Of a DNA stretch of 64,000 nt, positions 1-64,000 are shown one piece after another. The notes under the pieces were generated by a model. It saw only the letters and a program-made list of their open reading frames with translations. It did no database searches and was not told the DNA's origin. Numbering within the stretch: position 1 is the stretch's first letter; each line of letters opens with the position of its first letter. A program made the position numbers and the translations under genes. The DNA comes from Octopus sinensis (taxonomy: Eukaryota): the NCBI RefSeq assembly GCF_006345805.1, contig NC_043009.1:23312001-23376000 (forward strand), given 5' to 3'.

Positions 1-172
1 GGGCGTTCGGATTAGTCTGCTAAATTTATCAGGTGGTAAGCTCTGTGCCAGCTGAGTATTTGCTGTAGCCCCCTCCATTTCGGCTTCAAATTGCTGAAAG
101 ATAAATAGATTGAAAGTCTATTTTCATTGATATTCGTTTATTTGAGTAAGCAAGCGATTAAAACCAGAAACC

Positions 173-265
173 ATGGACATAGATTCAGATATCAGTGTAA
201 AACGCACTTATCGTCGTTATGAGGTGTACAGGGGTCAGTCTCCAACCAGTCAAAGCAGGACTGAG
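173..265 (+). CDS. Prm: Paramyosin exon 1 (MDIDSDISVKRTYRRYEVYRGQSPTSQSRTE)
   Basis: ATG in strong context aaaccATGG, 31 codons, perfect donor GAG|gtaagt at 266 (phase 0). VYRGxSP..Q.R.E resembles the paramyosin head motif and joins in frame to LRIRELED. Too short for the ORF track. Confidence 0.9.
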
Positions 266-479
266 GTAAGTTTTTTTTTTTTCCTACCTCGGAAATACTC
301 ATGGACGTTGCTATTAATGATTTTGTTGTCGTTGTTATGACATTTTAATTATTATTATTACTATTGCTACTTTACATTGCGACTATCATCACCGCTTATT
401 GATTTCTTTGATCACTTAATGATCCACTTCTAAAATTTTCGTGTGGTTTTCATTATTGTAAGGCTTTTGCCAGAATCAT

Positions 480-480
<1 letters not shown>

Positions 481-516
<36 letters not shown>

Positions 517-707
517 TACACACATACACACATACATACACACACATACATACACACACACTTGCGTACATATATACATACATACATGTGTATATAGACA
601 TACACACATACCTACATATTATATATATATAAGTATAAATATATATACATATGTAAATATATATATACATAATAATATATATATATATAATATATATATA
701 TATATAG

Positions 708-759
<52 letters not shown>

Positions 760-780
760 AATACATATATATATGTATAT
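481..780 (+). repeat. Compound (CA)n/(TA)n microsatellite, representative of dozens of (TA)n, (CA)n, (GA)n, (ATT)n and (ATGT)n tracts (e.g. 6841-6960, 29021-29159, 46758-46868, 50235-50480, 56715-56925)
   Basis: Direct reading; these tracts produce most of the [12 protein letters not shown] and IIII ORFs in the track. Confidence 0.97.
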
Positions 781-1645
781 AACTTATACATTGATGATAA
801 TATGAAAAGATTTTAAAGGACAAAAAAAATTAATGAAATGAAATCAAATTGAAGATTTTTCCACAATGGTTTTGAAAAAAAAGAAAATTATATGGAGAAT
901 TACACAAGTTTCGGATTCTTTGGATAAATGGATACACACATACGCTCTACTTCATCTTGACAGCAGACGATACAATTATAAATCTAACGAAACACTATGG
1001 AAAGAATATACACCCAGAAGATCATAAAACAAATAATATTTGGAAACTAATACCATCTTCTTTTGTTTTGGGCATCGTTCTAACAACACCTACTTTCAAA
1101 ATTACCAAAAATGGATTTCAATTTTTTTCCCCTCGAAAAAGTCCAAGATAGCTTTTGGGCTTCAAATTTCTTGATGTAAATGATAATGCACAAAACTGGA
1201 TGCTTTCTGATATCTGGTTTGATGTATTTTGTTTTAATCTCATCGGAGAGTCGATTTCAGTCTTTCAATCCCTCCTTCGGAGATGAATGAAATAAATAAA
1301 TAGAAATCTCGCAACCAAATATATTGGAATCGATTTATTTAATATTGCTCCATTATTACTATTATTATTTTTACTTGAAAGCGCTTTTTAGCAGACGCTC
1401 GACCCGCTAGAAATAGCACGTAAATTTCTGTCTCTAATCATAAATTGTGATTTTTAAAAATTTCTTAAGGACACACTCTTATGCGTATAAACATATACAA
1501 AATGGTCATTGTTAGAAAATCTTTGATCATATTGGCTGCTCAATCAGAGCTGAGCAGGAACAAAGCAAAAAGATGTACAAAAAGTGAAAAGTAGAGAGAG
1601 AAAAAAATGAAAGCGAGAGATAGAGAGATAGATAGATAGAGATAG

Positions 1646-1743
<98 letters not shown>

Positions 1744-1900
1744 TGAAAAAGTGGTGTCGAATCCCATAAATTCCATTATTGATTTAAAAAGTACAAATGT
1801 GCAAGCTAGCATTTCCGGCTTGAAATTTCCAAATTAGAGATAATCAGTAAACGAACAAAAACAATTTGATCCAGAAGCATCTATTTAATTCCTGCACATC

Positions 1901-1945
<45 letters not shown>

Positions 1946-2636
1946 AGAAAAATAAGAACGAAATGATTTAATGAAAGAAAAGTACTGAGACAAAAAAGAC
2001 GAAATACACTGTCTTAAAATTAGTTTGATTATGGAGTTTAATTAGTCAATCAAATTTGAAGAATATAATAAAATTTTATTGAATTGTTTTCTCCATATAT
2101 AATTTTATTTAACGATTTCTCGTAAAATCATTGAAAGCTTCAATTTGATTATTGGTTTTCTCAATATGCACCCATATAGCTACAAATACACTCATCTACA
2201 TACACGCACACGCGCGCACATACATCGACACGGCTTTGACACATATAACCACGCAACATGCAAAAGAACAAAAAAAAAAACACAATTAAAAAATAGAAAA
2301 TGAAAACTCTCACATGTATCATTTGTTTAATTGGTGTGTTAATTTTTTTGTTTTATTGTTGTTCTTCATTATTGTTTTGCACAACTTTAGAACACATTAG
2401 TGCTTTCCACGATAGCTTGGCTTTCGATTGACATTATCCACCGCACCAATGTACATACATACATACATACATACATACAAACATACATACATACATACAT
2501 ACAAACATACATCAAATGCACCAACATACCACACTGCACAGCATTATTGCACACTGCTGAACACTGAACTAAAATGCTGCCGCTAAAATCTCCGATAATA
2601 CTAGCATTACCTACTCACGCAATGTATAAAATTTTC

Positions 2637-2681
<45 letters not shown>

Positions 2682-3484
2682 TTCTAACAATTTTCTAACA
2701 TGGGAGGCGTAAAGCCTCAAATTTAGGGAAGTATCAACTACGGAAAGATTAAATGAAAAGTTGGCATCGCCGGCATTTGAACTCCGACCGTAAAGAGCTG
2801 GAACAAATTCAGTTACTCGACAATAATAATTGATATCATTAAATATCATTAAACAAATGGAAGAGAGGTGGATTGACAGAATCGTTAGAGCATCGGAGTA
2901 TTTGTTCGGTACTTAACATTCTGAGTTCAAAACCAGCTGCGATCGACTTTTTTTTTCATTCTTTCAGGCTCATTAAAACAAAGTAGCAGTCGAGTGCTAG
3001 GGTTAATTTCATTAGCAAGACTTCTCCCACGGCACCAAACATCTGTTCTTATGCCTGATTAAGAAAATATTATCAAAAAAAATATACAGATTTGCATTGA
3101 TATGAAAGTTGGAAGACAATCAGTCAAAAATAATCAACAAAGAATTATATTTAAGTTAGTCTTAACACACCTAATTAAAAATAATAACCATTAGGCCTCA
3201 TTATTTATTTAATACTTACTACGTTAAATATTATTACCCTGAGTAATAATATCTCGCGTGGGTCAGTTATTACCGCAATAGATGAGAAGAAAGACATGAA
3301 CAACACAGTATCGAGCAATCATTTAGAGACTCCTGCGTTGGTTCTGTAGCGTTCTTCTTGTTCCCAATGAAGAGACATCGTAGTAACTGATACAGCTGAT
3401 TGATAGGAGTAACAGAAACAAGGTGTTAGCGTAATGTTACCATAAAGACATAGCTATATTCTTTAGTGCATTTTAATTGTTACA

Positions 3485-3545
<61 letters not shown>

Positions 3546-3753
3546 AACCAGAACCGGAGCTAAGGTAATAATTCTGGCTGCAAAATCAGGCCCTAGGCCG
3601 TTATAATTTATGATATCTACGATACCGAATTAGCTCTGGTTCCAGTTGGCTAAATAAATTATACATTATACTCATGGTTGCTAAGTATTCTTTCTTTTAT
3701 TCGTTGACTCTAATTATACATATACATATACATAGATAAACATAATACATACA

Positions 3754-3792
<39 letters not shown>

Positions 3793-3796
3793 TATA

Positions 3797-3835
<39 letters not shown>

Positions 3836-4368
3836 TTGTAACCGTTCACGAGCGAAACTGAAAGTACTCAATATGCTGCGTAGTACTGAATACATTATTT
3901 ATTATTATGGAGTAGCTAAATTTCCATACTTCTCCATGACTTTGCAAGTTTCTTCTACATGAAGAAGAATGTATGGTGTATGGAATTTAAAATCAAAGGA
4001 AAATAAGTAATATTTATCTTATTATTTACAATACAAGCATTGACACACAAACACACACACACACACAGACACACACATACATAAACACACGTATATATCT
4101 GCGCGGGTGAAATAGGTGAGACCAATGGGTTGTATTAAGTGCAAATAGAAATATTAATGACGGAAGAGTAGGACCGTTTAAAACTTGGAGACAATCTGCG
4201 GCAGCAGCAACACCAGTCAATGTATTTGCATACATGTATATACACACACCATTGAACTCATATCGCCCAATCGCATTCCAAATGTGATTATGTTTGTGTG
4301 TGTATGTATGTATGCATATGTATGTGTGTGTGTATATATATATATCTTTATATATATATAAATATACA

Positions 4369-4407
<39 letters not shown>

Positions 4408-5375
4408 CATATATATATAATATATATATTAATATACATATATACATCTATATATATAAATGTGCATATATACACACATATATATACATGTATAAATAAG
4501 AATTTACATACAGACATATACAGATACACAGATATATATATATATATATAAATATATATATATATACACACATACCTACACATTGACACAGACAGAAGTG
4601 TACATAGAATCACACACATCCATATATAGTAAGCACATATGCATGCACAAACACTCAACCACACGCATACCTACACCCACACTCATACATACACATGCAC
4701 GTACACGCATAGTCACCCACCTCTTTACACCTACCCAATATCTCACTGCACCTCACTGCATCATTGTTGCCCATTCTTTCCATTCCTACTTTAAGTCGCT
4801 TCACATTGCATCGACAGTTCCTAGGGCTGCTTGAAAATTAATAATAATAGAGAAATAAATATACACACTAATGCTTCTTCCTTACTTTCATTCTCTTTTT
4901 CTTCTTTTTTTTTTGCACACGACCCAAATTCCATCATATTAAAATATCTTTGTACATTTTATATCTGAACTGACCGGCGCCATTAATCTTGCTGAAAAGT
5001 TAGTAAAAACACTAGCTTCTATAACGGCAGCAGTACCAGTTTTTTAAGCACCATCCAGCAACCATTTGTTTCTCTGGGCTACACTGTTTATCTATATTTA
5101 TTTATTTATCTTTTTATATATTTATATATTTATTTTCAACAATCGGGCAGTGTTCATTCGTGACTACCTTTATGACTATTTAGTTTTTTTTTCTTTGACG
5201 TAATGGTGGTGGTGGTGGTGGGAGGTGATGAACAGTAGTAGTAGTAGTAGTAGTAGTAGTATAGCAATAATGCAGTTGAAGTACTTGGGATAGTCTTAGT
5301 CTTATTTGGGCTGCGGAGGTGGTTGTCGTTGTTGGCGTTGGTGGAGTTAATGCATTACGTGATTCAATAATATCT

Positions 5376-5700
5376 GCGAGAGAGAGAGAGAGAGAGAGAT
5401 AGAAAGATGGAGAGAGAGAGGCATAGAGAGATGGAGAGAGAGAGAGAGAGAGAGAAAGTGTGTGTGTTTGTGTGAGAAATAGCTAGATAGACGGAGAGAG
5501 AGACAGAGAGAGAGAAAGAGAAAGTGTGTGTGTGTGAGAAATAGATAGATAGACGGAGAGAGAGAGAGAGAAAGAGAAAGTGTGTGTGTGTGAGAAATAG
5601 ATAGATAGATGGCGAGAGAGAGAGAGAGAGAAGCAAACAGAGACAGACAGACAGAGAAAGAAAGAGAAAGAAAGAGAAAGAAAGGGAATGTGTGTGTGCG
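5376..5700 (+). repeat. Compound (GA)/(GT)/(GATA) microsatellite with an about 60-bp higher-order unit, three copies
   Basis: agagaaagtgtgtgtg..gagaaatag.tagatag recurs at about 5451, 5517 and 5573. Confidence 0.85.
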
Positions 5701-6901
5701 TGTCGAAATATGGGTGCGATCAAACTCCTGTCCAACCGGGATTAAATTTGTGCCTCCAGGGGGTCAATGCAAGTGCGATAGACAAACAGTAGAGATCGAT
5801 CAAATTCACTATTAACCTACCCGTACCCGATTCAAAGACCTATAACATCCGACTCAGGCAAATATTAGATTCAGCAGATTTGCTTCACTAATTGAAATTA
5901 AATGATGATATTAATGACGACAATGATGATGATGAGGAAGAGGAAGAGGAGGAGGATGTTGATAATGTTAATAAGGAGGAGAAGGATTTAGTACACTGGT
6001 TCACGTTCACACTTTCGTTTCTGTAACAGAAGTGTATTCGACTGACTCGTCGTTCCACCCCGCAGTATATTACTGGTACATAATTTATGCATTTTCGATG
6101 TTCTTAATTTCATCAAAATTTCGTAAAAAAATCTAAAACATGATGAGGTAATTGACTTTCCTATGTATGTGTGTGTGTATGTGCGTGTGTGTGTCTGTGT
6201 GTATGTGCGTGTGTGTGTCTGTGTGTATGTGCGTGTGTGTGTGTGTAATAGTTACCGCTGGTTTGTGAATGAGGAAGAAAGTATTTAAGATACGGTAGAG
6301 AATATATGGTATATAAAAATGGATTGAATATTTCACGCTCCAGCGATCATCAGGTTACACACACACACACATACACACACACGTACGTATGTATGTATGT
6401 ATGTATGTATGTATGTATGTATGTATGTATGTATGTATGTATGTATGTATGTATGTATACAATTACACACATAATAATGAAAATATTTTTTAATTATCAA
6501 ACACACGAGAAAGGTAAGATGACAAATATTCTCAATTTCAGGTGATATTCCTAATTAGGATGTCGCTATGCTATCACCGATCTCTTTCACTTGTAACATG
6601 ATAGATTAAAACATGAACGAAAGTAGTAAATTGCTAAAAGTGTTCATGAACGTAGACTAGCAGAATATAGTTAAGCTTCTCTTTTCTGATTCTTTACACT
6701 TTGAGTTCGAATCCCGCCGAAGTCAGCCATTATAATTTTTATTTTACTCCTTCTTGAGTTCATTATTTCACTAGTTACGTATTAGGATTGACTTGATCGA
6801 CTAAACGCCACCCACTACGAAATGTAGGTTTTTGTGACTATATTATTATTATTATTATTATTATTTTATTATTATTATATATTATTATATTATTATTATT
6901 A

Positions 6902-6959
<58 letters not shown>

Positions 6960-7103
6960 TCGTCCGTCTTTACGTTCTGAGTCGACGGGGTCGACTTTGC
7001 CCTTTCAGGATCGATAAATAAAGTACCAATGAAATACTAGGACCGATGTAATCGAATAATCCCCTCCCCCAAAATATCAGGCCTTGTGCCTTTAGTAGAA
7101 AGG

Positions 7104-7166
<63 letters not shown>

Positions 7167-7348
7167 TGTTGTTGCAACTCAGTTTAAGACAGATATCTCC
7201 AAGCTTATCTTCAAGCTTGAGATTTGGTAAGATAGATAGATAGATAGATAGATTGACAGACATATAGACAGATGGAGAGGGAGGGAGAGAGAGAGAGAGA
7301 GAGTTTAATAAGAAAACTAAACTCTTCAGAGACTAGTGGTGACTGTAC

Positions 7349-7427
<79 letters not shown>

Positions 7428-7753
7428 CATCTATCCATCTATCTATCTATTTATATTTATAAATGGTCACTTTGAGAAATTATCGAGAGAGATTGAGTGA
7501 GAATGATTAATTATAATGGAAACATTCTAGCATAGATGGAGACAGGTTAAAACTGACTGTATTCGTGCTTGGATTTGTGGATATACATAGCAACAGACAG
7601 ACTTAGAGGTAGAAAAGGAAAAAAGAATATACATAGATTTGGAGATAGGTAGGTAGACAGCTGATGACCTCACAGACATAAATAAACAAAAAGATTCATT
7701 GATTCCAGCAAACCTAAAAGATGGTGCATTTCTATACATACATACATACATAC

Positions 7754-7797
<44 letters not shown>

Positions 7798-8181
7798 TTA
7801 TAATCTTTTAGCTATTTTCTGTATGGCTTTTGAATCAATGAATGTGTTTGTATCTTTATATCTATCCAGTCTGTTTATCTATAAATGCATGTACAAACTC
7901 ACAGGTATATATAAATATATATATATATACACACATCAAGATGAAGAGAGAGTGAGAAAGGAGAAAGTAAAAGAGAGATGACACTATTAGTAGTAGTAGT
8001 AGTAGTAGTAGTAGCAGCAGCAGCTGTTGTTTTAGTGTTATTAATGAAAGAGAGGATAGAGGGCTGTTATTATGGAAGAATTTGGAAAGATAACATTAAT
8101 ACGGACGAATGAAGAACATACGAAATAGAGGGAGAGAAAGAGAGACAGAAATAGAGAAAGAGCAAGTAGAGAAAGAGAATG

Positions 8182-8227
<46 letters not shown>

Positions 8228-9198
8228 AAGGGGAGGTTAGGATAAGAGGAAGGGAATGAGGTAAAGGGACGATGGAAGAATCTCAGATGATCAGGTCAGC
8301 TGAGTGATGAAGAAATCTTAACTATTTGTTTGGGTGTTGCGTGTGCGTGAGCGTGTGCATATGTGTGTGTGTGTGTGTGTGTGCCTGTCTGTCTGTGTGT
8401 CTATATATGCAAATGATAAGGGAAAGAAAATCAAACGAATCGAACCACACATTTTGCAATTCGTAATCTTCTAGTTCCCCATTTCGTTTTTTTTCTTTTT
8501 TCTTTCTCATGCACTCAACCCCCTTCACTCAAACATTCTCATACTTACACTCATACCTACACTCCTCATACACTCACATGCGCGCCCGCGCGCATTCTCA
8601 CATCCATTCTCAAGCTACTTCTCCACCTCAGTTAGTTTCTCTTCTGTTTACCTTACATTTCCGGAAGGTGATATTAGTAAAATGCAAAAAGCTAAAACAG
8701 CCACGGCGGGGGAGCGGGGGGGGGGGGGGTGAACAAAAACACGGAAAATTAAATATACAGGGCAACTTCTTAAATAAATAAATAAATGTATAAATAAATA
8801 AATAAAATAAAATGAAAAAGAAGAGCAAACAACAAAAAATGAAAAAAGAACTCGTTTCTAACACTCAGCAAAACTCAATTTTACAGCACGATCGTACTAT
8901 TTTATTTCGCACAGTGTGTGTATGAGTGTGTATTTTAATGTCTTGTCCCCCCCCCCCCCACCACCACCACATCCTACACTAAAAGCCTTCTTTCACTTAT
9001 CTCGACAATCCCCTCCCTGGCATTTTCTGAAACTCCACCATCGCCAACTCCCGCCCCAAGACATCCTTGCGTACTGTTGCTTAACTTTCTTTGCTAAAAA
9101 TAAAACTTTATACACAGTCCGTGCACTATGCACCCACATATACATTATATATGTTTGTATGTGTGTGTGTCAGTGTATATACATACATACATATATAC

Positions 9199-9254
<56 letters not shown>

Positions 9255-9369
9255 GTATATACATATATACATATATATATGTGTGAGTGTCAGTATATAT
9301 GTATATATAATATATATATATACACATAAATATTTATATACATATATATATACATACATACATATATAT

Positions 9370-9425
<56 letters not shown>

Positions 9426-9908
9426 TCGTGTGTGTGTGTAAAATAGATGCTTACACGTATGTAATCACGAGTCGTAGACACAAAAATAGAGATAGATACA
9501 TAAACACTCACACATCCATACACACAACTATACTCATAACCGCAAGCACACAGACGAAAAGAATTCCTGTAGCTACTGTCATCTTTACTAAAAGCAAAGT
9601 AGTTAGCAGTCTAAGACTTCAGGATACGCTATCGAATCCATGCCATATAAGGCCAGGTGTAACCAAATAACTAACTTCTACCAAGGATCGTACCATTTTT
9701 GAGTTCGGTGTTATATATATATATAGTTTCAGCTACTTGATTTTCCTCAAAAATGTGTCTGTGAGAGATTTACGAAATAAATTTTTTAAAATATATAACT
9801 TCTTCCGAATTGAAAGCAAAAGATACATCGGCATTTATTTGTTATTGTTTACACGACTGCTATTATTATTATTATTATTATTATTATTACTACGACTACT
9901 ACTACTAC

Positions 9909-9959
<51 letters not shown>

Positions 9960-9985
9960 CATCATCATTATTATTATTATTATTA

Positions 9986-10034
<49 letters not shown>

Positions 10035-10317
10035 TATTCAACTTCTTTCGCTTTTCGTAAACTGAATATTATTTGTATTTGCATTAGAATTAAGGATGGG
10101 GGTGAAGGATATGAGTTCATTTGGTAAAAAAAAAAATAATAAAAAAAAACAAAGGCAGGCAAAATAATTATGTTGTACTCCTCTGGTGTACATTAATGTG
10201 TATTCGATCCTTGTTGAGGTCGATGAAAAGAAAAATGAATCAGTAATTTACAGGTGCCGAATCAATCGACCATACCGTTTATCCTGCCACATAAATTGGG
10301 AGTTGACTAGTGGAAAA

Positions 10318-10348
<31 letters not shown>

Positions 10349-11078
10349 GCTGAACACAACTCAGGTTTCCTATACGACAAATATCCTTGGCCTTTATCTT
10401 GTTCGCTTAACGATTTTATCCTGTCAGCCAGGGCTCATAAGTAGAGGGTTCAACTGGTACATCTATCGGATCCCGGAGTGCTAAGTAGAGGGGTTTAAGG
10501 CTGTGATTATATGACGAATCTCTCCCCACAAAAGCCCCACCAAAACTTCATACCTTGCTGTATTTCGAGAGAGGTTTCCTCCCCGGACCCTAAAACAGTT
10601 CTTTTTTTCACTTCGCAAAATTTGTCAGTGATCCTGCTCTCACTCTCATAGATATTATTCCCTGAATTTACGCAAAAAATTATTGTGTAATTTATTTAAC
10701 CCCAGGCCAGCTTAGATCCAATTGACCTATGATATAAGGCTCTTCAGCCGCAGCACTGTCTAATGTTTGTTTCCTTACGCTTGCTTTTTAAGCTCGTAGG
10801 GTGTGATTTAGGGGAATGCTACTATCGCTGCTGTTAATGCAAAAAGTTCTTAGTGCAGCAATTCTTAGCGACCTGCTTTCGATTCTCAGCAAAAACTATT
10901 TTCACCTCACATTCTTAAAATGTTATTACCTTTGAGGGTAGGCATGAACATCACAACTCATTCTAAAAATAAAAGGCCTGTATTTGTCTCACCTATCCTT
11001 TTAACTCCTACTTCTATAACTCATAAATGATATTGCATATATATATATATATATAGTATATTTGGTACTTAAATGTGG

Positions 11079-11125
<47 letters not shown>

Positions 11126-11379
11126 TGCATGTATGTATGCATGTATGTATAGATATGTGTTGCTGTTGCTACTGCTGACAGCAGGCAGGTGGCACTTTTG
11201 ATGGTCGTGTGCCGGTTTTGGTTAAGTGGAAGATGCTAGTGGCCTCCCATTCTTCTTCTTCCTCAACATCAACCCTTCCTTCATTGTCACCGCCTCCGCC
11301 ACCTTCTCGTCCACGCTTTTCTCTAGTTCTTTCCTCACCCCTCATTCCTGCTCTTTCTTCTCTCTCTCTCTCTCTTTCT

Positions 11380-11420
<41 letters not shown>

Positions 11421-13772
11421 CATTCGAGTATCTCTTACGCAATCTGGAAGGATTTAAAAGCATCTCTCACCGACAAAAGCAGTTATGGAATTTCTTAGAT
11501 GATGCCGAGGTCGGTTGATGCTCTTCACGTCGATTCCACTATTACAGTTTGCTTCCTTGAATTCCTTAAATAAACAATCGGTCAGAGTGAGAGAAAGAGA
11601 TACAAAGAGATAGGCAGACAGAGAACCAGAAGGGGTAGAAGGAAGAAGTGGATAGAAAGAGGAGGAGAGACGAAGAGGGAGGTATGTGAGAAGTGATCTG
11701 TGTTACAGCTACTATTATCACCTGAGTGTATATTTTGGCAAAAGACCACTTTACTGAGACTGAGGGAAGAGGTGGGGTACTTAGTTAGTAAGTTAGTTAG
11801 TTAGCAAGCAAGCAACTCAGGTAGAAGGATGTGGGTGTGTGAAAGAATGATATGGAAATGAAAGCGAAAGAGTGAAAGAGGAATGTCAGAGAGGTGGAAG
11901 GAGAGAGGGAGAGAGACTAAGAGAGAAGGAACCAGCTGAAATTGCCTTTCATGGTTAGAGCAACCTGATTAAATATAACAAGAGATCTACTGAATTTCAA
12001 CTTCCTAGAACACAAGAAGCAACTTTGAACGCGTTTTACCCAAATATGAAGCGATTCTCAGAATTGCTATTTCATTCAAGAAACAACCTTTTTTCAGATC
12101 TATATTAGTTTCTTGACGTTTTGACTCAACCTATTCCGAAGATTTATTTTCGTAACTTTCATTTATTATTTCTTCCTTTTCTAGCGACATTAATTGCTTA
12201 ACTTAAGTGAAATGAAGTGAAATAGTTATAACCAGGAACTAAAAATGAATCAGACAAAATTCCTCAAGATATTGGTTCTTGACATTTTTTTTTTACCTCA
12301 TCTATATTGCAAAGGAAAAGAAAAAGAAAATCTAAAATTTATATACCATGATTTCTAAAATCTATGTTCTGAATTCTTATAATAATTCTACGCGATAATA
12401 ATAATATATAGGCTCATATATAAAAAGAAACGAAACACAAATTATTTTGCTTTCTGAAAAAAAAACCTCAACGCAAAAACATCTGTTATAATTTATTGTC
12501 ATATTTATCAATAAAATCAATTGTGTTTATACCTATGTATTATTTATAGTGTTAGCTGCTTTACAGAATCGATTTGAAATTGATCGTTTTTTAGAAACAT
12601 TTTATAGGTTTCTAATGTTGGTATTCAAGAATGAAATTATCATTGATTTCATCTTTTGAATTTCATCTTTTAAATAAGTTATCATAGGTATTTTATCGAT
12701 TCTTACTTAATTTTAAAGAAGATCTGTGAAAATCTCTTTATAACAAAATGATAAGTTGAAAATAAAGCCGTCCATTCTATTCTATTTACTTATGTCAAAC
12801 TAAGCAGATTTTATAAGAGATACGTTTTGTCTTGTTTGTTTGTTTTTTTTGCTACAAATGACTGACGATTCTTATCGATCTCATCTAAAGTCGAAACAAA
12901 TAAATTCAGGTAAAAGCATATACATTATTCAGAAATGAAGTATCAACAGATTTCCTGTATTGCGTTCACTAGGATCAGTTGAGACTTGAAAAGTTATCTT
13001 AACAATTATATATTACTGTAGATGGCTACTGTGGTAAGAGGAGACACTTCATAACATTGATAAACAAACAGGAAGATAGGGCCATGATAGTCTATCTCTT
13101 CCAATTGGTAGTGATCACAGCTCACTACCAATAAGGGGTTAGCATTTATCAGCTTTTCGGTTCATGTATAGACGCCGATATTAAATGGGACTGAGAACAT
13201 ATTTCAATACAAACAAAAGTACGGTTATGAGTTGAGATAAAAATACCTGTAATATACTCAGGAATAGACACGTGATCGTTTTGGTTAGAAATAATCGTGT
13301 CATGCTTGACTATGTATGCCAAGTTATTTAAAAGATATTTCTTTAGCTCAGCTTGTATTACTAGTTACAAAACTTATGGCAGCGATTCCTATGCACGCAT
13401 TGAACCGAAGCCATAAATGGTTTTGAATCTCACTTGAAACCGTTTAATTCCATTTACATCACTAAAATCTATGAAAGTGCGTGAATGTAAAACAAAATGT
13501 CACTTTTTCTCATTCTATAAACAGAAAGTTCATTTATGTATGCGTCTCTATGCACACACACACACACGTTATACTATTTGATGCGAATGACATGTGAGAT
13601 AAACTCTTTTTAAACTAGATGGTAGATGCATGCCAATATCATCTAATATTCGTTTGCTAATACACACCACAAGATAAGGTAATTAGAAGTGACATCTGTG
13701 ATCGTATCTATGTGTGTCGACATTGTATTTTATCAATTCCGTAATCTCAAGAAGAAAAAGGCATTAGGAGTA

Positions 13773-13828
<56 letters not shown>

Positions 13829-15192
13829 TTAACTAACATCTTGAAAATAACTGGACCGAGACTGGTTTCCTTTTATAGACTCAATTCCGCATCTTCTATT
13901 TCATTTCAAACTTACTGACTACAAGATTACAGAATGAATACTGTAGACGTACTAACTGCTACACTGTGGTATCAATTGTTGACATGGAAGGCCTAATCTA
14001 ATAGCATTTATGTAGGAAGTCTCCTGTGATCTCTCGGGTTGTGTTGGAACGTCAAGGCTAAAGACGGTATCGGTTTTAGGTGGTTTTTTTTTTTAGATAA
14101 CTCAGCTTGGTATCCTTCTCTCACATAGAGCGTGTTCATACAAATTCTTTCCACTCAGTGCTAAGAGTTAACAAAGACCCAAACTGTAGCCGTCAGGAGG
14201 GACGGCAAAGCCTAATAACCTAGTACAGAGCCTTAACTAAATTAGTAAGAGAAAAAGAGGTAAGTATCCGGAAACCGAGTCTGAATACATACAAGGGAGT
14301 GAACTCCGCAAAAGACACCTCAGGTGCCAGATGATGGTGTTTATCACCCGAGTAGACTATGGTGGGATTTGAACTCAGAATGTAAAGAGCCGGAACAAAT
14401 ACCATAAAGTATTTAATCTGATGTTCTTACAGTTCTGCTAGTTTATCACCTTAGATCGATACTTTCTTTAATTGATCCCAAGAGAATGAGAATCAACATT
14501 GATCTCAGCGGGATTTGAAAGTAAGCTGTACTTGAATTAATGTTAATAAAGATATTTACACAGAAACAAAACTCTGTTTAGATGTACAGAGACAGAAGAA
14601 TACGACAGAATCAGAGCTGTTCTCTTCTCAAAGACATGAAAAGTCGTAAATGAAATAAGACATAAAATGGCTGCAATCGGAAGTGAAACTAGACAGCAGG
14701 CTCATTTCACCGGAAGTTTTATCTCTTACCTAATGGCGATGTCTACAATGATGGAAGCGATACATTATATATTGATTGTTTCTGTGGTCTCCAGGTTACA
14801 GATATGTTTGTAGAGGAAGAGGAAGAACGGGGGATATTGTATATTCATCTATTTTCTAAAAGCATTAGCAGTGTTAGAAAATGAATTGGCTAAAAAGAAA
14901 AAAAAAAGAAAGGAAAATCCCCTCAAAACAAACAAAAACAAGTGTCAGTCGTGAACCATTAGCATATTAGATATCCATAGATTAAATTGGGAATGTATAA
15001 AAGATTAGATTGATGTGATGAGGGAAGGAATGCAACATTAATCATTTGCTACAAGTCTAATTTCTTCAAATGATGTGTTGATAAAATGTTTTTATATTGT
15101 GAAAATTATTCGATTATTTTTATACATTGAGATCTAAATTTATTAGATTTAGAGGAAGTAAGTAGAAAAGTTAGGGCCTCATTTGGTTATAT

Positions 15193-15277
<85 letters not shown>

Positions 15278-15799
15278 TTATCGTCCATTGTCTCAGGATA
15301 ATTCGTAATTCAAAGAAAGCAGTATATTTTTAAAATCGTATTTTCTACACAATTCCACATATTGCTTCTACTCTGGCAAATGGATTGCTAAACATACAAT
15401 CTGAGCACATCCGTTTCACCAATAACGCAGTAACAAACAAACCACCTTTCACTGTTCGCATTCATAATACCATGTGTATAGATTACATTCGCTGATTTAT
15501 TTATACGGCATCGTAATATTCGGTACAACATTTACCAAAGATGGTTCAATTACTGACTAGTTATATCAATTCGTGGATATGACTAATAATAAATCAGCTA
15601 GTTTTCTTACACAGTGATCCTAATTCGTAAATCAACTGAGAGTGTATATACTTCCCTACATCATTTACTGCTAGGTGCTGCATATAGTAAAGATGCATTT
15701 GGACAATAAAACAATATATAAATGCATCTTGTAGTAGCCTTCCTTACTGAAGAGAATATAACTGGCACCATGTTAACTGTTTTGTGTTGTTAATTAGCT

Positions 15800-16370
15800 C
15801 AGCCCATTCTTTTATTAATAGGTGCCATGAATATGTACAACTAGTTGACATTCAATTTTGGGATTTGTTAGATTACAAAGTTGAACCCAGAATTCTTTCA
15901 CGTTTATAGGGGGAAGTGTGCTTTCGTTTTTTAAGATTGTAATAGGCAATATATCCTTCATTTTGTAATGGCAGTTAATGGAATTTGAGAAATATTTGGC
16001 TACTATTTCTTGCAGACCAAGTAACTCCGTCAGAAGATACTTCCTTGAATCGTGCATGCTGTTGCTATTATTGAGTACACCTTACACACCATCCCCAGTC
16101 AACCCCCATCCAGCAGACTTATGATCTCAACTGTGGGCCCTTTCCTCCCCTTTTCCTCTTTTTGTATATTCGGAGTTACATGCATTTGTCCAATGCGTCC
16201 TTCGTTTCTTAAAGAAGATAGGGAGTGATTTTGGAGTAATTTGACTATTATTTCTAGCAGATAAAATATGCGTAGAGGCTTCCTCAATGGTTCGGTGTCG
16301 CTTGTAGATTTTACGCAAAGTTCTAGGTGTCCCATGAATAACACATCATTAAACATGAATATAATGTTAA
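15800..16370 (-). mobile_element. Possible decayed DNA-transposase (hAT-like) fragment
   Basis: Broken non-repetitive minus-strand ORFs with weak hAT C-terminal resemblance (KEFWVQLCNL); no TIRs found. Confidence 0.25.
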
Positions 16371-16637
16371 ATACTGCTTTATTTATGGGACATACTACAG
16401 GCTTGCTGCTTTCACTTGGCCGACTGATTCTCTGATTACCTGGTTCCCTAGCTACCTGGCTATCTGACTATCTGGATGGTTAATTACCTTCTTGATTGGT
16501 CGGTTATGTTATACTTTCCCTACCTTGATGGCGTGGGTAGACAGCTAGATGTATGAAGTTGATAAAACTGAGCTTGTTTGATGAATAGGTTTAGCGAGTG
16601 AACGAGCGAGCTGGCTGCTTGATTACGTAGATAGTAA

Positions 16638-16686
<49 letters not shown>

Positions 16687-17079
16687 ATGATATTCGGGCC
16701 TTTGGCAGCATCTAATTTTCTATCTTTGGCCTGCCAGCCAGACAGATAGACAGTCAGCCAGCCTGCCAGCCTTTTAAGGATGCAAGCGAATGGAAACACT
16801 GAAACTTTTCAGAAAATAGCCTGACTAAGTATGCAGGGAATTTTTGCTAAACACACACACACGCTTTTTATCTTTTCTCTCTCTCTCTCTCTCACTCCCC
16901 CTCCAACATATACAACTGCAAATAAGTATGTGAACGGTACATACACACACAAGCACATAAGCACATTATTATATGTGTGTGTGTGTGTGTATGTATATAT
17001 AGTCGTATGAGGAACTACATTTTCCAGGCACAAGAATTATTGGTGCAGCACAAATATTTATGACTCTATAATTCATATA

Positions 17080-17139
<60 letters not shown>

Positions 17140-17952
17140 CATACATACAAAAAAATTAGCAATGACTGAGCAAAGAACTCAGCATATATGTGTATACGTG
17201 TACATATGTGTTTCCGTGTGTGTGTGTTCATGTGTGTGTTTGAGTGTGTTCTTGACAATATGCATTTGTATTTACAAGTAATAACTGTGGGTGCTTCCTT
17301 CTCCGCTTTATTCTTATGTATATATGTTTGCGTGGCGTGTAAGTATATTCGCATGTAAAGTATGGGTGCCTCGCTTATCCGGTACACTTGAGGTGACCCC
17401 CCACCTCGTCATTAAAATTAGATCCTCATTGTAGTCAAAATAAATAAAAAATATATCAAAACCTGCTAAATAAAGCTAAAAACAATTGTCTAATTATTTG
17501 TATAACGAGTATCTTAAACTAAGAGGCAAGCTCCCGAGGGCAGTTTCGAATCTTGTTGGGGCTTTCACATTATTCACTATCTTAATATCCTTGGAAAGAA
17601 CATGAAAGTGTCAAAATTTCCAAACGTTATTTCCCTTAAAATATTAAAAGAAAGCTTAAGAAATTGGCTTTAAATAAACCAGTACCTTAAACTAAAGATG
17701 CTTATTCCGCTATTCCATCCCTCTCCCCCTCCCTTTCCCCTCCTCTCTGTTTTTGAAGTAACTGGGTGAACACTGCACTTATATCAACATTTTGTCCGTC
17801 TTTACGTTCTGAGTTCAAATTTCGTTGAGGTCATCTTTGACCTTCATCCCTATGGGGGTCGGTGAAATAAGTACCAGCTGAGCACTGTGGTTGAGATAAT
17901 CGTCTAATCCCCGCCTGCAAAATTTCGAACTTCGGGCTCTATAATAGGCAAG

Positions 17953-18015
<63 letters not shown>

Positions 18016-19117
18016 GTGGTGTTGTTGTATGGTACTTTTTTTTTACTTTAGTATGTGCTGGATAGTGCAATTGGTGCTGCTGTTAGTGATAATTTAACTC
18101 AGAGACAAAACCGGCTGCCGTTTTTGCATGTGACAGAAATTTGGGAGAAAATGTTATATTATGGTTGTGGGTCTTAACGAACGCTGCTCTCCGCTTCTCA
18201 TTCATCCATTTTTCATTATTTCATTATTCTTTCATCCATTCTATAAACCAATATATATTATTCATAAAATTACCCATTATTGTTGGTCAGCCTAAGATTA
18301 TAAGATGTATGTACTCTTAAATCTGTACAAATCGCTTTGTTTCAAATGAAAGCATAAGGTGCAATCAAATACTAATTTAAACAAGATAGTACAAAATATA
18401 AATATCATCAAACAAATAAAAAAATTCGCGAAATGGAACCCAATTAAAAACAAAACAAAAAAACTTTAACGACCCTCATCAACAACCAAATTAAAAATAT
18501 TAAAACATAAACAACACAAAAATAAAACAAAGATACGTTATAAGACCGTCCCAAATCAAATAAACAGACAAAAAAATTAAAAATTAAGAATAAATATAAA
18601 AGATACACACTAAAATATCTAATTTTTATTATATTGAAATCCAAAATGCAAACGGCAGCGTTTTTTGGCTTCAATGTGAAAAATTCCGCGGAAAAGCCAA
18701 CTTCACGAATGGAATAATTAAGGTTTGTTTTGAGATTAAAATTTAAAAATAAAATAAAACCATCCCCCCAAAAAAGAAAACCTATCTCTTTTCTTATAGA
18801 TTGTAAAGACACGACATATTGGATTTGATCAAAGTGAAATAGACAGAGCAGAAGCACGGTTTCGGGTATGTTGTAAGTGGTGTGCTAGGTTCAAACTCTA
18901 TCTCCGAAATAACCAAACCATAGTTGTACCTGGATTATCTTCTTCCCTCTCTGAATACAGTCTACTGTGATCCTTAACCCCTTTTATTTCTCAACCCTTC
19001 TGCTGTGCTGTTGTGGTTTACCCTCGACACGATTATTTATTATTTTTAATTTTTTTTTTTAGTTATTGATTGATTTATATTTTTATTTGGAATGCAATCT
19101 AATACCTCAAATAGGGA

Positions 19118-19159
<42 letters not shown>

Positions 19160-19411
19160 CAAACGGAATTCGCAAAATCTATAGCAAAAGCAGTTCTCAA
19201 GCTGACCAATCCTGATGTGCAATTTAACCATGTTTAAGGAAAACGAACTCAACCACATTCTCTGCCATTAAGTGATTTGAAACTACTAGCAACATGACGT
19301 GGCTTTGGTTAAGACTCTGTATAACTGACAAATATTTGGCCGCACTGAGCTACAAAACATTGCTAAGGAGAAAACCGACAATAAACTGTTGTTCTATTCA
19401 GGAAGAAAATG

Positions 19412-19544
<133 letters not shown>

Positions 19545-20789
19545 TTATAAACCCTCGAATCCTCAGATAAACCTCGACACACTGCAATTTAATTCTGTTA
19601 AAATGGTGGCAATAGAAGAGTAATTTTAGCAATGAACAAAAACTTAATTATTAAATTTATTTTCTGATTTCCTAAAAAAAATTGTGTAATTGCTGTGGTG
19701 TTTTACCCCCTCTTTTTTAAGTTTTAAGTTTTTAAGTTTATTTATTGTTTTTTTTTTTTTGCTTTTTCTTTATGAATTTTGTTTGCAAAACATTTAACTC
19801 TATATACCAGGATAATTCGCTAGTTGTATGGGAAGGAGATCAAGGAAAGTTACTTACGATAGACTTAGCTTCTTGTCTCTGTAGAAGGATTAGTGGAATG
19901 TTCAAATTGAACTCTCATCTTCCTGACGCTTTAGAAGCCAATGTTGGAGATTACATGGTTCGATGGGGGTCACAAGTTGATTACCTAATCTTTCATTTGA
20001 AATGGTTAAGTTGAAATGGTTAAGAAAAGGCTACATTAAAAGAAACAGAACATTAATATTTTGTCTACAGTTACCACAGTTTGGTTCCTTTCCACTTCAC
20101 ATTGCAACTTCGATCGGGCAGAATCTTGAACAAGGGTATTTTGACTGTGAGCCATTTTATCCTTTATTTTCAAACAGTGGACAACACTCTCCAACATAAT
20201 TTGAGAAAGATTTTGCTGCTGTTTCTAGTAAGCAAATGTATTGCAGTAAGTATTCCTTGGTGACGTGAACTGCAACAATAATAATAAAAAAAAACACTGC
20301 AAAGTTCTATTAACTGCAGAAGTCTACTATCAATATATATCGTCCTTCTCTGAGTTAATACAAATACGCTGTGGTCTTCTTCGAGTATTTCATCATCACC
20401 ATCAGCAGAAACATAAGCAGAAACACCTGTCCTAGTCTCTAAATAGATTCGATCTAAATTGATCCAATATAGATCTGTGTCAATTCTATCAAATGATTAG
20501 TTAGATTCTTGTCACGAAGGCATATGGTTTCCCATGTGTCCTCTTATAGTTCCTAGACTTTTATAAGAAAAATGTCAGCATTTTACAGCGTAAACGCTAC
20601 AAATAAATATAACATAAACTTTAGCCAACAGGTATATGTCGTTTTTAGAAACGACGGAAAATGCATTTTTTAAACAATATGGATTAATAGGAATGATCAA
20701 GACATGCTATGGTATATGAAACATTTGTTCATACGTCTGTCAGCAGACCGAGAGCTCACCAGGCCAGAGATTAACCTGGTTTTCATATC

Positions 20790-21015
20790 ATAAAGTAACT
20801 TAAGATTAGACCACTCTCCAGCCGAAACGGGACACCAGTCTTTCATAGGGTTAAGTTCTCAGCTATTGCCGGAACTCGTTTACGGTTGAGTGAACTAGGG
20901 CAATGTGAAATGAAGTGCTTTGCTGAAGAACACGAAGCACTGCCCGGTCTGGGAATCGAAGACAATGATCTTAGAATCGTGGATACAACGCCCTAACCGC
21001 TAGGCCGTTCGCCTT
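20790..21015 (-). mobile_element. tRNA-derived SINE related to family D
   Basis: Shares the gagtgaac..caatgtgaaatgaagtg..gggaatcgaa block with 43325-43583. Confidence 0.7.
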
Positions 21016-21826
21016 TACTATAAGAGTCAGAAACTCAAAGAAGTATTTCTCGACTTTAAACGAATATTGGAATTTTCATGTATCAATAAATAAATAAATA
21101 AATAAATAAAATCAAAAATTAAAATAACCATTAAAGTTATAGAACAAGGTTATTTTTTTTTCTAGGGGCTTTTTTTTTTTGCTTTTTAATTTATTTGGCT
21201 ATTTCATATAGCATACCTGTGTGTTGGATGTCATTCCGATTTAAAAAAACAAAACAAACAAAAACACAAATATCATAATGAAGTAACTTAAATGAACACT
21301 CATCACCATTCCATCATATCTATCCACAAAAATGGTTTAGAAAGCAAGAATTAGCAAATATGGTGGAAGAAAGTTTATATATATATATATACGTATGTAT
21401 GTATGTATATAAATATATATATATATATATGTGTGTGTTTGTGTGTGCGTACACACACGTATGTATCTATGTGTGTGTGAATGTATTCATACACCACGGA
21501 TACTCAGAGTTTTTCGTTCCTTGCACATTATTCAAGTATTGAAGTATAATCAATGAAAAATAAGAAAAGAAAATATCTCTCGAAGTATCGAAAAGAACGC
21601 TTTTGCCTTAGTATATTTTTAGTCTTGTAGAATCAAAGTTAGGAAGCACGAGTCAGGAACTAAAACTTCCAAATATATTAGCAGTTTAACCGTCCGTTAT
21701 AGTTGCATGTTGTAGATAGTTAAACAACAATCGAACTTTGAAGACATTAACCCTCCTATTATGATACGTTCTACTTTAGATTCTTTTAACATGTGTATCT
21801 CCTTGTTTCTAAACAGTAAAAGGTAA

Positions 21827-21896
<70 letters not shown>

Positions 21897-22157
21897 AACA
21901 AACTAATACAGTTCATTTAAATGGAAGCAAGTTTGAACCCTATGGGAAAGTCTTAAAAATGACGTGATAAAAGAAGAAAAAATTTCATTAAAAGTGTAAG
22001 TATGATTTTGCAGTTAAGAAGCTTGCGTTGCAATCACATGGTTTCGAACTCAATTCCACTCTGCAGCGACTAAGGCAAGTGCCTTCTTCTGCTGTAGCCC
22101 CGGGCCGACCAATGCCTTGTGAGTTTGGTATACAGAAACTGTGTGGAAGCTCTTCGA

Positions 22158-22214
<57 letters not shown>

Positions 22215-23133
22215 AATATAAATATATATATATACACAAATATAAATGTGTGTGTATGTGTGTGCATGTGTGTCTATGTGTGTCTTCGTATCTGTGCTTG
22301 TATCACGACCGCTTGACAGCCGTTGTTGGCTTGTTTACGTCTCCGTAACAAAGCATTTCGATACAAGTCCCGATAGAACGAGTACCAAACATCCCCCCCC
22401 CCCCAAAAAAAGAAAATGTACAGGTACGATTTTCCCGATTGAAACATTTCAAAGTGGTGCCACAGCATGGCCGCAGTCTATTGACGGAAACAAGTAAAAT
22501 GTAAAAGACAAGGATAAAATTTACTAGAATTGTCCTTCTAATTCACTAACTTGTAACACTTCTGTGAAAAAGGTATATTACACTTCTTTTTCGTTTTCGG
22601 TATACGTTTCGTGTAGATGGTGATCATTTTAGAAATGTGGAAATTTTCTTCTCGGGTTATTTAAAAAATTCTAATTGAGAAACTACTTATTAGCAGAAAA
22701 TGCCTAGAGATACTAAAGATCACTCAGTGATGATAGCACGAGAAATTCAACTCCATTTATTCCACCCTCACTCAACATTTAATCTATTCATCAGATACTC
22801 ATACACTAACGCCATTTTAACATATCACCTGCATGCAACGTAATATATTTTTCTACATTTGTTCATTTTATTTTATGTTCATTTAATGTATTTTTTTTTA
22901 TTTTGCTTTTATTTTGATAATTGTTCTTTTACAATTTTCACATAGTATTTTTTAGATTACATCTAACAATTCCAAAAATTTATATAACTAAATAAATAAA
23001 AACGTAAATAAAATGAATATTCATCAAAAACAAAAAAGAACAAGAAAATTACTTTCCGAAAACGAATTAAAAATTGATATTGTTATTGTTTAAATTCACA
23101 TTGTTAACACAATTTAACTAAGCCGTTGCAATT

Positions 23134-23170
<37 letters not shown>

Positions 23171-23216
23171 CTCCGACAGTTGCTTTTAGTTTATTTTTTA
23201 GTTTTTTTCTATATTT

Positions 23217-23286
<70 letters not shown>

Positions 23287-23423
23287 CAAATTTAATACTC
23301 TGCACCCATACACATGCACACACACACACACACACAAACAGAGGCATAGACATTTTAATAATGTACGAACTGAATCATACATGTATTAATATATTCTTTC
23401 ACTTGTTATTTTTCTTCATCCAG

Positions 23424-23480
23424 TTAAGAATCAGGGAGCTGGAAGATGCTTTAGACTCCGAGAGGGACAGCAGGATCAGA
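23424..23480 (+). CDS. Prm: Paramyosin exon 2 (LRIRELEDALDSERDSRIR)
   Basis: tttcttcatccag| acceptor, 57 nt, |gtaagt donor, phase 0/0. Confidence 0.93.
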
Positions 23481-23867
23481 GTAAGTAAAATATATATTTA
23501 TCTTTCACGTTTCCCAACACTATAATGTACCCAGGGATTGCAGTCCGTTATTGATAACTCCCACTCGTCAATCTAATTAGATTAAAAATACTTTCCTCCA
23601 CCTTGGTGGAAAATAATTCGAGGACTGACGATGTCGTTACTCTGGCAGTAAGCATAACGTACGAGAGCAGTGACCATCGCTGTATAATCTATCCAAATTG
23701 ATCCATTGAGGGAGTATCTAGGAGGTCGGTAAGCCTAATACAAATAACAATAAAATCTTTCAAGTTATACTTTACCGTCATAAGCAGGGGATATTTATTT
23801 GGCTGCATTTGTATATTTTGCTGTCCATTCGCGCCCTAGTTAACACTCTAATTATATTTAACAAGCA

Positions 23868-24243
23868 TGGAGGGGCAATAGCCCAGTGGTTAGGGCAGCG
23901 GAATCGCGGTCGTAGGATCGCTATTTCGATTTCCAGACCAGGCGTTGTGAGTGTTTATTGAGCGAAAACACTTAAAGCCCCACGGCAGGGGGTGGTGGAG
24001 AACCCTGCTGTACTCTTTCACCACAACTTTCTCTCACTCTTTCTTCCTGTTTCTGTTGTATCCGTATTTCAAAGGGGGCAGCCTCGTCACACTCTGTGTC
24101 ACGCTGAATCTCCCTGAGAACTACGTTAAGGGTACACGTGTCTGTGGAGTGCTCAGCCACTTGTATGTTAATTTCATGAGAAGGTTGTTCAATTGATCGG
24201 ATCCATTGGAACCCTCGTCGTCGCAACCGACGGAGTGCCACGA
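23868..24243 (+). mobile_element. Full-length tRNA-derived SINE (family B) with a 12-bp TSD
   Basis: A-box TAGCCCAGTGG and B-box-like ATTTCGATTTCC. ATTTAACAAGCA is duplicated at 23856-23867 and 24244-24255. A second copy lies at 29166. Confidence 0.88.
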
Positions 24244-24857
24244 ATTTAACAAGCACTAAACGGCTGGTCGACTAGCTACAAACTATAGTCAAATCTCGTT
24301 CGAACGATATTCTCCTACAGCATAGAGATTCACATCAGGGAAGTCCAAGGTACACTATGCTCGAAGAAAACAACAAAAATCGTGATTGTTACGGTTGGAA
24401 TTATTTTCATTATAGGTCTGATTCGATAATGTAGTCCTAGATATACTACACCTGGAAAACACAGACGTGATGGTAAGGATTGAATTGTCCTTCATCAAAC
24501 GCATGCTCTGTCACAATGGACAACATGCTAAATATCTCTAAACCAAGAGAGAGTTATAAACTCGTGTGCCGCTGGATTGAGGTTATAACCTTGAAGACTG
24601 TGCCGTCTTATTTGAAATTTATTTATGTCTTATTTAATATTAATGTTTCCTTACATTAACACAAATTTATGTATTTATTGGGGTGGAGTGTCATTCTTTT
24701 GACCAAGGGTAGATGGAAAGCAATGTTTACGCCTGTGGGTTTAGGAACCAGACGGTAAAGGAACGTTATTAAATGCTTCCGGGCATTTTGCTGGTCCTTC
24801 CGATTCATTATAAATAATTAATTTATGATTATATATATAAATGTATAACGATGATAT

Positions 24858-24916
<59 letters not shown>

Positions 24917-24940
24917 TTTCTTTTTTTTCTCCCCCTCCAG

Positions 24941-25027
24941 TTCGAGAAACTCGCAGCAGAACATGCTATTCTTATTGATTCATTGAACGAACGTCTCGAA
25001 GATGTTGGTTTAACTTCCATCTCACAG
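24941..25027 (+). CDS. Prm: Paramyosin exon 3 (FEKLAAEHAILIDSLNERLEDVGLTSISQ)
   Basis: ttttctccccctccag| acceptor, 87 nt, CAG|gttagt donor. Confidence 0.93.
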
Positions 25028-26124
25028 GTTAGTATTTAACGTGTTATTGAAACAATGTGCGTGACTGTGTCTTTTGTATGAATGCTGTATAAGTGTGTGC
25101 CTGCACATACTTGTTATAGAAAAGAGACCACACAATCTTAATTAAGAACCTTATTGTACTACCGCTATTTGTGTATATATCGTATATCAACAATTCGGTC
25201 CATCTAGCTTGTTAACTGGCTAGTTGGGTTGACGATCCAAATTCACGTGGGGAATGATGGGCCTCGTCTAGTCAACTCATTCAAACCAGTTATAAATTGA
25301 GCATATGCATAGGGACAGTTGAACACAAAGTAATGAATATATAATATTGAGACAGTATGAATAACAACCACCCTCTACAAAAGAAAAAAAAGTGTATTGG
25401 AGTCCTTCCATGATGTCTGCACCATAACAGAATCACACCAACGCCATGTTTCAATTATTTTTACTAATTTCACTGCCTGATGAGATATCGTCTTGCGTAT
25501 TCGGTGGCTGAGTACACCAACGCTTTCAAATCTTAATTGTCTACCCTTAATTTCACCGTGACATCAAAGGCGAGCCCAATATATCTGACCCAAATTTTAC
25601 CTTTTAAACATGAACCAACGAGGAAGACCACTCTATGGTCACACAACCTACAAAAAAAATCATAAATATAGACGCATACATATCTGAATGAATAATAAGC
25701 TCGCTTTGTAGCCATGCGGTTTAAGGTCCTTTCCTACGATGCGGCACCTGGGACAGATGTCTTCTTCTCTAGGTCTAGGCACCTTGTGAATGATTTTGGT
25801 AGACGGGAAACTGTGCAGAAGACCGTGTGTGTGTGGGGGGTGTATTTTCCTCACTGCTTGACAACCGGTGTTGATTTATTTACATCGCTGTAACTTAGCG
25901 GTTCGGTAACAGAAACAGATAGAATAAGCACCAATCTTAAAAACAAAAATAAATATTGGGGACAATTTGTTCAACTAAAATTCTTCGAGGCGGTGCTCCC
26001 AGAATGGCTGCTTTCAATGACTAAAACAAGTGAAAGATAATAAGCATTGTTTTTGAAAGCAAAATGGCGGAAGGTTAATGGGAGGGGGGCTGGAATAGCT
26101 TTGTTGTGAGTTTTAAATTTAGAA

Positions 26125-26400
26125 GGCGCATGGCCCAGTGGTTTGAGCGTTGGACTCATGATCATAAGGTCATAGTTTCGATTCCCAGAACGGGCGTTGT
26201 AGTCTTGAGTAAAAACACTTCATCTTACGTTGCCCCAGTCCAGTCAGCCGTAAATGAGTTCCAACAATAGCTAGAAAGTTAACTCAGGGTGAGTGGGTTG
26301 TAATTTCAGTCCTTTATATACCATGCAAACCGAGTTAAGCTCCGGCCTTTCGAGTCTTAAGGCTCATAACAGATTTGTATGAGTCGAATAAATGAGGGAT
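26125..26400 (+). mobile_element. tRNA-derived SINE upstream of exon 4
   Basis: GGCGCATGGCCCAGTGG A-box, GTTTCGATTCC B-box, and the shared central block. Confidence 0.75.
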
Positions 26401-26461
26401 AAATAACAAGAAAATAAGCCCTTAAAAGACGTTCCTAATGTATGTTATATTTGTTTTCCAG

Positions 26462-26628
26462 AGTGAACTCGCTCGCAAGAAGGACAGTGAGGTGATCAAA
26501 CTCCGAAAAGACCTTGACCTTGCTATTACTCAACATGAGAGCACTGAACAAAGTCTTAGGAAGCGCCATCAAGAGACAATCAACGATCTGTCTGAACAGA
26601 ATGATTACCTCACAAAACAGAAAAACAG
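26462..26628 (+). CDS. Prm: Paramyosin exon 4 (SELARKKDSEVIKLRKDL...YLTKQKN-R)
   Basis: tttgttttccag| acceptor, 167 nt, AG|gttcgt donor in phase 2. Confidence 0.93.
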
Positions 26629-26789
26629 GTTCGTAACATTTAAAATAATTCACACATGCACACATACATACGTGCATACTTACATTGATACAGATGCACA
26701 TATATACATACAAACACACATGCGCCTCAGAGGAGCGGGCGTGAGGTCTTCTCATGCTCTTTATAACTGATTCAAATAATATAAAGATT

Positions 26790-27106
26790 CACTTCGGTCA
26801 TGAATGACCATGAGATTCCACCTAGAAAGTTACCCTCTGAGGCACAAGTTCGGGCAAGGTTGTTTATGGAAAACCAGCAGTCGCCCATGCATACCAGCCT
26901 TTCCTTTCCATGCCACTGATGTTATCCAAGGGAAAGGCAAAATCCCATACAGTTTGGCACCAGTGATGTCGCACCTCTTTTCTACAGCTGAGTGAACTGG
27001 CGCAACATGAAGTAAAGTGTCTTGCTCAAGACACAGCCCGATTCAGGAATCGAACTCACTACCGCCTGATTGTGAGCCTGATCCTCTAACCACTGAGCCA
27101 TGCGCC
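26790..27106 (-). mobile_element. tRNA-derived SINE downstream of exon 4
   Basis: Reverse complement begins GGCGCATGGCTCAGTGG...GAGTTCGATTCC; the head is homologous to 26125-26258. Confidence 0.78.
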
Positions 27107-27283
27107 TTGCCTTCACAGTTCTCTATATAGACTAATGGTTCCGGTTGCATGGAGCCTTCGGCAAGTGCCTTCTACTATAGCATCGAGCCGGCCAATATCT
27201 TGTGAGTGGATTTGGTAGTCGGGAAGTGAAAGAAACCTGTCGAACACACACACTCACAAACACACACACACACACGCGCACAC

Positions 27284-27339
<56 letters not shown>

Positions 27340-28678
27340 ATGTATGTAAATACGATGTGAGTGTAAACTTTATAGTTTGCTTTCAAAGCTCGGCTACATA
27401 TGCCGGCCAGCAAATGTTATACAATGAGAATGATCATATTACTGGATATATATATCTGTAATTCCGTAATATCTATAAACTTCATGCAAAGTTATGAATA
27501 GCAGAAAATGGATTGAGCAACAATTTTATTGCGTAAGTCTACAATTGTTTCCACGTCGTTTATATATATATGATTGTGTGTATGTACTTATTTATTTACG
27601 TACACATATGTCTGTCTATAGCCATATATGGATTTATATCTTACCGTCTAAATGTTTCTAATGCTGGTAATTAATGGCAGAACAAGGGAAGCAATGAATG
27701 TAAAGGTAAATATGGAAAGAAATAGGAAAATAGAAATAAAAATAGATTAAAATATGTAGAACAGTATAGAATAAAAATAAGTAAAAATAAAACAGTAAAA
27801 ATTTGAAATATGGCTAAAAATATTAAATAAAAATAAGATAAAAATAGAACTAACTAAAACAGAAGTTAAAAAGCAAAATAAAAATATATAACTAAAAAGT
27901 AGATATAATAAATAAAATGAGGAATAATTATTTAATGAAAAATCAGGTGAAAAATTACAAACAAATCGTTGTTAAATACATACTTAAACATATATATTTT
28001 AACATTTATGGTTTTATATATTCCTGTATTTTTCTTTATAGTCATTAGTTTCCCTTGTCTTTCGTTTACCTCAAACTGAAATAATTAGATGGAAAGATTT
28101 AGATCTAGAAAGATATATAGATAGACGGACATGGGCATGAATATGTGTGTATGTGTGTGTGTGCGTGGTTGTGTGAGAGAGAGAGAGAGTGTGTGTGTGT
28201 GTGTACACGCATATATAAATACAAGCAAATATATACAAATACATACATTGCATATACACATACATATTTACGGACACATATATACGTATAAACATATATG
28301 CACGTACATTGTGTATGTGTGTGTGTGTGTGTGTGCGTGTGTATGTATGTGTAGGCTAAGAAGGTCAAAACTCCGAAGTCACAATCAACATATGTGTGTG
28401 TGTATGTATGTATGTATGTATGTATGTATGTATAGGTATATGTATACACATATATGAATAGAACTGATAAGAGAAGTGAAGTTAGAGAACTGATATCTAT
28501 TCCATTCGTTTACAGCTGTTCCATAAACTTGTCATATGTATAATAGACATTTGCACTTATATAAGATATATGTGTGTGAACGCCCATACATACATACATA
28601 TATGAGGGAGAGAGAGAAATGTCGATGTTTGATTATCGCAAATAAAAATAAATATTATATCTTTCATTTCTTCAACAG

Positions 28679-28757
28679 AATCGATAAAGAAAAGTCACAA
28701 CTTCTCATTGAAATTGATGGATTGCAGACCACTTTAGATTCAGTTTCGAAGGCCAGG
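28679..28757 (+). CDS. Prm: Paramyosin exon 5 (IDKEKSQLLIEIDGLQTTLDSVSKAR)
   Basis: tttcttcaacag| acceptor, 79 nt (phase 2 to 0), AGG|gtaagg donor. Confidence 0.93.
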
Positions 28758-29017
28758 GTAAGGATATGCCTTTTTTCATCCATAAATACCGACCGTTTCT
28801 CCACTGCAGACTAATATTTTTCACAAATACACTGGTATACATATCGTCTGAATAACATACCTATAAAACACATCCACACAGACACTTTGTGCGCTCATAC
28901 AAACGTTAACATTAACATGAATATATTTTCATACACCTCTCTCTCTCTCTTACTCCCCCCTCTCTCTGGCAATGTACAAATTCGCATACATACATATATA
29001 CATACAAACATAATACA

Positions 29018-29163
<146 letters not shown>

Positions 29164-29165
29164 TG

Positions 29166-29530
29166 TGGAGGCGCAATGGCTCAGTGGTTAGGGCAGTGGA
29201 CTCGCGGTCATAGGATCGCGGTTTCGATTCCCAGACCGGGCGTTGTGAGTGTTTATTGAGCGAAAAACACCTAAAGCTTCCACGAGGCTCCGGCAGGGGG
29301 GGGGTGATCCCTGCTGTACTCTTTCACCACAACTTTCTCTCACTCTTACTTCCTGTTTCTGTTGTACCTGTATTTCAAAGGGCCGGCCTGTCACTCTCTG
29401 TGTCACGCTGAATATCCCCGAAATTAAGGGTACACGTGTCTAAGGGTAGCCCACGTTTTACGTAGCTGTGTTGATTCGGCAGCCCTTACCCGTTCGATCT
29501 TACACGAGCAGTGTTCCGTTATTATAGGTC
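29166..29530 (+). mobile_element. tRNA-derived SINE (family B), second copy, with a garbled 3' part
   Basis: TGGCTCAGTGG A-box and GTTTCGATTCC B-box. Highly similar to 23868-24140 up to about 29440, then only loosely similar. Confidence 0.85.
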
Positions 29531-29596
29531 AATTCTATATATATACATATATATTACGTATATTATATACCGTATAGTGCATATATATATATATAT

Positions 29597-29652
<56 letters not shown>

Positions 29653-29823
29653 CACACACGATTGTCATTCTGAATCTGTATATACACTTGTAAAGCACTA
29701 CATAAATACACATATATTATATATATATACATACACATACACAAACATGTGTATATATATACATATATATACACTTATTCATTTGTTGCACATTCTAAGC
29801 TATTTCATAATCATTCTTGTACT

Positions 29824-29862
<39 letters not shown>

Positions 29863-29864
29863 AG

Positions 29865-30110
29865 GCTGCTGCAGAAAGCAAATTGGATGGTTTAGACGGC
29901 CAAGTTGGAAGACTGAGGATCACCGTTGATGACTTAACTAAGCAACTCAATGATGCCAACCATGCCAAGGCACGTCTCACCCAGGAGAATTTCGACTACC
30001 AGCACCAGGTCCAGGAGCTGGACAGTGCCAATGCTGCATTGGCTAAGGCTAAAATGCAGTTGCAAGCTCAGGTCGATGACTTGAAACGTTCATTGGACGA
30101 TGAATCCAGA
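29865..30110 (+). CDS. Prm: Paramyosin exon 6 ([17 protein letters not shown]...[12 protein letters not shown])
   Basis: 246 nt phase 0/0, AGA|gtaagt donor; unusual acceptor (TTA)n-aaag|. Confidence 0.92.
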
Positions 30111-30184
30111 GTAAGTATCCTCTACATTTTTTCTATATCCTATGCCATACTATGATATGATATAATCATACACACACAAGCAAT

Positions 30185-30944
30185 TATTTAATAAAATCGC
30201 CATTGGCTTCAACTACGTCCTCCAGACGACTTCGGAATCTCCTGCAACTCTTCTGGACTGTCACCTTTTTTAAGTTGGTAAATGTCATACTCTTTGCCTT
30301 CAGTTCCTCTTTGGTGTTACAAGGAGTTTTGTTGGTCTCTCGCTCAACTCCGCCCCACACATAATAATCAAAGGGTTGCAGTCTGGGGAGTTAGGTGGCC
30401 AGATGTTACGGGTGATGTGGTCGCAGAAATTGTCTGGCATCCATAATTGGGTTCTCCTGCTTGTGTGACATAGTGCAGAGTCCTTTTGCCAGACATAGGG
30501 TCTTCCAGCGGCCAACCTCTTAACCCAGGGCAGCACTACCTCCTCCATGTACTTGATGTAGGCCTTTGTGTTGAGTCCATGTTGAATGTGGGAAGATGAA
30601 TGGAGGCATAACGTCACCATCACTAGTGATCACACCAAACATCATGATGCTGATTGGATGTTTGGCTTTTATAACTCTCGGTACATGTTTGGGGGACACG
30701 GCAAGCCAATGGTTGTTCTGTGTGTTTTCCATCTGTTCGTATTGGAGCTTCCGGCGCGAATGCCAGGCAGTACAGCATGTCGTTTCCAAATTTCTGGCCG
30801 AGTGAGTTACGTCATGGTGCTGTTTTTCTCACAGACGGTGTCCAACTGACCCTACTATACTGTGTAGGCGACAAAATCAAAAACAAACAATGTACATGCG
30901 CGAAAAAAAAATTTAAATGGCGACAATTTCCCCATCGTACCCTG
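30185..30944 (-). mobile_element. Internally deleted Tc1/mariner element of the DD37D (maT-like) type, in paramyosin intron 6
   Basis: Frameshifted minus-strand peptides MFGVITSDGDVMPPFIFPH, YVWQKDSALCH and WPPNSPDCNPL-DYYVWG give 37 residues between the 2nd and 3rd Asp once a 1-bp deletion is corrected. One CAGGGT-type end at 30944; the other end and the N-terminus are missing. Confidence 0.8.
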
Positions 30945-31098
30945 TTCAAATACATATATACATGCATACATGCATTCATACATACATACATACATACACA
31001 CACACACATATAAACATATGATACATATATATGGTTCATACACACACACACACTCACACACAATATATATATATGCATATATATATAATATATATATA

Positions 31099-31143
<45 letters not shown>

Positions 31144-31535
31144 ATATATATTATATGTGTGCATACATACATATATATATCATATATATTTGTGTATCCA
31201 TGTTATTAGTATTATGTATCACAACCAGATAACTGTGATACTTGATTGGTTAATTAAAGCTAATTTTATTTAAAAGTTGTGTTTGCCCATATCCTCAAGA
31301 ACATTATACAACATACGTATATACATACATATTATATATATATATACACACATATATATAGATATATGTATACATATACATACATATACATTCACATATA
31401 TACATATACGTACATATATACATAAATATATGTACACACACATACACACACACACATATATATATCTGAGCGCCTATTAATAATAATACTGTAATTGTTC
31501 CATTGTTGTTGTTTTTTTGTTTTCCCGTTTGGATT

Positions 31536-31593
<58 letters not shown>

Positions 31594-31664
31594 CATGCAT
31601 TTATATATCTATGTATTCTTATATTATTATTGTATCACTATATTGAATTCTTCTTCTTACACAG

Positions 31665-31861
31665 CAACGTAGCAACTTGAGCGCCCAGCTTGCTGCTCTG
31701 CAGTTAGACTTCGACAACTTGAACGCCCGTTACGAAGAAGAGTCTGAAAGTAACACCGTTCTTCGTAACCAACTGAGCAAAATAAATGCCGAATATAGCG
31801 CCCTTAAGACCCGATTCGACAAGGAAATATTGGCCAAGACTGAAGAATTGGAAGATCTCAA
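31665..31861 (+). CDS. Prm: Paramyosin exon 7 (QRSNLSAQLAALQLDFDNL...KTEELEDL-K)
   Basis: ttcttcttacacag| acceptor, 197 nt, AA|gtaagt donor in phase 2. Confidence 0.94.
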
Positions 31862-31901
31862 GTAAGTTAATTCAACCAGTTTGGCCAAACTGCTGCATCT
31901 A

Positions 31902-31972
<71 letters not shown>

Positions 31973-31976
31973 ATCT

Positions 31977-32045
<69 letters not shown>

Positions 32046-32047
32046 AT

Positions 32048-32081
<34 letters not shown>

Positions 32082-32226
32082 GAGAGAAAGGAAGAGAGAA
32101 ATAAGGAAAGCACTACCCCACTGTCAAACTATAAATAGAAATCAGAAAATAACAAATCAAGAAAATAATTTGCGAATGAATGAGTTTATCATAATTTAAC
32201 GAGCGTCCCTTTTCTTTAATCTTCAG

Positions 32227-32359
32227 ACGAAGAATGAACCTCAAAGTCAGTGAATTGGAAGATTTACTTGAACAATCCCGCGTTCGTATCAACAACTTGG
32301 AAAAGACTAAGATTAAACTCACCACAGAAATCAAGGAACTCACCATTGAAATTGAGAAT
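32227..32359 (+). CDS. Prm: Paramyosin exon 8 (RRMNLKVSELEDLLEQ...ELTIEIEN)
   Basis: tttaatcttcag| acceptor, 133 nt, AAT|gtaagt donor. Confidence 0.94.
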
Positions 32360-32790
32360 GTAAGTGAATTCGAAGTTTTTTATCTGCTACCTCCCAATCC
32401 TCCATTACCACAATATAACGGGTGAAGGGGAATGAAATCACATGATCGCTAGAAATGGCAGCTAAATATCCTTCTCAAATAACAAATTGAAAACGTTAGT
32501 GAATTAGATGCATTTTCATCAGCTACCTCATGATCCTCGTATTACCACGATCTCACTAAGATGAGAAATCACATGATCGTTCGCCTGGCTAGAAATAGCA
32601 GCTAAACATGATCACTCGAACGGCTAGAAATAGCAGCTAGGTATCCTTCTCAAAGTATAAAATTGAGAATGGAAGTGAATTAAAAGTATTTGATCTGCTA
32701 CTTCACAATGATCATGATCAAGATTTAACGAGAGCAAGAAGTCACATGACAGGTTAGAAATAGCAGCTAAATATTACTCTCAAATCAGAT
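32349..32790 (+). repeat. Three imperfect tandem units (about 135, 176 and 127 bp) starting at the exon 8 donor
   Basis: aaattgagaatgtaagtgaatt (32349), aaattgaaaacgttagtgaatt (32484) and aaattgagaatggaagtgaatt (32660), each followed by ...cacatga..g(c/t)tagaaat(g/a)gcagctaaa. Confidence 0.85.
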
Positions 32791-33527
32791 CACCCCCTTC
32801 CACTGCATTACAAGAAAGGAAGATTATAATTGGTTAATGCAGCCTTAGGTATAATAAATCTGAACAAAAGAAAGTATGAGATGATCGTGTCTAGAATGTT
32901 TCGGATCACAGGTATACTGTATTAGGCTTAAACAAAAACAACAACAGCAACAACAATAACAACAACAACGATATCATAACAAAAATTATAACTGTGACCA
33001 TAGTATGGTCATCACTCGCCATTACTGTTCTGAACCAAGTAGGGATCTTGTATATAATATATTTTCTCGACATGTTAGAATTAGCAATGAAATCTCTGTT
33101 ATACCACCCACCCTACAAAGGAGGGCAACAACCGGATAGAAAGTGAGGGTGATGCATGTCAGCCACTGAAGTATTCTCTATAGGCCTGAGGTGTTTTCAA
33201 AAGAAATTTTCAAACTTAATATATTGATATTTGTTGGTCAGTGAGCAATCGAGGGCTTTCGGGCAAATAAAAAAAAAATAAGCCCTATAAAAAGTGAACC
33301 ATTACAAGATGAAGTTGCTGATCCTTGCTGTAACATCTTAAAAAAATAGAGGAAGGACATACCAAAACTCCTTTGATTTAAGCGCCTATATGCACAGTTG
33401 ATTTCTTATAGTTTCTTTCCTCTTTAGATCTGTTGAATATATTTTCTCCTCAAACCTTCCGGTTTTCTTTAGCACAATCGCAACGGCTGACATTTATCCT
33501 ATACATTTGGTGCCTTTCGTTTCACAG

Positions 33528-33744
33528 ATCCAGATCATTGTTCAGGAACTCACCAAGAAGAACCGTCAACTCGAAAACGAAAATGCTTCATTGGGCAAAC
33601 GTGTTGAAGAATTGCAAGCTGAGAACGCCAACTTGTTGTCTGCTAACCGAAACTTGGAACAGGAGAATCATCGTCTCAAGGTTTCTAACGCTGAACTCGG
33701 AGAGAGAGTTGATAACCTCACCAGGGAGAACAAACAGCTTACTG
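33528..33744 (+). CDS. Prm: Paramyosin exon 9 (IQIIVQELTKKNRQLENEN...LTRENKQLT)
   Basis: tttcgtttcacag| acceptor, 217 nt, G|gtaagt donor in phase 1. Confidence 0.94.
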
Positions 33745-33914
33745 GTAAGTAGAAGACTAGGAAAATATTTCTACACAAACATAAGGACACATGTAGACAT
33801 ACATACACACTGACTTGCATACAGATATACACACACATATTCGCGAAATAGTTTCTTTTCACAAGCCTAAAGAACCCACAATAATCGAACTGATATATGT
33901 ATGTACGCATGTAT

Positions 33915-33959
<45 letters not shown>

Positions 33960-34099
33960 ATGTATGTATGTATAAATGTATGTGTATATTTGAATACATA
34001 TGCATCCATATGCATATATACGTATATATATATGCGCGCGCCTGCACATACACACACACCCACCCACACCCACACCCACACACACACACACACACACAC

Positions 34100-34133
<34 letters not shown>

Positions 34134-34366
34134 GACGCTCTTTTGTACAGATGTGATAACAATGGAGACTTCTTGCAGTAGGTGTTACAATATTGTTTTG
34201 GTAAATTTCGTTATCACGTTTCAGTCCGCTTTCTGGGGCACAACATTTTTTTCACATTTCCTGCAAAAGAAGATGCCATAAAATGCATAGTTATCAACTT
34301 CCCTGTGCTCTTCTGATGACTTCTAAGTTCTTCCTTAGATAAACACAGCCACAGTCCTTACGTGTT

Positions 34367-34418
<52 letters not shown>

Positions 34419-34514
34419 CCGTACATATGCACACACATCCAGTCCCCAATATCCTACTTGTGTTTCTTTCCTTTCAATGTTTTACATATATTTTTTTACC
34501 CTATCCATTTCCAG

Positions 34515-34741
34515 ACAACCTCCGTGAAACCGTCAACGCATTGAAAGATGCTAACCGCCAGCTTGCCGAACTCCAGGCTCTCCGCGCTCAATTGGAAGCC
34601 GAACGTGATTCCCTTACCATTGCTCTCCGTGACACCGAAGAAAGCTTGCGTGATGCCGAAAACAAACTGCAAGCCGCCACCACCGCTCTCAACCAACTCC
34701 GTAGCGAGAGACTGACTGACAGACCCTCAGTGAGAAATTGA
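34515..34741 (+). CDS. Prm: Paramyosin exon 10, 3' end disrupted (DNLRETVNALKDANRQL...ALNQLRSE, then aberrant sequence and TGA)
   Basis: ccatttccag| acceptor in phase 1 and a clean coiled coil to 34708. Then RLTDRPSVRN*K*D*IESI in the same frame, with no phase-2 GT donor after ATC (34765). Confidence 0.85.
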
Positions 34742-34846
34742 AAATAAGATTGAATTGAAAGCATCTCTACTCGCTCATCTGTCTCGTCTCTTCATCATCA
34801 TCATAATTATTCATTTACACATACATCATCATAGTAGTTATTATGT

Positions 34847-34903
<57 letters not shown>

Positions 34904-35033
34904 TGCTCCGATCTATTTATTATACACTACATATATATTAGATTCTTGCCATATGCATTCTCACACACAAATTATATCATCATCTTCATCACCATTTTAT
35001 TATTTCACCAACTTTTTTTTTTCACTACAACAG

Positions 35034-35229
35034 GAAGAGCAGCGCTCGTGCCATTGAAGAGCTTCAACGCACTTTGGTGGAAGTCGAGACCAGATACAAG
35101 AGCGAACTCAACAGACTCAAGAAGAAATATGAAACTGACATTAGGGAACTGGAGACCGCTTTGGATGTTGCCAACAGGCAGAACGCTGAACACATCAAAG
35201 TCATCAAAACTCTGCACATCAAGATTAAG
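35034..35229 (+). CDS. Prm: Paramyosin exon 11 (KSSARAIEELQRTLVEVETRYK...TLHIKIK)
   Basis: tttttcactacaacag| acceptor requiring phase 2, 196 nt, AAG|gtcagt donor. Confidence 0.93.
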
Positions 35230-35585
35230 GTCAGTTCGAGGTTTAATTTGACCGAATTTATTCTTGGTGCTGTTGTTGATGTTGTAATTGTACCTATTGT
35301 TGGAAATGATATCATTGCATTGCGAAATATTCTATAAGCTTTCATTAAACAGATCCCGTTAATGCAAGGTCGTGAAGGTCTCTTAGTAAACAAAATGTTG
35401 CTCACAGAAATCCGGAATAGTCTTCAATACTATTGGTTTCTGACAACGATACTTCGTTGCTTCTCTTTTTGGAAATTAGCTTTCGCCATATATGTGTGCT
35501 CTACTCTTAGAAGTCATTCAGCTCAGAACTGCATTCTACTGGAACTGACATTAATTATTATACAGTGTGTCTCTACCACACATAA

Positions 35586-35848
35586 CAGTAGTTCTCAACC
35601 ATTTTTTTCTATAAGGACTCTTTTGGTTCTTACTTTACTCTACTGGACTTCCATAGTTAGCTAATATATATATATATATATATATATATAAACAACTTAT
35701 GTATTTTTATAATTAAATATTATTAGGAATTGTATAGAAAATTAAATTTTTTTGTGTATTATAGAAGTATAATTTATTACACATAAATTTTAACAGCATT
35801 CTTATATGGGCCACCAAGGGCCATATGGGCTCTGGTTGAGAGCCACTT
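35586..35848. mobile_element. Probable hAT-type MITE remnant in paramyosin intron 11
   Basis: CAGTAGTTCTCAACC ... GGTTGAGAGCCACTT: a 12/15 inverted match resembling the CAGTGGTTCTCAA hAT end. The 8-bp TSD is poorly preserved. Confidence 0.5.
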
Positions 35849-36270
35849 TCATAAAACAATGAACTGTTACCGCACCGTGCATAAATTCCTAGCGACGAAC
35901 AGTTATTGTAGTTTATCCTGAACGAACTCGTTCACATTGATCGAACTTTGAATAGCTTCGTATCTTTTTTCTTTTCTTTTCTTGGAAGCACTCGGTACTA
36001 TGAATATTTGGTACCAAGAAGTCGAAAAACTACAATTATTAGTTTTACTGTTGTTGCAACTGACCCGAGGTTAGTCCTACTCCACCCCAACAGAGCTTAT
36101 ATAAACTAAACCATGTCCCTAACCACACATCACAGTAAGCCATCCTTCTCCCTCTCTTCACGGAAAAATACTTCTTCAACATTCCTTCCACTCTTACCCC
36201 TTTATCTCCTCTACCAACTACTTATATTTTCTTCTTAATCCCTTTTTTTGTTTCTCTGTGTCCTTTGCAG

Positions 36271-36399
36271 GAAATCGAAACCCGTCTTGAGGAAGAACAT
36301 CGTATCAGCGAAGACCTCCGTTCCAGCTTGTCTGTATCTGAAAGGAAACGCATCAGCCTTCAAACCGAACTTGAAGATTGCCGTTCTCTTCTTGAAACT
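36271..36399 (+). CDS. Prm: Paramyosin exon 12 (EIETRLEEEHRISED...DCRSLLET)
   Basis: tcctttgcag| acceptor, 129 nt, ACT|gtaagt donor. Confidence 0.94.
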
Positions 36400-37766
36400 G
36401 TAAGTATTTATGATTCCACATTTCGATATGGTCACTTGCGCTGACCATTTACAAATGAGCATGGTGACCATCGGTTTTAGCTTGACAGCTTAATGTCCCT
36501 ATGGTACATTATTTGCGTAAATGGATGTGGCCATATCATAGTTTGGCTTAGATATAAATGTAAATTGTGTGTGTGTGTGTGTGTGTGTGTGGAGAGTGAG
36601 AGAGTGAGAGAGAGTGAGAGAGAGAGAGAAAGAGAGAGAGAGTGGCAGTGACCATATAAATATCTGTAGAATTCACGCTGTGACAGTCCTCGCTGCCCCA
36701 CTTAGGAGAAGCGTACAAGGTTAAGGACCAAAACGCTGTGATCCTGAGATGCCTACTGACGATACGGAAAAGGGTTCCGACGTTGCCATGAATTCAGAAG
36801 TAGATCTTGCAAAACCACTGAGTAGATCTTGCAGTTTCTTCGTGGGGCAAAGTATCTTTGAAATTTATTTCACCTTACACTTGCTAATCAAAGTGTGAGA
36901 AAATGTAACCAAACCAAGTCGTGGTTTTAACGAAATATTGTAGAAGATATACAAAGTAACTGGATTGGTACATTTTTATCGATCCAGAAAAGAAAATTGG
37001 AGAGCGAAGTTGGCTTTGGCAGGATCTGCACTAAAAGCGCAGAGAGTCGGAACTAATACCACATGCATTTTATCAAACATTCGAAAGGCTCTGCCAATTT
37101 ACTTTGTTTTAAAAGTATGAATCCAGGTGATGGATTGGCGAAACTTTTAGAGAATCGGGAGAGATACTTCGCCGTAACTGTTCTGTCTAATTGTGTTCTG
37201 ACAGCAACGCTTGCTACCACTCTAGTGCTAAGCTGTCGATGGCCCTTTCCTTGGATAAACATATGTGTCTGTTGGGAGGATAAATATTTGCATACATGAG
37301 CAGCTGCTAAGTTTCCTGAAAAAAAAATGTCTTTATCAGGCCTGCAAACACATAAAATGTATGGTCAACATTGACCGACAAAGGTCATACAAATTGGCAA
37401 AGTAACCATACTGCATTTTTTGATTTCTTGTCAAGCCATCACACATCTAATACTCATGGGAACTATATGAATGACGCGATATTCCATTTTCTTCCTTGAC
37501 CTAAAATATAGGGCCTGATTTTATATATTTGTTATGATACGCGTCGTAAAGTGAGAAATAGCTTCTTGACAAATCAAATTTACAAGATGACTTTGATTCT
37601 TGTCCCCTGTTGTGGATATTTTACTTTCCTCATGTTGTTAGGTTAAGCATGAATAATGCAACTTTTGATTTTCTGTTCTTGCCCCCTTAAACAAATAAAT
37701 GCTGTTGCCGACCAGTCGAAAAATAAAACGCTAATATGTATATATATTTTTTATTCTTCCAAACAG

Positions 37767-38138
37767 GCTGAACGTTCTCGCAAGAATGCTGAAAATGAAT
37801 TGCACGAAACCACTTCACGCTTATCCGAATGCCAACTTCTCATCACTTCCCTTACAAACGACAAGAGACGCTTGGAAGGTGACATCCACGGTATGCAAGC
37901 CGAATTGGATGAGGCTATCAATAACATGCGTGCTGCCAACGATCGTGCTGACAGGCTAGCCGTCGAAGTTAACCGTCTTGCTGATGAACTCAAACAGGAA
38001 CAAGAGAACTACAAGAATGCTGAAAGCCTTCGCAAGGCTCTTGAAATTGAAGTTAGAGAAATCACTATTAGACTGGAAGAGGCTGAGGCTTTCGCCCAGA
38101 GGGAAGGAAAGAGAATGGTTGCCAAATTGCAAGCACGT
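37767..38138 (+). CDS. Prm: Paramyosin exon 13 ([12 protein letters not shown]...[12 protein letters not shown])
   Basis: ttcttccaaacag| acceptor, 372 nt, CGT|gtaagt donor; contains [14 protein letters not shown]. Confidence 0.95.
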
Positions 38139-38429
38139 GTAAGTAAATGCAATTTCTGCAGCACATTATCGTCGCAATTTTGTATTTTTTATTTCCGTTC
38201 GCAAACACTTTTTCTCATTTTATCTTTTTCATTTGTTTTTATTTATTCATTCATTTCGCTCTTTCACTCTTCGTTCTTCTTCCTTTATATTTATTTCTCT
38301 TTTTCTCTCTTCTACTCAATTTCTTTCTTTCTTACACTCTTTCTTGCTTCTTTTCTTTTTTTTGATTAGTTCTTGCAGTTAGTTATTCCGCCATCAGCTT
38401 TCTTTTTCTTTATTCTGTCTGTCTGTCAG

Positions 38430-38494
38430 TCTATCTATGTATCTATCTATCTAACTATCTATCTACCTATCTATCTATCCATCTATCTATCTAC

Positions 38495-38555
<61 letters not shown>

Positions 38556-38630
38556 CATCTATCTACCTATGTATCTATCCATCTATCTATCTATCTTTCT
38601 ATCTATCCATCTATCTATCTACCTATCTAC

Positions 38631-38685
<55 letters not shown>

Positions 38686-38754
38686 CCTATCTATCTATCC
38701 ATCTATCTATCTATCTATCTTTCTATCTATCCATCTATCTATCTACCTATCTAC

Positions 38755-38821
<67 letters not shown>
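38430..38821 (+). repeat. About 390-bp (ATCT)n tetranucleotide microsatellite with variant units
   Basis: Direct reading of the sequence. Confidence 0.97.
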
Positions 38822-38824
<3 letters not shown>

Positions 38825-39020
38825 CTTTTTATTGGCCTCGTATTTTTTGCATTACTTTCTTTTTATCTCCTTTCTGCTCTCTTTCGATTTTCTCTCTCTC
38901 TCACTCCTTTCTTATTCCTTTCTCTCTCCTTCATTCTTTATCGTTCCCAATTATTCATTGGATTATTGAACTACTGATTGATTGATCAGTCATTAATCAA
39001 TTGATTATTTCAACTTTTAG

Positions 39021-39221
39021 GTCAGAGACTTAGAAGGTGAACTGGAAGTGGAACAGCGCCGATCAAGGGAAGCCATTGCTTCTTATCGCAAGGTTGAGCG
39101 CCAGTTCAAGGAATTGACCACAGCTATTGAAGATGACCGAAGAGTTATTGCTGAATTGACCAGTGCCAACGACCAGCTCTTACTTAAAGTCAAAGCCTAC
39201 AAACGCCAATTGGAAGAGGCT
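39021..39221 (+). CDS. Prm: Paramyosin exon 14 (VRDLEGELEVEQRR...KAYKRQLEEA)
   Basis: caacttttag| acceptor, 201 nt, GCT|gtgagt donor. Confidence 0.95.
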
Positions 39222-39457
39222 GTGAGTTCAACGTCATCACCGTTATCTTCGTCGTCGTCGTCGTCGTCGTCGCCATCGTCGTCGTGCTCATTGTTGTCAT
39301 CATCCTCATGTCCATCATCATTATCATCATCATTCTGTTCATCATCATCATCACCACTACCATCACCATTTCATCGAGTTTTAACACATGGCACTGAAAA
39401 AACTGTATGTGTGTGTACTTAGAAAAGTGTCAATTGATCAGATATATTTGTGTGTGA

Positions 39458-39548
<91 letters not shown>

Positions 39549-39574
39549 TCTGTGTGTGTCCTCATGCTAAAAGA

Positions 39575-40115
39575 ACGTATTAGTAATTGATGTTAATCCA
39601 GTATAGTTTTGATGATAATCCTATATGGAACTGATATTAGTCTAATATAGCTTCGATAATAATCTTTTATGTTAATCTAATATAGTTTTGATGATAATCC
39701 AATATGGATGCAATGAGAATCCTATATAGAATTTATGTCACTCTAATAATGATGATAATACAATATAATTCTATACAGGTTTAATAATAACCCAATAAAG
39801 AAGTGATGTTAACCTAATGTTACTCTTTAGAGCGGCGAGCTGGCAGTGTCGTTGGCATGCCGGACAGAATGCTTAGTGGCATTTCGTCCGTCTTTACGTT
39901 TTGAATTCAAATTCCGCCGAGGTCGACTTTGCCTTTCATCCTCTCGGGGTCGATAAAATAAGTACCAGTTAAGCACTGGGGTCGATGTAATCGGCTTACA
40001 CCCTCCTCCGAACTTCCTGGCCTTGTGCCACAATTTGAAACCAGTCTAATATAACTTTGATGATAATCCAAAAGAGGTCTGGCGATAATCCTATACAGGT
40101 TTGATAATAATACCA
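39575..40115 (+). repeat. Degenerate about 20-bp minisatellite split by a SINE A insertion
   Basis: Units like gatgataatcctatatagttt at 39575-39820 and again at 40045-40115, on both sides of the SINE. Confidence 0.65.
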
Positions 40116-40623
40116 TACAGGTTTGTTTTCCTATTTTGATTTTGTTTTGACACTCCATGGCTGATTATAAAAAGCTGACTTCTCTCACATGTAATTCTTT
40201 TATATTCCGGGAGAAAATTGCTTAACCTATGCACTTCAAAGGTTATAAACAGCTTTGCCTGGAGAAAGTTAATTAGCTTTATTACTTGGAATATAAAAGG
40301 GAAACCCAAAAACATAATCTTCGAGGATGCCGCAATCATTAGTGAATGGAAATCCTGAATATATTTCCTAAACGGCTTAGGTCCTATTATTATGCTAATT
40401 TCTCGCCTCTGACCAATGGGCTGTTTGTTGTTCTGTTAAGACACCGCCGTCTATATGATAATTAAAATGTGAGGCTTTCCTTAAAACTGCTACTTTGCTT
40501 TTCCTAATTGTGAGTCGTGAGTTTGAGCAAATAGAATTTTTTTTAATTTAGAGAGTAAGCAACCATAATAACTTAATAAAACATCGTTACTTGTCTGCAT
40601 TTCGAAATGTTTGACTTTTTCAG

Positions 40624-40785
40624 GAGGATGTTACCACAATCACCTTGAACAAATACCGCAAGGCTCAGCAATTAGTGGATGACGCTGAACACAGAGCAGA
40701 TTTGGCTGAGAAGAATCTTTCTGCGGTACGAAGATCTCGTTCGATGTCCGTTTCAAGGGAGATAACCAGAGTCGTGAGGATATAA
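40624..40785 (+). CDS. Prm: Paramyosin exon 15, coding part (EDVTTITLNKYRKAQ...SRSMSVSREITRVVRI*)
   Basis: gactttttcag| acceptor, 53 aa then TAA at 40783-40785. Confidence 0.95.
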   Translation, partial: EDVTTITLNKYRKAQQLVDDAEHRADLAEKNLSAVRRSRSMSVSREITRVVRI

Positions 40786-40929
40786 GCAGATGCTGAGTGA
40801 CCCGGAAGCCAGCCAACCACCGCCGACGGTGAGCTCTACTCACTACTTATTTGCTTCAACACCACCACAACCACAACCATCACTGTTACAACACTTTTAA
40901 ATACCTTTTTAACACATTCACTGTTAGTA

Positions 40930-41035
40930 AATAAATATTGCAAATACACCACTGCTTAGTTAATACCTAAACACAGCGTAAATGACAAACAATAAATAAA
41001 GAAGGAAACAGTATTATGACAAACAGAAAAATAAA
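40930..41035 (+). terminator. Candidate polyadenylation signals of paramyosin
   Basis: AATAAA at 40930, 40991 and 41030, about 145-250 nt after the stop. The background is AT-rich, so the site actually used cannot be determined. Confidence 0.45.
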
Positions 41036-43324
41036 ATCATAAAATGGCAGAGAATATAATAGGCAGCATCTGATATGTAATATGGGCAATAATGTGTGTT
41101 CCATATACCGATTTACACATTTGAATATGCATACGTACATTATCAGACATATAAATATATAGCTAGATACGTTGCATTATTTTCAAGGAAAACACATATA
41201 CATACAAAAAAAAATATCAGAGTGTAAAAAGTAATTTAATGAGCAGTGTTTATTAATTATAATAATTAATGTCACTGCTTGTTGCCTTTTCAATCCATCA
41301 TTTGACAAAATAGCGATAATGTTCGGACAATTTCTTCCGACAAGAAGCAAAATGTAATGTGAAAAAACGCATGGAATCTGTTGTCTTTCTTCCACACGAA
41401 TGTACCTTGTTTTTTTTTTTTCAATTCTTCTGATTATTACTTGTTTTTTTTTTTTCTTCTTTGTTGTTTTTCACGTTTCTGACACTTGCTATGTTCGACC
41501 GATAAAAGAACTAAAAACACAACAACCAAAAATTGTTATTTTTTGCAACATCGAAGAAACAAAATAAAAGGAAAAAAATCAAAATAAAAAAGTAAAAATA
41601 TTAAAAAACGTTAATTTAATTTTCTTTTTTTTTTTTCGAAAAAAAAATGTCTTTTTTTTTGTTTGCGAATTAATTCACACCGCTTTTCGTTGCCAGAACA
41701 AAATGTTAAGATATTTCGAATAATTCTTTTGCAATCACCAAACCAAAGTTTAGAAAGAAAAAAAAACGCAATAAAAAAATTCCACTTGAAAACTGTTTTT
41801 AAAAAATCGGAACAAGTTGAAGAAAATGGAATAAAAATAAAAATGAGTATTCAATAAAGAATCCCAAAAGTTAAAAACGTCTTTTAAATTCCCTTCAGTA
41901 TGGTATTTTCGTGATAAAATTTACACCCCGTAATTTCTTTAATATCTCAATTTGTTTAGTTAATCCTGAATTTCTGTTTAAATGCGACGAGCTTCCGCAT
42001 ATTTCTCCCGACTCCCAACTTCCACTTACAAAACACTCTTTTCCGCTTTTCCCTATCGTCTGCTTTTCCACCCTACCTATCGTCTGCTTCTGCTTCCCCA
42101 CCCCCTTGTCTGTGTTTTGCATTGTCTGTTTTACTGTACTGTTTATAGTTAATCGAATTTTGCTTTTGTTAATCGTCCTTTTTTCATTGCTTTTGTTTGT
42201 TTTCGTTTGCATTGGCTTCTGTGTGTATATTCATTTGTCCAGTTCAATGGACATAAGAAGTCCCTTTGCATTTTCTCTCGCCAGTTAGTGAGCTGGCATG
42301 AAGAGTGATCGACTGGAGTATTTAGGCACTTACTTTAGGACTTTCCAAGCTTTTTACCGCTTCTGTTTTGCTGGGACTCGAAGGGCTCCGTTTTTTCCCT
42401 GATGATAGGAAGCGGGATTAGAACTCAGAATGAACGGAGTCGAAACAGATATCGCAAGGCATCTTGTTTGACGCTTTGATATTCCGCAAATTCGCTATCC
42501 CAGACTGGGGGATTTTTATCAATCTCGAAATGGCGAAAGGCAACATTGACTTTAGCAGGATTTGAACTCAGAACACAGAGGTCCAGAAGAGATATCGAGA
42601 CGCATTCTTTCCGACTCTCCAACGACTCGGCCAGTTCGCCAACCGAAGATCAGGAGTGCAAAATTTCGGCAAAAAGAGAAGAATACTTTTGTCGACCGTG
42701 GATAAAGAAGAAAAGGGAAATCTTAACGTTCCGGACAGGATCCCTTGGTTAGAAATTAAAAAAAATTCGAAGGAACTGGTTCAAAACGTAACAATTTACA
42801 TCTCTCTTCCTCGTGAACCTCGAACGTATTCACACTTGTGTGCATTAGTCGTTGATTCTGTCCATGCAGCGGTTTCTCCTTTGCTGAAAGAAATCAGGTC
42901 ACAAGAATAGAAAGAAAGAAATACAGAAATAAAGAGCGTCAGAGAGAAAGGGAGAGAATTAGAGAGAAGAGAGATGGTGGAAGGGATGACATCTTTTAGC
43001 AGTATTTTGTTAGAAGTTTGAGTTCGAGGGATTTTAAAAAGTCACATTAAATATTTCTGTTTTTATATTCGTTTATTTGGCCAATATATTTAAGAAAAGC
43101 AAACAACAATAAAATAAACAAGCAATACATGAATTTCGAGAAGTGGAAGACGAGATTTTGGTTCCAAAATATTATAAATGGTGCAAAGTAACATTGGAGA
43201 GGGCGTTGTCAAAATGTTTCCAAAAACAAGCGTTCATTCACAGACTGGTACAAGTGACACACTAAACAACAAACAATAGTAGTAGTGGTACATTAGTAGA
43301 ATGGCTAGACACATAGAGAAAATA

Positions 43325-43583
43325 ATAAAGTAATAAATGCGCCCTTTTAAAGTCTAGCCAGGCTCATAGGCCCGGTTTCCCGGTTTCTATGGCGTATATG
43401 TTCCCCAGCTGGACGGGACGCCAGTCCATCGCAGCGTTACTCATTTTTGCCAGCTGAGTGGATTGGAGCAACGTGAAATGAAGTGTTTTGCTCAAGGACA
43501 CAATGCGTCGCCCGGTCCAGGAATCGAAACCACAATCTTACGATCATGGTGCTGACACCCTAACCACTAAGCCACGCGCCTCC
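43325..43583 (-). mobile_element. Full-length tRNA-derived SINE (family D) with a 16-bp TSD
   Basis: Minus-strand head GGAGGCGCGTGGCTTAGTGG...GTTTCGATTCC. ACACATAGAGAAAATA is duplicated at 43309-43324 and 43584-43599. Confidence 0.88.
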
Positions 43584-44175
43584 ACACATAGAGAAAATAC
43601 CATACGTCATTTACTTACAGCATTTTTACGTTCTGAGTTCAAATACTGCTGAGATCAACATTATCTTTCCAACTTCCGGGGTCGATAAAAAGTAAAAGCA
43701 ATATAGTTGGTTACATTCCTACTCCATCCCAAACTGTGGTCTTGTGTCTATATTAGAAACGAATATCGAACGTCAGACGACATCTTAATGTGAAGTAAAA
43801 AAGGAAAAAAAAAAGCAAGAATATATTTTGTGGCACCTACTTCCCTGTATGCTGTTGAATCCACAAGAGAAGGTAAGGATGAAGAAATGTTGTAATTCAA
43901 AGAAAATATAGGTATTACAACGGATGAAACACACACATACACAATGTACACGTACATACTTACATACATTCACACATACAGTAGTAGTGATGGCAACACT
44001 GTCACTAATCCAGTATGAATAGGTAAATTACGAATGAAAGTTACGCATCTGTGGAAATTTGACAATGCAGGCTACATTCTCGAAACGCACGTAAGATTAT
44101 TTAACTAAATATTATATAAACAAAATCTCCATACACATATATATGTATAAGTACATACATATGTACACACACACA

Positions 44176-44226
<51 letters not shown>

Positions 44227-45178
44227 GTCTATGTGCATACATACATACATACAAACCTACATACATAAATACGTGTGTATATTTTGCTTTTCTGTATTCA
44301 CTTAGTCTTAGCTTTTCTTATATCCCCAAATGCAATGTCCTGTTACACTTAACTGATATTAATGGACATCGTGTTTAGAAATACATCAGTTAGAACTATC
44401 ACTTTATATACTTTAGATTTTTAATCTCATGTAACTTTCATAATTCAATGCTTAATTAGGATTAAGTGTCATTTGTTAATCTGTCAACACGTAACTATAA
44501 CCACACATAAATACAACTTGAGAGTATGTCAATAGTCATACTTTTATTACAAGCTTATTATTGCCGAGAAAAGATTTTAAAAGATGGTATTCCGTCATTT
44601 CAGATTCGTACCCGTGTCAGAGCTTTTATATGGTTGTTTAATCAACTAGAAATAACAACCAAATCTTCTTTAAATGACACTGCCATTTTAAAGGACAAGT
44701 TTATATCAATGCTGTCATATTAGGTAATGAAATTATGGATAAACTATGTCATCGTGGCCACACCTTTGATCATTTGTCTGACAATTAACGTTGACTTATG
44801 ACTATAACAATGGCCTAGATATCAATTAATTTTTAACCAGTCGGTTCTTAAAGCTGTTGCAGAATGCAATCATATTGGAAACTTACGTACTAGGTCTGGT
44901 GGATTTCTGGGATTTATAATTGCTTATAGCACTAGTCTTTGTGTCGAGATATAACATCTATGTCTTTGGATAATTGGATCTACATGTAATCCTGTTAAGA
45001 GTCCTTTTTTTCCCCTGTTTTGCACCAATCTCGTCATTCATAGTTTTATGAGAGCCGTGTACTTTCCGCTATACTTTCTTTATTTTTCAGTCCCAGTTCT
45101 ACAATAGATACAAGATCCGGGAAAGCCGAAACCGTGAAAGCTTTTCTTTAAAATCTCCGTAGGAACCCATAGATAAGG

Positions 45179-45256
<78 letters not shown>

Positions 45257-46016
45257 AGTATCCCAACCCAAGCAATATATAATGTGTGTGGTTAAAACTT
45301 CGACTGCAATCAAAATTAGTAACTAAACAAATACAAAACAAAACAAAAGAAAAACGATGCATTTTGCGTGACTGCTTTGCACTTTTTTTTTATACTATTG
45401 AAGATGAAAGCCTTCCATAATTCCCCAAAGTTCACATTCATATTTTTTTCAAAAACACTTAGAAATATATTGCTTTTACTATTTTTATCCCTTATTTTTG
45501 CGTCTCGTTAGCTTATTATCTTCACTGAGATAATCGTATTGTAGAACCTCGACGGCATCAGAAGAAATGATAAAGTAACATGAAAAAAGAAAAAAAATAG
45601 TCAACAGAAATGCGTTAACGAAACCTTTCAGCTATTTTATTGAATAATTAATAACTGATTATTAATTCAATCTATTGTTTCATCTTTTTTTGTTTTTTCT
45701 TTTCTTTTCAGATGCCGTCTCAAAAGAGTGTCCCACTTCTTTCCTGCACATCCCACCAGATCTTCCAAGTTTTATATGTCGGTTTTCAGGGTACCACTTC
45801 ACTTCTTGCCACCAAAAAATATCATCTGCAAAAGGGACATTTATTTTTCTAACGCTCTTTTATAATTTATAAATCTGCATTTCAAAGCAAATTTTTTTAT
45901 ATAAGAAAATTTTTCCCTAATTGCTGCGTGATTACCACTGCATGTGTAAAATAAAAGAAAAAATAACAAAACAAAACAGAGACCTCTGGTAACCAATTTT
46001 TTCTCTTTAACATTAT

Positions 46017-46088
<72 letters not shown>

Positions 46089-46773
46089 CTTGTCAAAAAA
46101 CAAGGAAGTTAGTCTGCAAGATTTTATGTTGAAAAAAAATTTCCATCGTTTTTGCAAGTAACTACGTACCGATGGCTTAAATAAATCTCACTTGAACGGA
46201 AAGTGTTGATTTCTTATGATTGTCCATTGTGGACAGATAGCTTTCCGATACAGTAACATATTTGTGTTCACATGCATTTTTACCCTCTGCCGTCACATCC
46301 TTCCACTTTTTTCACTTTTGTGAAAATGAAACGCAACACACAGACACACACACATACACCATGATTTTGGTGATTATTAATTTTTTTTTTGTTTTTACTT
46401 TCTGAATTTACAATCTAGAGTGGAGTAGCGAAGCTTCAAAGAAATCTTGAAGTGAAGAAAAAAGACAACTGAGAAGAAATATCAATTTTCTTTTCGTGTT
46501 TAAATGTATTCCTTAGTTCGTCAATTTGTTTGAAACCTACCTTAAAAGCAACAGAAAGCACGTTTACCCACAAATTTTTCTCTTTTTTTTCTGTTTCTCA
46601 CTCCTTCTTTCTCTTCTTTATGTGCCATCTTGGAAAACAAAAGACTAAAAATCCCCCCAAACATCCAAAAAACAAAATGAAGCTTATTCTGTGATGTCAA
46701 CTGTTTCTTCTATATTTTCATATAAGATATCATATTCTGGAGGAGAACTGGAATTCATATATATATATATGTG

Positions 46774-46870
<97 letters not shown>

Positions 46871-49263
46871 CTTTTAAAATATATCTAAAAAAGACACGAT
46901 TCTGTTCGTTTAAATGACATGTTTTTTGTGTCATTGCGATATAATTGTTTTTGTTAAAAGTGAATGCAAAACCGATTTCAAGAAAATGGTACACGAGTTC
47001 AAAAGTCTCTACAGCTATATAATAATCATTTTTTTTCTCTCTAATTGAAGAAAAAAAGAAAAAATTCTTCAGCAGCGATTCTTCTTTTACATACATACAT
47101 TTATCTATTTATTTAATTGTCTAATTAAAGCCTGTTGCTGGATTTCAACGGTACCTGAGATCAATGACTCTTTTGGACTCATTTCAAAATTAAGGTATTT
47201 TTTTAAACAAAGGGAAAAAAGGAGGAAAAAGTCCAGAAAGAAAATTATATTTTTCTTTTTCGTGATTTTTCTTCGATTTTTTTTTATTTGTAAAGAAAAA
47301 ATATAAGAATACGTCATTGTAATTTATTATTATTATTTTTATTATTATTGTTAGCTGTATATTGATAATGTTACTGTTTGTCTTCTGTTTGCGACTGAGG
47401 TCTGGATCCTACGTAGACAAATGACAAATGGTATAACGTCATGTATAACTGCGCTCTATGAAAATAATAAAAAAAATCTGCACTATTTCCATTCTGTGAT
47501 CGATTTACTCAATCATTACATACATATATATATATATGTACTGTTACATATGTACTGTTACTCATATTCTTCGAAAAATTCTTTCTCCTTAGAGGTATCT
47601 GTTATAGAACCTTCAGGCATGATCAGGGGAGACAGCTGTGTATAGCTTAAAGAAGAGGAGAAAAAATAGCAACCGAAAACATGATAAACCATAGAAGAAA
47701 AGGATAAATCGATAGAAAGTATTTTCAAAAAGGACATCAAAATAAACAACAAAAATACAAAAACAAAAACACCACTGATGAAGAACTTAAAATCTTGCTC
47801 TCCCTCCCCACTTCCCTCGGGAACTGTTCAGTTGCATTCATTGACTTCCAAACTCTGTATAAATAACTGTTTTTTTTTTTACGTTATCATTATTTTAAAT
47901 TTTAAAAAAGAAAATTAATTTCATTTATTATTAATATTTTTGTAAATTTTAGTTGTAATTTTTTCCCTCTCTTTTTCATTTATCTATATTTTTCTTCTTG
48001 CATCTTTTATTTTAACGACTTTGTTTTTGTATCTAATCTTGAAGACTGGTTAAAAAAGGTCACACACACACACACACACAACATACAACTCATATATATA
48101 TACACTCATACGATACACAGACATTGTATCGAAATAAAGCAGGAATAAATCTCTAGCTCATTTATAAACTAGAGCTATCCCACCTATTCTCTCAAAAACG
48201 AACACTTAGAACTTAGGTAACAAATATACATATTATTCTACCCCTATGATCGGGTTATATTCTTTCAACTTGATAGCTTATCGACAGGGAACAGATCACA
48301 TTGCTTGCCACTGGTCTCGACTGAGTTATATAAAAACGAAGTAGAATTTGCCTCGTGTAAATTAAAAAATTTGATATTCCATATTAATCCGTTACAAAAA
48401 AAAATTACATATTTCATCTAACAATGATAATGATTGTGCATAAAAAGAAACGAAGTAACTCTGCTAAGCAAAATGGGTGTTATTGCTGGAGAAATTGTGT
48501 TGGAGGCTTAAAAATAATTTTCATACATACCATAACACTTATGGTCGTTTTTTATCTGATGTGATCAGAGTTTCTCTGATATTTTGATAATTATAAAATT
48601 AACAAAACAAAAAAAAAATGTATTGCATCGAAAAATATATTTTAAAAAGGCAATGGTAATTAATACAGGAATTCATTCTTTTTAATGATTTTTTTTTCAC
48701 GAGACAATATTGAAAACGGTAATCTGTATTATCGAACAGATTAAGCTAACGACGAAAGACAGATCAAAACAAAACAAAGATAATCCATGGGATTTTCAGG
48801 GATTTGTTAGCGTATGACTTTCCCGCTCTTTAGAGTATTCCAACTACAGGGGAACCGGATAGATGCAAGCTTGCGGCCATATTGCTATCATCTCTCTTTG
48901 TGTTTTCTATGACTCAGTCTTATCTGTTTACCTGACCATCACGTATATCACCACGATTTTGATTCTCGGAATAGACGGTGTTATTATTATTGTTGTTGTC
49001 AATAATGATAATAATAATAAGACAAACTTACATGCTCCTTTCCGTAAAGGCTTGTCTTTTTAGTCGTTGCGAATTAACAGAAGGGAGTAATTTTTGTGGG
49101 TTTACTAAAGAAAGATATCAACTACTGAACAAGTGAGGTTTTATTTTAAATATATGACCCTCTTAGAAACACCAACGGTCGGCCTTAGATTTGAAGACAC
49201 TGAGAATTTCTAATCTGGTGATTTTGGCCGGTTCTTTTGGCAAGAACCGAATCATGAAGATTG

Positions 49264-49313
<50 letters not shown>

Positions 49314-50232
49314 CACAAATGGGTTTGCTAGCAGAGACACAAAGCATAACTTCGTTTAGCCGAGCCGTTTCGACAAATTTGATCGGTAGGGTATAAATGA
49401 AGGCCCTTTCGTTCCCAGAAGCTCTTGCATTCTAAGACCAGCTTTCTACATGCCTTAAATGGATGCTTTGGTGAAATAAATTTTGCGTATTTTTAAAAGA
49501 TAATTAAACTGAGACGAAAAGTAGGATGAGAGTCAATTTGAGCGGATTTTCTTTTAGCAATAGTAGATAACTGAGAAGTTAAAAGATGGTTGGCATTCAA
49601 GATTTATTTCTGTTCGAGTATTACTGAAAATTTCGTGGGTTAAATCTTTCCAATGATCTCAAAATTTCAAAGAAGAATGCAACAAACAGAAAGCGACAGG
49701 AAGGTCGGGGCGTTGGGAGGTTGGGATTTATCTCCCCTGACCACCGCCATTGTTCGTGCGGCTGATCATTACGCTTGACCAAGCGAACAATTAGAGTGTT
49801 ATGATGCAAATAATAATGTAATATTTTATATATTTCTGGTGAAGCGAATCGTAACGAGAGAACTTCACTCGATTGAATATTACACTTAACAAATTCTGTA
49901 TAAACCGGGAAAGGTTACAGAAATACAGTTAAAGTGTGACCATAGAATACTACGGTAGTTAAGAGCGGGAAAGGATCGGACCTGTTATTTAATTATATTT
50001 ATTATTCGGGGTCTCTGGAGACTTTTTCAAACTATTTTTTTGCCCATATACATATATATATTTATATTTCTTCATGTTTTAAAATCGTTTGGTGTTCGTA
50101 ACATAACAAAAAATAAGTAGATAAAATTGACCCATCTTCCTTTTTTATAAAAAAAAATATAATCAACATTAATATATGTCAGCTCTCTCTCTCTCTATTT
50201 CTCTCTTTCTCTCTCTCTCGTTTCCGATCTAG

Positions 50233-50351
<119 letters not shown>

Positions 50352-50367
50352 TACATATGTATGTATG

Positions 50368-50473
<106 letters not shown>

Positions 50474-50695
50474 TATATACAGTTGCTGTTGTTTGTCCGT
50501 CCCTTTTGCACCTGCCCAGTAATTCTTAACATATCTGATTCCAACTACCTCCCTCTTTCTACCATTGTGAAGTATCTCTTGTGTTGTTCCTTAACTGTGA
50601 AAATATAGAGGAAGAGGAGAAAAGAAAAAGCCGACAGACGCGATTTTTTTTCTTCCGTTTGTGATATTCTGTAAACTTGCAATTTTTCTTTGATC

Positions 50696-50742
<47 letters not shown>

Positions 50743-51087
50743 CGTATGTGTGGCAAAATATGTTCCAGCTGTCTGAGTTTTCATAAGCCAATAGTTTCCT
50801 TCCTCTTTTTCTTGAATTCCTTCTGATATATATATATATATATACAAAAAGCAATAAAGATTCAAGTTAATTTAAATGAATTTACTTGAATATGGTACCT
50901 AACTTAGATGCACCAAAAAAAACTATACTGTTTTAACAATACAGTAATGTGGGGTGATTATAAGCGAGAAAGAAGCAACAAGAATGGATAGGTTTTTAGT
51001 ACAATCGTTTCATACTTTTAATAAAGCCTGTCCTTGTATGAAACGATTGTACTAAAAACCTATCCATTCTTGTTGCTTCTTTCTCGC

Positions 51088-51141
<54 letters not shown>

Positions 51142-51229
51142 ATACACACATGCCTTCTTTCTGCACACGCTGATTATTATCATTATTATAATTATTACTA
51201 CTACTACTACGACGACTATTATTATTATA

Positions 51230-51276
<47 letters not shown>

Positions 51277-51729
51277 AATTAATGCTTTTACTAATATCAC
51301 TGCAACAAACAACAGCTACACCAATTACTACTACTACTACTACCGCTACTACAACTACTGCTACTTTTATAATCAGTTTATTTTTCATCATTTTATTTTT
51401 TAATTTTATTTATTTATTTTTTTTGTAAATTTATTTGCGAATGGACAGTTGGTCTAAAGCTACGGCTGGTATTCCGAAATACTCTTCCTCACGCTAAACT
51501 CCACATTGTCTGCTAAACAAGTTGTAAATAACAACAACAACAACAACTACTACTACTACTACTACAAATACAACAACATTAGCAGCAATAACAAAAAACA
51601 TTAATAATAATAATATTACAACAACAATCTCAAAAATAAATAAAAGAAAAATAAATAAATTTGTCAACATTTTACAAGGCTTAACTTTATTCTTTCCAGT
51701 TTTCATTCTTCTTCTTCTTCTTCTTCTTC

Positions 51730-51775
<46 letters not shown>

Positions 51776-52074
51776 GTTAGCAAAAATGGCAGATTGACAG
51801 AATCATTAGCACATCGGAAAAAACGCCTTGCGGTATTTCTTCCGGTTCTCTGTTCTGAATTAAAATCCTGCTGAGGTTAACTTTAACCTTTTATCCCACC
51901 GAGACGATAAAACGTAGTGCCAGGCTACGTTCTGAGGGCGATGGTATCGATTCCCACTCCACACAAAATATTAACCCTCTGCCAAAATTCAAAACCAACA
52001 AAAGTGGTGAGCTGGCAGAATTGTTAACCTCGCCGAGCAAAAGTGGCATTTCTTCTGGCTTTTTTTCTGAGTTC

Positions 52075-52168
52075 AAATTCCGTCGAGTTCTTCTTTGCCT
52101 TTCACCCTTTTGGTATCGATAAAATTCCGTCGAGTTCTTCTTTGCCTTTCACCCTTTTGGTATCGATA
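52075..52168 (+). repeat. Perfect 47-bp tandem duplication inside a SINE A copy
   Basis: aaattccgtcgagttcttctttgcctttcacccttttggtatcgata occurs twice. Confidence 0.93.
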
Positions 52169-52269
52169 AAATAAGTAACTATTGGACACTGGGATCGATA
52201 TAATCACCAAACCATCTCCCACAAAGTTTCACGTCTAGTGTTTATAATAGAAAGGATTATTATAATTGT

Positions 52270-52545
52270 AACATTTTAACTCAGGTTTTGTTGGAACTCC
52301 TGGAATCTTGTATAAGTAGCAGGGTTGCTACCTGTAGCATACGGTTCCATGCTATTTGTTCTCTTCACCTATATAATACTTTCCTGGTGATTCTGGCCGT
52401 GCCAAGGTGGCAAACCTTTTGAAACAGCTCTACCAAACACTCTATTCCAATTTCTATTATGCTCTTCTTAATATCTACTGATACTGTTTCCAAGATCCCA
52501 ACAATAATTGGCACTATCTTCACCTTTTTCATTTTCTACAATCAA
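52270..52545 (-). mobile_element. Second, shorter R4/Dong-like 3' end
   Basis: Frameshifted peptides KVKIVPIIVGILETVS..IIEIGIECLVEL and QKVCHLGTARITRKVL, then a UTR ending in an AT-rich tail. Confidence 0.7.
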
Positions 52546-52555
52546 GCTATCATCA

Positions 52556-52618
<63 letters not shown>

Positions 52619-52619
<1 letters not shown>

Positions 52620-53085
52620 TCTTATTCAAAAGCTGCTACATGCTAATTTCGTTAGCAGAGATGTTATCTCGCAGTTTGGTGATGACAATCCTTCTCAAAT
52701 CTCAAGAATGTTTTTTGGGGATTCTTTCCAAAATACAGGATAGTACTTTTCTGCGAATCGGCAATAGTTCCCTCAATTCCAATGTCTTTCAGTCTCTTGT
52801 TAGTTTAGGATGTTATCTCAAGTGTACCAATTACCACAGGAATAGTTGTTGCCTTTGTCTTCCACAATCTCTGTATTTCTCTGGCTAGTTCCTGATATTT
52901 CCAATTATTCTCAATTTCTCTGATATTCGCTATATTATCATATGGCATTGCAAAATCTATGATCTTACATATTTTATCTGGTCTCCTTGCTTCATTAGTG
53001 TGATCTGTCTCTATGGAGAAATTCCCTAAAATCCTGTAATTACCATTCATCATCACAGCCTTTGGCCTTTGACTCGTGTTCATAC
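52619..53085 (-). mobile_element. 5'-truncated R4/Dong-like non-LTR retrotransposon (restriction-like endonuclease domain)
   Basis: RILGNFSIETDHTNEARRPD..IIDFAMPYD..KYQELAREIQRLWK..IPVVIGTL carries the PD-(D/E)xK RLE signature. The 3' end runs into a (TAA)n array (ATT on +, 52558-52618). Confidence 0.82.
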
Positions 53086-53254
53086 CTATTACTATTATTA
53101 TTATGGTGGCAAGCTGGCAGAATACTTAGCGGCATTTTGTCCGTCTTTATGTTCTGAGTTCAAATTCTACCGAGGTCGACTTTGTTCTTCATACTTTCGG
53201 GGTTGATATGATAAGTACCTCGAAGTCGCTGGCCTTGTGCCACAATTTGAAACC

Positions 53255-53290
<36 letters not shown>

Positions 53291-53292
53291 GA

Positions 53293-53490
53293 AAGCGGCG
53301 AGCTAGCAGAATCGTTAGCACGCCGGGCGAAATGCTTAACGGTATTTCCGCCCGTCGCTACGTTCTGAGTTCAAATTTCGCCGAGGTCGACCTTTCGGGG
53401 TCGATTAATTAAGTACCAGTTACGCACTAGGGTCGATGTAATCGACTTAATCTCCTCTCCCAAGCTGCGCTTGTGACAAAAATTTGAAAT
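53293..53490 (+). mobile_element. SINE family A, representative copy. At least 15 copies or fragments, e.g. 2690-2815, 2860-3050, 6961-7105, 17790-17950, 39830-40045, 42500-42640, 43620-43760, 51780-51900, 52000-52260, 53105-53255, 55190-55590, 55640-55830, 61160-61495.
   Basis: Recurrent GGCGAGCTGGCAGAATCG (A-box) ... TTCTGAGTTCAAATTCCGCCGAGGTCGACTTTGCC (B-box) ... GTCGATGTAATCGAC ... (ATT)n tail. Confidence 0.85.
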
Positions 53491-54503
53491 CACTATTATT
53501 ATTATTATCCAATACAACCTCCTCAATGCAAGATCGTGTTTGCAATGTAAAATTGTGATGGAAGCAGGCACGTAACACAAACAAAAAAGTAAACAATAAC
53601 AAAAAAACAATAAACCTTATAAATAATGACATGCAGATATGAACAAAATAAATAACATGCATTCTTCGAGGATATCAAATTGAAATGAAAACAAAATTCA
53701 TTCACTCTTGTGAACTGAAACAAATTTTGTGGACTCGGTTTTGTAGAAATTTTATCCATTTAGTTCGTGAAACTTCTACCAAAGCTTCTAATGACTCATT
53801 GTGACTGTGAGAAGTGATTGTGATGTGAATGAGTCAAACTTTATTCTGAAGAGAAAGACATCAGTCTTATTACATGTACTTGGTAGGCTTGAAATAGCAG
53901 TAAAATTTCCCTGAAATCATCCCCAACCGTCTTATTAAAAAAATACATTCTTTTATTCTTTTACTTGTTTCAGTCATTTGACAGCGACCATGCTGGGGCA
54001 CCGCCTTAAAGGCTTTTTTAGTCAAAGGGATCAACCCCAGGACTTATTCTTTGTAAGCCTAGTAATTATTCTATCGGGTTGCTTTGCCGAACTGCTATGT
54101 TACGGGGACGTAAACACACCAGCATCGGTTGTCAAGCGAAGGTGGTTGGACAAAGACACAAAGACACACACATAGACAATATACAGCGGGCTTCTTTCAG
54201 TTTCCATATACCAAATCCACTCACAAGACTTTGGTCGGCCCAAGGCAATAGTATATGACACTTGCCCAAGGTGCCACGCAGTGAAACTGAACCCAGAACC
54301 ATGTGGTTGAGAAGCAAACTTCTTACCGCCTTTGATCTACTTGATCAAGACCTAAGTTCAAGCTAAACGAAAACAAGAACAACGACTATGAACTCACAGC
54401 CAAACACAAACATACACCAAGACAAGACAAATCTAACTTGTTCCAATTTAGTTTACAATAAATAAATATATACCGTGCTTTGAAGGTAGCACTACATAAT
54501 TAA

Positions 54504-55023
54504 CCCCTTGACAACGGTTGACGCAAATATGCGATCACACTTTTGCTTGCCTACCAGCGGTTAACGTAAATATACGATGTAGAGCTAACTACATCTTTCA
54601 CGGACTTTTTAGCGGCTGACGTATGTTTACGTTCGCTATCGTGTACTTTATCTCTTGAGGTGCGGGCGCTCGCCGTCCCGTGCATTATCTAAGCTATTTT
54701 AGGTTACGTTCAAGTCATGAGACTAGCAGTAGACCAATGACATGCGGATACTTTACATGCATAATACCGTGTTTTGAGTTGTACCACACGCAAGCGATTT
54801 TCTGAACTTGAGCAGAGTAACTCGTGCATATCATATGATAAATAGCTTCACATAGTTCGTTTCCATAAACCGGTAAACGTAAATGTACGACGCTGTGTTA
54901 TTGTAATGGTGGACGTAAATAGACGCGAGCTCGCTGGCACTTGTGTGTTTGTGTGGCCTTATTAGATAAAAAAAAACCCAGAGCAGTGTCTCGCATGCTT
55001 CGGGTAATACCGGCGTCAAGGGG
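54504..55023. mobile_element. piggyBac-type non-autonomous element (MITE), 520 bp
   Basis: TTAA|CCCCTTGAC ... GTCAAGGGG|TTAA: TTAA duplication at 54500-54503 and 55024-55027, a 9-bp perfect TIR extending imperfectly to about 30 bp, and no ORF. Confidence 0.78.
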
Positions 55024-56624
55024 TTAACGTGTGTTCCGTTAGTTTGCTCGTTGTTGAATTAAAATAATCCTTCGAGCAAAGTAAAGGTGACTGCACTCTA
55101 GTGAATTCTCTTGAAGAGATCCTTACATTACAGCAATAAACGAGTGGTGAAATCTCCTTTTAACTCTTTTCAGATGTATTGAAATAACGGTTTCAAATTT
55201 TAGCACAGGGCCAGCAGTTTTTGAGGGGAGGGGGAATTTGAGTGCATCGAGCTCAGTACTCGAATGATACTTATTTCATCGACACCGAAAAGATGGAAGG
55301 CAAAGTCAACCGCATCGGAATTTGAACTACGAACGTAACGGCAGAAGATATACCTATTTCTTTACTACCCACAAGGGGCTAAACACAGAGAGGACAAACA
55401 AGGACAGACAAACGGATTAAGTCGATTATATCGACCCCAGTGCGTAACTGGTACTTAATTTATCGACCCCGAAAGGATGAAAGGCAAAGTCGATCTCGGT
55501 GGAAAAAAGGATGAAAGGCATATAAAGACAGACGAAACACCGCTAAGCATTTTGTTCGGTATGCTAACGACTTTGCCAGTTCGCCGCTTTAATGTAATAA
55601 GATAACAGAGAAACAATTCGACTATAGAAACATCCTGATATTTTGTTACAGTCTTTAATGTTCTGAGTTCAAATCCTGTCAAAGTCAATTTTAGTTTTCT
55701 GAAGTCAAATTTTGGCGTTATTCTGATGTCAAAAGAGAGAAAAAATGTACCAATCAATTATTGAAGTTGATTTAATTTTCTAACCCCTTCTCCACAAATC
55801 CCTAATCTTGTGACTGTGTTAGAATTAGTAGTAGACCTTATCACGGAAGCATTCTATTTTTAAGGCTCCTTATCACAGAAGCATCCTATTTTTGAAAGTC
55901 TTAAACGGAGTTCACTCTGTTACAAACAATCGCTTAGAGGATACAGTCCACACTTCCTCCCGCCGTCCCTCCACCTCCCGCCAGTCACAGAGGCTCTGCA
56001 AAGGGTCAACGGTACCGTTCTTTCCTCTTGGCTAAATTAACGGAAAAGAAAAATGTCGTATGTTTTTTTTTAATATATGTAAGTAGCCTACTCTGTAGTT
56101 ACGCAAGACATACGACACATGCATACAGCGCATACATACATACACACACATACATCTCTCTCTCTCTGTACACACACACGCAATATATATATATATATAT
56201 ATATATATATTACGGAGATGTACTTGCATAGCAAGTGACCTGATCTGGGATCGACTGCAGGAACGAAAACAATTTGCAGCGTGGAAGGTGTTTATAAGCC
56301 ATTTAAGAAACACACAAAAACCGTTAGATTCACTTCAACATTTAAATTTAATTTGCCAAAATATTTTCAAGTGCTCAATGCACCTTATGCAGTTTATCGA
56401 TATCCGCTATCTTTCTCCTAGGTCGAAATGACAATACCTTGAAGGTTAAATATATACTCTCTTTCCTGCTCTCTCTCCTCCGCCTCTCATGTGTATATAT
56501 ATGCGTGTGTGTGAAAACACACACACAAATATAAATACATATATATATACATATATATATTGATAAAACGGTAAGATAACAAAAGAAAGAAAGAGACCTC
56601 AATATTATGTAAATAGAGGAAATT

Positions 56625-56810
<186 letters not shown>

Positions 56811-56855
56811 CATATTTATATATATGTATGCATACATACACACATACACCATATA

Positions 56856-56928
<73 letters not shown>

Positions 56929-57084
56929 GCATAGCCATAAAATACTTATAGATGTGTATTTGTCCTAATAATTATCTCCTAATTATGTTATTATCTTCTA
57001 ATTAACAAAATTAGCTAATTCCAATGTTTTCCAAATAGATCAAAAATTCTCTTTTCAGCATTTATATTCACTATTACAGTTATA

Positions 57085-58336
57085 CGAGGGGCGTTCAATA
57101 AGTAATGCCCCTGACCCACTTCCCATAGCAGTAGAGCAACGACACTTGGCACAGTTATTAGTCTTTTCTTACATAGGAACTACCCAGAGTTATGCATTTT
57201 TCCCATCGTTTGATACAGCTCTGGAGACCGTTTTTGTAGAAGACCCCAGCTTGGTCCTCCAACCACGACGTGACTTCAGAAATCAAGGCTGCATCATCTG
57301 GTAAACGCTTTCCTTTCAAAATCAACTTCATGGCTGGGAAGAGGTGAAAATCAGAGGGTGCAAGGGGAGGAGTTCATAGCTGCACGCCTGTGCTTCTGAT
57401 CTGGCGACACGCGAGTTGTGGACCGGAGCGTTGTCCTGCAGGAGGAGGATGCCATCGCTGATCTTGCCCCGCCTCTTGATTTTGATAGCTTCTCTTAATT
57501 TCCTCAAAAGTGAAGCATAATAGGCTCCTGTAATTGTGGTACCCTTTGCCAGGAAATCTGTCATCACTACTCCGTCCTGGTCCCAGAAGACTGTGAGCAT
57601 AACCTTGTCAGCGGAGGGCTGCACCCTTGCCTTCTTTGGAGGAGGTGAGTCACGGTGCTTTTACTGCATTGACTGGGCTTTGGTCTATGGATCATAGTGA
57701 TGAACCCAGGTTTTATCCTGTGTGATCAGTCTTTTGAAAAATTTTGACTCATCTTCTTGGCACATCTCCAAATTCATCCTCGAGCACTCAACGCGTTCTT
57801 GCTTCTGGAAAGATGTGAGCAACCTGGAAATCCATCTGGCAGACACCTTTTGCATATGCAAATGGTCATGAATGGTAGTTTCCACAGACCCGGTACTAAT
57901 CTTGACCTTATGGGCTATTTGGCGAATAGTTATGCGTTGACCTTCCAAAATGGCAGCCTCAACTTGACGGACAGACGTCTCATCAACGGCAGAAGGGGGC
58001 GACCAGATCTGGGAGCTGTTTCCACAGAGTTCCGACTATGTTTGAATTCACAATGCCAGCGTTTTACAAGGTCATATGATGGGGCATCATCACCATAAGT
58101 TACTTTCATTTCATCAAAAGTCTCCCGTGGTGTGCGTCCTTTCAAATACAAAAACCAGATCACTGCTCGACACTCAACAGGCTCCATTTCACACTTGACT
58201 CAGTTCAAACACCTGTAAATCAGAAACCACAATAAGTTCAGAGCTGTAATTCGCCACTTAATCTATAGAGGTATAAATAAGTGCACAGCTAGATCAAACA
58301 AATGGGTCAGGGGCATTACTTATTGAACGCCCCTCG
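57085..58336 (-). mobile_element. Full-length defective mariner (DD34D-type) DNA transposon, 1252 bp
   Basis: Perfect 34-bp TIRs CGAGGGGCGTTCAATAAGTAATGCCCCTGACCCA at 57085-57118 and 58303-58336, with TA on both sides. The minus-strand transposase has WISRLL, TQDKTWVHHYDP, QDNAPVH and LAPSDF motifs. Confidence 0.95.
57158..58187 (-). pseudogene. Mariner transposase pseudogene
   Basis: ATG at 58187 to TAA at 57158. Lesions: a 1-bp frameshift near 57997, two in-frame stops (HYDP*TKAQSMQ*KH), and a deletion removing the HPPYSPD motif near 57365. Confidence 0.9.
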
Positions 58337-59113
58337 TATACAAACACATACACACATAAACACGTACACGAATAAACATGGATGGAATATTGATCTGTTA
58401 GTTTTATTCTCCCTCGAAGCAAAAGCTGTCCTATTAAAAATATGTACAGCTCACATGTTGTACCCCCGAGAAAATGATTGAATATACTACGGAATGAATA
58501 ATTATGGCATTAGTTTGAACACAGAACTAAATGTTGAAGCTTGCTCTGGAGATAAACAACAATTATAAAAATGAAATAATAAATATATATATTTCGTATT
58601 TTCCGGAATACAATTAGGACCCTGTAGACTAAAATTTACAACCAGAAAATGTCGGTCAACTTATACAGCGAGACGACTTTGGGAGACCAAATATTCTATG
58701 TTAAAAGCAATACGATTAGGAAAGATACTGCTGGTATTTCAATGTTTACATTACGTTTCCACCAAGTTGATTTTATTTTTCAGAAAATACGATAAACAAT
58801 ATTTGTTATATTTAATTTCAAAAATATTCATTCTACGCCTTTTACATTAATAGTACATGGGTTGATTTATGTTCGTCTCTTTTTCTTCTCATCTATCTAT
58901 TATGTTTTACCTCATACAGTCTCATTCACACAAATGCATGCGTTTGTGTACCGCAAGGTTGCAGACCTTTCTTTATTAATATAATATAGATATGTATATA
59001 ATATAATATGAATATACGACGGCGGTGCCACAGCTCGGTCAAAGCCCACCGGCTGGAACCAAAAATCAGTGAAAGGAGTAAAAGAGTCTTTAATATAATA
59101 TACTCTCTTTCTA

Positions 59114-59143
59114 TCAGGGGCATTACTTATTGAACGCCCCTCG
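59114..59143. mobile_element. Solo mariner TIR fragment
   Basis: 30 nt identical to 58307-58336, followed by TA and also preceded by TA. Confidence 0.85.
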
Positions 59144-59222
59144 TATATTCTTTCTGTCAAATAAGAATCTTTCTTATTAGTTCGACTCACCACAACCGTC
59201 CCGCCATCATATACATACATAC

Positions 59223-59323
<101 letters not shown>

Positions 59324-59969
59324 TGTATGTATGTATGTATGTATGTATGTATGTATTATCCAGGGATTTTCCCATATCTCTGATTAATTTATCTGCACTG
59401 GTGCCCTTCTATAATTCATTGATGCTGTTGAACTTTCGACTTCAGCCAGAGAATACTTAATTGCTGAAACACGAAACCAGAAGCCATACTGATTAGACAG
59501 CACTGCCTGCATCTTCTGATATCCATCTCCATAAGTCGTGTCTTTTCATCTATTGATCTAGATTCAAAATTCAGATATTTGCTTGCTATAAGTAAGAAAT
59601 TACTGCCTCGATTAAAGCGATTCGCTAAAAATATACTAATCTTAATATATACGCCTTCTGGTTTAATTTGATCCGTCATATTTTTTAACCGGTGTATTTC
59701 CTCACATAATCTCCCAACTATATTGATCCTGGGGTTTGCTTGGTGCTAGTAAGAATTTGACTGCCTTGATGAAGATACTTCAATTAAATATTTTAATTTT
59801 AATATCTTCTGGTTTTATTGACCTAAGGATTCGCTTTTTTTCTTCCAAGAATTACTGGAATCATATGCATTTTTAAAAATATATTCTGGATGCTATCAGC
59901 TTCTTTCTCATGTTCTTATTTCTGAAATCAGCAACATTGCGATCCGTGACATTGTTTCACTTTATACTC

Positions 59970-60394
59970 TCTTCTCTCTTTCTCTTTTACTTGTTTCAGT
60001 CATTTGACTGTGGCCATGCTGGAGCACCGCCTTCAGTCGAGCAAATCGACCCCAGGACTTATTCTTTGTAAGCCTAGTACTTATTCTGTCGGTCTCTTTT
60101 GCCGAACCGCTAAGTTACGGGGACGTAAACACACCAGCATCGGTTGTCAAGCGATGTTGGGAGGACAAACACAGACACACAAACATATACACACACACAT
60201 GCATATATATTTTTATATATACATATATACGATGGGCCTCTTTCAGTTTCGGTCAACCATATCCACTCACAAGGCTTTAGTCGGCCTGAGGCTATAGTAG
60301 AAGACACTTGCTCAAAGTTCCACGCAGTGGGACTGAACCCGGAACCATGTGGTTCGTAACCAAGCAACTTACCACACAGCCACTCCTACGCCTA
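59970..60394 (-). mobile_element. SINE family C (tRNA-like head, internal CA/TA tract). Other copies: 53950-54330 (-), 22005-22500 (+), 25695-26030 (+), 27135-27245 (+, partial).
   Basis: Mutually similar about 400-bp units with head GGCGTAGGAGTGGCTGTGTGGTAAG...GGTTCAGTCCC and body ...gccgaaccgctaagttacggggacgtaaac... Confidence 0.82.
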
Positions 60395-60713
60395 TGGGAC
60401 TGAACCCGGAACCATAATTATCTTAAATTATTGGACAATTATAACCGAGCAGTTATCTGTTCTGTTCGCCTTACCTCGTCTTGTACGGTTGTCGTACAAG
60501 TTAGCAGAGTTAGAGTGGTAACTGCCTTGTTTGTATTGTTGAAAGATAGAATCTAGGTACTGGAAGATAAGAAGGTAAACGAATTCATGAGCGATAGAAT
60601 TGTGAGGGAGTTAAAACGACAGGAGAAACAAGTTCCATTCGCTAGTTTTTTTTTAGGGTGACATTTTGGCAGTTTCGGAAATAATAATAATAACAATAAT
60701 AATAATAATAATG

Positions 60714-60764
<51 letters not shown>

Positions 60765-61080
60765 GCAAAAGGGGCTGATTGCTACCTATCTCAAATGCCA
60801 GGAAACCCAAAAAAAGGCAGAAATTCAAAAGATAGTGCTCATGGGTACTGCCCATATCCTACGTAAAATACTTTCTATGTAATCAAATTTTTTTAAAACA
60901 AACATATAATTTTCTTATGGTTTCTTAAACATTCTCTAGAACAACACTATGTAAAAAAAAATTAAAAAAATATATGGCACCCTAAGCATAACACCAACAT
61001 GAACTTCTAATTTGTCTCTTGGGGTCTCTGGGTGAGACTTGGAGCCAACTTGTACAAATGCAAAGCAAAAGTTAAACATA
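60765..61080 (+). mobile_element. R4/Dong-like LINE extreme 3' end
   Basis: YLSQMPGNPK/AEIQKIVLMGTAHILRKILSM* (TAA at 60880-60882), then a 3' UTR; flanked on both sides by (AAT)n. Confidence 0.75.
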
Positions 61081-61508
61081 AAATAATAATGATAATAATG
61101 ATAATAATAATAATAATAATAATAACAACAACAACAACAACAACAACAACAATAATAATAATGGTTTCGAAATTTGGCACAAGGACAACAAGTTCGGTTG
61201 TAAGTCGACTGCATTAACTCCGATATTCAACTGGTATTTATTTTATCGACCCCGAAAGGATTAAGTCAAAGTCAACCTCGGCGGGAGTTGAACTCAATAA
61301 TGATAATAGTTTCAAATTTTGGTACAAGACCTGTAATTTTAAGGGTTGGAGTTAAACGATTACATCGACCCCATTACCTCTCCGAAAGGATGAAAGGAGA
61401 TTTTGGCCTTAGCAGGATTTGCATTTAAAAAATTAAAGAGCCGGAAGAAATGCCGCTAAGCATTTTGTTCAACGCGATAACGATTCAGCCAACAACACAA
61501 CATCAATG

Positions 61509-61569
<61 letters not shown>

Positions 61570-61909
61570 AGTTTTCTTTAAAGTTCTATATTTAAGAGAT
61601 GAGGAATTATGTACATTATTTACATCTGGCGGATATTTGTCCTCATCTTGTTTGTTGTTAACACAATGTTTCGGGTGATATACCCTCCAGTCTTCATCAG
61701 GTGTCTTGGGGAAATTTCGAAAGAAGCAGCACATATGTTAGGACACAACAACCTCCTAAGCAGACCGAGTGCAGATATGAATAACATATAGTAACCGGTA
61801 TTAAGGAAGGATAGGAAAATATTAGATTTATATGCCCTAAAATTCACTCCATAATTGCGGGCTACTAATCCCAAGATTCCGAATTCGATTCCAGGCAGTG
61901 ACCTGAATA

Positions 61910-63850
61910 ATAGTCCTCTATAGAACTCTATGGTGGAATTTCCTCTGAACTGCACTGCCCAGTTGGTAGAAGGCTGTGAGTACCTGAAATTTCAGATGCC
62001 AAGCGTCCTGGCTGGGCCCTCACTTTATCTAGGACTGCAGTTCTATCAAAGAGATGAGCTATCGAAATACCCATCGTGCTTTATCATCAAGGAAACGCTG
62101 CAAGTGTCCCAGTCTCTGTGAACGTCTAACCAGTGCTTCACACGACGGACAACAAATAGAGTGACTGATCAATGGAAAGCGTCTCCACGAAAATGGGAGA
62201 GCAGGCGCTTCGTTCGGTAAGACGTCAACTGGAGCAAGATACAACAGCCAGGCGATGTAAAATATCAACACTTCTGCCCGGGAGAGGCACGTTCAACTTC
62301 CAGTAACCAGGGCCTTGCCAATGAAATTTATCTAGGTCGACCGTACATATCACAATTTTGGGCTCTATATAGCCAACAATTTTAGAATGTGGATAGCGTA
62401 TTCTTATCTACTAGTCTACAGAATATTATCTAGTTGCATTCTCTCGACCAATTTCTGAGTGAGATTGGTCACCTCAATTTTTTTCCACTCGGAGATCTGA
62501 ACCAAACCAGACTCCGGGCAAACCAGCCTCCATCCCCCATTCTGCTGCCAATTGCAGTTGGAGACTGCCAAGATGTCTCTATACAAATCAAGTCCACTAA
62601 GTAAAGCTTGTAGGGAAAGACCGTCTAAACCAGGTGACTTGCGTATCGTGCAACCAGCCTTCTGGACCGCAATCGAGTTTTTACAACACTCTACTTCTCT
62701 TGATGAGGGTTTCGGCTTCTCTTAATGAGAGTACTACCGTCGAGCTAGGTACTCAAATCCGGCCGAGTAACATGAACTCATTATTGTAAGCCAAAGACGA
62801 AATTGTGGATTCGTTGCGCATCCACCACTCGCTCCCATCGAACAGCTTTCCTCCTTTCGTGTCTTAGAGCACGCGCCTTAACTCTGGATACGTAGCTTTC
62901 GTGCTTTCCATTGAAGAATTTGTCGAATGCCAATCTCGTCCAAATTTTTAACTGTCTCCCTGTATTCTAGCTTCCTCTGTCGCTATGACCTTACTAAACC
63001 AAATCCATTCTACTCTAATCACTCTTTTCAAGGCAAACGACCATTGGTTGTTCATGGTTGACACCGTCAACAACCGCTAAATTAATTCGCTAATGAGATC
63101 TCTATAAGCTTAGCGCACCGGGAAAGGCACGTTCAGCTTCCAGTAACCAGGCCCTGCCAATGAAATCTATTTAGTTCGACCGTACAAATCACAATTTTGT
63201 GCTCTATATAGCCAACAATTTTAGAATGTGGATAGCGTATGCTATTCTTATCTACTAGTCTACAGAATATTATCTAGTTGCATTCGAAGTAACCCGATTC
63301 GGCTTGTTCATATCCATACTGACACAATCAAGGAATCCAGTCGGTACCTGTTATACAGTTGGAAATGTCTGAAGAGGTTTGTGAGGATTTTACACCACCT
63401 AATCCTATCAGCATTCCCCAAGCAATCAAAAAATGCGTTTAAGATTCGATCCATTCACCCTCTATCATTGAAGAGCAAAACTTTCAGGGGTAAAAAATCT
63501 CCAGAGGCCCGAAGCAATATAGTTGTTCTACACTGTCAGATAGACTTCTACTAGTCTGAAGATACCCACTTTGCTGCTATCCAGAACCACCAACTTAACT
63601 TTTGCGTCCATAAAGATGGTCCATATCGTGAAATTCAGGCCTTCCCGAAACAACACAGCCACAATTCTGGTCGACTTGGAGATGTGTATACCTCTTATCC
63701 ACCGAAAATAGGAGTGAAGGGTCGTAGTTTGAAAGTTTGGGTTTCACTGGTGGCTACCACATCTATAAGTAGTGACACGAAGTTGTTGAGCAATTTATTA
63801 GCATTTGCACTGACTATTTTAAGTAAGGCTATGTTAGATGGAAGAAGGAA
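61910..63850 (-). mobile_element. Degenerate, rearranged L1/Tx1-type LINE ORF2
   Basis: APE endonuclease motifs (IDVVATSET near 63770, VAVLFREGL, GPGYWKLN), an RT-proximal KSPGLDGL at 62617-62640, and a post-RT-like region ending GNSTIEFYRGL. Many stops and frameshifts; the RT core is absent. It may extend to the window end as the ORF1 tail. Confidence 0.75.
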
Positions 63851-64000
63851 AGTGAGAAAAAAAAACTACTTACCTCATTTCTGTGGAGAAACAAGTATCT
63901 CGTCCTTCTTGCTGGCTGTGGGTGTCTCCAGAAGTTCTTTATTCAATCTTTTGTTTTTATTCCCCACCATATCTTCTGTTCGATTGGGCATTTATTTATT

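What the first reader, a model, noticed from the sequence alone, without database searches (positions are those of the whole stretch)
34709..34790. Paramyosin exon 10 is locally scrambled: premature stops and no usable donor in an otherwise intact gene
Seen: after ...LNQLRSE the frame reads RLTDRPSVRN*K*D*IESI. IESI (34754-34765) is in the same frame but is not followed by the phase-2 AG|GT that exon 11 (G AAG AGC...) requires. As written, the protein stops at 500 aa. From my recollection of the family consensus, this stretch should read roughly MEQRLREKDEEIESIR, and the observed DNA looks like an insertion-riddled version of it (about 12 nt too long). Inference: most likely an unpolished long-read consensus patch, because the other 14 exons are flawless. 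The alternatives are a recent null allele or a pseudogenised paralogue. An in-frame rescue exists on paper: donor TCA|gtgaga at 34730 joined to the AAG at 35035-35037. It would shorten the coiled coil and must outcompete the upstream CAG.
Basis: partly seen in the sequence, partly recalled or inferred. Interest (0 to 1): 0.72.

Follow-up and report, generated by a model that had tools for sequence, protein, structure and literature searches.

The report
Garbled exon end in octopus paramyosin
The last ~57 bases of one exon of an otherwise perfect octopus paramyosin (muscle protein) gene are garbled; the public annotation already flags this spot as low quality, and it is most likely a genome-assembly error rather than biology.

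Summary
After ...LNQLRSE (ending at 34708) the frame reads RLTDRPSVRN*K*D*IESI. The stops are at 34739, 34745 and 34751, and no phase-2 GT donor is available for the next exon (35034).

The gene is a 16-coding-exon paramyosin (173-40785, + strand). The other 15 exons are open and have compatible phases. All but the first begin after AG, and all but the last, which ends at the stop codon, are followed by GT.

Orthologues and the Pfam myosin-tail profile both require 15 residues here, MENRLREKDEEIESI, followed by AG|GT. The window has 57 nt in place of 45, and these resemble the expected sequence only weakly.

The lesion is already in public data. [quoted passage not shown] All 31 positioned peptides of that entry fit the window.

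A de novo Octopus vulgaris transcript reads ...RSEMENRL REKDEEI... across the site. It is exactly 4 codons shorter than the genomic model.

The source is probably the O. sinensis RefSeq assembly, which was built from PacBio and Hi-C data.

Verdict: most likely a local assembly or consensus error (about 0.85). A real null allele in the sequenced animal (about 0.09) cannot be excluded without reads. Interest is low.

The parts
173..265 (+). Paramyosin coding exon 1 (MDIDSDISVKRTYRRYEVYRGQSPTSQSRTE), donor GAG|GTAAGT
   Evidence: It matches public peptide RGQSPTSQSRTEI at residues 20-32 of A0A6P7T042.
18800..18865 (+). Candidate coding exon 2 (IVKTRHIGFDQSEIDRAEARFR), 66 nt, AG/GT, phase 0-0
   Evidence: It is the only non-low-complexity AG|ATH...66 nt...|GT open stretch between exons 1 and 3. 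It fills residues 32-53 of the 884-aa public model. The position is inferred.
23424..33744 (+). Coding exons 3-10: 23424-23480, 24941-25027, 26462-26628, 28679-28757, 29865-30110, 31665-31861, 32227-32359, 33528-33744
   Evidence: All have AG/GT and compatible phases. Exons 5-10 are colinear with orthologue L001 with no gaps inside any exon; L001 does not reach exons 3-4. Positioned public peptides match.
34515..34708 (+).
   Evidence: about 80% nt identity to L001, in frame; dN 0.12 with dS saturated.
34709..34765 (+). Scrambled patch: 57 nt where 45 nt encoding MENRLREKDEEIESI are expected. It reads RLTDRPSVRN*K*D*IESI.
   Evidence: The public model shows TDRPSVRNXKXDXI at residues 515-528.
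34739..34753 (+). Three in-frame stops: TGA 34739-41, TAA 34745-47, TGA 34751-53
   Evidence: They are written as X in A0A6P7T042.
34753..34765 (+). Recognisable remnant of the true exon end, AATTGAAAGCATC, containing the in-frame IESI codons (34754-34765). The AG|GT donor that should follow is absent (TCTACT instead).
   Evidence: 12/13 match to the L001 exon end, reached by 0.4% of random window segments. Also.
34730..34735 (+). Cryptic phase-0 donor CA|GTGAGA. Joined to the normal acceptor it gives a frameshift and a 526-aa product. Joined to AG 35036-37 it gives an in-frame 870-aa product reading ...RLTDRPS|SSARA...
34763..35028 (+). AT...AC pseudo-intron implied by the public model (IES|NRK: AGC|at...ac|AAC AGG AAG). 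It is an annotation work-around, not a U12 intron.
   Evidence: Inferred from peptide ESNRKSSA at 529-536 together with the sequence. The reconstruction reproduces all 31 positioned peptides.
34844..34901 (+). (TG)29.5 microsatellite in the short intron after the patch
35034..35229 (+). Coding exon 12, (R)KSSARAIEELQ...HIKIK. The acceptor is acag|G and the exon starts in phase 2.
36271..40785 (+). Coding exons 13-16: 36271-36399, 37767-38138, 39021-39221, 40624-40785 (including the TAA stop)
   Evidence: Public peptides match up to VRRSRSMSVSREI at 866-878.

Best explanation
The window carries the paramyosin gene of an Octopus vulgaris/sinensis-group octopus, corresponding to public gene LOC115218392. 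The gene itself is normal. The 3' end of coding exon 11, which should read ATG GAR AAY ... ATH GAR AGC ATC AG|GT and encode MENRLREKDEEIESI(R), is misrepresented in the assembly.

The misrepresentation is a roughly 57-nt stretch of stuttered, indel-rich sequence. It is most likely a stretch of raw-read quality or a misaligned consensus in a PacBio-based assembly that short-read polishing could not repair. It creates three false stops and removes the donor.

What is shown: the lesion is in the sequence. It is the only defect in 16 coding exons. The public model carries the same lesion and is flagged low quality. The sister species' mRNA is intact and has the expected length.

What is inferred: that the cause is assembly rather than a mutation, and that the window comes from the O. 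sinensis RefSeq assembly.
For: 1. The defect is unique. Fifteen of 16 coding exons are open, with compatible phases and canonical splice dinucleotides at every internal junction. The 11 that L001 covers align to it with no gaps inside any exon.
2. Independent estimates agree on what is missing. Orthologues L001 and L002 read MENRLREKDEEIESIR. The Pfam Myosin_tail_1 alignment of the two halves leaves exactly 15 profile positions unfilled. With those 15 residues the protein is 880 aa, the length listed for squid paramyosin.
3. Constraint is strong around the patch: dN about 0.10 with dS saturated against L001.
4. [quoted passage not shown] All 31 positioned peptides fit a model built from the window.
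5. O. vulgaris transcript Cluster-58773.164376 has a 615-aa ORF that is open through the site. It gives RSEMENRL at 244-251 and REKDEEI at 252-258. The spacing from GERVDNL to EEEHRI is 167 residues, against 171 in the genomic model.
6. The transcript has DVSNRQNA where the window and the public model both have DVANRQNA. So the window matches the RefSeq model rather than O. vulgaris.
7. That assembly (ASM634580v1) is described as built with PacBio and Hi-C. It has 20,491 contigs and 5.2% duplicated BUSCOs.
8. The form of the patch points away from a simple mutation. Two recognisable fragments are locally multiplied: GACTGACTGACAGAC, and AATTGAAA twice 17 nt apart. At least 21 edits in 49 nt sit next to 194 nt of flawless exon. 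Neutral decay or a single simple mutation would not give that.
Against: - No reads, and no cDNA from the sequenced individual or species, could be examined.
- The window's own ORFs are absent from the searchable collections.
- The intact transcript comes from a sister species that diverged about 2.5 My ago.
- The patch differs from the expected sequence by about 40%. That is much more than typical consensus error, and its resemblance to the true exon end is only marginally above chance (3.5-8% of controls do as well). A real deletion with filler DNA would look similar.
- That the window comes from the PacBio O. sinensis assembly is inferred, not stated anywhere in the data.
Confidence: 0.85

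Rival explanations
1. A real, recent loss-of-function allele in the sequenced animal. A complex deletion with insertion, or a slippage event, destroyed the end of exon 11 and its donor. The allele is carried heterozygously and was picked up by the haploid assembly. Transcripts would use the cryptic donor at 34730, shift frame and be degraded.
For: The sequence as given is unambiguous and contains no Ns. The patch is too divergent for ordinary consensus noise and resembles the expected exon end only weakly. A good cryptic donor, CA|GTGAGA, exists. The rest of the gene is intact, as expected for a very young lesion.
Against: The prior is low for a multi-event lesion confined to 57 nt of a highly expressed, strongly constrained structural muscle gene. 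The sister-species mRNA is intact. The annotation pipeline flagged the model as low quality instead of annotating a pseudogene. The probable source assembly is PacBio-based. No nearby template for the novel sequence was found on either strand.
Confidence: 0.09
2. The window holds a pseudogenised paralogue of paramyosin, and the functional copy lies elsewhere in the genome.
For: The ORF is interrupted. The public protein set for this octopus lists other entries named paramyosin, isoforms X1 and X2 of 523 and 516 aa.
Against: There is a single lesion in 16 coding exons, and every internal splice site is canonical. There is no excess amino-acid divergence: in exon 12, by my hand count, 15 differences from the mollusc consensus against 12 for L001. 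dN/dS is far below 1. The window contains no second copy. The X1 and X2 entries yield dipeptides CF, EF and VF that this protein cannot give, so they are a different, shorter locus and not an intact twin. The O. vulgaris transcript matches this gene on every listed peptide but one residue.
Confidence: 0.03
3. The sequence is real, fixed and functional. The mRNA is rescued by unusual processing, either the AT-AC splice used in the public model or the 34729/35038 splice, possibly with A-to-I editing of the stops. The result would be a paramyosin with a divergent linker.
For: An in-frame product exists on paper: 870 aa via 34729/35038. Cephalopods edit mRNA extensively (general knowledge).
Against: The O. 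vulgaris mRNA has the canonical MENRLREKDEEI sequence and length. The AT-AC pair lacks the U12 donor consensus: it reads ATCTCTAC, not ATATCCTT. The rescue product puts RLTDRPS, with a proline, into the coiled coil and removes 10 residues. Editing would have to recode three stops, one of them TAA, which needs two edits.
Confidence: 0.02

Closest known systems
Molluscan paramyosin (for example Dosidicus gigas A0A1Y1DCG9, 880 aa; Mytilus O96064, 864 aa)
   Same: Both halves match Pfam Myosin_tail_1 (profile 271-713 and 746-1078). The exon structure is colinear with the orthologue in L001. The length becomes 880 aa once the 15 missing residues are restored.
   Different: As written, the reading frame breaks after residue 512. 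The 15 residues MENRLREKDEEIESI and the exon's donor are replaced by 57 nt carrying three stops.
UniProt A0A6P7T042 / LOC115218392, 'LOW QUALITY PROTEIN: paramyosin-like' (Octopus, taxid 6645)
   Same: Every one of the 31 positioned peptides available is identical, including TDRPSVRNXKXDXI (515-528) and ESNRKSSA (529-536). The total length is 884 aa. This is the same gene with the same lesion.
   Different: Nothing detectable. The public model bridges the stops with X and uses an AT...AC join, which turns the expected I into N. The join is my inference.
Octopus vulgaris de novo transcript Cluster-58773.164376 (PMC10138644, Table S4)
   Same: The peptides on both sides of the site are identical, and the ORF reaches the same C-terminus, VRRSRSMSVSREI.
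   Different: It is open across the site and reads RSEMENRL REKDEEI. It is four codons shorter than the genomic model and has S for A in DV(S/A)NRQNA.
Residual error patches in PacBio CLR or ONT assemblies that short-read polishing cannot fix
   Same: The patch is local, indel-rich and stuttered, inside otherwise accurate sequence. It causes false stops and a lost splice site. The assembly behind the gene model is probably PacBio-based.
   Different: The cause was not demonstrated here because no reads were available. The roughly 40% divergence is high even for such patches.

Membership tests
Paramyosin (invertebrate thick-filament core protein) | Myosin-tail type coiled-coil rod (Pfam PF01576) over nearly the whole length | tested here: met
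   The upstream half scores 118.4 bits (residues 54-497 to profile 271-713). The downstream half scores 118.5 bits (residues 3-336 to profile 746-1078). The gathering cut-off is 38.1.
Paramyosin (invertebrate thick-filament core protein) | Colinear orthology with other molluscan paramyosin genes | tested here: met
   the 11 coding exons that L001 covers align to it in order, 58-89% identity per aligned segment, with no gaps inside any exon; the best database hits are mollusc paramyosin exons.
Paramyosin (invertebrate thick-filament core protein) | Length of about 850-930 aa | tested here: met
   880 aa with the 15 expected residues restored. Published lengths are 851-934 aa, with squid at 880.
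Paramyosin (invertebrate thick-filament core protein) | Uninterrupted reading frame with usable splice sites | tested here: not met
   three in-frame stops and no phase-2 donor at the end of coding exon 11. All other exons pass.
Unprocessed pseudogene | Several disabling lesions spread over the gene and relaxed constraint | tested here: not met
   There is one lesion patch only. dN is about 0.10 with dS saturated. A very recent inactivation is not excluded.
U12-type AT-AC intron (as implied by the public model's IES|NRK join) | Donor /ATATCCTT and branch site TCCTTAAC close to the acceptor | tested here: not met
   The donor reads ATCTCTAC. The last 30 nt before 35028 read ...caccaacttttttttttcactac and contain no TCCTTAAC.
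Assembly/consensus artefact | Disagreement between the assembly and the underlying reads or same-individual cDNA | not testable with these tools
   The window's ORFs are absent from the collections and the metagenome scan found nothing. Only indirect support exists: the LOW QUALITY flag, an intact sister-species transcript and a PacBio-based assembly.

The most novel reading that the evidence does not exclude
The patch is a genuine complex loss-of-function allele of the single paramyosin gene, carried by the sequenced octopus and probably heterozygous. It would be a natural knockout allele of a core thick-filament protein in a cephalopod.
Probability: 0.09. Interest if true: 0.35.

Novelty: not a real feature. 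Interest (0 to 1): 0.07.

Why it matters
There is little biological significance. The practical value is as a curation note. The public octopus paramyosin model (LOC115218392 / A0A6P7T042) carries three X residues, four extra codons and an I-to-N artefact at residues 513-531. Proteomic and in-silico peptide studies have already used that model (PMC10138644). The correct sequence there should read MENRLREKDEEIESI, giving an 880-aa protein. If the lesion were instead real, it would be a naturally occurring null allele of an essential muscle gene, which would be of moderate interest.

Tried and rejected
- **Displaced copy of the missing 16 residues.** I searched all six frames and also searched at the DNA level. 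Nothing was found. The best hit, IEEKDKSIESIFK at 47691, is at chance level.
- **Repeat or transposon insertion into the exon.** The patch is unique in the window.
- **Small inversion or templated switch from nearby sequence.** There are no inverted repeats and no nearby source sequence.
- **Same-species evidence from independent assemblies.** Exact look-ups of the aberrant ORF and of nine other window ORFs found nothing. A metagenome scan with the exon peptide also found nothing.
- **Heptad-register continuity as a functional test.** The register differs on the two sides of the site even with the normal 15 residues restored, so the test says nothing.
- **A paramyosin probe written from memory.** It was too inaccurate to map exons. 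I replaced it with composition-guided exon finding and the L001 orthologue.
- **The public 'paramyosin isoform X1/X2' entries (523/516 aa).** At first they looked like this gene truncated at the lesion. I rejected that because their digestion products CF, EF and VF cannot come from this protein, and the as-written truncation is 522 aa.

Full report
**1. The observation**

An exon begins at 34515 after ...tccag and reads (D)NLRETVNALKDANRQLAELQALRAQLEAERDSLTIALRDTEESLRDAENKLQAATTALNQLRSE up to 34708. The same frame then gives RLTDRPSVRN, TGA (34739-41), K, TAA (34745-47), D, TGA (34751-53) and IESI (34754-34765), followed by TCTACTCGC.

The next exon starts at 35034 (acag|G AAG AGC...) and needs a phase-2 donor. 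The only GTs before the first stop are at 34701 (phase 1) and 34730 (phase 0, CA|GTGAGA). The window has no Ns.

**2. The gene**

Stop-free coiled-coil stretches, splice-site inspection and comparison with an orthologue give a 16-coding-exon gene on the + strand from 173 to 40785. Every exon except the first begins after AG. Every exon except the affected one and the last, which ends at the stop codon, is followed by GT. All phases are compatible. The affected exon is coding exon 11 of 16, not 10 of 15.

Both halves of the protein match Pfam Myosin_tail_1 well above threshold: residues 54-497 to profile 271-713, and residues 3-336 of the downstream part to profile 746-1078. Extrapolating the two alignments leaves exactly 15 residues to be filled between E512 and the R of RKSSA.

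**3. What should be there**

A protein search found the orthologous exon in two other molluscs.

- P0007, on a 351-kb ENA contig (locus L001), reads ...LNQLRAEMENRLREKDEEIESIR.
- P0024 (Logan contig, L002) reads ...LNQLRTDMENRLREKDEEIESIR.

At the DNA level both read ATG GAG AAC AGR CTY CGN GAA AAG GAT GAG GAA ATY GAR AGC ATC AG|GTAA.

The window aligns to L001 at about 80% nucleotide identity up to 34708, and recognisable identity ends there. The 11 coding exons that L001 covers align to it in order with no gaps inside any exon. dN is about 0.10 with dS saturated, so long-term purifying selection is strong and L001 is a distant relative.

**4. How similar the patch is to the expected sequence**

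Only weakly.

- The best local match is AATTGAAAGCATC, 12 of 13, at the right place and in the right frame. Only 0.4% of random window segments reach that score.
- Against a codon-degenerate target for MENRLREKDEEIESI plus AGGT (49 nt), the patch needs at least 21 edits. The mean for random window segments is 26.5 with SD 2.9. Only 3.5% of random segments and 8% of shuffles do as well.
- The patch is 57 nt where 45 are expected, so +12 nt.
- It contains local stutters: GACTGACTGACAGAC, and AATTGAAA twice 17 nt apart.
- It is unique in the window, is not part of a repeat family, and has no nearby direct or inverted source.
- No displaced copy of the missing 16 residues exists anywhere in the window.

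**5. Public data**

The key evidence came from the literature. A paper listing seafood paramyosins led me to octopus UniProt entries. Table S4 of a proteogenomic study of O. vulgaris mucus (PMC10138644) contains in-silico digests with residue positions.

| Peptide | Residues |
|---|---|
| RDTEESL | 486-492 |
| TDRPSVRNXKXDXI | 515-528 |
| ESNRKSSA | 529-536 |
| VEVETRY | 547-553 |
| VRRSRSMSVSREI | 866-878 |

I built a model from the window: exons as above, read-through of 34709-34762 with stops written as X, then AAC AGG AAG from 35029. It is 884 aa long and reproduces all 31 positioned peptides.

The public annotation was therefore built on the same lesion. It bridged the three stops with X and flagged the product as low quality. 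The only standard splice pair that yields IES|NRK is an AT...AC join, 34763-35028. This is my inference. A true mRNA reading ...GAAAGCATCAG|GAAGAGC would align there with one mismatch, which would explain N in place of I. The donor ATCTCTAC is not a U12 consensus.

**6. Transcript evidence**

The same table digests a de novo O. vulgaris transcript ORF, Cluster-58773.164376 (615 aa), which runs to the C-terminus. Its peptides include:

| Peptide | Residues |
|---|---|
| RDTEESL | 220-226 |
| RSEMENRL | 244-251 |
| REKDEEI | 252-258 |
| VEVETRY | 277-283 |
| EEEHRI | 334-339 |
| VRRSRSMSVSREI | 596-608 |

The mRNA of the sister species is thus open across the site and reads LRSEMENRLREKDEEI, then three residues, then RKSSA. 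The spacing from GERVDNL to EEEHRI is 167 residues, against 171 in the genomic model, so the transcript is exactly four codons shorter.

The transcript has DVSNRQNA where the window and A0A6P7T042 both have DVANRQNA. The window therefore agrees with the RefSeq model and not with O. vulgaris.

With the 15 residues restored, the window's protein is 880 aa. That is the length listed for Dosidicus gigas paramyosin.

**7. Source assembly**

From my own knowledge, OCTVU entries with LOC1152... gene names derive from the RefSeq annotation of ASM634580v1 (GCF_006345805.1). That assembly is now assigned to O. sinensis. Papers describe it as the PacBio plus Hi-C assembly of Li et al. 2020, with 20,491 contigs and 5.2% duplicated BUSCOs. 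They also put the O. sinensis / O. vulgaris split at about 2.5 My. That the window comes from this assembly is an inference from the identical lesion.

**8. Interpretation**

The most likely reading is a local assembly or consensus artefact, about 0.85.

- The defect is single and confined to 57 nt.
- It sits next to flawless, strongly constrained sequence.
- It has a stuttered, indel-rich form that neither neutral decay nor a simple mutation would produce.
- It lies in what is probably a PacBio-based assembly.
- The annotation pipeline treated it as a sequence problem.
- The closest available cDNA is normal.

The main caveat is that no reads or cDNA from the sequenced animal could be examined. 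In addition, the patch is so divergent that a real deletion with filler DNA would look much the same. I give a real heterozygous null allele about 0.09. If the sequence were real, the likely outcome would be use of the cryptic donor at 34730 with the normal acceptor, a frameshift and a 526-aa product. The only in-frame join (34729 to 35038) gives ...RLTDRPS|SSARA..., 870 aa, with a proline in the rod.

A pseudogenised paralogue (about 0.03) is disfavoured by the single lesion and the evidence of constraint. The octopus entries named "paramyosin isoform X1/X2" (523 and 516 aa) are a different protein: their digestion products CF, EF and VF cannot come from this sequence. A fixed functional variant rescued by unusual processing (about 0.02) is contradicted by the O. 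vulgaris mRNA.

**9. Verdict**

The feature is most probably not biological, and it is already flagged in public annotation. Its value is as a curation correction: residues 513-531 of A0A6P7T042 should read MENRLREKDEEIESI. Interest is low.

Noticed in passing
window 57161-58199 (- strand): Remnant of a Mos1/mariner-type transposase, split over several reading frames. Pfam Transposase_1 scores E=4e-21 at 57331-57660 and HTH_48 scores E=1.5e-8 at 57933-58199.
   Followed up: partly
window 23901-24143 and 29199-29441 (+ strand): Two copies of an interspersed repeat about 245 nt long, 84% identical, lying in two different paramyosin introns. Similar short ORF motifs elsewhere (about 54000 and 60000) suggest more copies.
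   Followed up: partly
window 266-18799: If exon 2 is 18800-18865, the first intron of the gene is about 18.5 kb, against 0.3-2 kb for all later introns.
   Followed up: no
window 30300-30830 (- strand), inside a paramyosin intron: Two overlapping ORFs have transposase-like sequence (...RPYVWQKDSALCHTSRRTQLWMPDNF...NSPDCNPL). Pfam gave no hit at E<=1e-3.
   Followed up: partly
window 34366-34418 and 34844-34901: The affected exon is flanked by a long CA-dinucleotide run upstream (read) and a (TG)29.5 microsatellite 80 nt downstream of the patch. Such arrays could contribute to read misalignment.
   Followed up: no
public data, not the window: UniProt A0A6P7TIV8 and A0A7E6FQ28: The octopus entries named 'paramyosin isoform X1/X2' are only 523 and 516 aa and give dipeptides (CF, EF, VF) that are absent from this gene. 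They are a different, short paramyosin-named locus of unknown nature.
   Followed up: partly
window 47691-47741 (+ strand, frame 3): The peptide IEEKDKSIESIFKKDIK weakly resembles the missing LREKDEEIESIRK (8 of 13 residues). It lies 7 kb beyond the gene's end in AT-rich sequence, and I judged it to be chance.
   Followed up: no
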